Assembly: GCA_945878135.1 (NCBI GenBank)
Contig: CAMDUL010000007.1
Span: forward strand, 31,598 to 95,597
DNA length: 64,000 nucleotides
Reading direction: 5' to 3'
DNA from: Chthoniobacter flavus
GTDB lineage: Bacteria > Verrucomicrobiota > Verrucomicrobiia > Chthoniobacterales > JACTMZ01
Part shown: positions 1 to 64,000 of the stretch, piece after piece
Layout of the letters: every line of letters starts with the position of its first letter
Position numbering within the stretch: position 1 is the first letter of the stretch
Program-made: the position numbers and the translations under genes
Notes under the pieces: generated by a model
What the model saw: only the letters and a program-made list of their open reading frames with translations
What the model was told of the DNA's origin: nothing
The model's database searches: none

Positions 1-99
1 CTCGAGTGAGGCCACATCGAACGCAGGCCCCTCCGCGGCCCCGGCCGGGAGAATCGTGACGAGCAAAGAACACAGGAGAGCAAGTTGGTTTCGCATCAT
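1..99 (-). CDS. secreted protein, N-terminal fragment (continues past window start)
   Basis: My own reverse-strand translation from ATGATG at 99..94 gives MMRNQLALLCSLLVTILPAGAAEGPAFDVASLE. This is a signal-peptide-like N-terminus and the frame stays open to position 1. It is absent from the ORF track because there is no stop inside the window. Confidence 0.35.
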   Translation of the reverse strand, partial: MMRNQLALLCSLLVTILPAGAAEGPAFDVASLE

Positions 100-220
100 A
101 AGACGCTGCGACCCATAGCCCGCGCGCCGCCATTGTCAACTTGCACGGTCCGGCGCGCACACCCGGCAGTTGCCTCAATGGTTTCTTGCACCCTCGCAAA
201 CACCCGCCAAATCTATCCCC

Positions 221-709
221 GTGCCCGCCGAACGCGTCCTTGCCGTCGACCCCTCCCTCCGCGGGACCGGCTACGCCGTGCTCGATTCTTCCCAGGGCAA
301 AATCCGCGCCGTCACCTACGGCGTGGTGATCAACCCGCCCAAACTCTCCGCCCACCACTGCCTGCGCGAGATCCACGCAACCCTCGGACGCATCGCCTCC
401 GCCCACCAACCCACCGCCTTCGCCATCGAGGGCGTGATCTATGTGCAGAACGTCCGCACCGCCATCATCATGGGTTCGGCCCGCGGGGCCGCCCTCATCG
501 TCGCGGCGACCCACGGACTCGAAGTGCACGAATACGCCCCGCGCCTGGTCAAACAAGCCGTGGTCGGACGCGGCGCCGCACAGAAGGATCAGGTCGCCTT
601 CATGATCCGCGCCCTGCTCGGACTGACCGAAACCCCGCCACCCGATGCGGCCGACGCCCTCGCCATCGGCGTCACCCACTTCAACCGCCGCGCCACCGCC
701 ATCCGATGA
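221..709 (+). CDS. ruvC: crossover junction endodeoxyribonuclease RuvC
   Basis: ORF 170..709. RVLAVDPSLRGTGYAVL N-terminus and DAADALAIGVTH C-terminal motif are typical of RuvC. Start placed at in-frame GTG 221; TTG 170 is possible. Confidence 0.9.
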   Translation: MPAERVLAVDPSLRGTGYAVLDSSQGKIRAVTYGVVINPPKLSAHHCLREIHATLGRIASAHQPTAFAIEGVIYVQNVRTAIIMGSARGAALIVAATHGLEVHEYAPRLVKQAVVGRGAAQKDQVAFMIRALLGLTETPPPDAADALAIGVTHFNRRATAIR

Positions 710-1365
710 CCGCGCCGCAATCACGCTGGCTCGGACGCCTCGCTTACCGGCCCGCGCTCGATCTTCAGGAAAAAACCGTGGCCGCCCGCGCCTCCGGAGA
801 GGTTCCCGACCAACTCCTCCTCCTCGAGCACGATCCCGTCTACACCATCGGACGCCAACGCGACCGGTCCAGTCTCGGACCCGGCGCGCTGCCGCATCCG
901 GTCGTCGAAATCAACCGCGGCGGACAAGCCACCTTCCACGGGCCCGGACAACTGGTCGGCTATTTCATCTTCGACCTGCAAACACTCACCCCCGACCTTC
1001 ACCTCTTCCTCCGCTGGATCGAGGAAGGCCTCATCGTGCTGCTCGCGGAATACAAACTCGCCGCGCAACGCCGCGAAGGCCTCACCGGCGTGTGGATCGA
1101 GGACCGGAAGATCGCCAGCATCGGCGTCGGCGTGCGCCGTTGGATCACCATGCACGGCTTCGGACTCAACGTCGGGCCGGACCTTTCCGGCTTCGAGTCC
1201 ATCACCCCCTGCGGTATACAGGGCGTTACTATGACATCGATCTCCCGCGAACTTCAGCGTGAAGTTTCCATCGAGCAGGTTGCCGACCGCGCGGCAGAAG
1301 TTTTCCGCGCGAGTTACTCCTCGCTCTCAACCCTCATCCCTCAGCCCTCAACTCATCAGCCATGA
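706..1365 (+). CDS. lipB: octanoyltransferase LipB
   Basis: C-terminal 219 aa of ORF 85..1365. Motifs RGGQATFHGPGQLVGY and KIASIGV are present. The ATG at 706 overlaps the ruvC stop (ATGA). The upstream 207 codons of the ORF are Arg/Pro-rich junk overlapping ruvC. Confidence 0.9.
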   Translation: MTAPQSRWLGRLAYRPALDLQEKTVAARASGEVPDQLLLLEHDPVYTIGRQRDRSSLGPGALPHPVVEINRGGQATFHGPGQLVGYFIFDLQTLTPDLHLFLRWIEEGLIVLLAEYKLAAQRREGLTGVWIEDRKIASIGVGVRRWITMHGFGLNVGPDLSGFESITPCGIQGVTMTSISRELQREVSIEQVADRAAEVFRASYSSLSTLIPQPSTHQP

Positions 1366-1799
1366 AATGGCTGCTGCTCACCGTGGGCAAACCCGCCCTG
1401 CCCTACACCAAAGCCGGACGCGACGATTATCTCGGCCGCCTCGCCAAATTCGCGCCAGTCGAGCACGTCACGGTCAAAGCATCCGACAAGCCGCGCGAAA
1501 GCGCCGACCTCCTCGCCCGCAGTGAAGGCTGCTTCCGCGTGGTTCTCCACGAACATGGAACGTCACTCACCAGCCGCCAATTCGCCGCCAAGCTCGACCA
1601 GTGGCAACAAGCCGCCCGTCCCGTGGCCGTCATCATCGGCGGCGCTGACGGACACGACCAAAGTCTCCTCAATCAAGCCGACTTCCGCTGGTCCCTCGGC
1701 CCCTTGACCCTGCAGCACGAACTCGCCCTCGTTATCGCCCTCGAACAACTTTATCGCGCCCGCACTATTCTCGCCGGCCATCCTTACCACCGGGACTAA
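1362..1799 (+). CDS. rlmH: 23S rRNA (pseudouridine1915-N3)-methyltransferase RlmH (SPOUT)
   Basis: 145 aa. MKWLLLTVGK start, IIGGADGH and LTLQHELALVIALEQLYRA motifs. ATGA overlap with lipB. Confidence 0.88.
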   Translation: MKWLLLTVGKPALPYTKAGRDDYLGRLAKFAPVEHVTVKASDKPRESADLLARSEGCFRVVLHEHGTSLTSRQFAAKLDQWQQAARPVAVIIGGADGHDQSLLNQADFRWSLGPLTLQHELALVIALEQLYRARTILAGHPYHRD

Positions 1800-1807
1800 T
1801 TCCAATC

Positions 1808-1880
1808 CGAAGGTAGGGGCGAGCGGCCGCTCGTCCGCTCGTTTTGAAACGGGCGAGGGAGCCGCTCGCCCCTGCCTTCG
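1808..1880. repeat. long imperfect palindrome (REP-like / hairpin element) between rlmH and gnd
   Basis: CGAAGGTAGGGGCGAGCGGC (1808..1827) pairs with GCCGCTCGCCCCTGCCTTCG (1861..1880): 20 bp with one G-T. The 33-nt interior can form a further 8-bp stem (1830..1837 with 1850..1857). Confidence 0.6.
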
Positions 1881-1942
1881 CCCCCTCAATCCGCTTGGCC
1901 CGCGGACCCTCCTCCCGCTAAACTCCGCCTCCTTTTCGCACT

Positions 1943-3442
1943 ATGAGCAAAGAACTTTCCGACATCGGTCTCATCGGCCTCGCCGTGATGGGACAAAACC
2001 TCGCGCTGAACATCGCCGACCACGGTTTCCGCATCTCCGTCTACAACCGCACCACGTCGAAGACCGAGGACTTCGTCAAAAAGCATCCTGACACCCCGGG
2101 CGGGCTGCACGCCGCGCTGACCCTCGAGGATTTTGTCGCCTCGATCCGGCGCCCGCGCAAAATCGTCATCCTCGTTCAGGCCGGCAAAGCGACCGACGCG
2201 GTGATCGACAGCCTCGTGCCTCTGCTCGAGAAGGACGACATCATCATCGACGGCGGCAACGCACTGTGGAACGACACCATCCGCCGCGAGAAGGACCTCA
2301 CCGCGAAAAACCTGCGCTTCATCGGCTCCGGCGTGTCCGGCGGTGAAGAAGGCGCCCGCTTCGGTCCCTCGCTCATGCCCGGCGGTGCCGAATCCTCGTG
2401 GGAAGAACTCGCTCCCGTTTGGAACGCCATCGCCGCCAAAGTCGACGCCGAGACGGGCAAACCCCTCGAAGGCGCCACCCCGGGCAAACCGATCGTCGGC
2501 GGTGTACCCTGCACCGCCTACATCGGACCCAACGGCGCCGGCCATTTCGTCAAGATGGTCCACAATGGCATCGAATACGGTGACATGCAGTTGATCTGCG
2601 AGGCCTACAACATCCTGCGCCACGGACTCGGACTCTCCATCGAGGAAACGCAGAAAGCCTTCGCCGATTGGAACGCGGGCGACCTTGATTCCTTCCTCAT
2701 CGAAATCACGGCCAACATCCTCGCGGTCAAAGATCCCGCGACCGGTGCGCCCATTGTCGACGTCATCCAGGACCGCGCCGGACAAAAAGGCACCGGCAAA
2801 TGGACCGTGACCGACGGACTCAACGCCGGCATCCCGATCTCGACCATTTCGGAAGCCGTCTTCGCCCGCTGCATCAGCGCCCTCAAAGAAGAACGCGTGG
2901 CCGCCGCGAAAATCCTCCAAGGACCGCAACCGCATTTCCCCGGCGACAAACAGGAGCTGATCGACGCGGTCCGCGACTCGCTCTACGCCTCGAAAATCTG
3001 CTCCTACGCCCAGGGCTTTGCCCTCATGCGCGCCGTGGCCGCGGAACAAAACTGGCCGCTCCACTTCGGCGAGATCGCCATGATCTGGCGTGGCGGTTGC
3101 ATCATCCGCGCGCGTTTCCTGCAGCGGATCAAAGAAGCGTTCGACCGCGATCCCGCCCTGCCCAACCTGCTGCTCGATCCGTATTTCCAAGACGTCATCG
3201 CCCGCACCCAATCGCACTGGCGCAAGATCGTTTCCGATGCGGTCCTCTCCGGCCTCCCGACCCCGGCCTTCAGCGCCTCGCTCGCTTATTTCGACAGCTA
3301 CCGCTCGGAGCGTCTGCCAGCCAATTTGCTCCAGGCTCAACGCGATTACTTCGGAGCCCACACCTACGAGCGCACCGACCAGCCGAAGGGGAAATTTTTC
3401 CACTACGACTGGGTCGGCGACCACAAGCAGCACGAGGCCTGA
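1943..3442 (+). CDS. gnd: 6-phosphogluconate dehydrogenase, decarboxylating
   Basis: 499 aa. [16 protein letters not shown] Rossmann N-terminus and full-length similarity to Gnd ([31 protein letters not shown]). Confidence 0.96.
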
Positions 3443-3443
3443 C

Positions 3444-4196
3444 ATGGCCGCCGCCCGGATGCGGCGCACGGCAGTGGTGCGCACCGCCCACCAGCAAGTC
3501 GAGATCTGGCGGTCGGACCTCGCCACGGAATTCCGCGTGGCCGGCGCGGTGCATGCCTTCCACCACCGGCGCCGCTTCCTCACCGGATTGGTCTGGGACA
3601 TGCTGGCGGCGGCCGCGCTGCTCGGGACGAGGGACCAGCCGCGCACGCTGCTCATGCTCGGTCTGGCCGGCGGGACGACCCTGCGCATCCTCCGCCGCCT
3701 GCTGCCCGCATGCCGCTTCACCGCGGTCGAGATCGACGGGGAAATTGTCCGCCTTGCCCGGCGGCACATGGCGCTCGATGCCACCGGCGTCGAGGTCGTG
3801 ACCGGCGACGCCTACGAGTGGCTGCGGACCAACCGCCGCACCTTCGATGTGGTCATCGACGACATTTATCTGGCCGGACGCACCGACGTGTTCCGTCCGC
3901 AGGCCATGGACGGCTCCCTGCTGAAAAACCTGCGCCGCTGCGTCGCGCCGGGCGGAGTGTTGGCCGTCAATCTCGTGACCGGTCCGGGCCACCGCACCGC
4001 GCAGTCGGCCACCCGCCGGCTCCTGCGCGAAAGCTTCCCCGAAGTGCGCGCCGTCACCTCGCCCGCGGCCCTCAACGAAGTCCTGGTTGCCGGGCCGGCG
4101 GTTGCCACGGGCCGCCGCCTGCGGGGCCGGGAAACCGCGTTCGCCGACGCCCGCGACCGCGTCCATTGGCGGGAGGTCGCCGTGCGCCGGCTCTGA
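3444..4196 (+). CDS. spermidine synthase-like class I SAM-dependent methyltransferase
   Basis: In-frame ATG at 3444, 1 nt after the gnd stop, within ORF 3090..4196. Motifs LMLGLAGGTTLR, AVEIDGEIV and VVIDDIY match the spermidine-synthase-like fold. Confidence 0.7.
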   Translation: MAAARMRRTAVVRTAHQQVEIWRSDLATEFRVAGAVHAFHHRRRFLTGLVWDMLAAAALLGTRDQPRTLLMLGLAGGTTLRILRRLLPACRFTAVEIDGEIVRLARRHMALDATGVEVVTGDAYEWLRTNRRTFDVVIDDIYLAGRTDVFRPQAMDGSLLKNLRRCVAPGGVLAVNLVTGPGHRTAQSATRRLLRESFPEVRAVTSPAALNEVLVAGPAVATGRRLRGRETAFADARDRVHWREVAVRRL

Positions 4197-4283
4197 GCGG
4201 GAACGCCCTTTCCGTCTATGCGCCGCGGGCGGACGCTGCTAATGTGGCGTCGGGCGTTCGGACTGGTCCGAATCCGTTGTTTC

Positions 4284-4355
4284 GCGCGGTTAGCTCAGCG
4301 GTAGAGCGGCTCGTTTACACCGAGTTGGTCGGGGGTTCGATCCCCTCACCGCGCA
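4284..4355 (+). tRNA. tRNA-Val (anticodon TAC)
   Basis: Hand-folded cloverleaf: acceptor GCGCGGT/ACCGCGC, D arm GCTC/GAGC, anticodon stem GCTCG/CGAGT with loop TTTACAC, T arm GGGGG-TTCGATC-CCCTC, discriminator A. 72 nt, no encoded CCA. Confidence 0.9.
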
Positions 4356-5106
4356 GGCCCGCGAGCCTGCGCCGGTTGACGTCGTGGCGCATCTGCAGCA
4401 GCTCCACGGCCAAGGCGAAGCCCATCGGCAGGTAAATATACGCCTTGGCCACGTGCTGGTGCATGCCTTCGAGGAAAATGGTCACCCCGATGGTCACGAG
4501 GAAGGCGAGGGCGAGGATTTTCAACGCGGGTCGGTGCAGGATGAAATCCCCGATGGTTTTGGCGTAGGCGAGGATGACGAGGAACGACGCGATCACGGCA
4601 AAGCCGATGATGAGCAGATTGGGCGTGAGGCCGACCGCGGTGATGACCGAGTCGAGCGAGAACACCATGTCGAGCAGGACGATCTGCACGATGGCGGCGC
4701 CGAAGCCCGCGGCCACCGCCTGCCCGGCGGCGTGCTCGTCCTTCAACTCGACCACGTGGTGGATTTCGCGCACCGCCTTCCAGAGCAGGAACAAGCCGCC
4801 GGCGATGAGCACCACGTCGCGCCAGGAGAACGGGAAACCCGCCACGATCGGCTCGGTGAGGTGGATCAGCCAGAATGCCCCGGCGACAAACATCAAACGC
4901 GCGAGAAGGGCGATCAGGAGTCCCAGCACCCGCGCGCGATCGCGTTGGTGGTCCGGCAAACGCGAGACCACGATGGAAATGACCAGCACATTGTCGATGC
5001 CCAGCACCAGTTCGAGCCCGATGAGCAGGGCCAGCGTGGCGAGCGAGTTGAGCGTCAGGGCATCGGAAAAAAGCGCGGCGAATTCCATGGACGTCATCAC
5101 TAGCAT
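4315..5106 (-). CDS. TerC family integral membrane protein
   Basis: 263 aa, multi-TM, with the LELVLGIDNVLVISIVV and LLDMVFSLDSVITAVG TerC signature pair. Alternative ATG starts at 5097 and 5088. The last 13 codons are antisense to tRNA-Val. Confidence 0.85.
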   Translation of the reverse strand: MLVMTSMEFAALFSDALTLNSLATLALLIGLELVLGIDNVLVISIVVSRLPDHQRDRARVLGLLIALLARLMFVAGAFWLIHLTEPIVAGFPFSWRDVVLIAGGLFLLWKAVREIHHVVELKDEHAAGQAVAAGFGAAIVQIVLLDMVFSLDSVITAVGLTPNLLIIGFAVIASFLVILAYAKTIGDFILHRPALKILALAFLVTIGVTIFLEGMHQHVAKAYIYLPMGFALAVELLQMRHDVNRRRLAGLRGEGIEPPTNSV

Positions 5107-5163
5107 TCCGCGTCACGCCCCGCCACACCGAAGGCCACGACCGCGCCCTCTGCCTGGCGCGTC

Positions 5164-5508
5164 TTAAAGCCCGCCGACGGCGAGCAGGACGATGGCGAGG
5201 TTGACCGCGGCCAGGACCAGCGCCGGGAGCATGGCCGGCCACGGATCGCGGATGCGCCACCGCGCCCACAGGCCGCAGAGCATGAGCACGAAAAGTCCGG
5301 CCGCGGCGGCGATGCGCAGCGGCGGGAACCACCAACCCGCGACGAGGCCGAGTGCCCCGGCCACCTCGAGGGATCCGACCAAGGGTCGGAAGCGGGCCAG
5401 GCGGTAACGCTCGAATTCCGCCACGAGCTTCGGCGAAAACAAACAGGCCAGTCCGTAAAACAGGAACGCCGCCGCGGACAGCGCGGTCAAAAAGTCGGGG
5501 ACGGACAC
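5164..5508 (-). CDS. DoxX-like small membrane protein
   Basis: 114 aa with four predicted TM helices. Composition and length resemble the DoxX family. GC3-rich codon usage. Confidence 0.55.
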   Translation of the reverse strand: MSVPDFLTALSAAAFLFYGLACLFSPKLVAEFERYRLARFRPLVGSLEVAGALGLVAGWWFPPLRIAAAAGLFVLMLCGLWARWRIRDPWPAMLPALVLAAVNLAIVLLAVGGL

Positions 5509-5691
5509 GCGGGAACTCTCGCCTTTCCGGCCATGTATGGCCAGCGCGGAGAAGATCGGACGCCACGCATGGACCGGATCTCACCCGGGCCGGCGGGAAA
5601 CCGGGCCCTTCCCTCGCCGCGCGCACCGCGATGATGTCTTGCCCCTCGGTGCCATCCGTGATCAAAACTTCCCACAGCCGGTCCCCGAACC

Positions 5692-6075
5692 ATGGAAACT
5701 CTCGTCCCCATCTGCCAGATCATCGTCGGTTGCGGCCTGCTCAATGTGTGGCTGCTGCGTTTCAACAAGTCCACCGCCTACCGCGGCCGCACCGCGGCCA
5801 ATATGCGGGAGGAGTTTGCCGCCTACGGTTTGCCCGCGTGGTCCTGCTACCTCGTGGGATTTCTCAAAGTGACGTCCGCTTTCGCCCTGCTCGCCGGGTT
5901 GCTGCCCGCCTTCTCCGGCCTTGTCCTGCCCGCCGCCATCCTGGTCGCCTTGCTCATGGCCGGGGCGGTGGCTATGCACCTCAAGGTCGGCGACCCGTTC
6001 AAGAAATCCCTGCCGGCCCTCGCAGTCCTCGTCCTCTGCGCCCTCATCATCGCGGGCCGCTGGCCGACCGCTTGA
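5692..6075 (+). CDS. DoxX family membrane protein
   Basis: 127 aa with four TM helices. The AYGLPAW...VGFLKV...ALLAG pattern is typical of DoxX. Divergent from the previous gene. Confidence 0.6.
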   Translation: METLVPICQIIVGCGLLNVWLLRFNKSTAYRGRTAANMREEFAAYGLPAWSCYLVGFLKVTSAFALLAGLLPAFSGLVLPAAILVALLMAGAVAMHLKVGDPFKKSLPALAVLVLCALIIAGRWPTA

Positions 6076-6123
6076 GAAATCCTTCCGGCTGGTCGATAAA
6101 AAACGCGGAGGCACGTTCCCCGC

Positions 6124-7929
6124 TCAAGGCCCCGCATGGCGCAGCGGCGCGATGAGGGCGTATTCGGCGGGGGTAAGCAGGTCGGGGTCGATGTCCCGGA
6201 CCAGCACAAGCGAGTTCCGGTCGCCGGAAGCGTGGAGCACGGCGGCGCTGACGGCGCGCAGGCCGGGCGGCAATTGATCGACGATGACATCGAAACCGTC
6301 GAAGACCGCGAGAGCCCCTTTGGTCTGACCCGCTTTGAGCAAAGCCAGCGCGTGGTTGAAACGCGCGCCGAGATGGCTCGGATCAGCCGCCAGGGCTTCG
6401 GCGGTGACGGAGAGATCCACGTTCTTTCCGTCGAGAATTGCCAGGTAGCGTTCGTAGACCCTCACGGACGTCGCGTCCGGCGAGGACTGCCGCGCCGCGG
6501 CGTAGGCCCGGTCGAGCGTGGCGAATTGCCCGCTCCGCCCGAACCGGTCGCGGGCCAGTCCGAAGGCGCCATCGGCTTGGTTCGCCTCGCCGCACAGGTC
6601 GACGATGGCCTCGTCGACCAGCGCGCGCAGACCCTGCTGGTCGGCCGATGTGACGGCCGATCCGAAACGGCCCTCGGCGGCCGAGGTCCGCAGTGCCATG
6701 CGGACCAGTTCGTCGGCCTCACCGGCGCGCCCCTGCTCGCGTGCGGCGATGGACCTGATCATGAAGCGCGCGGACTCGGGAACTTCGCCCGGCGACTCCG
6801 ACAATTGGAGGACTTCCTCCCAGCGGCCGAGACCGGCCAGCGCCGAGGCCCGCAGGCGGAAAAGGGCTTCGTCCTTCGCGGCATCGGCGCCGGACACCGC
6901 GGCGAGGACTTGTTCGTTCATGCCCTGCCGCAGCATCCAGCGGGCCAAACCAGCCTGCCGTTGCGGGGGAGCGCCGACGTAGAGGGGCTGGAGCTTTTCA
7001 TAGAGCGCCTCGGGTGTTTCCTTCCCGGAGGCGGCGAGGAAGGCGGCGGCGGGCAGGAGAGCGGGGTTGGTCTCGATCGGGTTGCGCCAGGCGGCCTCGG
7101 CCCATTCGGCTTTCTTGGGCGCGGAAAAATACGGGGCTTCCAATCCCAGGGCCAGCGCCTCGTCGCCCGAGGGCGTGCCGGCCAAGCCGTCGATGAGCGC
7201 GGTCATTTCCGCACCGGCGGCCAGATCTCGCGGGCCCACCTTGGCACGGTCGGCAAGGAAGAGACCATGCCGCGCGGCGAGCAATCGCAGGAGACGCAAC
7301 CTCAGGCGCGGCTCGTCGGACGCGGCGGCGGACGCGCGCGCTTGGGCGATGGCTTGCTCCACGTTGCCCCCGCGCAAGCTGCGGTGCGAGCGCAGTTCGG
7401 CCGCCCGGCCGGATGAACCCTGCGCCTCCAAGGCGGCGATCGCGGCGGCGAACTGCCCGTCGTCGCCGTGCGCCGTCATGATCTCGGCGCGGGCATCGAC
7501 CTCGTCCGCGGTCAGGGCCGGTCCGTCGGGGATGGTTTCCCACATCGCCACCGCCTCCGGGTTGCCGAGGCGGCTTTCGATCACCGCCGTGGCCCGCTTC
7601 ACCGCCGGCAGCTCCGGTCGCAGGTTGGCCGCCGCGGCGATCTGCCGCCGGGCGAAATGCCAACTGCCCGCGTCCGCACTGGCCAGCGCCTTGGCCGTGA
7701 GATCCCGCGCCCGCCAACCGGTGAAAAGATAAAACCCGAGCGCGCCGAGAAGGAGCAGCGCGAGGAGCAGCAACGGCGTCAAAACCCAGAGCCGGCGCAG
7801 GAGCGCGTCGATCAACAGGGGATGATCGTTGCTCAATAGCGGCCCGGTCGCCTCCCGCCACCAGCGGAGGAACGGACGGCCGGGTGCGGCCAGGACACGG
7901 CGCAAGGCAGAGGGCTTTCCGTCGGACAT
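6124..7929 (-). CDS. membrane-anchored TPR-like helical repeat protein
   Basis: 601 aa. One N-terminal TM helix (LWVLTPLLLLALLLLGALGFYLF) followed by an Ala/Leu/Arg-rich helical repeat region. No catalytic motif recognised. Confidence 0.6.
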   Translation of the reverse strand: MSDGKPSALRRVLAAPGRPFLRWWREATGPLLSNDHPLLIDALLRRLWVLTPLLLLALLLLGALGFYLFTGWRARDLTAKALASADAGSWHFARRQIAAAANLRPELPAVKRATAVIESRLGNPEAVAMWETIPDGPALTADEVDARAEIMTAHGDDGQFAAAIAALEAQGSSGRAAELRSHRSLRGGNVEQAIAQARASAAASDEPRLRLRLLRLLAARHGLFLADRAKVGPRDLAAGAEMTALIDGLAGTPSGDEALALGLEAPYFSAPKKAEWAEAAWRNPIETNPALLPAAAFLAASGKETPEALYEKLQPLYVGAPPQRQAGLARWMLRQGMNEQVLAAVSGADAAKDEALFRLRASALAGLGRWEEVLQLSESPGEVPESARFMIRSIAAREQGRAGEADELVRMALRTSAAEGRFGSAVTSADQQGLRALVDEAIVDLCGEANQADGAFGLARDRFGRSGQFATLDRAYAAARQSSPDATSVRVYERYLAILDGKNVDLSVTAEALAADPSHLGARFNHALALLKAGQTKGALAVFDGFDVIVDQLPPGLRAVSAAVLHASGDRNSLVLVRDIDPDLLTPAEYALIAPLRHAGP

Positions 7930-8077
7930 AAGTGAAGCGCCCGCACAATGCGTGCAGGCGCTTGGAAGGTCAATTGCGGCTTGGGCACGTCACGCTGCTT
8001 CCCCGCGGCGCCTGCGCCAGCGGACGAAAGCCGCACCACCGGCGAGCGGATGCAACCAACCTTGCCGGAACCGGCGC

Positions 8078-9694
<1,617 letters not shown>

Positions 9695-9750
9695 CTAGCA
9701 GGCCGCCGGGGGTTTGGACACGGAATAACGTGCGCGGCCTGTTGCATTTT

Positions 9751-9823
9751 GTCGCGGCGGCCTGTGACCGCCGGACACATTGCTCTTTGATCCAAGGCAC
9801 CGGCGGTCACAGACCGCCGCTAC
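9751..9823. repeat. paired REP-like palindromic element (two 24-nt arms, 25-nt spacer)
   Basis: GTCGCGGCGGCCTGTGACCGCCGG (9751..9774) and CCGGCGGTCACAGACCGCCGCTAC (9800..9823) are inverted copies with 2 mismatches. Each arm is itself a hairpin (CGGCGGTC-nnn-GACCGCCG). Related copies lie at 14392, 60013 and 63284. Confidence 0.75.
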
Positions 9824-10554
9824 AACCGGCCCAACGCCCGCACGGCTCTGGCCACGTCTTCCGGCGCATCGACGCCGATGGAGGGGCGCTTCACCACGAT
9901 CACGCCGATGGCCACGCCGTGCTCGAGCGCGCGCAACTGTTCGAGCTTTTCCGCTTTCTCCAGCGGCGTCGGTCTCCACTTCACGAAATCGAGGAGCACT
10001 TTGCGCCGGTAGCCGTAGATGCCCTGGTGGCGGAGGTATTTGGTCCGGCCGCTTCCGTCGCGGTCGTGCGGAATGACGCTGCGCGAGAAATAGAGCGCGC
10101 GGCCGGCGAGGTCGGTGACGACTTTGACCACGTTCGGATTGCGGAGGTCGGCGGCCGTGGAGACCGGGTTGGCGGCGGTGACCATGCCGAGCCCGGGATC
10201 TTCGCGCAAGGCCCGGACCAGGCGGTCGATGGTGGACGGCGCGATGTCCGGTTCGTCGCCCTGCACATTGAGGACGATCGACGAGGGTTCGAGATGGCGC
10301 GCCACTTCGGCCAGCCGGTCGGTGCCCGTCGGATGCTTGGGTGAAGTCAGCGCGACTTCCGCGCCGAAATCGAAGGCGGCCCCGGCGATGCGCATGTCGT
10401 CGGTCGCCACGATAACTCGGTCGACGGACTTGGCGCGCCGCGCGCGTTCCCAGACGTGCTGTACAAGCGGTTTGCCACGCAGCTTGACCAGCGGTTTGCC
10501 GGGAAAACGCGTCGATGCCCAGCGGGCGGGAATGACGGCGGTTACTTCGGACAT
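9820..10554 (-). CDS. kdsB: 3-deoxy-manno-octulosonate cytidylyltransferase (CMP-Kdo synthetase)
   Basis: Internal ATG 10554 of ORF 9820..10686. AVIPARWASTRFPGKPL N-terminus plus the VQGDEP and GIYGYR motifs. The stop codon TAG lies inside the REP arm. Confidence 0.9.
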   Translation of the reverse strand: MSEVTAVIPARWASTRFPGKPLVKLRGKPLVQHVWERARRAKSVDRVIVATDDMRIAGAAFDFGAEVALTSPKHPTGTDRLAEVARHLEPSSIVLNVQGDEPDIAPSTIDRLVRALREDPGLGMVTAANPVSTAADLRNPNVVKVVTDLAGRALYFSRSVIPHDRDGSGRTKYLRHQGIYGYRRKVLLDFVKWRPTPLEKAEKLEQLRALEHGVAIGVIVVKRPSIGVDAPEDVARAVRALGRL

Positions 10555-11084
10555 CCCGCCTCCCGCAAAATGAAATCCGCGGCGTAACCGATATCCGGCA
10601 CGACCGCATCGGCGCCGCAATCGAGATGGTCTTTGCCGTGCCCGGTCTCGACCAGCACGGTGCGCAGCCCGGCATTCCGGCCGCACTCGATGTCGGAGGT
10701 TTTATCCCCGACGATCCACGAGCGGGAGAGTTCGAGTCCGTGCTCGCGCGCGGCTTCCTCGAGCATGGCGGTCGACGGTTTGCGGCGCGCGCTCGGCTGG
10801 TCCGGCCCGCTCTCATCGTAGTAGGCGCCCGTGATCTCCGCGGGCTTGAGTTGCCAGAGCACCTCCTCGTGCACGCGGCGGTAATCGTCATGCGTGAAGT
10901 AGCCGCGGCCGATGCCGCTCTGGTTGGTCACGATGACCAGGACGAAGCCCGCCGCCGACAACTTGACCAGTGCCTCGGCCGCTCCCTCGATGGCGCGGAC
11001 CTGCGAGGGGTTCGCGCAGTAGTGGACCTCGTGGATGAGGGTGCCGTCACGGTCGAAAAAAACAGCCGGACGGTCAGCGGGCAT
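10542..11084 (-). CDS. gmhB: D-glycero-D-manno-heptose 1,7-bisphosphate phosphatase (HAD, GmhB type)
   Basis: 180 aa. FFDRDGTL, VTNQSGIGRG and VGDKTSD motifs. Confidence 0.85.
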   Translation of the reverse strand: MPADRPAVFFDRDGTLIHEVHYCANPSQVRAIEGAAEALVKLSAAGFVLVIVTNQSGIGRGYFTHDDYRRVHEEVLWQLKPAEITGAYYDESGPDQPSARRKPSTAMLEEAAREHGLELSRSWIVGDKTSDIECGRNAGLRTVLVETGHGKDHLDCGADAVVPDIGYAADFILREAGCPK

Positions 11085-12090
11085 GGTTTTCGAAGCTGGC
11101 GAGGAGTTCGTCCGGGGTCAGCGTGGCCGTGCCGAGCTTGCCGACCACGACACCGCTGGCGTGGTTGGCGATCTCCGAGGCCTCGACCGGCGTGGCCCCC
11201 GCGCAGAGGGCCAGCGTGTAAAGCGCGATGGCCGTGTCGCCCGCGCCGGACACGTCGAAGACTTCGCGCGCACGCGTCGGGGTGTGGTGACGCCGCCCGT
11301 CCTTGGTGAAAAGCATCATGCCGAGTTCGCTCAAAGTGACGAGCAACTGGTCGGCGTCCCATTTGGCGAGGAGGGATTCGCCGACTTGGAGAAGTTGCCG
11401 GTCTTCGAGCGGGTGGGCCGCGGGTTCGCTCCACGGGACGCCGGCCGCGGCGAAGGCCTCGTGGCGGTTGGGCTTGATGACGGTCGCGCCGCGCCAGGCG
11501 AGCGGATTGCCGGGATTCGGATCGACGGCCACCAGGCAACCGGCGGCGCGGGCGCGACCGATGATGGCCGCGGACATTTCCTCGTCGAAAAATCCTTTGC
11601 CGTAGTCCTCGAGGATGACGCCATCCGTTTCCGGCAGGGCGGCTTCCAGCGCGGCGAGCAGAGCCCGGCGTTGGGCCGGCCCCGCGGGCTCGGCCAGTTC
11701 GCGGTCGACCCGCACGACCTGCTGCGTGCGCGCGATGATGCGCGTCTTCACCGTGGTCGGACCCGCGCGGGTCACCACGCCGTCCGTCCCGATGCCGCCG
11801 GCGGCGAGCAAGTCGCGCAGGCGGACGCCGGCCGCATCCTCGCCGGCCAGGCCGAGCACGGACGTCCTGGTCGTGAACTCGTGGAGGTTGCGGGCCACAT
11901 TGGCCGCGCCACCCGGATAGCAGGTCTCGCGGTCGACGGCCACGACCGGCACGGGAGCCTCGGGCGAAATACGCGAGACCTTGCCCCAGATGAACTCGTC
12001 GAGCATGAGGTCGCCCGCGACCAGAACGCGGCGGCCGGACATTGCCCGGATGATTTCCTGCAAGCGCGCGGCGCTGGGCACATGTTCCAC
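11074..12090 (-). CDS. hldE: D-glycero-D-manno-heptose-7-phosphate kinase (HldE/RfaE domain I only)
   Basis: Ribokinase-family motifs VLVAGDLMLDEF and DVSGAGDT. There is no adenylyltransferase domain. Start placed at GTG 12090 because RLQEIIRAMSGRRVLV looks like conserved N-terminal sequence. GTG 12081 and ATG 12042 are alternatives. Confidence 0.85.
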   Translation of the reverse strand: MEHVPSAARLQEIIRAMSGRRVLVAGDLMLDEFIWGKVSRISPEAPVPVVAVDRETCYPGGAANVARNLHEFTTRTSVLGLAGEDAAGVRLRDLLAAGGIGTDGVVTRAGPTTVKTRIIARTQQVVRVDRELAEPAGPAQRRALLAALEAALPETDGVILEDYGKGFFDEEMSAAIIGRARAAGCLVAVDPNPGNPLAWRGATVIKPNRHEAFAAAGVPWSEPAAHPLEDRQLLQVGESLLAKWDADQLLVTLSELGMMLFTKDGRRHHTPTRAREVFDVSGAGDTAIALYTLALCAGATPVEASEIANHASGVVVGKLGTATLTPDELLASFENHAR

Positions 12091-12127
12091 AGACGGCTTT
12101 TTATGCTTTATCTCGGGGGCTTCCCAA

Positions 12128-12952
12128 GTGAAATTTCCATCAATCGTGATTCCACGCCTCCTTTTCGTCCTGCTGCTCGGCCTATCCCCCGCCGTCGCGC
12201 AGAAGCCGGACAAGTCGATCGACTTGGGACAATTCCCGGCCGACACCGTCGAGAATGTCGTCGTCCCGGTGCCCAGCGAAATTTTCGCCGTCCTCGACAA
12301 GCTCGGCAACCCGAACTGGCGAGCCCAGCTCGGACCGGAAAAAAGCTACCCGGCGAGCCCGAACCGCGCGCAGGTCGCCCTCCTGCTCGGCACGGTCATT
12401 GCGGACGGTTTTGTCGCGGTGGAAGCCGAGGACAGCGAGCGCGTGAAGGAAATCGGCCGCAATGTCCTGACCCTCGCCGAGGCGATCAACGTGCGCAAAT
12501 CCGTGGTGGCCCGCAGCAACAGCATTATCCAGAAAGCCGACGCCCGCCAATGGAACGCGGTGCGCCGCGAGTTCGACGGTGCACTGCAGGATGTCAACAA
12601 AGCGATGATCGAACTGAACGACGAACAACTGGCCCAATTGGTCAGCCTCGGCGGCTGGCTGCGCGGCACCGAGGTCCTCACGTCCATCGTGAAGGAGAAA
12701 TACTCCCGCGACCGCGCCGAACTCCTCTACCAGCCGCTGCTCGTCGACTATTTCAGCGGTCAGCTCGACCGCATGAGCCCGCGCCTGCGCGGCCAGCCGC
12801 TGGTCGGCGAAATCCGCCGCTCCCTCGGACGCATCGGTCCCCTCATCAAAAAATCCCCGCCCGACGGCATCACCCCCGAGACGGTGGCCGAAATCAACGA
12901 CCTCTCGGTGCAGATGGTGGATTTGATCCGCGCCAAAGCCGGCCGACCATGA
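12128..12952 (+). CDS. secreted helical protein of unknown function (module copy 1, large subunit)
   Basis: In-frame GTG 12128 (or 12146) of ORF 11981..12952 gives the signal peptide KFPSIVIPRLLFVLLLGLSPAVAQ. Paralogous to 21926..22711 (shared ADG[FY][VI]AVEA[EQ]D, VK..G and W.A.R.E blocks). Confidence 0.7.
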   Translation: MKFPSIVIPRLLFVLLLGLSPAVAQKPDKSIDLGQFPADTVENVVVPVPSEIFAVLDKLGNPNWRAQLGPEKSYPASPNRAQVALLLGTVIADGFVAVEAEDSERVKEIGRNVLTLAEAINVRKSVVARSNSIIQKADARQWNAVRREFDGALQDVNKAMIELNDEQLAQLVSLGGWLRGTEVLTSIVKEKYSRDRAELLYQPLLVDYFSGQLDRMSPRLRGQPLVGEIRRSLGRIGPLIKKSPPDGITPETVAEINDLSVQMVDLIRAKAGRP

Positions 12953-13401
12953 AACTCCTCGCCCCCGCTTTCCGCCGTTCCGCCGCCGCCGTCTTGGCGC
13001 TTCTCCTCGCCGCGCCCGCGGCCCGGGCGTTCGTGGACGACGCGCTTTCTTTCGCCTACGAAGCGGCCAATCCCTATGCCGAGCGCGGCTGGATCATCCG
13101 CGAGGACGCCTGGGGCGGCGACCTCGGCGCGGGCGACAAAAAGCGCGTGGCCGCCCAGCTTTTCCGCGGCAACAGCTACATGTTCTTCCTGGCCACCGAC
13201 GTGGACAACGCCAGCCTGCGCGTCAACATCTACGACGCGCAAGGCAACCTGGCGGAAAGCAAATCGTGGCAGCGGGGGCGCTTCGCCTACGCCGAAATCA
13301 AGCCCCGCTCGACGGGCACCTACAACGTCATCGTCGAAGTCACGTCATCGCCGGAAGAACGCACCGGCTGGGCGCTGGTCTACGGGTTCCAGCGGAAATA
13401 A
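12949..13401 (+). CDS. secreted beta-rich protein of unknown function (module copy 1, small subunit)
   Basis: ATG 12949 overlaps the upstream stop (ATGA). Signal peptide MKLLAPAFRRSAAAVLALLLAAPAARA. Paralogous to 21468..21929 (LF.GN.Y.F, YD.QG, STG.Y.V..E). Confidence 0.7.
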   Translation: MKLLAPAFRRSAAAVLALLLAAPAARAFVDDALSFAYEAANPYAERGWIIREDAWGGDLGAGDKKRVAAQLFRGNSYMFFLATDVDNASLRVNIYDAQGNLAESKSWQRGRFAYAEIKPRSTGTYNVIVEVTSSPEERTGWALVYGFQRK

Positions 13402-13408
13402 CCGCTTG

Positions 13409-14377
13409 ATGGAGAGCACGACGCTCCATTTCGACAACGCCCGCGCCGCCTCCGCGCTCTACCACAACGACGAGCGTTTGCTCCGGGAGTTGGAACAGCG
13501 CCTCGGCGTGCAGGTGGCCGCGCGCGAGGGCTGGATCCGCATCGAAGGCGACAAAGCCAAGACTGCCCGCGCCGCGCAGGTCTTCACCGAACTCGACGAG
13601 GCCCGCCGCGGGGGCGCGGTCATCGGCAAACAGGAATTCCGCTACGCCCTGCAAACCGCGGAGGAAGGCGCAACCCCGGCCCGCATCACCGAACTCGCCG
13701 CCGAGCGCATCGTCTGCTCGCCGCGCAAGCCGCCGGTCATCCCGAAAACGCCCGGACAACGCGACTACGTGCGCGCCATCCGCGAGCACGACATCGTCTT
13801 CGGCGTCGGGCCCGCCGGCACGGGCAAGACCTACCTCGCCATGGCCATGGCCGTGGCCGCGCTGAAGAAGGAGCAGGTCGGCCGCATCGTCCTGACCCGC
13901 CCCGCGGTCGAGGCCGGCGAGGCCCTCGGTTTCCTGCCCGGCGCGCTCGAGGAGAAAATCCTGCCCTATCTGCGCCCGCTCTACGACGCGCTCTATGACA
14001 TGCTCGAGACCGACGAGATCCAGAAATTCATGGACCGCGGTGTCATCGAAATCGCGCCGCTGGCCTACATGCGGGGACGCACCCTCAACCAGTCGTTTGT
14101 CGTCCTCGACGAAGCCCAGAACACGACGGCCGAGCAGATGTTCATGTTCCTGACGCGGCTGGGCAACGAATCGAAATGCGTCATCACCGGCGACCGCACG
14201 CAGATCGACCTGCCGCGGCACAAGCGCTCGGGTCTGCTCGAGGCGCTGGAAGTCCTGCAGGACGTGGAGGGCCTCGCCATCCGCAGCTTGAGCCGCAAGG
14301 ACGTGGTCCGCCACCCGCTCGTGCAAAAAATCATCAATGCCTACGAGCAGCACCGGGAAGCCGCGCCGGAGGCGTGA
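13409..14377 (+). CDS. phoH: PhoH family ATPase
   Basis: Internal ATG 13409 of ORF 13076..14377. Walker A GPAGTGKTYLAMA, plus the LDEAQN and VITGDRTQIDLP motifs. Confidence 0.92.
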   Translation: MESTTLHFDNARAASALYHNDERLLRELEQRLGVQVAAREGWIRIEGDKAKTARAAQVFTELDEARRGGAVIGKQEFRYALQTAEEGATPARITELAAERIVCSPRKPPVIPKTPGQRDYVRAIREHDIVFGVGPAGTGKTYLAMAMAVAALKKEQVGRIVLTRPAVEAGEALGFLPGALEEKILPYLRPLYDALYDMLETDEIQKFMDRGVIEIAPLAYMRGRTLNQSFVVLDEAQNTTAEQMFMFLTRLGNESKCVITGDRTQIDLPRHKRSGLLEALEVLQDVEGLAIRSLSRKDVVRHPLVQKIINAYEQHREAAPEA

Positions 14378-14391
14378 CGTTCGACCGCTTT

Positions 14392-14415
14392 GCAGCGGCG
14401 GTCATAGACCGCAGG
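14392..14415. repeat. degenerate solo arm of the REP-like element
   Basis: GCAGCGGCGGTCATAGACCGCAGG lies 14 nt after the phoH stop. It shares AGCGGCGGTC...GACCGC with the 24-nt arm consensus and retains a 6-bp hairpin. Confidence 0.45.
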
Positions 14416-14441
14416 CACAAGTAATGGTATAAAGCCCGATC

Positions 14442-15341
14442 ATGTCCGGATCCACCCTCCTCGTCCTCGCCGCCGGCATGGGCAGCCGTTACGGCGGGCT
14501 CAAGCAACTCGATCCGGTCGGACCGGGCGGGGAAACTCTCCTCGACTATTCCGTGCACGATGCGATGCGCGCCGGTTTCGACCGCGTTGTCTTCCTCATC
14601 CGGCGCGAGATCGAAAAAGATTTCCGCGCGCAGATCGGCGCGCGCTATGAGGGCCGGATCGGCGTGGATTACGCATTCCAGGAACTCGGGGAGCTTCCCG
14701 CGGGTTTCGCACCGCCGGCCGGCCGGAGCAAACCCTGGGGCACCGCCCACGCCATCTGGTGCGCCCGCGACACGATCACCACGCCATTCGCCGCGATCAA
14801 TGCCGACGACTTTTACGGCGCGGATTCTTTCCGGCAGCTCGGCGGCTTCCTTTCGTCCGTCAATCCGGCCGCATCGCCCGCGACATTCGCCATGGCCGGC
14901 TACCGTCTCGACAGGACATTGAGCGAGCACGGCACGGTGGCGCGCGGCATCTGCCGGGCGGGGACGGACGGCCTCCTGCACGGCATCGAGGAACTCACCG
15001 ACCTGGCCCGCCGTCCCCACGGCACCATCGCTTCCGGCGAACGCACTTTCGCCCCGGACACGCCGGTCTCGATGAATTTCTGGGGCTTCACGCCGCGGAT
15101 TTTCCCGCTGCTGGAGAAAGTCCTGACAAATTTTCTGGCGCAACATGCCGGCAGCGAGAAGGCGGAGTGCTACATCCCGTCCGCCGTGGCGGAGATGATC
15201 GCGGACGGCACGGCGACGGTGCGCGTCTTGCCGACGGAGGCCGCGTGGTTCGGTGTGACCTACCGCGAGGATCGCGCGCGGGTGGTGGAAAGCATTGCCC
15301 GGCTGGTGTACGCCGGCGTTTACCCGGCGTCAGCGACCTGA
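14442..15341 (+). CDS. sugar-phosphate nucleotidyltransferase family protein
   Basis: 299 aa. The N-terminal LVLAAGMGSRYGGLKQL signature (G-x-G-T/S-R) and the NADDFYG motif match the NTP_transferase fold. Confidence 0.8.
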   Translation: MSGSTLLVLAAGMGSRYGGLKQLDPVGPGGETLLDYSVHDAMRAGFDRVVFLIRREIEKDFRAQIGARYEGRIGVDYAFQELGELPAGFAPPAGRSKPWGTAHAIWCARDTITTPFAAINADDFYGADSFRQLGGFLSSVNPAASPATFAMAGYRLDRTLSEHGTVARGICRAGTDGLLHGIEELTDLARRPHGTIASGERTFAPDTPVSMNFWGFTPRIFPLLEKVLTNFLAQHAGSEKAECYIPSAVAEMIADGTATVRVLPTEAAWFGVTYREDRARVVESIARLVYAGVYPASAT

Positions 15342-16130
15342 CCCGGAATCCTGCGGGGCCGGCGAACCCGCCTCCCACGGCAAGCTGATGTGCGGCAGAT
15401 CGACCTCCCCGAACGGCGTGGCGATGCGCCCGCCGCGTTTGGGATACGCTTTGCGTTCGACCAGTTGGCGGACGGCCAGCCGGTCGTGGACAGCGGCTGC
15501 AATGGCACGGCCCGTCCGTTTGCCGTCCTGCGTGACACCCTTGAACCCGCGCGAGGCGGTCGACACCGCCCCGCTGGCCACGCTGGCCGCGGCGGGCAAT
15601 GCGACGACCGGGGCGGAGAGGGGCGCGGTGACAATCGCGGCGGCCAGACCCGGTTCCATATTGCTGCCACCGGTCGTGTTGAAGGTGAGCCAGGGCTTGT
15701 CCGCCGATTTGGCCAAATTGAAGACGCGCACGGAGGTGTCCAGATGGGAGCGGCCGAGGCCGAAGCCGATCCCGAGGCGCAGAGCGCGGCTGCCTTGTTG
15801 CGTGCGGAGCAGACGTCCGTCAATGAGGAGACCCGAGGCGGGCAGCTTTTCGCCGTCGGCGGCGACCCGGCCCGGGGCGATCCAGCGCGAGGACCGCGTG
15901 AAAATTCCGTCGGCGATGAGTTGCCCGACGCGAAGCCGCGCATCCTCGCCCTTGTTCGGCGTGGCCACTTCGAATGCCGCGCCGTCCGGCACCTCGAAGA
16001 GACGCACGTAAACGGCGGGCGGGGGCGCGGTCGGAGCCAGCGAGGCATTCTCGCGTTCCCCGGTCACGCTGACCGAAGAACACCCTCCCGCGACCAAGGC
16101 CAGCACGACACCGGGCCAATGTTTTTTCAT
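15330..16130 (-). CDS. lipoprotein of unknown function (DUF4410-like)
   Basis: Internal ATG 16130 of ORF 15330..16319. Lipobox LVAGGC after MKKHWPGVVLA. ATGA overlap with the upstream gene. The C-terminal Gly/Ala-rich region resembles the DUF4410 lipoprotein family (recognition from memory). Confidence 0.6.
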   Translation of the reverse strand: MKKHWPGVVLALVAGGCSSVSVTGERENASLAPTAPPPAVYVRLFEVPDGAAFEVATPNKGEDARLRVGQLIADGIFTRSSRWIAPGRVAADGEKLPASGLLIDGRLLRTQQGSRALRLGIGFGLGRSHLDTSVRVFNLAKSADKPWLTFNTTGGSNMEPGLAAAIVTAPLSAPVVALPAAASVASGAVSTASRGFKGVTQDGKRTGRAIAAAVHDRLAVRQLVERKAYPKRGGRIATPFGEVDLPHISLPWEAGSPAPQDSGSGR

Positions 16131-16777
16131 GGCTGCAACTCGAGGCGCGCGTAACGTCCGCGCGCATGGAAATCGGGGCGCCCCGTCTGCCCGGGAAAGG
16201 ACGACAAGACCGGAGTTCCGCCCGGCTCCGCGTAGTCGTAACGGCCGGCCAGAATTTCCCATGCCTGCTCCCCGGGGTTCCCGGCGGACGGCCAGGGAAC
16301 CGAAAGCACGGCGCGCCATCCGCCATCGACCGGCCCGGCGCGGACCTCGCTGCCGGCAACGGGAGGCGCCGCACGGCGGTAAGCGCGGAACGCATAGACC
16401 GATTTCCGCCCCGCCGGCGTGGCGTGCACTTCGACGTAGCCGGGCTGGCCCCGGCGTCCGAGAAACACCTCCACCACGTCCCCCAGCTTGAAATGATCGA
16501 GGTTGTCCCGCGTGCCGGGAGAAACCACCGACTCATCGCGGCAGAGGAATTCGACGAAGAGAGCGGACCCATTCCACCGGGCGCGCAGTTCGGCCGGCCC
16601 GGCCACGATCCCGTCGACCCCGCGGAGCACCGCAGGCGGCGCAACCGCCCAGCCCCGGCGGTCGCTCCAAGCCCCGTCCGGATCAAGCCCCGGCGCGGAC
16701 ACGGCTGTCAGCACGGGCTGGGCCGCCCCGGCGGGCCAAGCGGCGAGTAGGAGCATGACTGTTAATGGATGGATCAA
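16127..16777 (-). CDS. secreted carbohydrate-binding family 9-like (DOMON-like) protein
   Basis: 216 aa with a signal peptide (MIHPLTVMLLLAAWPAGAA). The LRARWNGSALFVEFLCRD...GDVVEVFLG...GYVEVHATPAG pattern is typical of CBM9-like domains. Confidence 0.6.
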   Translation of the reverse strand: MIHPLTVMLLLAAWPAGAAQPVLTAVSAPGLDPDGAWSDRRGWAVAPPAVLRGVDGIVAGPAELRARWNGSALFVEFLCRDESVVSPGTRDNLDHFKLGDVVEVFLGRRGQPGYVEVHATPAGRKSVYAFRAYRRAAPPVAGSEVRAGPVDGGWRAVLSVPWPSAGNPGEQAWEILAGRYDYAEPGGTPVLSSFPGQTGRPDFHARGRYARLELQP

Positions 16778-16797
16778 AGGCGGGGCGCCAAATTAAA

Positions 16798-16826
16798 ATG
16801 ACAAAACGCCGTCCCGCGTTAACTAT
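16798..16826 (+). promoter_or_regulatory. candidate sigma70-type promoter for tRNA-Pro
   Basis: ATGACA (16798..16803), a 17-nt spacer, then AACTAT (16821..16826), ending 13 nt before the tRNA 5' end. The match to consensus is only partial. Confidence 0.3.
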
Positions 16827-16838
16827 GACGGGAGACGA

Positions 16839-16912
16839 CGGGGCGTAGCTTAGCTTGGTAGAGCGCCTGGTTTGGGACCAGGAGGTCGCAGGTTCAAATC
16901 CTGCCGCCCCGA
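16839..16912 (+). tRNA. tRNA-Pro (anticodon TGG)
   Basis: Hand-folded cloverleaf: acceptor CGGGGCG/CGCCCCG, anticodon stem CCTGG/CCAGG with loop TTTGGGA, T arm GCAGG-TTCAAAT-CCTGC, discriminator A. 74 nt. Confidence 0.9.
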
Positions 16913-17689
16913 TTTATCCATGGCCATCAGTTCGGCCACCGTGACAAAGCGGAATCCGCGTCCGAGGAGCTGGTCGAGCGTCGGGGGCACGGCCGCGATG
17001 GTCGAGGGATGGATATCGTGGCAGAGCAGGACCGCGCCGGGGGCGGCGCCTTTGACCAGTTCCCGGGTCACGCGCGAGGAGTTGCGGTATTTCCAGTCCA
17101 GCGGATCGACCGACCACATAATGGTGTCATAACCGTGCCGCTCGAAAGCCACGCGCCGCACGCTGTCGTTGAAAGCGCCATACGGGGGACGGAGGTTGGT
17201 CATACGGACGCCGGTGACCTCGAGGACCTTGTCATGCGTGCGGCGCAACTCATCGGCCACCCGCGAGGCGGACAAACGGGAGAGCTGCGGATGCGTCCAG
17301 GTATGGTTGGCGATCTCGTGACCCTCGGCCACGATGCGGCGCGCGATGTCGGGGTAGGCTTCGACATTGCGGCCTATGACATAAAAGGTGCTTTTGACCC
17401 CGCGCCGACCGAGCAGGTCGAGCAACTTGGGCGTCAGCTTGCCGTGCGGGCCGTCGTCGAAGGTCAGGGCGAGGTGCGGTGTGCCGATCGCCGCGGAGTG
17501 GAAGGGCGATCCCATCGAGGCGGGAACAGCGACGGGAAGGCTGGCGAGTTTCGCCCCGGGGGTGTCGGGATGAAGCCCGAAGTCCGCCCCCACGTTCGCC
17601 GCAGCCCGGGCAAAGGGCAGCGTACAGGCGCCGAGGGTCAAGGTCCGGAGAAACCTCCGCCGGGACAAAGGGTAATTCTCGCCGCTCAT
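16850..17689 (-). CDS. polysaccharide deacetylase (NodB/CE4 family), Tat-signal type
   Basis: NodB motifs TFDDGP, HTWTH and LLCHD. Start at ATG 17689 gives the twin-arginine signal SRRRFLRTL (ATG 17725 is an alternative). The last ~20 codons are antisense to tRNA-Pro. Confidence 0.85.
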   Translation of the reverse strand: MSGENYPLSRRRFLRTLTLGACTLPFARAAANVGADFGLHPDTPGAKLASLPVAVPASMGSPFHSAAIGTPHLALTFDDGPHGKLTPKLLDLLGRRGVKSTFYVIGRNVEAYPDIARRIVAEGHEIANHTWTHPQLSRLSASRVADELRRTHDKVLEVTGVRMTNLRPPYGAFNDSVRRVAFERHGYDTIMWSVDPLDWKYRNSSRVTRELVKGAAPGAVLLCHDIHPSTIAAVPPTLDQLLGRGFRFVTVAELMAMDKSGRQDLNLRPPGPKPGALPS

Positions 17690-17699
17690 CGAGGCTAGT

Positions 17700-18839
17700 T
17701 TAGCGCGGCTCCGCGCCTTTGGCAACCCACCCGACCCCGCGGAGCGCCGCGGTCAGCCCGGCGGCCTTGTGCAAGGTCTCCTCGTATTCGAGGACCGGGT
17801 CGGAATCGGCCACGATGCCCGCCCCCACCCCGTAGGTGGCGCGGCCGTCGCGCACCACCAAAGTGCGGATGGCGATGCTGAAAGCCGCCCGGCCGTCGGC
17901 GTGGAAGAATCCGAGGGCGCCGGTGTAGATCCCGCGGGCGGACGGTTCGAGTTCGGCGATGATTTCCCGCGCGCGTTTTTTCGGCGCGCCGGTGACCGAG
18001 CCACCCGGGTAGCAGGCATGCACGGCGTCCACGGGAGCCACGTCGGCCCGGAGGCGCCCTTCGATGGTCGAGACGAGATGGTGCACCTGGGCGAAGGTTT
18101 CCAACTCGCAGAGGCCGGTGACACGCACACTGCCGTAGGCACAGACCTGCCCGAGGTCGTTGCGCTCCAGGTCGGTGATCATGACCAGTTCGGCCCGCTC
18201 CTTGGGTGAAGCCAGCAATTCGCGGGCGGCGGCTGCGTCGTCCGCGCCGCGCGGACGCGTCCCTTTGATCGGCCGGGTCACGATGAGCCGTCCGTCGATT
18301 TTCAGGAAGCATTCCGGCGATGCGCTGAGCACCGAGGTGTCGCCGAGGCGGAGAAAGCAGGAGAACGGCGCGGGGCTCGCCGCGCGCAGGCGGGGATAAA
18401 ATGCGGCCGCATCCCCGGTCCACGGCGCCGTGAGCGTGTGCGTGAGGTTGACTTGGTAGATGTCTCCCGCCGCGATGTAGTCGTGCGCGCGGCGCACCAA
18501 CCGCACCCAATGATCGCGCTCGAGGCCCGGCTGGAAAGCGGCCGGCTGTCCGGTCCAAGGTCCTCCGGCCGCCTCCTCCGCGGACAAACCCGCGTCCTCG
18601 CGAAAGACGCCGAAACGGAAACCGCCGTCGTAGTCGAACCAGCCGCCGAGAAAGCCGCCGGGCGCGTCCCGGCGCAAGACCTGCAGGGCCGACTCCAGTT
18701 GCGGCCAGTCCTCCGGTCCGCCCTCGATCACCGAAGCGGGCGCGACGCCCGAAAGCGGAGGGCCGAAACCGGGGCCGTCGAAAAGCGCCATCTCTTGGGC
18801 GGGGCCGGAACCGGAAACGGGCATGAAGTCCGATCTCAT
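17700..18839 (-). CDS. pabB: aminodeoxychorismate synthase component I (chorismate-binding enzyme)
   Basis: 379 aa. The PECFLK, RPIKGTRPRG, ITDLERNDLG and YPGGSVTGAPK motifs belong to the PabB/TrpE family. The short N-terminal domain favours PabB. Confidence 0.82.
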   Translation of the reverse strand: MRSDFMPVSGSGPAQEMALFDGPGFGPPLSGVAPASVIEGGPEDWPQLESALQVLRRDAPGGFLGGWFDYDGGFRFGVFREDAGLSAEEAAGGPWTGQPAAFQPGLERDHWVRLVRRAHDYIAAGDIYQVNLTHTLTAPWTGDAAAFYPRLRAASPAPFSCFLRLGDTSVLSASPECFLKIDGRLIVTRPIKGTRPRGADDAAAARELLASPKERAELVMITDLERNDLGQVCAYGSVRVTGLCELETFAQVHHLVSTIEGRLRADVAPVDAVHACYPGGSVTGAPKKRAREIIAELEPSARGIYTGALGFFHADGRAAFSIAIRTLVVRDGRATYGVGAGIVADSDPVLEYEETLHKAAGLTAALRGVGWVAKGAEPR

Positions 18840-18889
18840 CCGGAAAGCCTTTCCAATTCAAGCAGCCCCGCGCTAACCTCCGCGGCAAG

Positions 18890-19621
18890 ATGTCGAACCG
18901 GCGAGCGATCACGCTGACTTTCGCGGCTTTCGCGGTGTTCCATCCGGCGGCGGCGCAGGATGAAGCGCAGCCTTTGCCTCCGGTCGTTCCCGAGGAGACA
19001 CCGGCCGCGACGGCCTCCCCGAACCCGGACGCTGCCGCGGCGGAAGCCCCGAGCGCCGAGTTGATCATCGACGCCGAGGAAGAGGTGCTCGAGGAGCCGG
19101 CCATGGAGCCCGGCGAGCAGCCCTTGCCGCCCATGGACGGCGACGGGGCTTTGCCCGGCGAGGAAAACATTTTCGGCGCGGACCTTTTCGGCGGCCCGGA
19201 CATGTTCATGCCGCCCATGCCGGATATCCCGGAGGTGCCGCCGATGATCGAGGACCCGAAGGAACTCGAGCGCAAGATGCGGGTCAAACTGCGGCGGATC
19301 AAAGCCCGTCTCGGGCAGGACCCGCAACTGATGGAATTGCAGGCCATGGCGCAGCGCGCCCCGACCCCCGAGGACCATCGCGCCGCCCGCCGCGCCTACT
19401 ACGCGCTCTTCTTCGAAAAAGTGCGCAAGGCCGATCCGGCCCTCGCGGACTTCGCCGACAAAACGGAGCAAGGTTCGCTCGCGGGCCTCTACCAGACACG
19501 CATCGAGCCGACCCTCGCGCTGAATCCCCCGCCGCAACCGCAACCGCAGGAAAGATTCATCCCGCGTCAGCAATTCCCCGACGTCCTGGCCTTGGACGAG
19601 GAAGCCATCCCGCTTCCCTGA
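18890..19621 (+). CDS. secreted acidic Pro/Glu-rich protein of unknown function
   Basis: 243 aa. Signal peptide (ITLTFAAFAVFHPAAAQ), a Pro/Glu/Ala-rich N-half and a helical C-half. GC3-rich codon usage. Confidence 0.6.
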   Translation: MSNRRAITLTFAAFAVFHPAAAQDEAQPLPPVVPEETPAATASPNPDAAAAEAPSAELIIDAEEEVLEEPAMEPGEQPLPPMDGDGALPGEENIFGADLFGGPDMFMPPMPDIPEVPPMIEDPKELERKMRVKLRRIKARLGQDPQLMELQAMAQRAPTPEDHRAARRAYYALFFEKVRKADPALADFADKTEQGSLAGLYQTRIEPTLALNPPPQPQPQERFIPRQQFPDVLALDEEAIPLP

Positions 19622-19627
19622 CTTCAT

Positions 19628-20416
19628 TCACACTCCGACGATCGCGGGCAATTCACCGAGCGATGAGATCGTGTGGTCCGGTTCGACCAAGCCGACCGGC
19701 TCCTCCTCGCCTTCGAGCGCCAGCCAGCAAGTCGCGACTCCGGCCCGTTTGCCCCCGGCGATATCGCGGGCCAGCGAGTTGCCGACCATGAGCGCTTCGG
19801 CCGGCGAAACACCGAGGCGGGCGAGCAAGTGGTGGAAAATCCCCGGTTCGGGCTTGCCGGTGCCGACTTCACCGGAGACCACAGCCGCGTCGAAATACAG
19901 GCCGAGCCCGGAGGTCTCGATTTTTTCGCGCTGCAGGCTGGCCGCGCCGTTGGTGAGCAAACCGAGGCGGACGCCGGCCGAGCGCAAACGTTGCAAAACC
20001 ACTTCCGCGCCGGGCAGCGGATCCTGCAATTCGCGGCGCCGGCGGGCGAAGAGCGCACCGAGATCCGCGGCCAAACGGTCGTCATCGATTCCTTCCGCGG
20101 CCAGGGCACGGCGCCAGATTTCGACGCGGAACTGCGGGGTCCACTCGCGCAGGTGGCGCAAATAGTCCTCCTCCCCGTGGAAGTGACCCCACATGCCCTC
20201 CAGGGCCACGATGCCCAGCGCGTCGCAGCGGTCGACCGGTGCGCGGGCGCGCCACAACTCATCGGACACGCTTTTCGCCGCAACGGCCAGTCGCCCCGCG
20301 TCGGCTCGCGTCCGCGCCGCCCCTTCGGCCGCCGTCTCCAGCAAGGCCTGACGCGAAAGCCGCTCGTCCCAGATGAGCGTATCGTCGAGATCGAAGAGGA
20401 CCGCGCGGAATTTCAT
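19628..20416 (-). CDS. HAD superfamily hydrolase
   Basis: ATG 20416 gives MKFRAVLFDLDDTL (HAD motif I), with LLTNG and VGNSLARDIAGG (motifs II-III). The ORF track start at 20428 is a TTG. Confidence 0.8.
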   Translation of the reverse strand: MKFRAVLFDLDDTLIWDERLSRQALLETAAEGAARTRADAGRLAVAAKSVSDELWRARAPVDRCDALGIVALEGMWGHFHGEEDYLRHLREWTPQFRVEIWRRALAAEGIDDDRLAADLGALFARRRRELQDPLPGAEVVLQRLRSAGVRLGLLTNGAASLQREKIETSGLGLYFDAAVVSGEVGTGKPEPGIFHHLLARLGVSPAEALMVGNSLARDIAGGKRAGVATCWLALEGEEEPVGLVEPDHTISSLGELPAIVGV

Positions 20417-20424
20417 GAAGTCAG

Positions 20425-20991
20425 TCAAACCCGCTCGTAGAGCCGGAGCAACTCCCGTCCGCGCCTCTCGGGGAAAGTCGGGATCTCCCGGGACTCGTCG
20501 AGCAGGCGGAAGTCTTGCCCGAAGAGGGCGTCGAGTTCCTCCCGCGTGCAGCCGAAAGGCGGCCCGCCTCCTTCGTTATCCGGATCGGTGAAAAACACGG
20601 CGAGCAGACGTCCGCCCGGTTTGATCGCCGCCGCCGCGGACCGGACGTAATCGGCGCGACGGGCCGGGTCGATGGCGCAGAAGCACGTATGCTCGAACAG
20701 GCCGTCGAAGACCGCGCCGGCGGCGGGCGCGAAAAAATCCCCGAGCACGTAGGTCTCGTCGGCCACTTTATCATAATCACGGGCACGGCCGATGGCGAGC
20801 GGGGCGATATCGAGCCCCGTGACCGACAGGCCGAGCCGGGCCAGCTCCCGCACGTCATGACCCGTGCCGCAACCGGGCACGAGGACGCGTCCGCGCAAGG
20901 CGCCGTGCGTGAGCATGTCGCGGAGCACGGGATGGGCCCCGCCTTTGTCCCACGGCGTGTCGTCGTCCGCGTAACGGCTGTTCCAGTCCAT
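20425..20991 (-). CDS. thiopurine S-methyltransferase-like SAM-dependent methyltransferase
   Basis: 188 aa. W.....TPW N-terminus, VLVPGCGTGHD SAM motif and GGPPF motif, as in TPMT/halide methyltransferases. Confidence 0.78.
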   Translation of the reverse strand: MDWNSRYADDDTPWDKGGAHPVLRDMLTHGALRGRVLVPGCGTGHDVRELARLGLSVTGLDIAPLAIGRARDYDKVADETYVLGDFFAPAAGAVFDGLFEHTCFCAIDPARRADYVRSAAAAIKPGGRLLAVFFTDPDNEGGGPPFGCTREELDALFGQDFRLLDESREIPTFPERRGRELLRLYERV

Positions 20992-20997
20992 CGCGGA

Positions 20998-21459
20998 TCA
21001 GCGCGAGAGGTCGGTCTGCCGAAGCAGGCGGAAATTCCGCCCCTCCAGCACGGCGCTGGCGCACTCGAGGTCGTCGGTGTGGATGGCGACGAGCGGACGG
21101 CCCCGCGGACGCACGAGCAGCGTGTAGCTGAAGAGGATGTTCACTTCCGCCTCGAGCAAGGCGGCGAGCAGGCGCGGCAGGTCGGAGGCGCCTTCCTCCA
21201 ATTCCGCCACGACCACCTCGCAGACCCCGAAAGCGATGTCGTTGCGGTCGAAAAGTTCCTCCAGCAGGTCGGGATCGCTCACGATGATGCGCGCGATGGA
21301 GGTTTCCGAGGAATCCTGGATGCTGAGCGCGAGCACGACGACGCGGGCCGCGTTGAGCATTTTGACCACCTCCATGAGCGCGCCGACGCGGTTGGTCAGG
21401 AAGACGGAATACTGGCGCACGGCGGGGCCCTGCAGTTTTTCGGTGGTGGCCGTGGTCAT
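20998..21459 (-). CDS. tandem ACT-domain protein
   Basis: Internal ATG 21459 of ORF 20998..21747 (153 aa). There are two beta-alpha-beta-beta-alpha-beta-like halves (YSVFLTNRVGALMEVVKML... and VVVAELEEGASDLPRLLAALLEAEVNI...). Confidence 0.65.
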   Translation of the reverse strand: MTTATTEKLQGPAVRQYSVFLTNRVGALMEVVKMLNAARVVVLALSIQDSSETSIARIIVSDPDLLEELFDRNDIAFGVCEVVVAELEEGASDLPRLLAALLEAEVNILFSYTLLVRPRGRPLVAIHTDDLECASAVLEGRNFRLLRQTDLSR

Positions 21460-21467
21460 GGGACGGG

Positions 21468-21929
21468 TTACTTGAAAAGGTAGAGGAGACAGAAATCCGC
21501 CGCCGGACCGCGGGACGTCTCGATTTCCACAACATAGCGCCCGGTGGAGGCGGCTGTCACGCCGGCAGCGGAGAGCCCGGGACCCTCGTGCGCCAGCACC
21601 CGGACGGCCTCGCCCTGCGGATCGTAGAGCATGATGGACGGACGATCCCCCGGCGCATCCGCGGCGGCGCAGAACCAGTATTGGTTGCCGGCGAAAAGAT
21701 TGACCGCGAGGCGGCGCGGGCGGCCGGGTTCGAGGCGGCCGGACCAATAGCCGTCGCGCAGGCGGAAGCCGTCGTTGGCCAGCGCTCCTCCGAATTCCAG
21801 CAGGCGTGCGCGCAAGGACGGGGCCGATTCGGGCTTGGACGGGGAAGAAGGCGCCTCGTCTTGCGCCCGGCCCGTGCCCGCGAGGAGCAAACCGAGGAGA
21901 AGAAGTCTCAGGCCGCGTTTCATGGTCAT
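21468..21929 (-). CDS. secreted beta-rich protein of unknown function (module copy 2, small subunit)
   Basis: ATG 21929 overlaps the upstream stop (ATGA); ATG 21923 is an alternative. Signal peptide MKRGLRLLLLGLLLAGTGRAQ. Paralog of 12949..13401. Confidence 0.7.
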   Translation of the reverse strand: MTMKRGLRLLLLGLLLAGTGRAQDEAPSSPSKPESAPSLRARLLEFGGALANDGFRLRDGYWSGRLEPGRPRRLAVNLFAGNQYWFCAAADAPGDRPSIMLYDPQGEAVRVLAHEGPGLSAAGVTAASTGRYVVEIETSRGPAADFCLLYLFK

Positions 21930-22711
21930 TTGGATCCGAGTTGCATCAGGAGTTCGGCGCAAGCGGCCTGGATGGCCCCGGCCTGCTCGAGATCCGGCAA
22001 GCCCCCGCCGTCGACAGTCATCAGCTCCCCGACCGAGGCGAAAGCGTTGCCCACCCGCTCCACCACGGGCCCGGTGCGGACTTTCTCCGGAAGGTCGCGC
22101 AATAGACCGTGAAGATAAGCGATCAGCTCTTTCTGTCCGAGCAAGGAAGCGGCGGAAGGTTCGCCGGACAATTCCGCGGCGCGGCCGCCCGCCTGGAGCG
22201 ATCGCATCCAGGCCCCGGCGAGGATGAGCGAGGACAGAGCCTCGTCGCGCTGGTCGGCCATGGCGCGGCGCACCTCGTTAGTCGTGGCTTCCAATTCCTC
22301 GCGCAGGGCGAACCAATCATTCTTGTCGGCAAAGTCGCTGATGCTCTTGCCGCGCGCCAACACGTTCTCGCCGACACCGAGGGCGCGGGCCAGCGCGACA
22401 ATGTCCTTGCCGGTGTTCTTGACCTGCTGGCCGTCCTGCGCTTCGACCGCGATATAGCCGTCCGCCACGAGCGCCCCGAGGTTGAACGCGGTCTGCGGGC
22501 GCGTCGGAAAACTCGTCGGGCCGGGGTCGCGGTAAAAGGCGGCCCAGTCCGGACGCGATACCTTGTCGATCGCGCCGAAAAATTCCGCCGGGGTGGGCAC
22601 CGTGACCGCGGGCAGGCTCTCGGCCTTGGCCCGCTGCGATTCGGTCAGCGCGGCGAGGCCCGCCGCCGGAACGAGGACGGCCAGCAGCAGCAAAGCCGCG
22701 GTGTTGCTCAT
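21926..22711 (-). CDS. secreted helical protein of unknown function (module copy 2, large subunit)
   Basis: Internal ATG 22711 of ORF 21926..22819 gives the signal peptide MSNTAALLLLAVLVPAAGLAA. ATGA overlap with the upstream Cys-rich peptide gene. Paralog of 12128..12952. Confidence 0.7.
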   Translation of the reverse strand: MSNTAALLLLAVLVPAAGLAALTESQRAKAESLPAVTVPTPAEFFGAIDKVSRPDWAAFYRDPGPTSFPTRPQTAFNLGALVADGYIAVEAQDGQQVKNTGKDIVALARALGVGENVLARGKSISDFADKNDWFALREELEATTNEVRRAMADQRDEALSSLILAGAWMRSLQAGGRAAELSGEPSAASLLGQKELIAYLHGLLRDLPEKVRTGPVVERVGNAFASVGELMTVDGGGLPDLEQAGAIQAACAELLMQLGSK

Positions 22712-22887
22712 GGCCTGCAAATAGAATCCCGGTCCTTCCCGGCGGCGAGCCGGATTTTGGGCGCGACCGACGGACACCCGCCGCAACAGCCGCGGGATCC
22801 CTTCCACCGCCGCCAGCACCGCCGGGCCAGATAAGCGGCTGAGCCTCCGACCGCGAGACCGACCAGGATGATTTCCGCCGTGCTCAT
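22708..22887 (-). CDS. FeoB-associated Cys-rich membrane peptide
   Basis: 59 aa: MSTAEIILVGLAVGGSAAYLARRCWRRWKGSRGCCGGCPS.... It has one TM helix, then a basic stretch and a CCGGC cluster, as in the small peptides found after feoB. ATG 22887 overlaps the feoB stop (ATGA). Confidence 0.7.
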   Translation of the reverse strand: MSTAEIILVGLAVGGSAAYLARRCWRRWKGSRGCCGGCPSVAPKIRLAAGKDRDSICRP

Positions 22888-25046
22888 CCGCCCAACCAAC
22901 GCGTGCCGAGCTGATAGGTCAAGACCGCTCCCAGCCACGCAAGCAACGTCATGTAAACAAATCCGAACACGGCCCAGCCCCAGTTGGCTTCCTTGGCCAT
23001 GACAGCCACCGTGGCGCCGCACTGCAGGCAGAGGGCGAAGAAGACCATGACAGCCAGCGCGACCGGAACGGTGAAGACCGGTTGTCCGGCCCGGTCGCCA
23101 TGCGTCCAAAGATCCCGCCCCAGCGCGAAGCGGAGGTCGCCCGACCCGGCGTCGACCTCCCGCCCGATGCCGTAGATGGTGCCGAGCGTGGCGATGATGA
23201 CTTCGCGGGCCGGAAAACTGGCCAGCACGCCGACGGTGATTTTCCAATCGAATCCGGCCGGTGCGAAAACCGGTTGCACGGCGCGACCGGCCCGCGCGAG
23301 GAGGCTTTGTTCGAGGTAAGCCGCCTCGACCGCGTGTTCAACCGCGGACGGATCGTTCAAGGCGGACAAAGCCGCGACCGTCCGCTCGCGCACTTCCGGC
23401 GGCCGCGGGAAATAAACGAGCGCCCAAATGATGACGGTCATGGCGAGGATGACCGTCCCCGCGCGCACCAGGAACTCGCGGGCCCGCTCCCACAGGCGCC
23501 AGAGGATGTCGCGCAAACGCGGGCGGCGGTAGGGAGGCATTTCGAGGAGAAAGGGTTGGGTGCGCGTGCGGAGCACGAACCTGTTCAGGCTCCAGGCCAC
23601 GGGCACAGCCACGACGAGTCCGAGGAGATGCGCGGCGAAGAGCACGGCGCCGGCGACCACGGCCCCGTGGGACGGCTCGATGAACGCGCCGATCATCAAG
23701 GTGTAGACCGGCAAGCGGGCCGAGCAACTCATCAACGGCGAAACAAGAACGGTGGTCAACCGCGCGCGTGGGTCCTCGATCGTGCGCGCGGCGAGGATGC
23801 CCGGAACGGCGCACGCGTAGCTCGAGAGCATGGGGACGAAACTTTTCCCGTTCAGGCCGCACCAGCCGAACATTTTATCCATGAGAAACGCGCCGCGGGC
23901 CATGTAACCGGTGTCTTCGAGCAGGGCGATGAAGAAGAACAAGACGAGAATCTGCGGGAGGAAAACGAGAACCCCGCCGACCCCGACGACCAGTCCGTCG
24001 ACGACAAGGCTCTGCACCGCGGGCCACGCCGCCAACCATGGGGCGACCCTCTCCTGCACCGCCGCCACGGTGACCTCGATGAGTTCCATGACCGGACCGG
24101 CCCACGCGTAGATTGACTGGAAGACGAGGAACATCAGCAGCGCGAAAATGAGCAGGCCCCACACGCGGTGGGTCAGCACGGCGTCGATCCGCTCGGTCCG
24201 CGTCCGGCGGCGCTTTTCCGGGAAACGCACGGCATCGGCCGTGACGTGTCCAAGGTGCTCGTAACGCAGAAGCGCTTCGGCCGGGACCGGTTGCAGGCCC
24301 GCGGCGGAGAGGATGTCGCGCGCTGCGGAGAGCAACGGTTGCGGATCGGCCTCCGGCGGCCAGCCGGCACGCTCGAGCACGGCGCTGCGCTGGTCGAAGA
24401 GAATGCGGCGCAACTCGCCGGGTTCAAGAGGTGCGACACCTTCTTTCTCCAGACCGTCGGCAAGGTAATGCACCGCGCGTTGCACCGCCTCGGGCCACGG
24501 CACCTGCGCCATGAGCAAACGGCCGTCGACCGCGCGGAGCACCGCTTTTTCCAGCGCGCCAGACCCCTCGCCCCTCGTAGCCACGGTCCGCACCACCGGC
24601 ACTCCGAGGTGACGGGCCAGCAGTGCCGCGTCGATGTGGATGCCGGTCTGCTCGGCGGCGTCGGACATGTTGAGGGCGATGACCAGGGGCAGTCCGAGAT
24701 CGGCCACCTGCGAGGCGAGGAAAAGGTTCCGCACGATGTTGGACGCGTCGACCACGCAGATGACCGCGTCGGGCCGGGCCTCGCCGGCGAGGTGTCCGGT
24801 GAGAAAATCCAGCGCCACGCGTTCGTCCGGCGACGAGGCCGCGAGACTGTAGGCCCCGGGGAGATCGACCAGCGTGGCGGCGCGGCCGCCGGGATGCCAC
24901 GCCCCGTATTTTTTCTCCACCGTGACCCCGGGATAGTTGCCGATTTTCTGGCGCGATCCGGTCAGACGATTGAAGAGCGTGGTCTTGCCCGTGTTGGGGT
25001 TGCCGACCAGGGCAATGCGCAAAGGACGGGAATCCGGCCGGCTCAT
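22884..25046 (-). CDS. feoB: ferrous iron transporter FeoB
   Basis: 720 aa. N-terminal G-domain (GNPNTGKTTLFNRLTG, DLPGAYSL) followed by a polytopic membrane domain. Confidence 0.96.
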   Translation of the reverse strand: MSRPDSRPLRIALVGNPNTGKTTLFNRLTGSRQKIGNYPGVTVEKKYGAWHPGGRAATLVDLPGAYSLAASSPDERVALDFLTGHLAGEARPDAVICVVDASNIVRNLFLASQVADLGLPLVIALNMSDAAEQTGIHIDAALLARHLGVPVVRTVATRGEGSGALEKAVLRAVDGRLLMAQVPWPEAVQRAVHYLADGLEKEGVAPLEPGELRRILFDQRSAVLERAGWPPEADPQPLLSAARDILSAAGLQPVPAEALLRYEHLGHVTADAVRFPEKRRRTRTERIDAVLTHRVWGLLIFALLMFLVFQSIYAWAGPVMELIEVTVAAVQERVAPWLAAWPAVQSLVVDGLVVGVGGVLVFLPQILVLFFFIALLEDTGYMARGAFLMDKMFGWCGLNGKSFVPMLSSYACAVPGILAARTIEDPRARLTTVLVSPLMSCSARLPVYTLMIGAFIEPSHGAVVAGAVLFAAHLLGLVVAVPVAWSLNRFVLRTRTQPFLLEMPPYRRPRLRDILWRLWERAREFLVRAGTVILAMTVIIWALVYFPRPPEVRERTVAALSALNDPSAVEHAVEAAYLEQSLLARAGRAVQPVFAPAGFDWKITVGVLASFPAREVIIATLGTIYGIGREVDAGSGDLRFALGRDLWTHGDRAGQPVFTVPVALAVMVFFALCLQCGATVAVMAKEANWGWAVFGFVYMTLLAWLGAVLTYQLGTRWLGG

Positions 25047-25291
25047 CGGGCGGTGAACGGTTCCACGCGCACGGCCGCGGCGTCGGCTTTGCGCAGACTC
25101 AGTCGCATGCCGAGGAACTCCACCTCGACGGGATCCCCCAGCGGCGCGACCCGCACCACGGTGATCTCCGTGCCGGGCAAGAGTCCCAGGGCGAGCAATC
25201 GCGGAACGGCGGGATGTCCATCCTCGCCGGATTGCACGCGACCGCGTTCACCGGGCGGCAGCGCGGCCAGCGAAATCACGGCTTCACTCAT
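25043..25291 (-). CDS. feoA: FeoA family protein
   Basis: Internal ATG 25291 of ORF 25043..25501 (82 aa). SH3-like FeoA pattern: LAALPPGERGRV...RLLALGLLPGTEITVVRVAPLGDPVEVEF. ATGA overlap with feoB. Confidence 0.85.
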   Translation of the reverse strand: MSEAVISLAALPPGERGRVQSGEDGHPAVPRLLALGLLPGTEITVVRVAPLGDPVEVEFLGMRLSLRKADAAAVRVEPFTAR

Positions 25292-25559
25292 CGCGCACCG
25301 CGCGCCGGGCACGAACTTCCGCCTCGCGCAGGGCGCAGACCCGGACACAGCCCAGCATGCAACGGCGCAAGGCCACACAACCGTTCCGGCAGCGGACCAT
25401 GACCGGATCGCGGCCGGAAAGGATTTCCACCTCCGCCCCCTCATGGAAGCCGGCGCGCCGCAGGTATGGAGCCCACTCGCTCGTGTCGTCCACCGAGACA
25501 ACCAGCTTACTCACGCGACGGGGACTTTCCTCAAGAGTCATGACGGGCTGGAATTGCAT
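25284..25559 (-). CDS. second FeoA-like protein
   Basis: 91 aa. A divergent FeoA-like core (VVSVDDTSEWAPYLRRAGFHEGAEVEILSGRDPVMVRCRNGCVAL) with an 8-nt overlap with feoA. ATG 25541 is an alternative start. Confidence 0.55.
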   Translation of the reverse strand: MQFQPVMTLEESPRRVSKLVVSVDDTSEWAPYLRRAGFHEGAEVEILSGRDPVMVRCRNGCVALRRCMLGCVRVCALREAEVRARRAVRDE

Positions 25560-25570
25560 AGGGACCGTTC

Positions 25571-25587
25571 TTGAGACTTAGTCTCAA
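25571..25587. promoter_or_regulatory. perfect 8-1-8 (7-1-7 core) palindrome, candidate metalloregulator operator for the feo operon
   Basis: TTGAGACT-T-AGTCTCAA is AT-rich relative to its surroundings. It lies 12 nt upstream of ATG 25559 (30 nt upstream of ATG 25541). On the coding strand it overlaps a possible -10 (TAAGTC) placed 17 nt after TTGCCT. Confidence 0.4.
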
Positions 25588-25685
25588 TCTGGGCTTTAGG
25601 CAAGAGAAGTCCCGTTGGTGCCTCTCAAAAAACGATGAGGAACCTGGGGAGGACTTGCTGGAGGGTTCGGAGAGGGGTCTTGGGC

Positions 25686-26288
25686 CTACTGGCTGTCCCC
25701 GCCGCCGCTGCCACCGCCACCACCACCGCCGCCACTGCCGCCGCCGCTATCGCCGCCACCACTCTCGCCGCCACCGCCACCGGTGCCGCCGCCAAAACCA
25801 CCGGGAAGGGGCACGCCGCCGCCTGTGGTTCCAACCCCGCCGCCACCGTCAGAACCACCGGCCGAACCATCGGTGCCTGTGAGCAAACCTATTCCGGGAA
25901 CCGCCGTGAGCAGCGCGGTGTCGATCTGGGAGGCCAAGGCAGGGTTGGCCTGCTTGGCCGCATCGCCGATGCGCTGGGCCAATTCCTCAATGGTGCCCTG
26001 CGGATCGGGCCTTTGGTCGGCCGATTGCTTGCCATCGTAGGAGGCCAGGGAAGGAAAGCGCTGGGTGGCCTTGGCGGCGTTCAGCGCGTCCACGGCAACT
26101 TGCAGCGCTTGGTCCGGGTTTTGCTGAGCGGCCTGAAAAACCGCTTCAGCAATCTGGTCCGTGGTCGCGTTCGACCAATCGACTCCCGAAGGGAAGGCTA
26201 ATGTGGTTGGAACTTGTTGGGCCAGAGATGGATACGAAGAGAGAACAAGACCGATTGAGGTGAGAAGCGCGAGGAGAAGGGTTTTCAT
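25686..26288 (-). CDS. secreted protein with C-terminal poly-Gly/Ser/Asp tail
   Basis: 200 aa. Signal peptide (MKTLLLALLTSIGLVLSSYPSLAQ), a helical Ala/Gln-rich core and a ~60-aa Gly-rich tail. Confidence 0.6.
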   Translation of the reverse strand: MKTLLLALLTSIGLVLSSYPSLAQQVPTTLAFPSGVDWSNATTDQIAEAVFQAAQQNPDQALQVAVDALNAAKATQRFPSLASYDGKQSADQRPDPQGTIEELAQRIGDAAKQANPALASQIDTALLTAVPGIGLLTGTDGSAGGSDGGGGVGTTGGGVPLPGGFGGGTGGGGGESGGGDSGGGSGGGGGGGGSGGGDSQ

Positions 26289-26352
26289 GGGGAGCGTATA
26301 ATAAGGTTTCGTGACGAAACACTAAGCACGGTCGAGGGCCCGCGCAAGAACG

Positions 26353-26390
26353 AAAAAAGGCCGGGACCAAGAGAACCAAGCATCCGGTCC
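26353..26390 (-). terminator. candidate intrinsic terminator downstream of rho
   Basis: On the minus strand: GGaCCGG - 19-nt loop - CCGGCC followed directly by TTTTTT, 4 nt after the rho stop. The stem is short (6 bp with a bulge). Confidence 0.4.
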
Positions 26391-26394
26391 CACG

Positions 26395-27783
26395 TCACCC
26401 GGGGATGCTTTTCAGCATTTCGGCATTGGTCGGGTATTTGCGCACAAAGTGCAGCAACCGCTCGATGGCCTCGATCGGCTTGTGCCCGGCCAGGCCGCGG
26501 CGGATGACATTGATTTTGTGCAGTTGCTCCTCGGGCAAAAGAAGTTCCTCGCGGCGGGTGCCGGAAAGGAAAATATCCACCGCGGGGTAGATCCGCTGCT
26601 CGCTCACTTTGCGGTCGAGGACCAGTTCCATGTTCCCGGTGCCTTTGAACTCTTGGAAGATGAGTTCATCCATGCGGCTGCCGGTTTCGATGAGCGCGGT
26701 GGCCATGATGGTGAGCGATCCGGCTTCCTCGGTGTTGCGGGCCGCGGCGAAAAGTTTGCGCGGGATTTCCAGGGCGCGCGAATCGACACCGCCGCTCATG
26801 GTGCGTCCGCCGCCGCCGGTTGCATTGTTGAAGGCGCGGCCGATGCGGGTGAGCGAATCCATGAGGACGAAAACATCCTTGCCCATCTCGACCAGGCGCT
26901 TGGCCCGTTCGATGGCGAGGATGGCGATGCGCGTGTGGCTCTTGATGTCGCTGTCGTTCGAGCTGGCCATCAACTCGGCCTGCGGCACGGTGCGGCGGAT
27001 TTCGGTGACCTCCTCCGGACGCTCGTCGACCAGCAGGATGATGAGCTTCATCTCGGGATGATTTTTCACCACCGCCTCGGCGATGTGCTGCAGAAGCGTC
27101 GTCTTGCCGGTCCGCGGGGGTGCGACGATGAGTCCGCGCTGGCCCTTGCCGATCGGTGTCATAATGTCCATGACCCGCGTGGTGTAACGCGCGGGATCGG
27201 TCTCGAGGTTGATCCGCGAATTCGGGTTGATCGTGGTCAGTTCCTCAAAATACGGGATGTTGGCGTATTTGGCCGGATCCTCGCCCTCGATCTCGGTGCA
27301 GCGGAAGAGCTGCGGACCGCGGCTGCCTTTGCGGATCTCGCCTTTGATCCAGATGCCGTCGCGCAGGTTGAAAGCGCGGACGACTTCCGGGGTGACGAAA
27401 ATGTCGTTGTTGGACTGGGTGAAGTTGCGCTTGGGGTTGCGCAGGAAGCCGAAACCTTTGCCGCTGACTTCGACGATACCCTCGGCGAAGACCGGTTCGC
27501 CGGACGGCTCTTCCTCGAGCGGCACGCCCGCGTCGGACGGGCCTTCGCCCCCGCCGCCGCCCCGCGGTCCGCGGTCGTCACGGTCTCCCCGTTCGCCCCG
27601 GTCGCCCCGGAAACGACGGTCGCGCCCGCGGCGGAAATTGCGCTGCCGGTTGCGTCGTCCGCCTTCGCGCTGGCCGTCATGATCGGGCGCGGGCAAGGCC
27701 GGACCGGGCCGGTGCTCGGGGAGAGCGGCTTCGCGTTCGTGGACCGGCAAAGCCGGGGTGTCGGGGGATTTGGTATCGTCCAT
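26395..27783 (-). CDS. rho: transcription termination factor Rho
   Basis: Internal ATG 27783 of ORF 26395..28017 (462 aa). Cold-shock-like RNA-binding segment GKGFGFLR, Walker A PPRTGKTTLLQ, and LVDERPEEV. The N-terminal ~97 aa are Arg/Gly/Asp-rich low complexity. Confidence 0.95.
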   Translation of the reverse strand: MDDTKSPDTPALPVHEREAALPEHRPGPALPAPDHDGQREGGRRNRQRNFRRGRDRRFRGDRGERGDRDDRGPRGGGGGEGPSDAGVPLEEEPSGEPVFAEGIVEVSGKGFGFLRNPKRNFTQSNNDIFVTPEVVRAFNLRDGIWIKGEIRKGSRGPQLFRCTEIEGEDPAKYANIPYFEELTTINPNSRINLETDPARYTTRVMDIMTPIGKGQRGLIVAPPRTGKTTLLQHIAEAVVKNHPEMKLIILLVDERPEEVTEIRRTVPQAELMASSNDSDIKSHTRIAILAIERAKRLVEMGKDVFVLMDSLTRIGRAFNNATGGGGRTMSGGVDSRALEIPRKLFAAARNTEEAGSLTIMATALIETGSRMDELIFQEFKGTGNMELVLDRKVSEQRIYPAVDIFLSGTRREELLLPEEQLHKINVIRRGLAGHKPIEAIERLLHFVRKYPTNAEMLKSIPG

Positions 27784-27865
27784 GGTCTTGATCGGGAGAT
27801 TCAGTTGAGGCCGGGAAGACGCTCGCGCACTTCGGCCGGGAGTTGGAAATGGGAATAGATGTGGC

Positions 27866-28006
27866 GTCCGGATCGGGAAGACCCGTCTTCGCAGTGACCG
27901 CGACCGCTTGCGGCAGCTTGGAAAATAGCTTCCCCCGCTCCGCGTCGATCGCGCCTTGGATGCGCTGAACTTTGGACCACTTGTTGTGACCGGCCGTGAA
28001 TTGCAC
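27866..28006 (-). pseudogene. N-terminal remnant of a YebC/PmpR-family gene
   Basis: From GTG 28006: VQFTAGHNKWSKVQRIQGAIDAERGKLFSKLPQAVAVTAKTGLPDPDA. This aligns with the YebC N-terminus (MAGHSKW...DAKRGKIF.K.....AAK.GGGDPDA). Similarity stops after ~47 codons in all three frames. Confidence 0.45.
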
Positions 28007-28281
28007 CCGGATGTCATTCCGGGCCCGGTGATGCAAATAGATTATCTGATTGGTTCTTGGGGATTGCGCGCCGTACTTTGGCAACCTTGTGCCGGAATCG
28101 CCTCCAGAGGGAGCGCGACGAACGGCGCGGACAATCGGAACGAGGTCATAAGACAACGACGGCGCCCTGCTGTCAACCCGCTTTGACAAAAAAGTGTCCC
28201 GAGCCGGGAAAAGGCTCCGGCGTCGGTTTTCCACGGCGACGGCGTCCTTGCCGGCAGATCGCGGCGCGCACGCTTTCCGGC

Positions 28282-28824
28282 TCAGGCCATGATGGCCCGG
28301 GCGATTTCCTCCTCCTTGGCTTCGCCGAAGAGCCGGTCAACCAAGGCCAAGCCGAATTCGAGAGCCGTCCCCGCCCCGCGCGAAGTGATGATCAGGCCGT
28401 CTTCCATCACCCGCTCGCCGGTCTGGGCCCCGGGCAACTCATTGGCCGCGGAAAAATGCGCCGTGAAGCGCTTGCCCTCGAGCAAGCCAGCGTCTTCGAG
28501 CACAAGCGGACCGGCACAAATGGCCGCCACGGGCTTGCCGGCTTGGACGAAACTTTTGGCCAGTGCGGCCGGGCGTCCGTCAGCGCGCAACTTGGCCACC
28601 GCCGCGCCTCCGGGAAGAAAAAGCAGGTCGAAGTCCTCTGCTTCCGCGTCACCGAGAGTTTGGTCCGCGTGCAACACAAGGTTATTGCGGCCGGTGACAT
28701 GAATCCCCCCGCCCACCGCGGCCAACACGACCTCCGCCCCGGCCCGCCGCAAAACGTCAACCGGTGCGACGAGCTCCAACTCCTCCACGCCGTCAGCCAC
28801 GAGGCAGAGGACGCGTTTGGTCAT
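28282..28824 (-). CDS. DJ-1/PfpI family protein
   Basis: Internal ATG 28824 of ORF 28282..29571 (180 aa). Nucleophile elbow AAICAGP and GGAAV motifs. ATGA overlap with glyA. Confidence 0.85.
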
Positions 28825-30101
28825 GGCAGCGGGTAGCGCGAGGTGAAAGCGTGCACGCGTTTCATCACCGCGGCCAGCGCCGCGGCGTCGTCCGCCTTTT
28901 GCAACGCCGCGTGGATGAGGTCGGCGATTTCCATCATCTCCTCCTCCTTCATGCCGCGCGTGGTCATGGCCGGCGTGCCGATACGAATGCCGCCCGTCTT
29001 CATGATCGGCTCGGTGTCGAACGGGATGGCATTTTTGTTCACCGTGATCCCCGCGTGGTCGAGGGCTTCCTGGGCCTGCTTGCCGTTGAGGCCTTTCGGA
29101 CGCAAATCGACGAGCAGCACGTGGTTGTCCGTGCCTCCGGACACGATGCGGTAACCGAGCATGGACAGGCGGGCGGCCAGCGCGCGGGCGTTGGACACGA
29201 CCTGGGCGGCGTAGGCCTTGAAGGACGGTTGCAGCGCTTCGCGGAAACAGACCGCTTTGGCCGCGATGACGTGCATGAGCGGTCCGCCCTGCACGCCGGG
29301 GAAAACCTGCCCGTCGACCGCCTTGGCGTATTGCGCCTTGCAAAGAATCACGCCGGAGCGCGGTCCGCGCAGGCTCTTGTGCGTCGTGCTGGTGATGAAA
29401 TCGGCATACGGAACCGGACTCGGATGCGCGCCGCCGGCCACGAGGCCCGCGATGTGCGCCATGTCGACGAAAAGCAACGCGCCCGCATCGTCGGCGATGC
29501 GGCGCATGCGCTCGAAATCGATGATGCGGGAGTAAGCCGAGGCCCCGGCGGTGATCATTTTCGGACGGCATTCCCGGGCCAGCTTGGCCAGATTGTCATA
29601 ATCAATCGTCTCGGTTTCCGGGCTGACCCCGTAGTGCACGATGTCGTAGAGCTTGCCGGAGAAATTCGCCTTGTGCCCGTGGGTGAGGTGTCCCCCGTGC
29701 GCCAGATCCATGGTGAGGATGCGGTCGCCGACAGCGAGCGAGGCGAAGTAAACAGCCGTGTTGGCCTGGCTGCCGCTGTGCGGTTGCACATTGGCGTGGT
29801 CGGCGCCGAACAATTCCTTGGCGCGTTCGATGGCCAGACTTTCGACCACATCGACGTGCTCGCACCCGCCATACCAGCGGCGCCCCGGGTAACCCTCGGC
29901 GTATTTGTTGGTCAGCGCGGAACCCTGCGCCTCGCGCACGGCCCGGCTGGTGAAATTTTCCGAAGCGATGAGCTCGATATTCTCGAACTGGCGCCGCTCC
30001 TCGTCGTGGATGGCCGCGGCAACGGCCGGGTCGGCCGATTCCAGCGCGGGAATGTCGGAGAGTTCGAAAGCGGCCGGTCGGCCGGTGGCGGTGGTGTTCA
30101 T
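28821..30101 (-). CDS. glyA: serine hydroxymethyltransferase (module of a 578-codon fused ORF)
   Basis: From internal ATG 30101: [23 protein letters not shown] and the PLP-lysine motif [12 protein letters not shown]. There is no stop codon between it and the upstream phosphatase module. Confidence 0.95.
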
Positions 30102-30557
30102 GGATGGTTTTTTTCCGGTGATGATTTCGATGACCGAAGGCAGGGCGGCCCGGATGTCCTCCTTGCAAAGCTCGTAAGTTTCGCGCGTGCCTCCTATGGG
30201 ATCCTTTACGTCCGAGCGGCCGCCTTTGGCTGCCTCCTTGAAGCGCAGCAACCGTGCTTTCGGTGCCATCTCGGGAAAAAGCAGGAGCAACATATCGAGG
30301 TGGTCCTGCGTCATGGTGAAAATGTGGTCCGCCTGCCGGAGCAGATCCGCGTTGACCGGCTGGCTGCGGATCCCGGAAATATCGATCCCCTCCCTGCGCA
30401 GCACCTCGATGGCATGGGCGCTCGGCGGTTGTCCCTTGCCGGCCCCCAACCCCGCCGAAAACGCCTCGACCTTGTCCCCCAGCGCACGCCGCAGCAGGCC
30501 CTCGGCCATCGGGCTGCGGCAGACATTGCCGGTGCAAATGAAGAGGACTTTTTCCAT
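30102..30557 (-). CDS. low-molecular-weight protein tyrosine/arginine phosphatase module, reads through into glyA
   Basis: ATG 30557 gives [20 protein letters not shown] (C-X5-R-S P-loop) and the DVKDPIGG Asp loop. It is in frame with glyA through ...[11 protein letters not shown], with an A7 tract at 30108..30114. Confidence 0.85.
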
Positions 30558-30659
30558 GGTTCCGCGCGTTGTCGCGCCAGCGTAATGCACGGGCGGGCCA
30601 AGTCAACCTGACGGGAAATCTTGCACCCGCCGTCCGCCCGTGTTCGGCTCATCGGTGTC

Positions 30660-31355
30660 ATGAAAACCCTGTTCTCCGTTCCCGCGATGCTTCTGGTCGC
30701 CGCCTTGACCGCCGCCGCCTCGGACACCCCGCCCGCCGGCCCCTTCACCCTGCCCGAGTTGCCCTACGCCTACGACGCTTTGGAGCCGCATATCGACGCC
30801 AAGACGATGGAGATCCACCACAACAAGCACCACGCAGCCTACGTGAACAACGCCAACAAGGCGCTCGCGGGCAACGAGGACCTCTCCAAAATGTCCGTCT
30901 GGGATCTCGTGGCCCATCTCGACGAGGTCCCTGACGAAATCCGCACCACCCTGCGCAACAACGCCGGCGGCCACGCCAACCATTCTCTTTTCTGGCTCAT
31001 GATGAAACCCGGCGGCGGGGGCCGTCCGTCCGGCGAACTGGCCGGGGCCATCGACGAAAATTTCGGCAGCTACGAGGAATTCCAAAAAGAATTCAGCGCC
31101 GCCGCGATGAAAGTCTTCGGCAGCGGCTGGGCCTGGCTGAGCATCACCCCCGACGGCGAAATGGTCATCGAGACCACCCCGAACCAGGACAACCCGATGA
31201 TGAACGGCGGCACGCCCCTCCTCGGCCTCGATGTCTGGGAGCACGCCTACTACCTCAAAAACCAGAACCGCCGGGCCGACTACGTCGACGCGTGGTGGAA
31301 CGTGGTCGACTGGGATTACGTGGCCGGACGCTACGCCGAGGCGAAAAAAGACTGA
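30660..31355 (+). CDS. sod: Fe/Mn superoxide dismutase with signal peptide
   Basis: ATG 30660 within ORF 30621..31355. Signal-like [21 protein letters not shown], then the [10 protein letters not shown] and DVWEHAYY metal-ligand motifs. Confidence 0.92.
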
Positions 31356-31380
31356 CCGTGCGCCGCGCGGGACCGAGTCC

Positions 31381-32868
31381 ATGATCCTTTCCCGCGAAGC
31401 CATGCAGGCCCTCGAGGCGCGCACCATCGCGCGCGGCATCGCGGCCGATGTGCTCATGGAGACTGCCGGCGCCAAGCTGGCGCGCTGCATCACGCAATTC
31501 CACCCGCAACCTGGTCTCCTCGTCTGCTCCACCGGCAAAGGACACAACGCCGGCGACGCCTTCGTCGCGGCGCGTCATTTGTCCTCCGCCGGATGGCGCG
31601 TGCTGGTGCGCAGCGCGTTTGACCTCCCGGACCTCGCCCCGCTCTCGCGCCAGAAATTCGACCTGCTCCGCCCGGCCGTGCTGCGCGGGCCTTTCCAGCC
31701 GTCCGTCCCGCGCGAAGGCCCGCTCGTCCAACTCGACGCGCTGGTCGGCCTCGGCGCCCGCGGTCCTTTGCGTGAACCGCTGGCCTCGCTCGCCTTGGAG
31801 ATGAACACGCTCCGACGCGAGGCCGGGGCACACACCGTGGCGGTGGATTTTCCCTCCGGCCTCGACCCGGACACCGGCACGCCCGGCGATCCGTGCGTGA
31901 TGGCGGACGTCACCGCCGCGATCGGTTTTGCCAAAACAGGATTGGTGGCCGATGCGGCGACCGATCACGTCGGGCGTATCGCTGTTTTGGAAATCCCCGA
32001 TTTCGCGGCCGGAGAACACGGCGGACCCGAAATGCTCACCGCCGCCGCCCTGCGCCGTCACTGGCCGCCGCGCGCGTTCGATACGAACAAAGGCATGTGC
32101 GGTCGGGTGGTCATCCTCGCCGGATCGCGCGGCACGCTCGGCGCGGCGTATTTCGCCACCGCGGGCGCGGTGCGCGGCGGGGCCGGACTCGTTTCGCTCG
32201 GCGCCTTGCCCGACGCGTATGAATTGCTGGCCACCAAGGTCATGCCCGAAGTGATGGTCCGTCCGTTCAAGCAACTCACCGATGTTTTCACCCTGCCGGT
32301 CGACGCGATCGGCATCGGTCCGGGCCTCGGCACCGGCTCGGAAGCGCGCACTTTGCGTATTGTGCGCGAGGCTCCTTGCCCGACGGTGGTCGATGCCGAC
32401 GCCCTGACCATTGTCGCGCACGCCGGATTGCAGCATCTCGACCAAGCCAAGGGCCCGCGCCTGCTCACCCCGCATCCCGGCGAAATGACGCGCCTGCTCG
32501 CCGGGAAAAAAATCAAAGACCGAGCCGCCGTGGCGCGCCAGTTCACCGACCGGCATCCGGTGACCCTGCTGCTCAAAGGCGCACGCACGGTCATCGCGGA
32601 AAAGGGCCGGCCGTTGCGCTACAACCCCACGGGACATCCCGGCATGGCCACCGGCGGCATGGGAGATGTGCTCACCGGCGTGTGCAGCGCGCTGCTTGGT
32701 CAGGGAGCGGACACCTATCTTGCCGCGTCGATCGGCGCGTGGGTCTGTGGACGTGCCGCGGATATCGCCATCGTGCGCGGCGGCCAGTCGGTGGAATCGA
32801 TGGCTCCCGCCGACGTTCTGGAGAATCTCGGTCGCGCTTTCGACTCCCTGCGCGCCGGGGATTTTTAA
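31381..32868 (+). CDS. nnr: bifunctional NAD(P)H-hydrate epimerase / ADP-dependent dehydratase
   Basis: ATG 31381 within ORF 31231..32868. YjeF N-terminal domain (GKGHNAGDAFVAAR) plus a C-terminal carbohydrate-kinase-like domain (TPHPGEM, GMATGGMGDVLTG). Confidence 0.88.
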   Translation: MILSREAMQALEARTIARGIAADVLMETAGAKLARCITQFHPQPGLLVCSTGKGHNAGDAFVAARHLSSAGWRVLVRSAFDLPDLAPLSRQKFDLLRPAVLRGPFQPSVPREGPLVQLDALVGLGARGPLREPLASLALEMNTLRREAGAHTVAVDFPSGLDPDTGTPGDPCVMADVTAAIGFAKTGLVADAATDHVGRIAVLEIPDFAAGEHGGPEMLTAAALRRHWPPRAFDTNKGMCGRVVILAGSRGTLGAAYFATAGAVRGGAGLVSLGALPDAYELLATKVMPEVMVRPFKQLTDVFTLPVDAIGIGPGLGTGSEARTLRIVREAPCPTVVDADALTIVAHAGLQHLDQAKGPRLLTPHPGEMTRLLAGKKIKDRAAVARQFTDRHPVTLLLKGARTVIAEKGRPLRYNPTGHPGMATGGMGDVLTGVCSALLGQGADTYLAASIGAWVCGRAADIAIVRGGQSVESMAPADVLENLGRAFDSLRAGDF

Positions 32869-33842
32869 GGTGCGGCAGGAGGAGCCACCGCAGCCGGTTC
32901 GGCTGGTGCAGGCGCAGGAGCGGGAGGCTCCGCGGAGGCCGGAGCAGTTGTCGCCGGCGCGACAATCTGTTCTATGACAGACTCGGCCGTCTGAGGCACC
33001 GTCTCAGCCGGTGCTCCCTCCGGCGCACTCGAAACCTCATTGGCCGGCGCGCCGATCTGCGGCTGATTATCCGCGACCTGCACGGGCTGTTCAGCCACCG
33101 GCGCCGCCGGGGCTTTTGGTTTGGAACGGGCCCGCGGGCGCGGCTTGGCCGTCACCTCGGCGACGACCACGCTGTCCGTGCCGAGCGGCCCGCCGAGAGC
33201 GGGGGCGAAGGAATCCACCGTGACCGGCGAACCGACATCGAGGATCGAGAAAAGTTGCATCGCCGTGTCTTTCTTCAGCCGGATGCAACCGTGCGAGGCG
33301 GTGCGGTGTCCGGGCACATTGCCGACGTGCATGCCCACCCCGGTGGTGGTCATGCGCATCCAGTAAGGCATCGGTGCGCCGACAAAACGCCCGCCCGCGG
33401 GCACGCCGTGGTCGCGCGTGTCGGCGTCGGAAACCACGGTGGAGCCGGAACCCGAGACGATGCGACCGTAGAGGTTCGAGGCGTGCTTCTCTTTTTTCTC
33501 GAGGATCTTGTAGGAGCCCTTGGGAGTCGGGTGGCTCGACTTCCCGGTGGCCACCGGAAAATCCATGGCCACGGCACCGTCGACCAGCAGGATGCCGCGC
33601 TGCTCGCGCAAGGCGATTTCCACCGCGGTGTTCTGCGCGGTGGCTTTGGCCAGCAGTTCCTCGTTGCGGAAAGTCTGCTTGCGCCAGCCGGGCTGGGTAC
33701 GGAAAGCGGCGTGGGCCTGGTTCTGCTTGGCGACTCTCTGCTTTTCCGCCCTCTGGCGGGTGTCTTCCACCACGGCGCAGCCCGGAAAAAGAAGAATGGC
33801 GGCGAAAAGCGAGGCGAGACGGGAGGGGGCGGACGTTTTCAT
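32865..33842 (-). CDS. L,D-transpeptidase (YkuD) lipoprotein with Pro/Ala-rich C-terminal tail
   Basis: ATG 33842 within ORF 32865..34841. Lipobox LLFPGC and catalytic HGCIRL motif. Its start overlaps the gspF stop by 1 nt. Confidence 0.85.
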   Translation of the reverse strand: MKTSAPSRLASLFAAILLFPGCAVVEDTRQRAEKQRVAKQNQAHAAFRTQPGWRKQTFRNEELLAKATAQNTAVEIALREQRGILLVDGAVAMDFPVATGKSSHPTPKGSYKILEKKEKHASNLYGRIVSGSGSTVVSDADTRDHGVPAGGRFVGAPMPYWMRMTTTGVGMHVGNVPGHRTASHGCIRLKKDTAMQLFSILDVGSPVTVDSFAPALGGPLGTDSVVVAEVTAKPRPRARSKPKAPAAPVAEQPVQVADNQPQIGAPANEVSSAPEGAPAETVPQTAESVIEQIVAPATTAPASAEPPAPAPAPAEPAAVAPPAAP

Positions 33843-35068
33843 CAGCGTTTGGGCAGGCCGGAAACGGTCTGCATGATACCCGTGATCATGGAGTAGGCAA
33901 CCAATCCGACGAAGAGAGCGACCATGAGGATGACCATGGGCTGGATGAGGGCGGTGACGCGCTCGATGACGACGGAAAGCTGTTTGTCGTAGCTCTTGGC
34001 GCTGCGCTCGAGGGCCGCACCGAGGTCGCCGGTCGTCTCCCCCACCTGCACGATGTCGATCATGGTCGGCGGGAAAAATTGGGTGCGCCCGATGGCCCGC
34101 GACAACTGCGCGCCCTCCTGAACGTGATCGGCCACCTTCTCGAGCAATTCCTGCAGATACACATTCGGCGTGGCGTTGCGGATCAGTTGCATCGACTGCA
34201 TGAGGGAGACGCCGTTGTTGAGCAGCGTGGCCAGCGTCTGGGTGAACTGCGCGTAGAAACGCATGCGCAGAAGCGGACCGAAAATGGGAAGCTGCAGCTT
34301 GGTCCGGTCCCACCACGCGCGCCCCTCGCCGCTGCCGGTCAAATGACGGAAGGCCAAGAAGGCGGCGGCCAGCACGAGGAGGATGACCCACCAGTAGGAT
34401 CCCATGAACTCGCTGGTGCCGATGAGAATGCGCGTGGCCAGGGGCAAGGTCTGGCCGGTTTTGTTGAGCAGCGAAGTCAACTGCGGCAGGAGGAAGGTCA
34501 TGAAAATGACGAGGAGCGCGATACCCGCGGCGAAAATGACCGAGGGGTAAATGAGCGCGCTGGTCACGCGGCGCTGCAGGTCGCCCATCATGGTGAGAAA
34601 TTCGACCTGGCGCTTGAGGATCTTCGACACCGTGCCGCTGGCTTCGCCCGCTTTGACCATGTTGCAGTAGAGCTCGTTGAAGCTCGGGCTGGCTTTCTGC
34701 AGCGCGGCGGAAAAAGTCGCGCCTTCGCGCAGCGACTGGCGCGCGCTGGCCGCCACGTGGCGCAGCGCGCTTTTGTCCTGGCGCTGCTCGATGACCTGCA
34801 AGGCGCGGTCGAGTTTGAGTCCGGCCTCGAGCAACTCGCACAGCTCCTCGGTGAAAAGGAGGACCTGCGGGCGGGTGAGGACGTTGGACGCGGGGGCCTC
34901 GTTCCCTTTGGCCGCGGCGGCCGCCGCCGCGCCTTTGGCCGCGAGTTTGAAAGGCTGCAGGTTTTGCTGCCGCAGTTTGCTGAAGGCTTCTTGACGGCTC
35001 GACGCTTCGAGTTCGCCCGAGGTCTTGCCCCCGCCGGCCTGCAGCGCCTCGTATTCGAAGACAGGCAT
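33842..35068 (-). CDS. gspF: type II secretion system inner-membrane platform protein GspF
   Basis: 408 aa. Duplicated GspF/PilC domain architecture with three TM segments. N-terminus MPVFEYEAL. Confidence 0.9.
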   Translation of the reverse strand: MPVFEYEALQAGGGKTSGELEASSRQEAFSKLRQQNLQPFKLAAKGAAAAAAAKGNEAPASNVLTRPQVLLFTEELCELLEAGLKLDRALQVIEQRQDKSALRHVAASARQSLREGATFSAALQKASPSFNELYCNMVKAGEASGTVSKILKRQVEFLTMMGDLQRRVTSALIYPSVIFAAGIALLVIFMTFLLPQLTSLLNKTGQTLPLATRILIGTSEFMGSYWWVILLVLAAAFLAFRHLTGSGEGRAWWDRTKLQLPIFGPLLRMRFYAQFTQTLATLLNNGVSLMQSMQLIRNATPNVYLQELLEKVADHVQEGAQLSRAIGRTQFFPPTMIDIVQVGETTGDLGAALERSAKSYDKQLSVVIERVTALIQPMVILMVALFVGLVAYSMITGIMQTVSGLPKR

Positions 35069-35074
35069 GGCCGG

Positions 35075-36790
35075 CTATTCGTCGAGGGCGCTGAGGTCGG
35101 CCGTGGTCACGCGCATGACTTCCTCGATCGTCGTCTGGCCGGACGCCACTTTGTCGAAACCGTATTTGCGCAAAGGACGCATGCCTTCCTTTTCCGCGGC
35201 CGGACGCAAGTCAGCAGCCGTTTTGCGTTGGGTGATCATTTCCTGCAGCTTGGGGGTGACCATGCAGATTTCCACGATGGCGAGGCGTCCTTCGTAGCCG
35301 GACTGGCGACAGCTCTCGCAGCCGACGGCGCGCATGATCTTCGGTTCATAATCGGGCGGGAATCCGATGCTGCGCAAATAGGCGGGCGAGTAGTCGCCCG
35401 GCTGCGCGGGGGCTTTGCAGACCGGACAAAGCCGGCGGACGAGGCGCTGGGCGAGGAAGGCGCGGACCGCGCTGGCCACGAGGAAGGGCTCGACACCCAT
35501 ATCGAGCAGACGCGTGATGCCGCCGACCGCGTCGTTGGTGTGCAGCGTGCTGAAGACCAGGTGGCCGGTCAGCGCGGCACGGATGGCGATCTCGGCCGTT
35601 TCGTAGTCGCGCATTTCGCCGACCATGATGACGTTCGGGTCGCCGCGGAGAAAACTGCGCAGGAGATTGGCGAAGGTGTTGCCGATGTCGGGCTGCACCG
35701 CGCTCTGGTTGACCCCGGGCAATTTGTGCTCCACCGGATCCTCGATGGTCAGGATGCGGCGTTCCTTGGTGTTGAGCCCGGAAAGGAACGTGTAAAGCGT
35801 GGTCGACTTGCCGCAACCGGTCGGACCGGTGACGAGGATGATCCCGTTGGGCATGGCGAGCAACTCGCGGATCTTGCCGGCGTAATCGTCATCGAGACCG
35901 AGGCGCTCGAGGCTGAAGACTTCCTTGCCGAGAAGACGGAGGCTGATGCTCTCGCCGTTGATCGTGGGGATCGAGGCGACACGCACGTCGATAGGCTGTC
36001 CGCCCAGCTCGAGCGAGATGCGTCCGTCCTGCGGACGCCGGTCCTCGCCGAGGTCGAGGCCGGCGGTGAGCTTGAGGATGTTGATGACCGAGCGCTGCAG
36101 CTTGCGCATCTGCGCGGGGACCGGGACTTCCTGCAACACGCCGTCGATGCGGTAGCGCACGCGGAGATCGTCGGACAACGGCTCGACATGGATGTCGGTG
36201 GCGCGTTCGCGCAACGCTTCGCGGATGACCTGGTTGATGAATTTTTTGACCGACGCCTCCTCGGATTCGTTTTCATCGAGGACATTGACCTCGTCGCCGC
36301 GGACTTGGTCGAGTTCGTCGGAGTCACGACCTTCGAGGAGTTCCTCGAACGTTTCGGCGCCGATGCCGTAGACCTGGCGCAAGGCCGGCAGGATGCCCTT
36401 GCGCGTGTAGACTTCGTAGCGCACGCGCTGGGGCACGGCTTCGGCCACCGCTTGGCGGGCCAGCAGGTCGAACGGGTCGTAGGTCAGCAAGGTGAGCTGG
36501 TCGTTCTCCACCCCGACCGGCAGGAGCTGGTAGCGCAGGGCGATGCGGGCCGGCAATTTGGCGCGCAGTTCGGGCGTGGCCTTGGCAATATCGGCCCCGC
36601 CCCACGGGAGATGGAATTTTTCGGTCAGCTCCCGGTAGAAGCCGGTCTCGTCGAGTTCCGCATTGTCGAGCAGGGCGCGCAGCATGGACGACTGGCTGCG
36701 GGCGGCTTCGGTCAGCGAGGAGGAAATTTTCTCGCGGTCGGACGCCCCGTGGCGGGCGGCCATTTCGACCAGTTCGGGGATCAACGCCAT
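35075..36790 (-). CDS. gspE: type II secretion ATPase GspE
   Basis: 571 aa. Walker A GPTGCGKSTT, Asp/His boxes (MVGEMRDYETA, TGHLVFSTLHTN) and the tetracysteine motif CPVC...CESC. Confidence 0.93.
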   Translation of the reverse strand: MALIPELVEMAARHGASDREKISSSLTEAARSQSSMLRALLDNAELDETGFYRELTEKFHLPWGGADIAKATPELRAKLPARIALRYQLLPVGVENDQLTLLTYDPFDLLARQAVAEAVPQRVRYEVYTRKGILPALRQVYGIGAETFEELLEGRDSDELDQVRGDEVNVLDENESEEASVKKFINQVIREALRERATDIHVEPLSDDLRVRYRIDGVLQEVPVPAQMRKLQRSVINILKLTAGLDLGEDRRPQDGRISLELGGQPIDVRVASIPTINGESISLRLLGKEVFSLERLGLDDDYAGKIRELLAMPNGIILVTGPTGCGKSTTLYTFLSGLNTKERRILTIEDPVEHKLPGVNQSAVQPDIGNTFANLLRSFLRGDPNVIMVGEMRDYETAEIAIRAALTGHLVFSTLHTNDAVGGITRLLDMGVEPFLVASAVRAFLAQRLVRRLCPVCKAPAQPGDYSPAYLRSIGFPPDYEPKIMRAVGCESCRQSGYEGRLAIVEICMVTPKLQEMITQRKTAADLRPAAEKEGMRPLRKYGFDKVASGQTTIEEVMRVTTADLSALDE

Positions 36791-36803
36791 GGCGGACGGA
36801 CGC

Positions 36804-39248
36804 CTACTGAGGGGCGCTGGCTTTTTGTTTTGTGCGCGGACGCTGGGCTTTCTCCGGCGCGTATTCCTCGTAGTCCCAACCCGCCGGACGCAACGGATCG
36901 CGCGGTTTGCGCACGGAGCTGTCGGACTCGAGTTCCTGCCCGTCGAAGACGACCGGCGTGTTGGCGAAAGCCGGCGGCGCGGCCTCGGCGTAAGCTTCGT
37001 CGCCGATCTTGCTGCGGTAGCGCTCCTGCCAGCTGGCCTCCGCGAGGTCGGCGTCGTTCTCGACCACGGTGGGCTGGAGAAGGACGAGGAGTTCCTGCCG
37101 TTGCACCTTGCGCGAGTTCTGTTTGAACAGGTACCCGAGCACGGGAATGCGCATGAGGAAAGGCACTCCGGCGTCGCCGGCCTCCATGCGCTCGACGATG
37201 AGACCGCCCAGCACGACCGTCCCGCCGCTGGGCACGGTCACCGTGGTGGTGAGCTCCTGCGAGCCGATGATGGGCGTGAGGTTGCCCCCGAGGTTCTCGA
37301 AACGAAGCACGTCGTTTTTGGTCTGCACGATGACCAGCGTGACGTCCTTGTTGGCGTTGATCAGCGGCAGGACCTCGAGTTTCAGCAGGACGTCCTTGTA
37401 GGTGATATTCGAGCTGATTCCGGTGGTGTTTTGCGTGGTGATGGTGGAGGAGGCCAGCGTGCTGCTGACAAAAGGCACCTGCTGGCCGGAGCTGATGACG
37501 GCTTTCTTGTTGTTCGAAGTGTAGACCACCGGGCGCGAGAGGACTTTGAATTTCCCGGTTTCCTCGAGGGCGCGGGCGTAGACATCGACCGCGTCGGCAA
37601 TGGTGCCGTAAATGGTCAGGCCCTGCAGGCCCTGGAACAATTGCGGGCGGATGAGATCGACCGGATTCGGCAGGTTGGAACCGGAGAGCACGTTGCCCGG
37701 ATCGAGACCGAGCGGGTTGATCAGCGAACCGGCCAGACCGGTGCCCGCGCCGTTGCTCGTGTAGCGCAGGAAGTAACTGAACCCGAATTCCATCTCGTCG
37801 GACAAATTCAACTCGCCGATGACAGCCGCGATGTAGACCTGGCGCGGACGCACGTCGAGCATGTCGAGGAGTTGGCCGGCTTTCTGGCGGCTGTCGGGCG
37901 GCCCTATGACAATGATCGTGTTGGAACTCTTGTCGGCGATGATCTTGGTCTTGCCGACGATGATCGACTGCGGGGCGCCGTCCTCGGTGGGTTCGCGGAT
38001 GCGGTCGGGGCGGCTGGTGCCGCCGCCGGTGGAAAGCCCGCCGTCCGACCCGATGCCCTGCCCGGTGCCGGTGCCACCTTCGATCACCGCCCGGTCGCCC
38101 CCTGACCGCCCGGTGGTCGCCCCGCCGCCTTCGGTGTCGCCGTCCGAGAGCAGATCGCTGAGGACCGGCAGGACGTCGATGGCCGAGACGAATTTCAACG
38201 GACGCTCGAGCACGGCATCGAGCGGCACGGGCGCGTCGAGCTCGGCGATGAGTTTTTTGATGTAGGGCATGTTGACCGGGCGCGTGACGACAAGGATGCG
38301 GTTGGTGCGCGGATCGGCCGCCAGTTGGGTTTCGCCGACGATGAGATTGGATTCGAATTGGGCCCCGCCACCGGTGGCCAGGGTGGCCTGGATGATCTGG
38401 CCCTGGGCATCGACTTGCGGTTGGCCCGGTTGACCGGGAGCGCTGGGGGCGCCCTCGTCGCGCTTTTCGACGAGACTTTGGAGGACCTCGACGACTTTTT
38501 CCGCGTCCGCGCGCTTCAAGGTGACAAACTCGGTCACGACCTGGGCCGGCGGGACATCGACCATGGCTTGGAGGGAGATGAGTTTGCGGATGACCGGGAC
38601 ATTCTCGGTGATGAGCACAGCCTGCACGTTGGGCACCGGGGTGAAGGAGGTGTAAGCTTTCGGCGGGCTGACGAAAGTTTGGAAGAGTTGCACGGCCTGC
38701 TCGGGCGCGAGGTAGCTGAACTTCATGAAATAGCTGACGACCTGGTCGCTGGCCGGCAGCGTGTACGGCGTGGAAAAGATCGGGATGCCCTCCGAGCGCG
38801 GGAATTTCGTGGGACCGAGAATCTTCTGCGTGTTCTCGTCGACCGGGACAAAGGTGTAGCCGTTGAGCAGCAACGACGCTTCGATCAGCCGGATGGCCTC
38901 GCTTTTCGGCACCTCGCCGGGCACGACGATGGTCAGCGGGGCGCCTTGGGCCAAGGCGGAATCGCGGACCAGACGTTTGCCGGTCAGAACCTCGTAAAGG
39001 CTGAGGATTTCGGTGATTGAGGTATTGGGGAAGGTCAGGCGGATGGGCTGCTCGGGAGGGACCAGCGGAGGCGAAGGAGCCGGGCGCTCGTCGGCGGGCT
39101 CCAAGTCGACCGGCGGCAAGGGCTCGGCCTGCTGGGGAGGAGGCGCCGGGGCGGGCGGTGGCGGTTGTTGCGCGACCGACAAATCCCCCGCAGCCAGCAA
39201 GAAGGCCGTGGAGAAGACGGAGAACAGTCGGAACACAGAGGTAGCCAT
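36804..39248 (-). CDS. gspD: type II secretion outer-membrane secretin GspD
   Basis: ATG 39248 gives a signal peptide (MATSVFRLFSVFSTAFLLAAGDLSVAQ). There are N-domain repeats and a C-terminal secretin domain ending in VPFLMRIPVLGYLFK. Confidence 0.9.
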   Translation of the reverse strand: MATSVFRLFSVFSTAFLLAAGDLSVAQQPPPPAPAPPPQQAEPLPPVDLEPADERPAPSPPLVPPEQPIRLTFPNTSITEILSLYEVLTGKRLVRDSALAQGAPLTIVVPGEVPKSEAIRLIEASLLLNGYTFVPVDENTQKILGPTKFPRSEGIPIFSTPYTLPASDQVVSYFMKFSYLAPEQAVQLFQTFVSPPKAYTSFTPVPNVQAVLITENVPVIRKLISLQAMVDVPPAQVVTEFVTLKRADAEKVVEVLQSLVEKRDEGAPSAPGQPGQPQVDAQGQIIQATLATGGGAQFESNLIVGETQLAADPRTNRILVVTRPVNMPYIKKLIAELDAPVPLDAVLERPLKFVSAIDVLPVLSDLLSDGDTEGGGATTGRSGGDRAVIEGGTGTGQGIGSDGGLSTGGGTSRPDRIREPTEDGAPQSIIVGKTKIIADKSSNTIIVIGPPDSRQKAGQLLDMLDVRPRQVYIAAVIGELNLSDEMEFGFSYFLRYTSNGAGTGLAGSLINPLGLDPGNVLSGSNLPNPVDLIRPQLFQGLQGLTIYGTIADAVDVYARALEETGKFKVLSRPVVYTSNNKKAVISSGQQVPFVSSTLASSTITTQNTTGISSNITYKDVLLKLEVLPLINANKDVTLVIVQTKNDVLRFENLGGNLTPIIGSQELTTTVTVPSGGTVVLGGLIVERMEAGDAGVPFLMRIPVLGYLFKQNSRKVQRQELLVLLQPTVVENDADLAEASWQERYRSKIGDEAYAEAAPPAFANTPVVFDGQELESDSSVRKPRDPLRPAGWDYEEYAPEKAQRPRTKQKASAPQ

Positions 39249-39291
39249 CGCGGGTCGGGACAAGGGAAGTAAAGCAGAGAAAGGGGGATTC

Positions 39292-40125
39292 TCAAGGCGC
39301 AGCTGGAACAATCGCCCGCCGCCGGATCACTCTGGGTGGCGCCATGGGTTGCTGTCCGGGCGGCTGGACTTGTCCGTTCGGGCCAACAACCGTCCCCGGC
39401 GGCACCGGTGAACCGGGGACGGGAATGGGCGACTGGGGAACGCCCGCCACCTGGCCGGCCATCCCCGGAACCTGTCCTTGCGGTGGCACTCCCGGGGCTT
39501 GGGCGGCGGGATTGCCCGGTTGGATCTGCGGTGGTGCCGGGACGGGCATGGCCATGCCCGGGACGGCCATGGGCGGCGGACCGGCGTCGAATTTGACCAC
39601 ACCGACTTCCGCGCCCTGACGAACGGTCGCGGTGGAATTGCTGTATTTGTCGGCGGCCACATCGACCTGCACGAGGGTCAGACCGCCTTCGCTCGCGCCC
39701 TTCTTGATCATCATCCGCTGCTGCGTGGAACGCTCCATGAGAAAAGCAATCGGCTCACCTCCGACCTCGGCCAGGCCGGTCAAGGCGTAGCGTTGGGCCA
39801 GACCGGCCGACTCGACCGGGGGTGCCACCGACTCCAATTGGAAGGGCGAACGTTTCCAGAGCGCCTCATAGCGCGAAAGCGGGAAGGGGGGCGGCACCAG
39901 CTCATCCTCCGGGGGCTCCGCTGCGGGTTCGGCCGCGGCTTCGGCGGGGGGAGGAGAAGGTGAAGGGACGGGGGTGGCAGCGGGTCGCGCGGGAGAAGGC
40001 GACGCGACGGCTTCCACCGGACGTTCGGTTACCTCCGGCTTGACCAGCAGTTCCTTGGCTGACGGTGTCTCGTCCGACGCGGGCGCCGCAGCCACGAGAA
40101 GGAAAAACAGGACGGCGGTCTTCAC
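39292..40125 (-). CDS. GspC/PilP-like secretin-interacting protein with Pro-rich flanks
   Basis: GTG 40125 overlaps the upstream stop (GTGA). There is an N-terminal hydrophobic anchor. The central segment YALTGLAEVGGEPIAFLMERSTQQRMMIKKG...LTLVQV resembles the HR/PilP beta-domain. Pro-rich regions flank it on both sides. Confidence 0.5.
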   Translation of the reverse strand: MKTAVLFFLLVAAAPASDETPSAKELLVKPEVTERPVEAVASPSPARPAATPVPSPSPPPAEAAAEPAAEPPEDELVPPPFPLSRYEALWKRSPFQLESVAPPVESAGLAQRYALTGLAEVGGEPIAFLMERSTQQRMMIKKGASEGGLTLVQVDVAADKYSNSTATVRQGAEVGVVKFDAGPPPMAVPGMAMPVPAPPQIQPGNPAAQAPGVPPQGQVPGMAGQVAGVPQSPIPVPGSPVPPGTVVGPNGQVQPPGQQPMAPPRVIRRRAIVPAAP

Positions 40126-40661
40126 GGCGCAGACTCCCCGGCCGGACGATACCAGCGTGCGACCTCGACATCGCAGACCACTTCCGGCGGTTCGCCGCTC
40201 TTGATGCGGAGTTGTTTGATCACGCGGAAATCGCGCGGCTTTTGCAACGCGGACAACCATTTGACCACGGCCTCCATGGGGCCCTTGACCGTCGAGGCAT
40301 CGTAGACCTCGGCGATGGAGCCGCGTGGCGGCACAGGACCTCCGCCACGCCGAGTGTATTCGAGGCCGCTGTTCTTGGCACTTGTCTCGACAAATTGCGT
40401 GAACTTGGTGTCGTCCTCCACCGTGCCGACGTCGTCCACCGGCTGGTTGGCGTCGAGCCACGCGGCCCGCTCGTCCCAGTAAGCGCGGTCGGCGAGGATG
40501 GCGCGGTGCTCGTCGAGCTGCGCACGCAACTGGACGATGCCGGTCTGCAGCGAGCGCTGGCGGTTGAGGAAAGCCTGCAAGCCCACGACGTTGAGCAGGA
40601 GGAAAATCGCCCCGAGGAGAAAGACAAGCAGTGTGCGTTCTTTAGCCGTCAGTGCCCTCAT
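40122..40661 (-). CDS. GspM/PilO-like bitopic inner-membrane protein
   Basis: ATG 40661 gives MRALTAKERTLLVFLLGAIFLLLNVVGLQAF: a short cytoplasmic tail, one TM helix and a ~140-aa periplasmic domain. The call rests on position in the cluster. Confidence 0.5.
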   Translation of the reverse strand: MRALTAKERTLLVFLLGAIFLLLNVVGLQAFLNRQRSLQTGIVQLRAQLDEHRAILADRAYWDERAAWLDANQPVDDVGTVEDDTKFTQFVETSAKNSGLEYTRRGGGPVPPRGSIAEVYDASTVKGPMEAVVKWLSALQKPRDFRVIKQLRIKSGEPPEVVCDVEVARWYRPAGESAP

Positions 40662-41922
40662 CGAAACCTCCTTCCGTTTGGGTCGCCGCACCCGGCCTTA
40701 CCCCGTCGATCTGGAAACGCGCGCTGCGGTTGGGCAGGGATTTGGGATTTTCCGCCGTCCATTCGTAAGCGGCCAGCTCCTTGCTCTTCTTCACCGCGTC
40801 CATGTAAAGCTGCGCCGCGGTGAAGTCCTTGGCCTCGCCTTGCACTATGACACGCCCGAGATTCATTTCGAAAAGGGTCAGCCGCACGCCGTCCTCCGGC
40901 AGCAATCGGGCCGCCTCGTGGAGCACCTCGAGCGGATATCCCTTCGGGTCGAGCGCGGCGTCGAGTGCGTTCCAGCGCTGCATGGCTTCCTTGGTCGAGG
41001 CCACGGCCCCGGCATCGCGGTCGATTTCGGCCTGCAACGACCGTGCCTGCCAGTGCAGGCGCAGGGTGTTGGCGGCCAGCGCCAGGACCAGGAAAAAATA
41101 AACCGCGGCCGCCGCCAGGGCGAGACGCTGGCGCCGCGCCGCCGTTGCCTTCGACATCTGGACCTCGCGCACGGGCAAGGGCAGGCAATCCGCACCTCCG
41201 GCCGGACGCACCGGCGGGGGCAGCGGCACGGTGTCAACCGGCATGCCGCCGGCGGAGCGCCACGCTCCCAGGTCCGGAGCTTCGGGTTCTTCATGGAGAA
41301 TCCGGGCCGCCACACCCGGTTCCAGCATGCGGCCGGCCTCGAGCGGAGCCAGCATCATCCAAACTTCCGAGGCCATCCCCGCATCCGGGGCAACGGCGGT
41401 CAGGGGTTGGAAATGCAGGAGTTTTTCACCGCGCGTCACCGCCGCCACCCACATCCCCTCCTCCCTCCAGATCGTCACCGCGTCGGATGCCAAGGGCAGG
41501 CAGGCGGGCGAAACCGCATACTCGGTCACGTCCCCGTGCCAGTAACGCGCCGCCAGATGCGCCGGCCAGACGACGGCATGCAGAAGCACCTCGCGGTCTT
41601 CCCGGACGATCTCCCGCCAGACGAAAGTGGTCGCCTCGCGACTGCGACCCGCCAGACCGCGCAACTCGAGTTGCGTGAAAACCAGATCGCCGAAAACGGA
41701 CGGATCCTCGGCCGGAACCCAAACCGCGAAGGAAAAGGCGCGGCGGACCGGGATGGCGATGAGACTCCCGGCGGCAGGCTTGAGGTCCGCAAGCTCCGGC
41801 GCTTCGCCGGACAACTGCCAGGCGCCGCCCTCGCTTTCCTGCCACTTTTGCCACCCGGTCGCGACCGGACGCAAAATGGCGCGGCGGCGCGCGGCGCGGG
41901 GGTTTTCTATCTTTCCTCCCAT
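40642..41922 (-). CDS. GspL-like protein (cytoplasmic domain, TM helix, periplasmic domain)
   Basis: 426 aa with a single central TM helix (LALAAAAVYFFLVLALAANTL). The architecture and its position between gspK and the gspM-like gene match GspL. Sequence recognition is weak. Confidence 0.55.
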   Translation of the reverse strand: MGGKIENPRAARRRAILRPVATGWQKWQESEGGAWQLSGEAPELADLKPAAGSLIAIPVRRAFSFAVWVPAEDPSVFGDLVFTQLELRGLAGRSREATTFVWREIVREDREVLLHAVVWPAHLAARYWHGDVTEYAVSPACLPLASDAVTIWREEGMWVAAVTRGEKLLHFQPLTAVAPDAGMASEVWMMLAPLEAGRMLEPGVAARILHEEPEAPDLGAWRSAGGMPVDTVPLPPPVRPAGGADCLPLPVREVQMSKATAARRQRLALAAAAVYFFLVLALAANTLRLHWQARSLQAEIDRDAGAVASTKEAMQRWNALDAALDPKGYPLEVLHEAARLLPEDGVRLTLFEMNLGRVIVQGEAKDFTAAQLYMDAVKKSKELAAYEWTAENPKSLPNRSARFQIDGVRPGAATQTEGGFDEGTDG

Positions 41923-42833
41923 AACAGGTATTCGGTGGGCTGGCCGCCGTCGCCGGAAGCGGTCACAACGGAGACCAGCACTTCACAGTCGTCCACGAGG
42001 CCACGGCTATCAATTCTTTTGACCGCGCTCTCGGTGGTCAGCCGCGCCGTCACACGGTCGGGTGGAAGCGGGGATGTCTGCAGCCAGCCGCCCAACTGTT
42101 CCACGCTTTCGAAGCGCACGTCATCTTCCGAGGGCTCGATTTCATCGCCCCCGCGGCGCAAGCGCAGGATGTCCCCGACCATTTCGGGGGTGAGTCCCGT
42201 CACCGCCTGCAGCACATCCGGACCGGCCTCGTTGACGTCGATCCTTCCGTCGCCGAAGACAGTAAAAGCCTCGCGCCAGGCGGGGTTGCGTTCGGCGAGA
42301 ACTTCCATGCCCATGACCCGGCCCATCTCGTCCACCGAACGGAACGGACGGTCGGCCGGAGCGTCCACGATGCCCATGGCTTCGTAATCCGCGCGTTCGG
42401 CGCCGTTGAGCTGGCGCCCGGCATCGTCGTCCACCCAATCGGTCAGCCGGTCGAAAAGGACGTCGGCCTCGTCATTGCTCAGCCCCCAGAGGATGAAAAG
42501 ATTCTTCAAGGTGATGCGATCCTGCTCGGCGAGCAAAGCATTGATGTTGAAACGCGCGCCCTCGCCGCGGATCCGCACGCGCAACTTCCCGCCGTCGTTC
42601 AGATCCTGGTTCAACAAAGCGATATCCTCGCGGGTCACCTGCGGATGCAAGCCGAGCGCCACGCCGCTCAACGCGATCTGGCGCGCGGCCAGGCGTTTGG
42701 CCTCGGCCGCGCCGGAATCGAGCTCGGTGCCGACCAGATCCGCCACCCACAGCAGGGCGAAGGAAAGCACCGCAATGGCCCAGAGCACGAGCAAAAGGGC
42801 CGCGGCGCGAGGAGGTTGGCGGGTTTTTATCAT
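41907..42833 (-). CDS. gspK: type II secretion minor pseudopilin GspK
   Basis: ATG 42833 within ORF 41907..43094. Hydrophobic N-terminus without Glu5, plus the RFNINAL and LTDWVDDD motifs characteristic of GspK. ATGA overlap with the gspJ-like gene. Confidence 0.75.
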   Translation of the reverse strand: MIKTRQPPRAAALLLVLWAIAVLSFALLWVADLVGTELDSGAAEAKRLAARQIALSGVALGLHPQVTREDIALLNQDLNDGGKLRVRIRGEGARFNINALLAEQDRITLKNLFILWGLSNDEADVLFDRLTDWVDDDAGRQLNGAERADYEAMGIVDAPADRPFRSVDEMGRVMGMEVLAERNPAWREAFTVFGDGRIDVNEAGPDVLQAVTGLTPEMVGDILRLRRGGDEIEPSEDDVRFESVEQLGGWLQTSPLPPDRVTARLTTESAVKRIDSRGLVDDCEVLVSVVTASGDGGQPTEYLLWEER

Positions 42834-43534
42834 GGCCCTGGCAACGGACCCGACCGGTCCGCCTCGATCTCCGGCGCTTCCCCCGGCTGACCCTCCGGGC
42901 CGGCCGTCTGCTCCTTGACCGGCGGCAGCCAGAAAACGTAGCTGCGCGGCACTTCCTCCCCGAGCAACTCCAGGCTCAACTCGACCAGCGGCGGACGCTC
43001 CCCGCCTTCCGGCCACTCTTCGACCCATTCCTGCAACGCGGGATTGAAGAACCTCCAGCGCGCCGCGCGCAAGTCCGGCACGAGCCGCAACCACCGCCCT
43101 CGGTCCAAGGCATCGAGGCGCTCCGTCTCACCGAGCGAGGAAGGCAGCAGGAGCAGGCTGAATTCGCGGCCGCCGCCCAATCGCGGCCGCGCCGCCAGCA
43201 CCACCGTGCCGGCCGAGGGCCCGCCCGATCCCCAGGCGAACACCCCGGGCGCGTCGCGCAGGACGATCTCCGGAATACCTTCGCCGCCCGCGCGCACACC
43301 GCCGGAAATTCCCGCCGTGGCCGGCAAATTGTGGAACGTGCGGCGCAGCAGGCCCACGAAGGCGTTCAGCCGCTGGGTGCGCAGATTCTCCTCGGACAAC
43401 GTCGCCGTCGCCTGCACCGCCGCGCTCACCGTCGCGTAGATGCCTCCGGCCATCAGCACGAAAATCATGATGACCACGATCATTTCGAAGAGCGTGAAGC
43501 CCGCGCAGCCGCGCCGGAAAACACGCCGCTTCAT
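42830..43534 (-). CDS. minor pseudopilin, GspJ-like
   Basis: ATG 43534. Prepilin-type N-terminus CAGFTLFEMIVVIMIFVL. ATGA overlap with the upstream gene. Confidence 0.65.
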   Translation of the reverse strand: MKRRVFRRGCAGFTLFEMIVVIMIFVLMAGGIYATVSAAVQATATLSEENLRTQRLNAFVGLLRRTFHNLPATAGISGGVRAGGEGIPEIVLRDAPGVFAWGSGGPSAGTVVLAARPRLGGGREFSLLLLPSSLGETERLDALDRGRWLRLVPDLRAARWRFFNPALQEWVEEWPEGGERPPLVELSLELLGEEVPRSYVFWLPPVKEQTAGPEGQPGEAPEIEADRSGPLPGP

Positions 43535-43914
43535 GGCTGGTAACGCAGGTGGCTTTCCTGCCATTCTTGCTTCTCGCCCTGCTCGGTCCACTCCGCCCGC
43601 ACCGTCACCCGCCAGAGGCCGCCGAGTTCCTCGTCGTCCTTGTTGCGGAACTCGGGGGCCGGCTCGGCCGCGACGGAATAGGTCACGCCGAGGACATCCG
43701 GTCCCGCCTCGCGTCCCTGCTCCAGAACCGCGACCGGCAGGGCCATCGACTCGTCGAGGAGCGACTCAAGCTGCTGGCGGATTTCCCCGTCACGACGGAG
43801 GTAGTTGTTGGCCGCGAAGGAGCGGTCGAGGGCGAAAGCCAGACCGCCGACCGCGAGCACGAACATGCCGAGCGCGACCAGCACCTCGAGCAAAGTGAAC
43901 CCGCCTCGCCTCAT
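43531..43914 (-). CDS. minor pseudopilin, GspI-like
   Basis: ATG 43914. Prepilin-type N-terminus RRGGFTLLEVLVALGMFVL; 127 aa. ATGA overlap with the upstream gene. Confidence 0.7.
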   Translation of the reverse strand: MRRGGFTLLEVLVALGMFVLAVGGLAFALDRSFAANNYLRRDGEIRQQLESLLDESMALPVAVLEQGREAGPDVLGVTYSVAAEPAPEFRNKDDEELGGLWRVTVRAEWTEQGEKQEWQESHLRYQP

Positions 43915-44387
43915 GGGATGTAATAACCCTCGTCGGCGATCCCCGCGGTCAGCGCGTCGAAAGTCACCTTCATCCACGCCTCGTCCTCCTCCACGCGCAC
44001 CGACAGCGGTTCGCACAGACCGGTCGGTTGGAAAACCCACCGTTGGCCGTCCGGCCGCACCGCCCGGTCCGCCCCGAAAGGCTCGACGACGTAGCGCATG
44101 CCGCGCGGCAGGCGGAACGATTCGCCCGGCTCCACTTCCCCGGGCCGACGGAGGGCAAAGCCGTCTTTGGCGAAGACCACCTCGGCGGACTGTCCCGTGG
44201 TCATCGCATCGGCCCGCGCGGTTTTGGCCAGCACGAGCAACTCGCGCACCACATCGCGCAGGCGTTGCTCGCGGGTGAAACCCGATGTCATAGGCACGGC
44301 CGCGCCGATGATCAGGACAATGATCGCGACGACCATCGCGATCTCCAGCAAGGTGTAGCCGCGGGCCGGCCGGCGCTTGGTTCTCAT
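43911..44387 (-). CDS. minor pseudopilin, GspH-like
   Basis: ATG 44387. Prepilin-type N-terminus ARGYTLLEIAMVVAIIVLI; 158 aa. Confidence 0.7.
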   Translation of the reverse strand: MRTKRRPARGYTLLEIAMVVAIIVLIIGAAVPMTSGFTREQRLRDVVRELLVLAKTARADAMTTGQSAEVVFAKDGFALRRPGEVEPGESFRLPRGMRYVVEPFGADRAVRPDGQRWVFQPTGLCEPLSVRVEEDEAWMKVTFDALTAGIADEGYYIP

Positions 44388-44407
44388 GGGCTCCGCCGCC
44401 CGCCGGG

Positions 44408-44851
44408 TCACTCGGTGGACGACTGGTTCGTGATGTCGTCGCCGCCGCCTTCCTGGCGATCCGGACCTTTCGAGACCAGATCGAAGCCACGGGGGTTCAG
44501 CTTGCCCGGATTGCGGTAAAGGTACGGCTCGCCCCACGGATCGAGGGGCACGCGCTCCATCAGCTGGATCCAGCGGCGCGGGGCAGGTTCGGCGCTGGGA
44601 CGCTGCACCAATGCTTCCAAACCCTGCGCGCTGGTCGGCATGCGCATGTTCTGCATCTCGTAGGTGCGCAGCTGCGTGCTGATGGCCTGGAAGTCGGCAT
44701 CCACGCGGCTCTGGCGCGCCACATCGATGTTGCCGACCAGCAGGTAGATGGCCGACCCGACCAGCACCGCGATGATGCCCAGCACGAGCATGATCTCGAA
44801 CAGGGTGTAGCCCGCCGTATGACGGAGGTGGCGCGGGGATAATTTGGTCAT
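44408..44851 (-). CDS. gspG: type II secretion major pseudopilin GspG
   Basis: ATG 44851. Prepilin N-terminus TAGYTLFEIMLVLGIIAVL and C-terminal GspG domain (LDPWGEPYLYRNPGKLNPRGFDLVSKGPDRQEG). Confidence 0.9.
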   Translation of the reverse strand: MTKLSPRHLRHTAGYTLFEIMLVLGIIAVLVGSAIYLLVGNIDVARQSRVDADFQAISTQLRTYEMQNMRMPTSAQGLEALVQRPSAEPAPRRWIQLMERVPLDPWGEPYLYRNPGKLNPRGFDLVSKGPDRQEGGGDDITNQSSTE

Positions 44852-44857
44852 CGGGGG

Positions 44858-44886
44858 AAGATGCTTGCCCGCGGGACGATTGTCAA
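44858..44886 (-). promoter_or_regulatory. candidate promoter immediately upstream of gspG
   Basis: The minus strand reads TTGACA (44886..44881), a 17-nt spacer, then CATCTT (44863..44858), then 6 nt to the ATG. This would imply a near-leaderless transcript. The -10 match is weak. Confidence 0.3.
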
Positions 44887-44933
44887 AATCCCTTGCCGTC
44901 CGGACCCCGCAGGCCTCGGGCCGGGACCGCAAT

Positions 44934-46058
44934 TCAGAGCGAACTACCGGTGCCCCAGAACGTCTGCAACTGCTCCGCCGGGCTCGGCGCGCCGGAGACG
45001 GGCGGCAAGGGCAATTCCTCGTCGACCACCGGCTCATCGGCGGGCAAGTCGCTCAGCGGAAGGGAAAGATCGGGCTCGCGCGGAGCCGGGGGGTAAGTCA
45101 TTTCCAGCACCGCTTCGCGGATGCTCGTACGGTTGCTGTAACCGGAGTTGACCGGCGACCGCAACTCGAGAAGGAGGGAATTTTCTCCCGGCAGGAGCAG
45201 GGCGGCCGGGATATGCGCCGTGGCGCGCCGCCAACCGGCGAACTGCGTCTCGCGGCCGGGCAACCCGAGATGACCCGGATCTTCGAGCGTCGGAATCTCG
45301 ACGGACAACGGCCCGACTTCCTGGTCGTTGACCACGAGCCACACTTCCTGGTCGAGATACACGCCGGCCACGGAAGCCTCGAAGCGCGCCATGCTCGGGC
45401 TCTGCTCGAGCGTCGCATCCAGTTGCAACGCGGGCGTGAGTACCTCGGCCCCTTCGGTCAAAGCCGCCCGCACCACGCGGTCGCGCCACTCGTCCTGCAG
45501 GACCGGACGCGGACCCCCATCCACGTCGGCTTCGGCGAGGGTGAGGCGCGAAGCGGTGACCACGACCGGCACGTAGCGCGTAGAGGACGACAGCATCGTG
45601 CGTTCGGCGACCCACTCGAATTTCACGCGGTTCACATTGAGGTTGGCCCCGCCTTGCAGCAGCAGGGAGCCGTTGCCGCCCAGTCGCGAGGCGCTGATGA
45701 GCAACGAACGCTGGTTCGGCGCGCCGATGCCTTCGCCCAGATTTTCCGCCAAGACTTCCGTGGTGCTCTGCCCGTCGCGCTGCCACTCCACGCGCAGACC
45801 GCCACCTGCCGTCTCGTCGAAAACGAGATGCACGAGCAAATCGCGATCGACCGGCGGGGACAGCCGGAAGGCGAGCCGCGAACCGTTGCCCGGCGCGACC
45901 ACGGGCGGTCCGTGCATCCATGCAGGCAAGGCCTGCGCGGCATCGAAAGGAAGGTCCGCGGTGAAAACCATCTGGTCGTCTTGGCCGCGCGCCGCATCCG
46001 CCTGCAGGAAGGCCGCCAGCGCAGCGCAAACAATCGCGAGATGAGCAGTGCGTCTCAT
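44934..46058 (-). CDS. secreted protein of unknown function upstream of gspG
   Basis: 374 aa. Signal peptide MRRTAHLAIVCAALAAFLQADAARG, a beta-rich body and an acidic Pro-rich C-terminus. ATGA overlap with the upstream TPR gene. Confidence 0.55.
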   Translation of the reverse strand: MRRTAHLAIVCAALAAFLQADAARGQDDQMVFTADLPFDAAQALPAWMHGPPVVAPGNGSRLAFRLSPPVDRDLLVHLVFDETAGGGLRVEWQRDGQSTTEVLAENLGEGIGAPNQRSLLISASRLGGNGSLLLQGGANLNVNRVKFEWVAERTMLSSSTRYVPVVVTASRLTLAEADVDGGPRPVLQDEWRDRVVRAALTEGAEVLTPALQLDATLEQSPSMARFEASVAGVYLDQEVWLVVNDQEVGPLSVEIPTLEDPGHLGLPGRETQFAGWRRATAHIPAALLLPGENSLLLELRSPVNSGYSNRTSIREAVLEMTYPPAPREPDLSLPLSDLPADEPVVDEELPLPPVSGAPSPAEQLQTFWGTGSSL

Positions 46059-46945
46059 GGTTGGGGGGCGTCATCTGACGACTCGGGCACTATACCATCG
46101 GGCAGAAAATCCTGAAAGAACGAATCCTGCAGGAGGGCGTCGAAAAGCGATGCCGGTAAACGTCCGCGCACCTCGGCCAGATACTTCCCCGCGGTCTCCC
46201 GGTCACCGTGCAGGAGGGCATCGGCCGCCCCGAAAAAAAGTTGCTCCGGCGGATATATCCCGTTGATCGCCTGCAGTTTGAGCGGAGGAGAGCCGGCCTC
46301 GTGGTTGAGCCGGATCCCGGCCAGCCCGGCTTTCACCGTCGATATGATGATGCTGTCCGTTTTGGAAACCCTCTCCAAAGCACGCCGGTAGGCATCGACG
46401 GCCGGTTCCGGTTGGCCCGCGGCACGGTGGAACTCCGCCTCGACGTAATGCGGCATCGGGCTGAGCGGGTCCCAGTCACGCGACTTTTGCACGGCCCGGA
46501 GCACTTCCTCGCGGGCCGCCTCGACCGCGCCGCCCGCCCGCGCCCGCTCGAGGGCGATCAAACCGGTCAGGGCTTGGGCGCCGCCTGTTTCCTCGTCCTT
46601 CTCGACCGAGCGGCGCGCCGCGGTCTCCGCCGCATCGAAATTCCCCAACTCGAGATGCGTGAGGGCAAACTGGTAGTCCAGCCCGCGCAAAGCGGGATCC
46701 CCGGCGCGCGCCTGCTCGAGGTAACCCAGCGCCTCGCGGAAACGCCCGGCGAAACGCGAAGCCAGCGCCGCTTCGACAAAATCCCGCGCCATCCTCCGCT
46801 TCTCCGGCGCCGCCGCGGCCTCCGGCAGGACCACCGGTTGCTTGGCCGTCTTGGCCGCCACAACATGCCCCGCGAGGAAAGCGAGAACTGCCAGCAACAG
46901 AACCACCATCCCGTAGAGCACCGCGCGCAAAACCTCCAGCCACAT
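46055..46945 (-). CDS. membrane-anchored TPR protein
   Basis: ATG 46945 gives MWLEVLRAVLYGMVVLLLAVLAFLAGHVV (TM anchor), then TPR-like repeats (EALGYLEQARAGDP..., AETAARRSVEKDE..., AVDAYRRALE...). Confidence 0.6.
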   Translation of the reverse strand: MWLEVLRAVLYGMVVLLLAVLAFLAGHVVAAKTAKQPVVLPEAAAAPEKRRMARDFVEAALASRFAGRFREALGYLEQARAGDPALRGLDYQFALTHLELGNFDAAETAARRSVEKDEETGGAQALTGLIALERARAGGAVEAAREEVLRAVQKSRDWDPLSPMPHYVEAEFHRAAGQPEPAVDAYRRALERVSKTDSIIISTVKAGLAGIRLNHEAGSPPLKLQAINGIYPPEQLFFGAADALLHGDRETAGKYLAEVRGRLPASLFDALLQDSFFQDFLPDGIVPESSDDAPQP

Positions 46946-47063
46946 GACCACATGCAAGTGGCGGTTGGCCGTGACGTCAAGTCCACCCGGACGCTTTGGG
47001 ATTGAAGAACCGCCCGTGCCCCGCAACTATTCGGCCCGCGGTTTGCGCCGCCTTTCTTGTTTT

Positions 47064-48200
47064 ATGCCGAGCCTCGATCTCTTCCTTCAGCCCGAGATTT
47101 TCCTCGCCTGGACCTCGGCCCTGAAAACCGTCGTTATCCTGGGCATCGTCCTCACCATGGTGGCCTACTCCGTCTGGGCGGAACGCAAGGTCAGCGCCTT
47201 CATCCAGGATCGCATCGGACCCAACCGTGTGGGCTGGGCCGGGCTCATCCAGCCGATCGCCGACGGCGTGAAGCTCCTCCTCAAGGAAAATTTCGTCCCC
47301 GCCGGGGTGAACAAATTCTATTTCAGCATCGCCCCGAGCCTCGCCATGGTGCCGGCCATCCTTGTTCTCGCCGTCCTGCCCTTCGGCAGCACGCTCTTCG
47401 GCGTTCCCATGGTCATCGCCGACCTCGACATCGGCGTTCTCTGGGTCTTCGCCGTCTCCTCGCTCGGGGTCTACGGCATCGTCCTCGCCGGTTGGGCCTC
47501 GAATTCGAAATACCCTTTCCTCGGCGGCATCCGCTCGAGTTCGCAGATGATTTCTTACGAACTTTCGCTCGGGCTTTCCGTCATCCCCGTCTTCATGATC
47601 ACCGGCACGCTCAATCTCGGTGAAATCGTGCAATACCAGGTGGACAACGGCTGGATGGTCTTCCCCGCGTGGCTCCAGAGCGGGGCCGGTCCGCTCGAAA
47701 TCACCACGGACAGCGGGGCGATGTTCGGTCTCAGCCTCGAGAAATCACTCCTCTGGATCCCCATGATGATTTCATTCGTAGTCTTCATGATCGCCATGTT
47801 TGCCGAAACCAACCGCGTCCCCTTCGACCTGCCCGAGGCGGAGCAGGAACTCGTCGGCGGCTACCACACGGAATATTCGTCGATGCGCTTCGCCCTCTTC
47901 TTCCTCGGCGAATACGCCGCCATGATCGCCGGCGCCGGCTTCATCGTGACCCTCTTCCTCGGCGGCTGGAGCCTGCCCTTCATTCCCGACGGCTCCCAGG
48001 GCTGGGTCTGGGGCCTGATCAACATCGGCGTCTTCTTCGCCAAAGTCGCCGCCATCATCTTCTTCTTCCTCTGGGTGCGCTGGACCCTCCCGCGCTTCCG
48101 CTTCGACCAGTTGATGAAACTCGGGTGGTATGTTTTCTTCGAAGTGGCGCTGGTCAACATCTTCATCACCGCGGGCATCCTCGCTTACCTCAAATCCTGA
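47064..48200 (+). CDS. nuoH: NADH-quinone oxidoreductase subunit H
   Basis: ATG 47064 within ORF 46944..48200. Motifs WAERKVSAFIQDRIGPNRVG, GLIQPIADGVKLL and ETNRVPFDLPEAEQELV. Confidence 0.95.
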   Translation: MPSLDLFLQPEIFLAWTSALKTVVILGIVLTMVAYSVWAERKVSAFIQDRIGPNRVGWAGLIQPIADGVKLLLKENFVPAGVNKFYFSIAPSLAMVPAILVLAVLPFGSTLFGVPMVIADLDIGVLWVFAVSSLGVYGIVLAGWASNSKYPFLGGIRSSSQMISYELSLGLSVIPVFMITGTLNLGEIVQYQVDNGWMVFPAWLQSGAGPLEITTDSGAMFGLSLEKSLLWIPMMISFVVFMIAMFAETNRVPFDLPEAEQELVGGYHTEYSSMRFALFFLGEYAAMIAGAGFIVTLFLGGWSLPFIPDGSQGWVWGLINIGVFFAKVAAIIFFFLWVRWTLPRFRFDQLMKLGWYVFFEVALVNIFITAGILAYLKS

Positions 48201-48201
48201 C

Positions 48202-48732
48202 ATGGCCACCGTCGTCTCACGTCCGAAACTCAGCCTCCTCGAGCGCTCCTACTTTCCCGCCATCCTCGGCGGCCTCTGGATCACCATCAAACACTTCGTC
48301 AAAATGACCTTCGGCCAGACCAAGGTCACCATGCAGTATCCCGAGCAGAAGTGGGACAGCGCCATGCCCGAATGGTATCGCGGCGCGCCGACCCTCGTGC
48401 GCGACGAACACGGACGCGAACGCTGCGTGGCCTGCCAGCTCTGCGAATTCATCTGCCCGCCCCGCGCCATCACGATCAAACCCGGCGAACTCCCCGAAAA
48501 GGACAAATGGGCCAAGGTGGAAAAATACCCCCGGGCCTTCGACATCGACATGATCCGCTGCATCTATTGCGGACTTTGCGAGGAAGTCTGCCCGGAACAG
48601 GCCATCTTCCTCCGCAAAGACTACTCGATCACCGGCCTGACCCGCGCCGAAATGGTCCACGACAAGGAAAAGCTCTACGAACTGGGCGGCGTCATGAACG
48701 GCCTCGTCCACAAGTGGAACGAAAAAAAGTGA
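48202..48732 (+). CDS. nuoI: NADH-quinone oxidoreductase subunit I
   Basis: ATG 48202. Two 4Fe-4S motifs: CVACQLCEFICP and CIYCGLCEEVCP. Confidence 0.95.
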   Translation: MATVVSRPKLSLLERSYFPAILGGLWITIKHFVKMTFGQTKVTMQYPEQKWDSAMPEWYRGAPTLVRDEHGRERCVACQLCEFICPPRAITIKPGELPEKDKWAKVEKYPRAFDIDMIRCIYCGLCEEVCPEQAIFLRKDYSITGLTRAEMVHDKEKLYELGGVMNGLVHKWNEKK

Positions 48733-48816
48733 TCGAAACGGGCCCCGCTCTCTTTTAGCGTCGAGGTTTCCGGCGAAAAAGCGGCGCGCCAGGCGCCCCC
48801 GGGCGCAAACCACCGC

Positions 48817-49320
48817 ATGCTCACCATTCTGTTCTGGGTTTTTTCCGTGCTGATGCTCGCCTCGGCCGCGGCCGTTGTTCTTTTCCGAAACCCGGTCAAC
48901 AGCGCGATGAGCCTCGTTCTCTCCTTCCTCGCCCTCGCCGCGCTCTTCGTCACCCTCGACGCCTACTTCATCGGCATCATCCAGGTCCTCGTCTACGCCG
49001 GCGCCGTCATGGTGCTCTTCCTTTTCATCATCATGCTCCTCGACCTCAAAGCCGAAGCGCGCCGCAAACTCAACATCGCCGCCCTGGCCGGCGGACTCGC
49101 CGTGCTCGGCGGCTTCGTCGTCCTCATCATCCAAGTGGTGAAATCCCTGCCCGGCAGCTCGGATCACTTCCCCGCCCTCGCCCGCACCGGTTACTCCGAT
49201 GTCTACGATGTCGGCATGACCCTCTTCAGCGGTTTCAACCTCCCCTTCCAAATCATCGGCGTCCTCCTCCTCGTCGCCACCGTCGGCGTGGTCATCCTCA
49301 GCCGCCGCAGCCTGCGCTAA
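48817..49320 (+). CDS. nuoJ: NADH-quinone oxidoreductase subunit J
   Basis: 167 aa with five TM helices. The [16 protein letters not shown] motif and position between nuoI and nuoK support the call. Confidence 0.9.
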
Positions 49321-49324
49321 GACC

Positions 49325-49645
49325 ATGCCCACCCTCGGCGATTACCTCCTGGTCAGCGGCCTCCTCTTCTCCATCGGCCTCGCCGGCGTCCTTTTGCGCC
49401 GCAACCTCCTCATCATCTTCATGGGCCTCGAACTCATGCTCAACGCGGCCAACCTCTCTCTCGTCGCCTTCGCCCGCCACGGCGTCACCGCCTTCGGACT
49501 CCCCGACTACAACGCGCAAGTCCTCGTCTTTTTCATCATCACCGTCGCCGCCGCCGAGGTGGCCGTCGGCCTCGCCATCATCGTCGCCCTCTACCGCCTG
49601 CGGCAGACCACGCACGTCGAGGACCTCAACCGGATGAAATTCTGA
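49325..49645 (+). CDS. nuoK: NADH-quinone oxidoreductase subunit K
   Basis: 106 aa with three TM helices. Motifs [12 protein letters not shown] and [11 protein letters not shown]. Confidence 0.93.
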
Positions 49646-49652
49646 CCCCGCG

Positions 49653-51461
49653 ATGAATCCGCAACTTTATCCCTGGATCATCCTCTTCGCCCCGCTCGTC
49701 GCGGCCGCGTTCGTCCTCTTCGTCCTCCCGCGCCGCAACACCGCCGCCGGCGCTGTCGGCATCCTCACCGCCGCGCTCACCTGCTTCCTCAGCTGGAAAG
49801 TGTTTCTCGATCCCACCCTCGCCGCCACCGCGCAGATCAATTGGATCGAAGTCCCCGGCGTTTTCTCCGTTCCGATCGGGATCCTCCTCGACGACTTGAG
49901 CCGCGTCATGCTCGTCGTCGTCACGACGATTGCCACGCTCGTCTTCGTCTACTCCGCCGGCTACATGCGCGGCGACGAAGGCATCCCGCGCTACTACGCG
50001 TCGCTCAGCCTCTTCCTCTTTTCCATGCTCGGCATCGTCCTGGCCGACAACTTCGTCATGATGTTCATCTTCTGGGAGCTGGTCGGCGTGAGTTCCTACC
50101 TGCTCATCGGACATTACTTCCGCAAGGACTCCGCGGCCGACGCCGCCAAGCAGGCCTTCACCGTCAACCGCGTGGGCGACTTCGGTTTCATGCTCGGCAT
50201 CCTCATGCTCTGGCTGGCCACCGGCTCGATCATGTTCTCCGGCATCGAGGAAAACCTTTCCGCCCTCACCCTGCATCCGGGCTACCTCGTCGCCGCCTGC
50301 CTTCTTGTCTTCTGCGGCACGCTCGGCAAATCCGCGCAAATGCCACTCCACGTCTGGCTGCCCAACTCGATGGAAGGCCCCACGCCGGTTTCCTCCCTCC
50401 TCCATGCCGCCACCATGGTCGCCGCCGGCGTCTACATGCTGGCGCGCATTTTCCCCGTCCTCCTCGCCGCGCCGGACATCGTGCGCGAAGTCATCATGTG
50501 GATCGGCGCCGTCACCTGCTTCGCCGCCGGGCTCATGGCCATCCAACAGGACGACATCAAGCGCATCCTCGCCTACTCCACCATCTCGCAGCTCGGCTAC
50601 ATGGTCGTGGGTATCGCCGTCGGTTCGACGGGCGACGTCGCCATGTTCCACCTCTTCACCCACGCGTTCTTCAAGTGCCTCCTCTTCCTCTGCGCGGGCT
50701 CGATCATCATCGCCCTGCACCACGAGCAGAACATCTGGAAAATGGGCGGACTCCTCACCCGCATGCCGGTCACCGCGTTCTGCATGCTGGCCGGCGGACT
50801 CGCCCTCGCCGGCGTGCCGTTCTTCAGCGGATCGTTCAGCAAGGACAACATCATCGAGTGGGCCTGGATGAACAACCGCACCGGATTCTGGGTCACCGCC
50901 GGTGCCGTCCTCCTCACCGCCCTCTACACCTTCCGCCTTTTGTTTGTTGTCCTGCTCGGCAAACCGCGCGGTGACCACGCCGCCCACGCCAAGGAATCGC
51001 CGCTGGTTATGACACTCCCGCTGGTTATCCTCGCCGTTCCCGCGGTCATCGCCGGCTACCCCTGGTTCATCCAACACTTCTTCGACGTCCCGCACGCCGG
51101 CGCCCCGGCCATCGCCCACAAGATCGTCCTCGGCTTCCTCGCCGCCGGCGCCCTGCTCGCCGCCTTCCTCTATCTGCGCGGACCGGCCAAAGACCCCGTG
51201 CGCATCCCGCTCTTCGCCAACCGTCTCTACATCGACAATTTCTACAACTGGCTCGTTGCCCGCGGACAGGGCGGACTCGCCGTTCTCAGCTCGTGGTTCG
51301 ACCGTTGGATCATTGACGGCCTCCTCGTCACCGGCAGCGCCCGCACAGTGTGGGGCGCCGGCTACCTCCTGCGCCTCCTCCAACTCGGCAACCTCCAAGC
51401 CTACGCCTTCTTTTTCGGCGCCGGCGTCCTCCTTGTCCTCTGCTTCCTCGTCTTCCGCTGA
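49653..51461 (+). CDS. nuoL: NADH-quinone oxidoreductase subunit L
   Basis: 602 aa antiporter-like subunit. Motifs FWELVGVSSYLLIG, GKSAQMPLHVWLP and STISQLGYM. Confidence 0.95.
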   Translation: MNPQLYPWIILFAPLVAAAFVLFVLPRRNTAAGAVGILTAALTCFLSWKVFLDPTLAATAQINWIEVPGVFSVPIGILLDDLSRVMLVVVTTIATLVFVYSAGYMRGDEGIPRYYASLSLFLFSMLGIVLADNFVMMFIFWELVGVSSYLLIGHYFRKDSAADAAKQAFTVNRVGDFGFMLGILMLWLATGSIMFSGIEENLSALTLHPGYLVAACLLVFCGTLGKSAQMPLHVWLPNSMEGPTPVSSLLHAATMVAAGVYMLARIFPVLLAAPDIVREVIMWIGAVTCFAAGLMAIQQDDIKRILAYSTISQLGYMVVGIAVGSTGDVAMFHLFTHAFFKCLLFLCAGSIIIALHHEQNIWKMGGLLTRMPVTAFCMLAGGLALAGVPFFSGSFSKDNIIEWAWMNNRTGFWVTAGAVLLTALYTFRLLFVVLLGKPRGDHAAHAKESPLVMTLPLVILAVPAVIAGYPWFIQHFFDVPHAGAPAIAHKIVLGFLAAGALLAAFLYLRGPAKDPVRIPLFANRLYIDNFYNWLVARGQGGLAVLSSWFDRWIIDGLLVTGSARTVWGAGYLLRLLQLGNLQAYAFFFGAGVLLVLCFLVFR

Positions 51462-52927
51462 TGAGCCCGCTTCTTTCTCTCATCCTCATCCCGCTGGTCA
51501 CCGCCGCGTTCTGCATGGCGGGAGCCGCGCCGCGCCGCATCTCGCTTTTCGGCGCGGGAGCGAACCTCCTCCTCAGCCTCTACCTTCTTGCCTCCTACAA
51601 TCTCGAAATCGGCGGCTTCCAATTCGTCAGCGAAAACACCCTCTTCCCCGCCTACGGCCTCAGCTTCTCGCTCGGGGCCGACGGACTGAGCATGGTCCTC
51701 CTCCTCCTCGCCACGCTCGTCACCTTTGCCGCCATCTGGGTCGCCCCGCCGGTCGAAAAATCCCCCGGCATGTTCTACGCGTGCCTCCTTTTCATCTCCG
51801 CCGGCGCGATCGGCGCCTTCGCCTCGATCGATCTCTTTTTCTTCTACGCCTTCCACGAACTTGCCCTCATCCCGACCTTCCTCCTCATCGGCATCTGGGG
51901 CTCGGGCGAACGCCAGCGCATTGCCTGGAAAGTCACCATCTACCTCGCCTTCGGCAGTTTCATTCTCCTGCTCGGACTCATCGGTCTCTGGCTCGCCGTG
52001 CCTGAAGGACTGCGCACCCTCGACATCCGCCTGCTCCAACAACTCGGCTACGCCGGCATCCTCGCCCCCGGACCGGCCGTTTACCTGCTCATCCTTTTCG
52101 GTTTCGGCATCCTCATCGCTCTTTTCCCCTTCCACACCTGGGCGCCCGAAGCCTACGCATCCGCTCCCGCGTCCGCCGCCATGCTCCATGCCGGCGTGCT
52201 CAAAAAATTCGGACTCTACGGACTCCTCCGCCTCGCCGTCCCCATCTTCCCCGAGGAAATCCAGCAGTTCGCCCACCTCGTCCTCGTCCTTCTCCTCGGC
52301 AACATCCTCTACGTCGGCTTCGTCACCATCGCGCAAAAACGCCTCGACCTCATGCTCGGCTACTCGAGCGTCATGCACATGGGCTACGCGTTCCTCGGCT
52401 TTGTCGCGCTCAACCAACTCGGACTCGGCGGCATGTCGCTCATGATGTTCGCCCACGGACTCACTGTCGCCGCGCTCTTCGCCCTCTGCGGGGAAATCAA
52501 CCGCCGCACCGGCACACTCGAGTTCCGCGAGCTCGGCGGCTTGGGCGGACTCGCCCCGAAACTCGGACTCCTCTTCGGCTTCGCCGCCATGGCCTCGGTC
52601 GGACTCCCCGGCTTCGCCACCTTCGCCGGAGAAATCATGATTTTCTTCGGCGCTTTCGCCCGCGGCACCGTCGGCAGCTTCGACTGGTTCCAAACCGCCA
52701 CCGCCCTCGCCCTCTGGGGCGTGGTCATCTCCGCGGTCTACATGCTGCGTGCCTACCGCAGCATTTTCTGGGGCGCACGCGGATCGGCCGTCAAAGACGA
52801 CACCGATGACATCTCTTCCGGTGTCCGCTGGGCCGTCATCTTGCTCATCGCCGTGCTCCTCCTCACCGGATTCCGTCCCGGTCTCCTTCTTGATTATCTC
52901 AACCCGGTCTTCGCCGCCCTGCCCTGA
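51461..52927 (+). CDS. nuoM: NADH-quinone oxidoreductase subunit M
   Basis: ATG 51461 overlaps the nuoL TGA by 1 nt. Antiporter-like motifs FELALIPTFLLIGIWG and HTWAPEAY. Confidence 0.95.
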   Translation: MSPLLSLILIPLVTAAFCMAGAAPRRISLFGAGANLLLSLYLLASYNLEIGGFQFVSENTLFPAYGLSFSLGADGLSMVLLLLATLVTFAAIWVAPPVEKSPGMFYACLLFISAGAIGAFASIDLFFFYAFHELALIPTFLLIGIWGSGERQRIAWKVTIYLAFGSFILLLGLIGLWLAVPEGLRTLDIRLLQQLGYAGILAPGPAVYLLILFGFGILIALFPFHTWAPEAYASAPASAAMLHAGVLKKFGLYGLLRLAVPIFPEEIQQFAHLVLVLLLGNILYVGFVTIAQKRLDLMLGYSSVMHMGYAFLGFVALNQLGLGGMSLMMFAHGLTVAALFALCGEINRRTGTLEFRELGGLGGLAPKLGLLFGFAAMASVGLPGFATFAGEIMIFFGAFARGTVGSFDWFQTATALALWGVVISAVYMLRAYRSIFWGARGSAVKDDTDDISSGVRWAVILLIAVLLLTGFRPGLLLDYLNPVFAALP

Positions 52928-54378
52928 TGAACCCGCTTTACCTCGAAGTCCTCGTTGTCCTGCTCGGCATCGTCCTGCTCATGGCCGAAGCCTTCGACGG
53001 GGCCAGCGCCAAACGCGGCATCGTCTACGCCGGCATTGCCGGACTCCTCGGCATCCTCGGCGCCACTTTCTTCATCGATCCCGCGGCCATGAACGCCGCC
53101 GCGCCTTACGCGCGATTCTACAGCGCGGACGCTTTGGCCATCTTCCTCAAACAATTCGCCCTCCTCTCGACCATCGTCGTGCTCGTCATGTCGCTCGAGT
53201 ACGCCCCGACCGTCGAGGCGAACATGCCGTCCGAACGCCGCGGCGCCGGACTCGGCGAATTCTACGTCCTCCCCGTCTTCGCCTGCGCCGGGCTCATGTG
53301 GATGGCCTCCGCCGTCGACTTCGTCATGATCTTCGTCTCGCTCGAACTCGTCACCATCACCTTCTACATCCTCGTCTCCTACCTGCGCCGCAGCGAAGCC
53401 AGCCTCGAGTCCGGCACGAAATATCTCGTCCTCGGCGCTCTCTCCACCGGCTTCCTCGTCTACGGCATCACGTGGATCTACGGCGTGACCGGACAATTCA
53501 ACCTCGCTGCCATCGCGGAAAAACTTCCCGCCCTCGACCAAGCCGCCGCGCCCGCCCTCCTCTTCGGCTTCGGACTCATCCTCATCGCCCTCGGCTTCAA
53601 AATCGCCGCCGCTCCGTTCCAATTCTGGGTCCCCGACGTCTACCAAGGTGCGCCCACTCCGGTCACCGCCTTCCTCTCCGTCGCGTCGAAAGCCGCCGGC
53701 TTCATCGTCCTTCTCCGCGTGGTGCAAACCTTCCTCGTTGTCCCCGCCCTGCAGGAAAAAATCCTCCCGCTCCTCGCCGTCATCGCCGGCGCCACCATGA
53801 TCTTCGGCAACCTTGCCGCCCTCCCGCAGTCGAACCTCAAACGCCTCCTCGCCTATTCGAGCATAGGACACGCCGGTTACCTTCTCCTCGGCATCGTCTC
53901 CATCGGCGCCCCCTTCGCCGGCACAGCCGTCCTCTTCTACCTCGCGGCGTATTTGCTCATGACTCTTCTCGCCTTCCTGGTCATGACCATCGTGGGCCGA
54001 GCCACCGGCGGGGATGACATCTCCGATTTCAACGGACTCAACCAACGCTCCCCCCATCTCGCCTTCGCCCTCTTGCTCGCCATGCTCTCCCTCGCCGGCA
54101 TCCCGCTCACCGCCGGCTTCCTCGGCAAATTGTTCATCTTCGAATGCGCCATCGACCAGCAGCATTGGGTCCTCGTCATCATCGGCGTCATCACCGTCGC
54201 CGCCGGCTTCTACTACTATCTCAAAGTGATCCGCGCCATGTATTGGCAACAGCCCGCCGACCCCGACGCCCCCGAAATCGAAATCGGCCCCTTGGCCAAG
54301 ATCACCATCGCCCTCCTCTGCGCCCTGATCATCTGGATCGGCGTCTACCCCGCCCCGCTCCTCTCCCTGCTGCCTTGA
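52927..54378 (+). CDS. nuoN: NADH-quinone oxidoreductase subunit N
   Basis: 483 aa antiporter-like subunit. Motifs LELVTITFYILV, APFQFWVPDVYQGAPTPVTAFL and YSSIGHAGY. Confidence 0.93.
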   Translation: MNPLYLEVLVVLLGIVLLMAEAFDGASAKRGIVYAGIAGLLGILGATFFIDPAAMNAAAPYARFYSADALAIFLKQFALLSTIVVLVMSLEYAPTVEANMPSERRGAGLGEFYVLPVFACAGLMWMASAVDFVMIFVSLELVTITFYILVSYLRRSEASLESGTKYLVLGALSTGFLVYGITWIYGVTGQFNLAAIAEKLPALDQAAAPALLFGFGLILIALGFKIAAAPFQFWVPDVYQGAPTPVTAFLSVASKAAGFIVLLRVVQTFLVVPALQEKILPLLAVIAGATMIFGNLAALPQSNLKRLLAYSSIGHAGYLLLGIVSIGAPFAGTAVLFYLAAYLLMTLLAFLVMTIVGRATGGDDISDFNGLNQRSPHLAFALLLAMLSLAGIPLTAGFLGKLFIFECAIDQQHWVLVIIGVITVAAGFYYYLKVIRAMYWQQPADPDAPEIEIGPLAKITIALLCALIIWIGVYPAPLLSLLP

Positions 54379-54508
54379 GGCGCCCGCCTCCATCCGCCCT
54401 TCCTTTGTCCGGTTGGGAACACGCGATTTGCCGCGTTGCCTGACGCGCCATTTGCCCTATTCTGCACGGTTCGCCGGCGATAACCCGACCCGCCGGCGAT
54501 TTCCCGGC

Positions 54509-60012
<5,504 letters not shown>

Positions 60013-60016
<4 letters not shown>

Positions 60017-60036
60017 CGGCGGTCTATGACCGCCGG
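60013..60036. repeat. solo arm of the REP-like element
   Basis: GTAGCGGCGGTCTATGACCGCCGG has 1 mismatch to the arm at 63284. Its TAG (60014..60016) is the stop codon of the UvrA fusion. Confidence 0.65.
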
Positions 60037-60045
60037 CAAACTGTC

Positions 60046-60858
60046 GTGCCAACCCCGGCCACCATCCTCAGCATCCTCGGTCTCGAGCACAGCGGAACAA
60101 CCCTCCTTGTCCGCATCCTCCACAGCCACCCGGACGCCGTCAGCATCGGCGGCATGAAAAACCTTGCCGACTTCGCCACCGGCCGCCGCGCGTGCAGTTG
60201 CGGCGCCTCGTATGGCGATTGTCCGGTCTGGCTGGGCGTGGAAAGCGAATTGCAAAAGCGCGGACGCCAGCTTTCGCAGCTCTCCGACGCGATCAAGACC
60301 GGTGACGCCGCGACCATCGGCGACTTCTTCGCCTCGGTCGCCGCTTCATCCCATCGCCCCCTGCTCATCGAAAGTTCGCGCCAGCCTTCGTACCTCGATC
60401 TCCTCCCGGGCGCCCCGGATTTCCGGGCCACCGCCATCCACATCTTCAAGCATCCCGGCGCGCAGGCCTGGTCCGCCCATCGCGCGGGACGCTCCGTGCT
60501 CCGTGAAATGCGCCACTACCGGCGGCGCAGCCATGCGATTCTCCGCCGCTTGTCCGACCACCCCGCCGCCCTGCATATCGGTCACGACGACTTCTGTGCC
60601 GACCCGGACATTCATCTGCGCCGCATCCTCGCGCTCGCCGGTTTCCAGCCCGACCCGCAGCAACTCGAGACCTGGGGGGAAAAAGAAATGCACATCATCG
60701 GCGGCAACCGCATGAAGAGGGACCGGTCGTCCGCCATCAAGACGGACGCGGCATGGCGTCAGTCCCTCCCCCTCGTCCCCCGGTTGCTCGCCCGCCTCCT
60801 TGGTGGCGCTCCCTACCGCCGCAATCTCGCCGCCGCCCGCGCATGCGCGGACCTCTGA
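60046..60858 (+). CDS. sulfotransferase family protein
   Basis: In-frame GTG 60046 of ORF 59452..60858 gives (M)PTPATILSILGLEHSGTTLL, a PAPS-binding P-loop-like N-terminus. The upstream part of the ORF overlaps the uvrA-like gene and is rejected. Confidence 0.62.
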   Translation: MPTPATILSILGLEHSGTTLLVRILHSHPDAVSIGGMKNLADFATGRRACSCGASYGDCPVWLGVESELQKRGRQLSQLSDAIKTGDAATIGDFFASVAASSHRPLLIESSRQPSYLDLLPGAPDFRATAIHIFKHPGAQAWSAHRAGRSVLREMRHYRRRSHAILRRLSDHPAALHIGHDDFCADPDIHLRRILALAGFQPDPQQLETWGEKEMHIIGGNRMKRDRSSAIKTDAAWRQSLPLVPRLLARLLGGAPYRRNLAAARACADL

Positions 60859-60923
60859 ACACGCGCGACCACGTTCTTTGCCCCGTCCTTGCCCGAGCCG
60901 CGCATCCCGCTTAAACCCTTCCC

Positions 60924-62234
60924 GTGCTGAATTACATCTGGCTCGCCCTCGTTATCGGCGCCGTCCTTCTCGGCGGAGCAACCGGGCAACTCAAAGAAGT
61001 CACCACCGCCGCGTTCGACGCCTGCAAAGCCGCTGTCATGACCATCGCCCTGCCGCTGGCCGGCGTCATGGCCCTCTGGCTCGGCGTCATGCGGCTGGCC
61101 GAAAAATCCGGACTCACGCACGCCCTGGCCCGCGCTCTGCGGCCGCTCATGACCCGTATTTTCCCCGATGTTCCCGCGGAGCATCCCGCCATGGGCTCCA
61201 TGATCATGAACATGTCGGCCAACATGCTCGGCCTGGCCAATGCCGCCACACCGCTCGGACTGCGCGCCATGCAGGATCTGGAAAAGCTCAACCCGCGACC
61301 CGGCACCGCGACCAACGCGATGTGCACCTTCCTCGCGCTCAACACCAGCTCGGTCCAACTCATCCCCGCCAGCGCCGTGGCCATCCTCGCCGCCGCCGGT
61401 TCCGTCCAGCCCACCGCCATCATCGGCACCGCCCTCGTCGCGACCCTCTGCTCGACCTTGGCCGGACTCACCGCGGTCAAAACGCTGGAAAAACTCCCCT
61501 TCTACAAACTACCGCCCGTCACTCCCGCCGACGACCAGGCCAGAAAAATCGAACAAGCCGGCGCCCCGGAACCTGTCACCGTCGAACCGCCCGAACCTCT
61601 CGCCCTCTGGTCCCGCCTCCTCCTCGCCGCCTTTGGCGCCTTTTTTCTCTTTCTCCTCTGGCGCACCGCGGGCGAGGGCTATGACGGAGACCGCGGCTGG
61701 TTTGCATCTTATGTCACCGCCATTTCCCTCCTCGCCATCCCGTTCCTCCTTTCCTTTTTTCCCCTCTACGCCGCCCTCCGCCGGGTGCCCGTTTACGAGG
61801 AATTCGTCGAAGGCGCCAAGGAGGGCGTCCAAGTCGCCCTCCGTATCATCCCCTTTCTCGTCGCCATCTTGGTGGCCATCGGCATGTTCCGCGGCGCCGG
61901 CGGCATCGATCTCATCAGCCGCGCGCTCGATCCCGTTTTCCAAGTCGTCGGCTTCCCCGCCGAACTCCTCCCCATGGCCCTCATGCGCCCGCTGAGCGGC
62001 AGCGGCAGCATGGGCATCTTCTCCGAACTCGTCGCCGCCCACGGACCGGACAGCCTGCTCGCCCGCATGGCCGGCACCATCATGGGCAGCACAGAAACGA
62101 CGTTCTACGTTCTCGCCGTCTACTTCGGCTCGGTGGCCATCCACCGCACCCGCCACGCCGTCCCCGCCGGCCTCATCGCCGACCTCACCGGTATCATCGC
62201 CTCCATCGCCGTCTGCCGTCTCGTCTTCACTTGA
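60924..62234 (+). CDS. nucleoside-recognition-domain membrane protein (SpmA/SpmB-like fusion)
   Basis: 436 aa, polytopic. SpmA-like N-half (MLNYIWLALVIGAVLLG...NMSANMLGLANAATPLG) and SpmB-like C-half (MRPLSGSGSMG...GSTETTFYVLAVYFG). Confidence 0.8.
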   Translation: MLNYIWLALVIGAVLLGGATGQLKEVTTAAFDACKAAVMTIALPLAGVMALWLGVMRLAEKSGLTHALARALRPLMTRIFPDVPAEHPAMGSMIMNMSANMLGLANAATPLGLRAMQDLEKLNPRPGTATNAMCTFLALNTSSVQLIPASAVAILAAAGSVQPTAIIGTALVATLCSTLAGLTAVKTLEKLPFYKLPPVTPADDQARKIEQAGAPEPVTVEPPEPLALWSRLLLAAFGAFFLFLLWRTAGEGYDGDRGWFASYVTAISLLAIPFLLSFFPLYAALRRVPVYEEFVEGAKEGVQVALRIIPFLVAILVAIGMFRGAGGIDLISRALDPVFQVVGFPAELLPMALMRPLSGSGSMGIFSELVAAHGPDSLLARMAGTIMGSTETTFYVLAVYFGSVAIHRTRHAVPAGLIADLTGIIASIAVCRLVFT

Positions 62235-62379
62235 AAGCTTCGGCCGCTGGCCGGCCGCCCGCCCTACCGGTTTCCTCCGCCGTGCACCGGGCCGCAGCCC
62301 GTCCGCCGGCCCCAAGCCTCGCCTCCGCCGGCAACTTTTCCCCTTCCGCCGGCGTTCCGTCAGTGTAACTTTGCTCTCC

Positions 62380-63300
62380 ATGCCCGGCCTCAAAATCAAC
62401 CCCGAGCTGCACCAAGCGAAGAAGCCGGACTGGATCAGAGTCCGCCTGCCCTCGAACCCGGTCTTTTTCTCGACCAAGGCCCTCGTCTCCGACCTCCGCC
62501 TGCATACGGTGTGCGAGAGCGCGCAATGCCCGAACCGCTGGGAGTGCTGGAGCCAGGGAACGGCCACCTTCATGATCGCCGGCGACCGCTGCACGCGCGC
62601 CTGCGGATTTTGCGCCGTGACCACGGCCAAGCCGTTCGCTCTTGAACAGGACGAACCGCAACGCGTGGCCGAGGCGGTCATGCGGATGAAATTGAAACAC
62701 GTGGTCATCACCGCCGTGGCCCGCGACGATGTGCCGGACGGCGGAGCCTTGCATTTCGCGCAGACCATCGGGGCGATCCGCGAACGCGACGCGTCCATCA
62801 TCATCGAAGTTCTCGTTCCCGACTTCAACGGCAAGGACGATTCCCTGCGCACCGTGCTCGAAGCCGCGCCGCATATTTTCAACCACAACATCGAGACGGT
62901 CGAACGCCTCACGCCGGTCGTGCGCTCGCGCGCGAAATACACACTGTCCCTCCAATTCCTCGCCCGCGCCAAGGAACTAAGCCCCGGCATCACCACGAAA
63001 AGCGGTATCATGCTCGGACTCGGAGAGACTGAGACGGAGGTTTTCCAGGCGATGGACGATCTGCGCGAGCACGGCGTCGAAGTCCTGACCATGGGCCAAT
63101 ACCTGCGCCCCACACCGCAGCATCTTCCGGTCGTCGAATACATCCGGCCGGAAGTTTTCAATCTCTACGGCGACATCGCCCGCAACAAAGGCTTCACCCA
63201 CGTGGCCAGCGGACCGCTCGTGCGCAGCTCGTATCACGCGGCGGATTTCAATCCGCTGGAGGGCAAAGGGAAATCTTCTGCTTGTAGCGGCGGTCTGTGA
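62380..63300 (+). CDS. lipA: lipoyl synthase
   Basis: ATG 62380 (the ORF track begins at TTG 62371). Auxiliary-cluster motif CESAQCPNRWEC and radical-SAM motif CTRACGFC, plus GLGETE. The last five codons and the stop lie inside the REP arm. Confidence 0.95.
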   Translation: MPGLKINPELHQAKKPDWIRVRLPSNPVFFSTKALVSDLRLHTVCESAQCPNRWECWSQGTATFMIAGDRCTRACGFCAVTTAKPFALEQDEPQRVAEAVMRMKLKHVVITAVARDDVPDGGALHFAQTIGAIRERDASIIIEVLVPDFNGKDDSLRTVLEAAPHIFNHNIETVERLTPVVRSRAKYTLSLQFLARAKELSPGITTKSGIMLGLGETETEVFQAMDDLREHGVEVLTMGQYLRPTPQHLPVVEYIRPEVFNLYGDIARNKGFTHVASGPLVRSSYHAADFNPLEGKGKSSACSGGL

Positions 63301-63351
63301 CCGCCGGATACCGGGAATACAAAGGCACCGGCGGTCACAGACCGCCGCCAC
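63284..63351. repeat. paired REP-like palindromic element (two 24-nt arms, 20-nt spacer)
   Basis: GTAGCGGCGGTCTGTGACCGCCGG (63284..63307) and CCGGCGGTCACAGACCGCCGCCAC (63328..63351). The second arm is preceded by AAGGCA, as in the copy at 9794..9823. Confidence 0.8.
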
Positions 63352-63358
63352 ACCTCCG

Positions 63359-64000
63359 ATGGAAAAAAGCGGACGCTACATCGTCATCACCGGCATCTCC
63401 CGCGGCTGCGGACGCGCGCTGGCCGAATATTATCTGGCCTGCGGGCACCGCGTGGCCGGTTGCGCGCGCTCGCAGGACGTGGTGGACGAACTCCGTGCCG
63501 AACACGGTCCGCTCCATCATTTCACCGCGGTCGATGTCTCGGACAATGATGCTGTCCGCGTCTGGGCCTGCGACGTCCTCGCCCATTCCGGTGCACCCGA
63601 TTTGCTGGTCAACAACGCGGCGGTCATTGCCGGCAATGCCCCGCTCTGGGAAATCCCCGTGCACGAATTCGATTCCGTCATCGACGTGAACATCAAGGGC
63701 ACCGCCCATGTCCTGCGCCATTTTCTTCCCGCTATGATCCATCGCGGCGCGGGCGTGGTCGTCAATTTCAGCTCCGGTTGGGGACGCTCGACCTCACCCG
63801 AAGTTTCCGCCTACTGCGCCAGCAAGTGGGCCATCGAGGGCATGACGCAGGCGCTCGCCCAAGAACTCCCGAAGGGACTCGCGGCGGTATCACTCAATCC
63901 TGGCATCATCAACACCGACATGCTGCAGAGTTGCTTCGGTAAAGTGGGCGCGGCGCAATATCCGACGGCCGATGAATGGGCGACGGCAGCCGGACCATAT
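63359..64000 (+). CDS. short-chain dehydrogenase/reductase (SDR), 3'-truncated by window end
   Basis: My own translation from ATG 63359 gives MEKSGRYIVITGISRGCGRALA (TGxxxGxG), NNAAV, and the SS...YCASK catalytic motif. The frame is open to the window end, so it is not in the ORF track. Confidence 0.85.
   Translation, partial: MEKSGRYIVITGISRGCGRALAEYYLACGHRVAGCARSQDVVDELRAEHGPLHHFTAVDVSDNDAVRVWACDVLAHSGAPDLLVNNAAVIAGNAPLWEIPVHEFDSVIDVNIKGTAHVLRHFLPAMIHRGAGVVVNFSSGWGRSTSPEVSAYCASKWAIEGMTQALAQELPKGLAAVSLNPGIINTDMLQSCFGKVGAAQYPTADEWATAAGPY

Follow-up and report, generated by a model that had tools for sequence, protein, structure and literature searches.

The gene pair described here, which encodes a large protein (L) modelled as all-helical and a small protein (S) modelled as a beta-sandwich, is a genuine, uncharacterised and widespread module, and its two products very probably constitute an obligate exported pair. 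The window, i.e. the whole stretch of 64,000 nucleotides of Chthoniobacter flavus DNA that was analysed, contains two copies of this pair, L1-S1 and L2-S2. The module is found in at least 566 species-level genomes and in about 1,000 clusters at 50% identity. Database searches recovered more than 4,400 homologues of L1, 789 of S1 and 172 of S2, while a profile search with L yielded 1,070 clusters at 50% identity. Homologues in their thousands and hundreds indicate that L and S are real genes and not chance open reading frames.

Two coupled copies of a predicted exported pair

The L1 gene starts with GTG at position 12128 and stops with TGA at 12950-12952, and S1 starts with ATG at 12949, giving a 4-nt overlap at the junction (ccATGAaa). 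The L2/S2 junction is likewise ATGA, with another in-frame ATG 6 nt downstream. Across loci, L-S junctions concentrate at -4 to +8 nt, either as the ATGA overlap or with 1-8 nt of spacing, and a Shine-Dalgarno-like AAGGAGG is located within the end of the L gene, ahead of S. Judged from these junctions, the L and S genes are translationally coupled. Promoter and terminator scans between the genes gave nothing exceeding the shuffled expectation.

L1 and L2 are 34% identical over 206 aa (E = 2e-39), and S1 and S2 are 30% identical over 105 aa (E = 1e-13). These alignments, together with the open reading frames of the window and the hydrophobic N-termini of all four proteins, bear out the preliminary description of this DNA, which had reported an opposite-strand paralog of each gene in the same large-then-small order, an ATGA overlap in both copies and signal peptides on both partners. 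The two copies present in this genome are best read as the outcome of an ancient joint duplication of L and S.

Signal peptides are predicted at the N-terminus of L1 (MKFPSIVIPRLLFVLLLGLSPAVAQ, approximately residues 1-25), S1 (MKLLAPAFRRSAAAVLALLLAAPAARA), L2 (MSNTAALLLLAVLVPAAGLAAL) and S2 (MKRGLRLLLLGLLLAGTGRAQ). A hydrophobic 10-mer was found at the N-terminus of 117/120 homologues of L1, 119/120 of S1 and 115/120 of S2, and signal-peptide-like N-termini are seen in approximately 97% of homologues overall. A lipobox search in the homologues of L1, S1 and S2 (120 each) found almost none, and the possibility that these are lipoproteins was rejected for lack of this motif. Mature L1 and S1 contain neither His nor Cys. 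On the basis of their sequences, L and S are best interpreted as Sec-exported, soluble proteins that would be either periplasmic or secreted.

Table 1. Features of the window at and around the two L-S gene pairs.
Feature	Coordinates	Strand	Basis and context
kdsB, gmhB-like HAD phosphatase and PfkB-family (HldE-type) kinase genes (LPS inner-core sugar-nucleotide cluster)	9820..12042	-	Pfam; divergent from L1
L1, predicted exported all-helical protein, 274 aa	12128..12952	+	ORF, homologues, AF2 model
S1, predicted exported beta-sandwich protein, 150 aa	12949..13401	+	ORF, homologues, AF2 and Foldseek
phoH-like ATPase gene	13409..14377	+	Pfam PhoH 3.8e-94; 7 nt after S1 stop
ACT_8 (ACT domain pair) protein gene	20998..21462	-	Pfam PF19571 7.8e-15; 5 nt after S2 stop
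S2, S1 paralog, 153 aa, predicted signal peptide	21468..21929	-	Identity to S1; A1 profile match 1e-65
L2, L1 paralog, 261 aa, predicted signal peptide	21926..22711	-	Identity to L1; A2 profile match 2.8e-90
feoA, feoB and gene for FeoB-associated Cys-rich peptide	22708..25559	-	Pfam; immediately upstream of L2

Family membership and predicted folds

On the evidence of the searches made here, L and S belong to no described family. Pfam gave no match for L1, S1, L2, S2, 111 S homologues, 50 L homologues or the distant members, the sole exception being a sub-threshold match of one S homologue to PF04151 (see below), none of the more than 4,400 L1 homologues carries a Pfam domain, and PDB sequence and profile searches with L and S returned noise only. 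The only NCBIfam model to respond, FxLYD_dom (NF038353), scored 20 bits against S1, over residues 83-109 only and below the curated cutoff of 23, and did not match S2. The long N-terminal extensions of some L homologues were considered as extra domains and rejected, as they have no Pfam match and P0389 at least has a signal peptide before the extension. Nothing relevant was found in the literature on Verrucomicrobia signature proteins. The profile searches that had been proposed, run here against Pfam and NCBIfam, thus agree, as do those of the PDB, with the earlier statement that neither protein could be assigned to a characterised family, and the motif blocks that had been listed as shared between the copies correspond to conserved alignment columns in L and S.

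L and S evolve at a housekeeping pace, with mean p-distances of 0.36 for L and 0.33 for S compared with 0.30 for PhoH and 0.365 for PfkB. A mirror-tree co-evolution analysis, in which L and S were set against PhoH and PfkB, does not discriminate the L-S pair, as all pairs tested have an r of about 0.9.

In the AF2 model of S (pLDDT 88.6), the layout of S1 consists of the signal peptide, one N-terminal helix and an 8-strand beta-sandwich resembling PPC and collagen-binding domains. The Foldseek matches of this model in the PDB, which include the collagen-binding domains (CBD) of ColG and ColH, have E values from 6e-6 to 1e-3; the C-terminal jelly roll of subtilisin Tk-SP (9ues/3afg) is matched at E = 6e-6 to 1e-5, the ColH CBD (3jqw) at E = 1.5e-5 with a TM score of 0.69, and a PPC domain of B. 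anthracis (5sv5) at E = 1.2e-3. TM scores for the shared 8-strand sandwich are 0.6-0.7 when normalised on these small targets. Further likenesses to PPC domains are the sequence hallmarks [LF]-x-G-N-x-Y-x-F, Y-D-x-x-G and [ST]-G-x-Y, the C-terminal position of S in natural fusions, and the presence of two Tk-SP chains among the top matches of the S profile against PDB sequences, which are not significant (E = 0.3-0.4). In contrast to PPC domains, S remains below the Pfam threshold of PF04151 (no match of S1 or S2 at E up to 10, one of 111 S homologues at E = 0.044 and none of seven distant S proteins), is a stand-alone protein that has a signal peptide of its own and an additional helix at the N-terminus, has a helical protein rather than a peptidase as its partner, and shows no sign of cleavage, Ca2+ binding or collagen binding. 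S is not a C-terminal appendage of a secreted peptidase, as it either has its own gene and signal peptide or is fused to an L without peptidase signature. The earlier suggestion that the small protein is a PPC-type beta-sandwich therefore stands at the level of the fold but not as membership of PF04151, and S is modelled as a PPC/CBD-like beta-sandwich whose likeness to these domains is one of fold only.

The AF2 model of L (pLDDT 81.7) is a bundle of approximately 10 helices spanning residues 48-268. Foldseek found no significant match for it in the PDB or BFVD, the best matches being designed helical repeats (E > 0.3, TM <= 0.32), so that the proposed monomer predictions and structure searches yielded a PPC-like fold for S and left L unmatched. 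According to this model, L may represent a fold without a solved relative. R80, W142, D165, W177, R179 and Q202 are conserved family-wide, across seven clades of L. The N-terminal motif V-P-x-P-x-E-x-F...W is also conserved, and is unstructured in the model. Its residues P49, E51 and W64 reach 84-100% conservation in five out of six clades that group with S-paired loci and have been lost from the P0472-like orphan clade of L; the four-member ABC-linked clade has E51 at 50%. The L and S alignments contain no conserved site of Met, His or Cys.

Conservation of the pair and its gene neighborhoods

S is encoded directly after L in all 135 loci whose downstream sequence extends far enough, 79/79 from genomes and 56/56 from metagenomes, and this holds in distant and low-GC lineages as well (L088, L090, L092, L094-L097, L099). 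The pairing is kept in three wholly different neighborhoods and across a GC content of 27-65%. Natural L-S fusions of 414-463 aa occur in four independent 50%-identity clusters (P0442, P0460, P0411 and P0426), recurring in independent samples on as many as 13 contigs. They consist of L, a linker and S, in this order and with the second signal peptide absent, and share with unfused pairs the context of hrpB on one side and ACT_8 on the other. A P0472-like clade of L is without an adjacent S in the two loci examined. The invariable order, the fusions and the pairing in distant lineages argue for the view, already put forward in the preliminary description, that the two proteins function as a pair, and a catalogue of neighbors across related genomes, which it had recommended, shows the pairing to be conserved within recurring contexts. 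L and S probably form a periplasmic heterodimer, with L as the helical scaffold and S as the beta-sandwich binding module.

Three contexts recur: kdsB, gmhB and a heptose kinase gene divergent from L-S-phoH; hrpB divergent from L-S-ACT_8; and, in a distant clade, L-S downstream of an ABCG-like ABC-2 exporter. The divergent kdsB-gmhB-PfkB arrangement, which is that of copy 1, is present in nearly all of the loci L001-L080 and in L099, L123, L131, L138, L149, L161 and L166, and its order persists from 98% to approximately 39% identity. These LPS genes are divergent neighbors and not operon partners of L, and in some loci they lie about 1.2 kb away from L. On the other side, phoH follows S in approximately 76 of the 79 genome loci, in 28 metagenome loci and in L099. 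There is no terminator-like site between S1 and phoH in the window, and phoH is probably co-transcribed with L1-S1. PhoH is a conserved neighbor and at most a putative functional member of the module.

ACT_8 is the constant downstream neighbor of L2-type modules (L001, L003, L015, L081-L085) and also follows the L-S fusion in L086/L087. The feo genes adjoin the module in L001, L015 and L084, with a divergent hrpB instead in L081-L083 and L086-L087. This feo context of copy 2 is lineage-specific and probably has no functional tie to the module; a Feo accessory role was rejected on these grounds. The immediate downstream partners, PhoH and ACT_8, are cytoplasmic and uninformative with respect to the envelope.

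The ABCG-like ABC-2 exporter is located upstream of L-S in 4/4 contexts of the P0481 clade, one small clade with a GC content of 37-63%. The loop between TM5 and TM6 of this exporter, which occupies 4411-7839 in L092, is a periplasmic insert of approximately 145 aa, placed outside the membrane by predicted topology, and the clade-C exporter has a TerB domain. An ABC92 query on 70 metagenome loci gave two matches, neither of which is a linked ABC-2 exporter, one being 7 kb off on the other strand and the other an importer of NitT/TauT type. Neither the genes called in L081-L087 nor the flanking genes annotated in the window include an ABC-2 exporter, and scanning metagenomes with alignment A4 for the ABC-linked clade produced patterns, with no confirmed relative. 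An ABC link in L162 was rejected, since the upstream transporter there is an unrelated NitT/TauT-type importer. The literature on TerB/ABCG bacterial exporters held nothing relevant.

Proposed function and alternative explanations

We tentatively propose that L and S are two subunits of one Sec-exported periplasmic or secreted complex that serves the cell envelope of Verrucomicrobiota-type bacteria. L would be a scaffold or a ligand-binding subunit; its family-wide conserved residues are of the type that lines sugar or anionic-ligand sites, although these W, R, D and Q residues could be structural alone. S would be a binding module held on L, and their contact may be the N-terminal motif of L, which has decayed in the one clade without adjacent S. 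In the periplasm, the complex might handle an envelope glycoconjugate (LPS, glycolipid or polysaccharide) and assist in its export or assembly. Such an envelope or export accessory role, which is suggested by the LPS-core genes beside the L1 type and by the ABCG-like exporter in the distant clade, is possible but rather doubtful, as the ABC-2 linkage was observed in no more than four loci, all of a single small clade, and, in the loci covered, no such transporter lies beside the Chthoniobacterales modules.

ABC-2 exporters have periplasmic auxiliaries, among them GldG-type ABC_transp_aux proteins and the LptC/LptA bridge of LptB2FG. The L-S module is comparable to these in that its proteins are predicted to be exported and soluble, that L1-S1 is beside LPS-core genes and that, in one clade, L-S is encoded just downstream of an ABC-2 exporter. 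However, L and S are unrelated in sequence and in fold to GldG, LptA/LptC (OstA) and MlaC/MlaD, and most L-S modules appear to have no adjacent transporter. No Pfam or NCBIfam auxiliary family matched L or S, including the copies beside the ABCG-like exporter. We infer that the likeness, drawn by analogy, would be a functional one.

The order of the fusions mimics that of a catalytic domain with a C-terminal PPC domain or CBD, as in Tk-SP, KP-43 and the ColG/ColH collagenases, and could mean that L is a secreted or periplasmic enzyme, acting for example on glycan, with S as its substrate-binding module and the two split into coupled genes. The family-wide residues of L, and E51 in the paired clades, would fit this explanation, which we nevertheless regard as decidedly unlikely: L resembles no solved enzyme in structure or sequence, mature L1 has no His or Cys, and helical bundles are more typical of scaffolds and binders. 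A protective role of the module in the periplasm, as a chaperone or as an inhibitor of, for instance, lysozyme or a protease with S as the inhibitory beta-sandwich, is improbable. L and S are both small and predicted to be soluble and exported, and the S model matches the periplasmic lysozyme inhibitor PliG (4dzg, E = 2.4e-4, TM 0.64 on the target), which like PliI is a small exported beta-sandwich, as well as PPC and jelly-roll domains associated with proteases. But PliG is one of approximately 40 equally good generic beta-sandwich matches, has 14% identity to S and gave no sequence match in the PDB searches, and it acts alone, whereas S appears to be obligately paired with L. Moreover, the slow evolution of L and S is unexpected for a factor engaged in an arms race, and no protease or hydrolase target is encoded in any conserved neighborhood.

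L2-S2 immediately follows feoA, feoB and the gene for the FeoB-associated peptide in the same orientation, which might suggest a periplasmic metal-handling accessory, i.e. an iron partner of FeoAB in the case of copy 2 and a metal buffer or sensor in general. The TerB domain of the clade-C exporter would be consistent with this, as would Ca2+ binding, which is established for some of the folds that S resembles (collagen-binding domain, Tk-SP jelly roll). This explanation is very improbable, because the feo adjacency gives way to hrpB in more distant L2-type loci, and copy 1 and more than 130 orthologous loci are not beside feo as a rule (FeoB is near an L1-type locus once, in L104). In addition, copy 2 is embedded in a long series of housekeeping genes that are unrelated and all point the same way, and neither His or Cys in mature L1 and S1 nor a conserved site of Met, His or Cys is available. 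EfeO/imelysin-like proteins, which act in iron uptake, combine a beta-sandwich cupredoxin-like domain with an M75 helical domain of approximately 250 aa, and L-S likewise pairs a beta-sandwich with a helical bundle of about that size in the periplasm, with copy 2 adjoining an iron transporter. The domain order of L-S is reversed, however, and the imelysin model PF09375 matched none of 50 L members. An imelysin/EfeO identity for L was rejected, since L has no HxxE motif (with no His at all in mature L1) and the fold match is insignificant (Foldseek versus 3pf0, E = 0.89, TM about 0.2). Finally, gene order is highly conserved here, with the flanking kdsB, gmhB, pfkB and phoH conserved as well, and one L clade is without adjacent S, as would be expected if L and S were mere neighbors with independent products. 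We consider this extremely improbable given that fusions are found in four separate clusters, that the pairing outlasts three entirely different neighborhoods over a wide range of GC content, and that the two genes have coupled start and stop codons and were duplicated together.

Within the preferred reading of L and S as two subunits of one envelope complex, a more specific and unlikely version is that they are the periplasmic part of an unrecognised Verrucomicrobiota pathway of envelope export or assembly, in which a new helical fold and a PPC-like adaptor, docked on ABC-2 exporters of the ABCG type, would handle LPS, glycolipid or polysaccharide. If true, L-S would fill the role played in Proteobacteria by unrelated accessories of Lpt, Mla or GldG type. 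The fusions and the linkage to the ABCG-like exporter give rise to directly testable hypotheses on L-S; if the proteins are merely a structural periplasmic pair, the main gain would be the definition of two further families for use in annotation. Soil, freshwater and the gut are rich in Verrucomicrobiota, whose envelope biology has largely been inferred from Proteobacteria. Owing to its housekeeping constraint, its occurrence in at least 566 genomes, its duplication here and its absence from Pfam, NCBIfam and the PDB, the L-S module is a tangible candidate for an envelope function specific to the lineage.

Paired genes and their export

Two copies each of the genes for the larger exported helical protein (L) and the smaller exported beta-sandwich protein (S) are present in the window (GC 65.7%), and profile searches in six frames found no more. 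L1 and S1 meet at ccATGAaa, where the stop of one and the start of the other share 4 nt, and L2 and S2, about 9 kb from copy 1, are likewise joined at ATGA. L1 and L2 are 34% identical (E = 2e-39), and S1 and S2 30% identical (E = 1e-13). The reading frames, overlaps and paralogy recovered here agree with the preliminary description, which had proposed two coupled copies on opposite strands. The N-termini of all four proteins display a basic n-region, a hydrophobic core and a small-residue cleavage site, and it is from these features that we call signal peptides in all four products, as previously claimed for both partners. A hydrophobic N-terminal 10-mer is found in 117 of 120 L1, 119 of 120 S1 and 115 of 120 S2 homologues, and lipobox-like motifs are nearly absent from the same sets. 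Mature L1 and mature S1 contain no Cys or His.

Among loci with downstream sequence, S lies directly after L in 79 of 79 from genomes (an 80th stops within L) and in 56 of 56 from metagenomes, the latter a more distant set related to cluster P0389 (38-86% identity). The pairing is kept in loci L088, L090, L092, L094-L096, L097 and L099 (GC 27-63%); in those lineages the protein 3' of L has 143-196 aa and, in the four loci scored (L088, L090, L094, L096), is recognized by the S profile with E values of 1e-15 to 1e-20. Junction distances concentrate at -4 to +8 nt, and AAGGAGG often occurs within the end of L, ahead of S. L-linker-S fusions of 414-463 aa, without a second signal peptide, make up four 50%-identity clusters (P0442, P0460, P0411, P0426), recur in independent samples, on as many as 13 contigs, and share the neighborhood of unfused L2-S2. 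Such natural fusions are Rosetta-stone evidence that L and S act as one unit, and together with the loci counted above they bear out the earlier proposal that the partners work as a pair. We consider it highly probable that L-S is an exported obligate pair.

No adjacent S gene was found in the two loci examined from the P0472-like orphan clade of L homologues, L089 and L093, where the N-terminal motif of L has decayed. Since L093 derives from a Chthoniobacterales MAG, a third L paralog that stands alone may exist in some genomes.

Features of the window and, where a locus is named, of relatives carrying L
Feature	Position	Strand	Description
ORF	6124..7929	-	601 aa; gene-like codon-position GC, no Pfam match
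L1	12128..12952	+	274 aa; GTG start
S1	12949..13401	+	150 aa
ORF	18836..19627	-	263 aa; gene-like codon-position GC, no Pfam match
ACT_8 (ACT domain pair) protein	20998..21462	-	154 aa; cytoplasmic by sequence
S2	21468..21929	-	153 aa
L2	21926..22711	-	261 aa
Cys-rich membrane peptide	22708..22887	-	59 aa; CCGGCP motif; between feoB and L2
Phosphatase-hydroxymethyltransferase fusion	28821..30590	-	589 aa; N-terminal low-molecular-weight phosphotyrosine phosphatase/ArsC-like domain (PF01451) and serine hydroxymethyltransferase (PF00464); same fusion, 556 aa, in related contig L084
Type II secretion or type IV pilus cluster	33842..39311	-	secretin, GspE/PilB-type ATPase (with MshEN domain) and GspF/PilC platform protein in a row
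ORF	40642..41922	-	426 aa; gene-like codon-position GC, no Pfam match
ORF	44934..46058	-	374 aa; gene-like codon-position GC, no Pfam match
ORF resembling tandemly doubled UvrA	54413..60016	+	1,867 aa; two UvrA_inter matches, UvrA DNA-binding domain, several ABC ATPase segments
Half-transporter, ABC-linked clade	L092:4411-7839; L096:1-3084; ends of L088 and L094		L-S pair always next in this clade
Orphan L genes	L089:137-1030; L093:8001-8993		P0472-like

Protein families and their distribution

Homologues number more than 4,400 for L1, 789 for S1 and 172 for S2, none of them with a Pfam domain or a name beyond 'hypothetical protein'; named sources are Chthoniobacterales, Terrimicrobiaceae and Verrucomicrobiota MAGs. 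When a single genome was scanned for each species, at least 566 genomes proved to encode an L relative, and the best 80 are all Chthoniobacterales-type Verrucomicrobiota, among them the Chthoniobacter MAG CAZEYV010000047.1 (98% identical). Exhaustive searching with the L profile returned 1,070 clusters (50% identity) at E <= 1e-3 and 759 at E <= 1e-10, which BLAST sorted into about seven clades. Long low-complexity stretches of acidic character, with many D, E, A and P residues, are inserted in or appended to some L or S homologues (P0403, P0414, P0470; L090:6788-7378).

The L family is unannotated and has no detectable solved relative. Its AF2 model is a bundle of about ten helices (pLDDT 81.7, residues 1-44 below 50), and P47, R80, G88, A97, W142, D165, G175, W177, R179, L200, Q202 and L233 are near-invariant in all clades. 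Residues 45-64 form an N-terminal motif, V-P-x-P-x-E-x-F...W, that is highly conserved but predicted to be disordered. Five of the six clades that group with S-paired loci conserve P49, E51 and W64 of this motif at 84-100%; in the four-member ABC-linked (P0481-like) clade E51 drops to 50%. The orphan clade has lost these residues. Such a distribution would be expected if the motif binds S, as we infer it may.

In the S model (pLDDT 88.6) the signal peptide is followed by a single helix at residues 25-45 and then by a sandwich of eight strands at residues 49-149. Foldseek against the PDB gave 43 matches at E <= 1e-3, with the subtilisin Tk-SP C-terminal jelly roll (9ues, 3afg) and the collagen-binding domains of ColH and ColG at the top; others are the KP-43 C-domain, GOLD domains, PliG, C-CPE and a Bacillus anthracis PPC domain. 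The earlier guess that S is PPC-like is therefore correct for the fold, but not for sequence membership, as S does not belong to PF04151; a FxLYD match also fell under its cutoff. S is a new sequence family inside a known fold class (PPC/collagen-binding-domain-like).

Genomic neighborhoods

In L1-like loci, which include P0403-like and most P0389-related ones, pyrG-kdsB-gmhB-PfkB/HldE-type kinase genes lie on the opposite strand, divergent from L, and a phoH-like ATPase gene begins 5-20 nt past S. PhoH is missing after S in about 10 metagenome loci with the LPS-core genes kept upstream or with long flanks. No terminator-like site above background was found between L, S and the downstream gene.

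In L2-like loci, fusions included, an ACT_8 protein is encoded 3-20 nt past L-S; it stands a few nt after every such module seen (window, L081-L087), also after an L-S fusion. Distant members have a divergent hrpB upstream, whose place is taken in Chthoniobacter-near genomes by feoA-feoB and a FeoB-associated peptide. The Cys-rich peptide of the window scores 23 bits against FeoB_associated (PF12669), under the cutoff of 27, and L084 encodes a 50-aa counterpart at the same position.

All four loci of the ABC-linked clade (GC 37-63%) encode a half-transporter of ABCG/White-like type, about 1,100 aa long, 110-290 nt upstream of L-S on the same strand. After an N-terminal TerB domain come about 300 unassigned residues, then the NBD (ABC_tran) and ABC2_membrane. 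Hydropathy predicts that TM5 and TM6 are joined on the periplasmic side by a hydrophilic loop of about 145 aa, and that the C-terminus is cytoplasmic and positively charged.

Possible role of the pair

L and S are exported, their genes are translationally coupled, and the two proteins form an obligate pair, one subunit of which is a PPC-like binding-type sandwich. L would serve as the scaffold or bind the ligand, and S would be a binding module anchored on L, perhaps via the L N-motif. Because LPS-core sugar-nucleotide genes and an ABC-2/ABCG exporter form the two informative neighborhoods, the pair may handle an envelope glycoconjugate in the periplasm; classic cargo of ABC-2 exporters includes O-antigen, capsule, teichoic acids and glycolipids. 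Mean p-distances are 0.36 for L and 0.33 for S versus 0.30 for PhoH and 0.365 for PfkB, an equal pace of divergence that points to a housekeeping rather than an arms-race role. An envelope or export accessory role is a tentative proposal, on the unlikely side of possible, and the composite statement, an exported obligate pair with such a role, falls somewhat short of an even chance.

Among other readings, a split enzyme with a binding module appears improbable, and a periplasmic inhibitor or chaperone more so. A Feo or metal accessory, as the feo genes beside L2 could suggest, is very improbable; this adjacency carries little weight because copy 2 belongs to a series of at least 11 genes, most of them unrelated, that are all transcribed in one direction, beginning with feoA and ending with a polysaccharide deacetylase gene. 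That L and S are independent neighbors is scarcely credible, being brought close to exclusion by the fusions.

The L-S pair matches no described system; it can be described as a helical exported protein accompanied by a PPC-like binding module, and may be an ABC-2 accessory. We stop short of calling it categorically new, since any function is at the level of a proposal and the fold comparison covered the PDB and BFVD. In itself not surprising, the L-S module is real and widespread, is under strong constraint, lacks annotation, and comes with testable leads.

Follow-up and report, generated by a model that had tools for sequence, protein, structure and literature searches.

RESULTS

The feo gene chain and its junctions

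In the 64,000-nucleotide stretch of Chthoniobacter flavus DNA analyzed here (the window), a feoA-like gene, feoA, feoB, a gene for a Cys-rich membrane peptide, and the genes for two proteins, designated the large and small module proteins, follow one another on the minus strand. The sequence-only reading had described these genes as a chain of successive overlaps, and every coordinate was confirmed. The feoA-like gene (25284..25559; 91 aa; PF04023 FeoA, E 1.3e-9) shares 8 nt (ATGAGTGA) with feoA (25043..25291; 82 aa; PF04023, E 1.3e-20). The later junctions are ATGA stop/start overlaps: at 25046 between feoA and feoB (22884..25046; 720 aa; FeoB_N at E 7e-57, Gate, and FeoB_C), at 22887 between feoB and the peptide gene (22708..22887; 59 aa), at 22711 between the peptide gene and the large gene (21926..22711; 261 aa; a signal peptide, judged by eye, and an all-helical domain), and at 21929 between the large gene and the small gene (21468..21929; 153 aa; a signal peptide, also judged by eye, a linker, one helix, and an 8-stranded beta-sandwich). 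Feo family membership was found for the neighboring genes and not for the pair, with PF04023 matched twice and FeoB_N, Gate, and FeoB_C scoring above their cut-offs.

The tight chain runs past the small gene with gaps of no more than 8 nt. The gene for a cytoplasmic ACT-pair protein (20998..21459, minus strand; 153 aa) begins 8 nt after the small gene and is followed 6 nt later by a gene for a TPMT-like methyltransferase (20425..20991, minus strand; PF05724, E 9e-31). The chain ends with a HAD hydrolase gene (19628..20428, minus strand; PF00702, E 1.7e-28), which starts in a TTGA overlap or 8 nt after the methyltransferase gene. The ACT-pair protein is a member of PF19571 (ACT_8; E 7.6e-15; 55.4 bits versus a 23.5-bit cut-off) over residues 14 to 152, which include both ACT domains, and it matches PDB entry 2f06 (E 2.4e-8). 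The module is tied to feo at the 22711 junction only, across which coupling and co-transcription are predicted. Two other gene models were discarded: the extension in a 297-aa version of the large ORF starting at GTG 22819 reads the gene for the conserved Cys peptide in another frame, and the plus-strand ORFs over the region are shadow frames of high-GC DNA, since it is the minus strand that carries the homology evidence.

The 59-aa peptide encoded directly 3' of feoB, listed in the sequence-only reading as a Cys-rich membrane peptide, has one hydrophobic segment, and its gene has an ATGA overlap with feoB. Its single TM segment is followed by RRCWRRWKGSRGCCGGCP. Its Cys motif is CCGGCP plus two further Cys residues, and it matches PF12669 (FeoB_associated) at E 8.3e-5 and 23.2 bits, below the gathering cut-off of 27 bits. 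This peptide family has been described previously, as has the arrangement of two feoA genes, feoB, and an approximately 59-aa one-TM Cys-cluster peptide after feoB in Firmicutes and Bacteroidetes; elsewhere, the peptide occurs fused to the FeoB C terminus (PMC8749426). The window contains the same set of two feoA genes, feoB, and an approximately 59-aa TM and Cys-cluster peptide. However, the host here belongs to the Verrucomicrobiota, the peptide scores under the Pfam cut-off, the operon runs gap-free into genes for two putatively exported and three cytoplasmic products, and in one subclade the fusion partner of the peptide is the large exported protein instead of FeoB.

A putative Fur-type operator precedes the chain

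A 17-bp palindrome, TTGAGACT-W-AGTCTCAA, is located at 25571..25587, 12 to 28 nt upstream of the feoA-like ATG, where the candidate operator reads TTGAGACTAAGTCTCAA. The exact palindrome occurs once in the window, the other match having 3 mismatches, and it is kept, amid diverged flanks, in each feo-linked locus that reaches the region upstream of the feoA-like gene. In metagenome contigs, the palindrome adjoins FUR-family genes (17 loci) and feo (14 loci), and also bacterioferritin, FTR1, and PepSY_TM genes. It is probably a Fur-family operator: like such operators, it overlaps the promoter-proximal region of feo, and the same sequence fronts FUR-family, bacterioferritin, FTR1, and PepSY_TM genes. 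It differs from the classical Fur box, which is GATAATGATAATCATTATC, and a literature search did not find the full palindrome motif.

The large and small proteins form an unannotated family

Both ORFs are real genes. The large protein has 333 homologues and an AlphaFold (AF2) pLDDT of 87.6; the corresponding values for the small protein are 172 and 86.8. In each N terminus, one or two basic residues precede a hydrophobic stretch and an AxA-type segment, a pattern that by eye is consistent with Sec signal peptides and predicts that both proteins are exported. No Pfam or NCBIfam family was matched by the pair or by 110 diverse family representatives, and the sole Pfam trace for the small protein was a sub-threshold FxLYD match in the second module copy of the window (copy 1, see below). 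The pair represents an unannotated Verrucomicrobiota protein family, which comprises about 1,000 clusters when grouped at 50% identity.

The large protein had no PDB match by fold (Foldseek) or by sequence profile; the helical subunit of the module has no detectable structural relative. The nominal top Foldseek match, EfeO, was insignificant (E 0.74; TM 0.20) and was rejected. Likewise, assignment to the EfeO/imelysin M75 or P19 proteins was not supported by fold, by Pfam, or by any conserved His, Cys, or Met. A CpxP/Spy LTXXQ identity was also rejected, since the single LTxxQ-like motif, which lies near the mature N terminus of copy-2-type large proteins, is accompanied by no Pfam match and is missing from copy 1.

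For the small protein, a PDB profile search gave no meaningful match. Foldseek returned PPC, collagen-binding, and GOLD domains and the Tk-SP jelly roll at E values from 3e-5 to 1e-3, and similarity to the PPC, collagen-binding, and GOLD folds was found at a probability of 1.00 and a TM score of about 0.5. By sequence, the protein does not belong to the PPC, collagen-binding, or GOLD families (e.g., PF04151), with no Pfam match at E <= 0.1. PPC, collagen-binding, and GOLD sandwiches are generic binding modules. The 8-stranded sandwich of the small protein superposes on them; however, the small protein is free-standing, carries an extra N-terminal helix, and has a helical protein as an obligate partner.

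Positions that are universally conserved in the module alignment carry E, K, R, W, P, or G and never His, Cys, or Met, and no metal-ligand signature, including any His/Met/Cys or HxxE-type site, is conserved. The substitutions specific to the feo-linked clade are conservative.

Distribution of the module and its neighbors

We surveyed 80 module loci, which a tree of the large protein divided into 64 of copy-2 type, the type found next to feo in the window, and 16 of copy-1 type. The large and small genes were adjacent in 79 of the 80, and in the lone exception (L039) the contig stops right after the large gene. The 4-nt overlap between them was present in 59/63 copy-2-type loci, comprising 45/49 non-feo and 14/14 feo-linked loci; the overlap at 21929 is therefore a property of the module itself, whether feo is present or not. 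Single-protein fusions of large and small were also found (P0249, P0251, P0256, P0271, and P0300), one of them followed by ACT_8 and DUF4412 genes in a locus that lacks feo.

An ACT_8 gene lies 3' of the pair in 53/64 copy-2-type loci, and it is this downstream gene, not feo, that is the conserved partner of the pair. In the 50/64 copy-2-type loci without feo, the pair leads its own unit with the ACT_8 gene. The upstream neighbors of these free-standing units are housekeeping genes, namely divergent hrpB (17/48), purL/purQ (8 to 9), and enolase. DUF4412 comes after many free-standing units.

The sequence-only reading had numbered the feo-adjacent pair copy 2 of the module; the other copy lies on the plus strand, likewise with an ATGA junction. 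In this copy 1, the large gene (12128..12952, plus strand; probable GTG start) encodes a protein with 34% identity to its copy 2 counterpart (E 2.6e-35); it overlaps by ATGA the small gene (12949..13401, plus strand; 30% identity, E 7.5e-10), after which comes phoH. The large protein of copy 1 falls in the copy-1-type clade, in which phoH lies 3' of the pair in 15/16 loci. Copies 1 and 2 are ancient paralogues of a module found in Verrucomicrobiota, mostly in Chthoniobacterales.

The genes divergent to copy 1 encode a kinase of the pfkB family (hldE-like), a phosphatase of the HAD family (gmhB-like), and a CTP_transf_3 cytidylyltransferase (kdsB-like), and the hldE/gmhB linkage recurs in 7 to 8 of the 16 copy-1-type loci. 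It can be envisioned that this neighborhood, together with the upstream position relative to phoH, is the real clue, that the pair is an envelope-glycan or LPS-related binding complex, and that the feo link is incidental. The conserved Trp, Arg, Asp, and Asn residues, the sandwich resembling PPC and carbohydrate-binding domains, and the DUF4412 genes that follow many free-standing units all fit such a role. However, the adjacency of divergent genes counts for little, the argument from residues is a generic one, and no carbohydrate-binding family was matched by sequence, and we regard this explanation as very unlikely.

The feo link is confined to one clade

The proposal that the pair is a periplasmic Feo accessory led us to look for recurrent enrichment of the pair near feoB, which was not observed: feo was linked to 14/64 copy-2-type loci and to 0/16 copy-1-type loci. 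The 14 linked loci form one clade in the large-protein tree, which indicates one juxtaposition event, and feoB was found upstream only in this monophyletic clade and not across independent lineages. Within it, the arrangement is tight. The Cys peptide is present with overlapping junctions in 14/14 loci, and the feoB-peptide and peptide-large junctions of the 14 species are all 4-nt overlaps, 1-nt overlaps, or fusions, no spacer having opened at either position in any species at large-protein identities down to 58%. In-frame peptide::large ORFs, with a coherent topology, occur in five species (L005, L007, L008, L009, and L011) and in many metagenome clusters, among them the abundant clusters P0109 and P0110, with about 140 members apiece, and P0081 and P0091. 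An interpretation of the 321-aa and 299-aa forms as two independent fusions was dropped, both being in the same synteny. A fusion of this kind would be better tolerated if both parts acted at one site.

These junctions are an argument that, in this clade, the captured pair has been recruited as a periplasm-facing FeoB partner, tethered or placed by the Cys peptide, that would help to deliver, buffer, or sense Fe(II) at the transporter. Overlapping or fused feoB-peptide-large junctions are found in all 14 linked species and in the window. Taken together, the C-terminal fusion of the PF12669 peptide to FeoB, the peptide::large fusions, and the large::small fusions form a chain of fusion links from FeoB through the peptide and the large protein to the small protein. 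Furthermore, the operon bears a Fur-type box, and a few substitutions found only in the linked clade introduce acidic residues (N55D, Q115E, and S184E); acidic residues alone are able to bind Fe(II).

Other observations weigh against such recruitment. The juxtaposition arose once; feo is missing from 50/64 copy-2-type and 16/16 copy-1-type loci; and the palindrome, the one motif searched, was found in 1.1 Mb of loci only ahead of feoA-like genes and was absent before all free-standing units, so that for this Fur-type motif no shared iron-responsive control was seen where the pair and feo are unlinked. The pair lacks conserved His, Cys, and Met residues and has no likeness to known periplasmic iron proteins. 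The peptide::large fusion keeps the signal-peptide-like segment of the large protein and its AxA site, and signal peptidase could therefore still split the two products. Finally, the ACT, methyltransferase, and HAD genes, which are clearly unrelated and have cytoplasmic products, are packed just as tightly against the pair, so that "hard-wiring" says little about shared function here. Of the accessory proposal, then, the overlaps in 14/14 linked loci and the fusions with the peptide stand, whereas the restriction to a single clade, the lack of a ligand signature, and the lack of an unlinked Fur-type box tell against it. We consider recruitment in this clade possible but rather unlikely.

Another alternative is that adjacency has no regulatory effect: the large-small-ACT unit would be expressed constitutively from a promoter of its own that lies within the upstream coding sequence, and the overlaps would reflect nothing more than the compactness of a gene-dense, high-GC genome. 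In most lineages, the unit is autonomous, and the ACT protein, with 87 to 100% identity across the linked clade, may have a housekeeping role that is ill-suited to iron repression. Moreover, 4-nt overlaps are common among unrelated genes in relatives, e.g., between Aldedh and Acylphosphatase genes (L081), as judged from the gene calls of related contigs; a GC3-based gene caller applied to the window was dropped for this purpose because it missed the feo chain. However, none of the 14 species has noncoding space for a promoter, and in the fusion subclade ribosomes must read from the peptide into the large protein. A consensus promoter scan, which is a weak test, found no promoter between feoB and the large gene; overall, the promoter and terminator scan, which covered 18.5 to 26.5 kb, was uninformative. 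We regard adjacency without regulatory effect as quite unlikely.

DISCUSSION

In this study, we have examined whether the protein pair encoded at the 3' end of a feo operon belongs to the Feo system. Clearly, the pair is neither a general nor an ancestral part of Feo. It is probable, in our view, that a stand-alone periplasmic heterodimer was captured into a Fur-controlled feo operon, in which it rides along as a passenger or was, at most, recently recruited, rather than being a dedicated Feo part.

According to this capture model, the large and small proteins would be two subunits, one helical and the other a PPC/GOLD-like beta-sandwich, of an old, lineage-restricted periplasmic module of the Verrucomicrobiota, mainly Chthoniobacterales. 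Both would be exported by the Sec pathway, their overlapping stop and start codons would yield equal amounts of each, and they would most likely work together as a 1:1 complex whose partner or ligand lies in the envelope. In the postulated ancestral state, the copy-2-type pair led its own operon, together with the gene for the cytoplasmic ACT-pair protein. In a single clade, that of the genome studied here, a feoA-feoA-feoB-Cys-peptide cassette controlled by a Fur box would then have arrived directly upstream of the pair. Since the stop codon of the peptide gene overlaps the start codon of the large gene, the pair and the ACT, methyltransferase, and HAD genes probably ride the iron-repressed feo transcript. 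The sequence data directly show the gene identities, the junctions, the phyletic distribution, the fusions, and the Fur-type box with the genes around it; that the pair is exported, forms a complex, is co-transcribed with feo, and responds to iron, as well as what it does biochemically, are predictions.

Among bacterial Fe(II) importers, Feo is the most widespread, and to our knowledge no periplasmic partner has been established for it. Other Fe(II) transporters have such partners: EfeO serves EfeUOB, and P19/FetP serves FTR1-type permeases. These proteins resemble what has been proposed for the pair in that an exported protein, encoded in a transporter operon, handles iron before uptake; however, the pair shows no sequence or fold relationship to them. 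The module could conceivably serve Feo in trans in all lineages. It is conceivable, if unlikely, that Feo in this clade has gained a periplasm-facing arm in which the Cys peptide, with a cytoplasmic Cys cluster, is coupled through overlap or fusion to the helical protein, which pairs with the sandwich protein, and that these together capture, buffer, or sense Fe(II) for FeoB. Such an arm, if real, would give Feo its first described periplasmic partner.

In conclusion, this clade provides a concrete and testable case in which a Cys peptide is joined, and sometimes fused, to an exported two-subunit module behind a putative Fur-type operator. A functional link would reveal the way in which Feo is connected with the periplasm; should there be none, this would be a clean example of overlaps and fusions that arise through operon accretion without shared function, and a caution for annotation based on guilt by association.

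RESULTS AND DISCUSSION

The minus-strand feo locus has the gene order and the junctions given by the sequence-only reading. A feoA-like gene (25559-25284) and feoA (25291-25043), both matching Pfam FeoA and having 8 nt (ATGAGTGA) in common, precede feoB (25046-22884; Pfam FeoB), a gene for a 59-aa Cys-rich membrane peptide (22887-22708), and the genes for the large (22711-21926; 261 aa) and small (21929-21468; 153 aa) proteins of copy 2 of the module, with ATGA overlaps at 25046, 22887, 22711, and 21929. The peptide matched PF12669 (FeoB_associated) below threshold (E of 8e-5; 23 bits against a Pfam cutoff of 27 bits), and Pfam and NCBIfam searches placed the large and small proteins in no family. 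The pair had been described as hard-wired to the 3' end of the feo operon; the 22711 overlap does attach it there, but the chain goes on into an ACT_8 (PF19571) ACT-pair gene after an 8-nt gap, a TPMT-like methyltransferase gene 6 nt past that, and a HAD hydrolase gene (TTGA overlap or 8 nt), making nine genes with every gap at most 8 nt. The last three products are plainly cytoplasmic and without relation to iron transport.

Directly upstream of the feo promoter lies a minus-strand gene (25686-26288) whose 200-aa product carries a signal peptide and ends in a long Gly-rich tail (GGGxSGGG repeats), and convergent to the chain end is a plus-strand gene (18890-19621) whose Pro/Glu-rich product (243 aa) likewise has a signal peptide; neither product had a Pfam match. 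A Rho termination factor open reading frame (26395-28017, minus strand; start codon uncertain) has a long Arg/Gly/Asp-rich N-terminal extension before its RNA-binding domain. In four related loci (L083, 2496-4229; L086 and L087, 1405-3138; L208, 1030-2763), feo is preceded by a gene with a 577-aa product in which LMWPc, a low-molecular-weight phosphatase domain, is fused to serine hydroxymethyltransferase; a divergent gene for Fe/Mn superoxide dismutase lies alongside.

Scanning a single genome per species yielded 157 relatives, of which the best 80 loci were analyzed; all were from Verrucomicrobiota except two metagenome-assembled genomes (MAGs) whose labels were uninformative or odd. The nearest relatives of the window were Chthoniobacterales MAGs, the large protein of L001 being 97% identical. 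Except in L039, where the contig ends just past the large gene, the small gene always came next after the large one (79/80 loci). A neighbor-joining tree had two clades, one of 16 copy-1-type and one of 64 copy-2-type loci. An ACT_8 gene followed the copy-2-type pair in 53/64 loci, and feoB lay upstream of it in only 14, which are the closest relatives (58 to 97% identity) and constitute one monophyletic clade that includes the window. Within 8 kb of the remaining 50 copy-2-type pairs, nothing iron related was found. Enrichment of the pair near feoB, a prediction of the sequence-only reading, was therefore not borne out, the linkage amounting to a single clade and a single event. Upstream of the free-standing pairs lay a divergent HrpB helicase gene (17/48 loci), purL/purQ (8 or 9), or, elsewhere, enolase or singletons. 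Because ACT_8 is the usual third gene and feoB is confined to one clade, the large-small-ACT_8 unit is ancestral, and the feo cassette came in front of it once. This conserved third gene (20998-21459 in the window) places a cytoplasmic ligand-binding protein together with two exported ones; within the linked clade, the ACT_8 protein is 87 to 100% identical and far more conserved than the exported pair.

Copy 1 (approximately 12128-13401, plus strand) shares 34% (large) and 30% (small) identity with copy 2 and has an ATGA junction likewise. It is flanked (9820-14377) by phoH on one side and, on the other, by divergent genes for a CTP_transf_3 cytidylyltransferase, a HAD family phosphatase, and a pfkB family kinase, read as kdsB-like, gmhB-like, and hldE-like, respectively. 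Among the best 80 loci, phoH followed the copy-1-type pair in 15/16 cases and hldE and gmhB homologues lay divergently upstream in 7 or 8 of the 16, a linkage recurring in other genomes that hints at an envelope role.

At the N terminus of both the large and the small protein, a short basic stretch leads into a hydrophobic one and then an AxA-type segment; we read these as putative Sec signal peptides that would direct export. AlphaFold2 models built from family alignments gave an all-helical large protein with at least 10 helices (pLDDT, 87.6) and a small protein with one helix and then an eight-stranded beta-sandwich (pLDDT, 86.8). The modeled sandwich, which resembles PPC, collagen-binding, and GOLD domains and the Tk-SP jelly roll (Foldseek E of 3e-5 to 1e-3; TM of approximately 0.5), is a generic binding fold. 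For the large protein, Foldseek against the PDB returned no significant fold match, the nominal best being the periplasmic iron protein EfeO (E of 0.74; TM of 0.20), and profile searches of PDB sequences found nothing. When 1.84 billion cluster representatives were searched by profile, 999 family members were recovered at an E of ≤1e-3; no Pfam domain was found in 110 diverse members scanned, and the large-protein clusters looked up carried the source annotation "hypothetical protein." The family is unannotated, and its helical subunit is without a detectable structural relative. Natural large::small fusions, in that order (414 to 471 aa, with a Pro-rich linker), occur in P0249, P0251, P0256, P0271, and P0300, and in L085 a fused gene (3074-4318) is followed by ACT_8 and then DUF4412, with no feo genes. 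These fusions and the invariable adjacency argue for joint action of the two proteins, the simplest form of which would be a 1:1 complex.

It can be proposed that the pair was recruited as a Feo accessory within the linked clade, but this seems unlikely to us. In its favor, the Cys-rich peptide was found in all 14 linked species, and neither its junction with feoB (4-nt or 1-nt overlap, 14/14) nor that with the large gene (4-nt overlap in eight, 1-nt overlap in one, in-frame fusion in five) has loosened over substantial divergence. The fusions (L005, 7818-8792; L007, L008, L009, and L011; also L086, 6001-6966, and L208, 6001-6900) define a widespread subclade; gene-called forms are 321 to 323 aa (P0068, P0077, P0082, P0085, P0092, P0109, and P0110) or 299 aa (P0081 and P0091), identical synteny indicates one event, and some clusters are abundant (approximately 140 members). 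Since the peptide is reported fused to the FeoB C terminus in other phyla (PMC8749426), a fusion chain of FeoB, peptide, large, and small can be drawn. The topology is coherent: by the positive-inside rule, the peptide would be N-out/C-in with a cytoplasmic Cys cluster, and the large protein's signal-like segment, kept as a second hydrophobic stretch, would bring the helical domain into the periplasm. Signal peptidase could still split the two products, the AxA site being retained.

Against recruitment, similarly tight junctions in the same chain bind unrelated cytoplasmic genes, and relatives have 4-nt overlaps between unrelated genes too, such as Aldedh and Acylphosphatase in L081. Among the best 80 loci, the 4-nt large-to-small overlap was also present without feo (45/49 non-feo and 14/14 feo-linked copy-2-type loci); the 21929 ATGA therefore belongs to the module rather than to feo, and 22711 is the sole junction binding it to feo. 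Flanking synteny (Fe-SOD, SHMT, and RmuC) is likewise conserved in part of the linked clade, so little can be read from conservation of gene order there.

Nor is there a metal-ligand signature or any likeness to known periplasmic iron proteins. Residues at least 90% conserved in linked copy-2-type, unlinked copy-2-type, and copy-1-type proteins alike (P39, P41, E43, F45, K50, P54, W56, G79, G85, A88, V89, E90, A91, V97, K98, G101, V113, R120, A128, W133, L162, W168, R170, L191, and Q193) do not include a single His, Cys, or Met. At the 24 positions where the feo-linked clade has its own fixed residue, most swaps are conservative (N to D, K to R, S to G, and Q to E), with a slight acidic gain, and do not look like the gain of a metal site; Fe(II) sites made of carboxylates alone exist.

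A 17-bp palindrome, TTGAGACTAAGTCTCAA (TTGAGACT-W-AGTCTCAA), lies at 25571-25587, 12 to 28 nt upstream of the feoA-like ATG, and its exact match is unique in the window (GC content of approximately 66%). It is kept in every linked locus that reaches this region, while the flanks diverge (L001 to L012, L062, L083, and L084), and within 1.1 Mb of related loci no other occurrence was found, in particular none upstream of the free-standing units, which show no sign of a shared operator. An exact-match scan of metagenome contigs gave at least 80 loci (L088 to L167). Among the matches listed, in diverse contigs (GC content of 36 to 72%), the palindrome adjoins and precedes FUR family genes in at least 17 loci, feo genes in at least 14 (many only 28 to 52% identical to the window FeoB), and bacterioferritin, FTR1, and PepSY_TM genes in at least 2 each; the rest of those listed, mostly of low GC content, probably arose by chance, the collection being so large. 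We infer that the palindrome is a Fur family box and that iron represses the feo promoter; the motif, of which no record was found in the literature searched, appears to be a widespread nonclassical box.

On balance, we lean toward operon accretion, in which an autonomous periplasmic heterodimer, on its predicted export and complex formation, would now probably be riding on the Fur-controlled, putatively iron-repressed feo transcript. Of the proposal that the pair is a periplasmic Feo accessory, what stands is that overlaps or fusions are unbroken in 14 linked species; the single origin of the link, the missing metal signature, and the lack of feo linkage in most orthologues and all paralogues (best 80 of 157 relatives) speak against it. 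The feoA-feoA-feoB-PF12669 core is a known architecture of feo operons; the two exported proteins added to it in the window, and in the subclade the peptide::large fusion as well, are not described in the Feo literature searched. As a lead resting on gene order in uncultured organisms and on a single evolutionary origin, the locus bears concretely on whether Feo has periplasmic partners.
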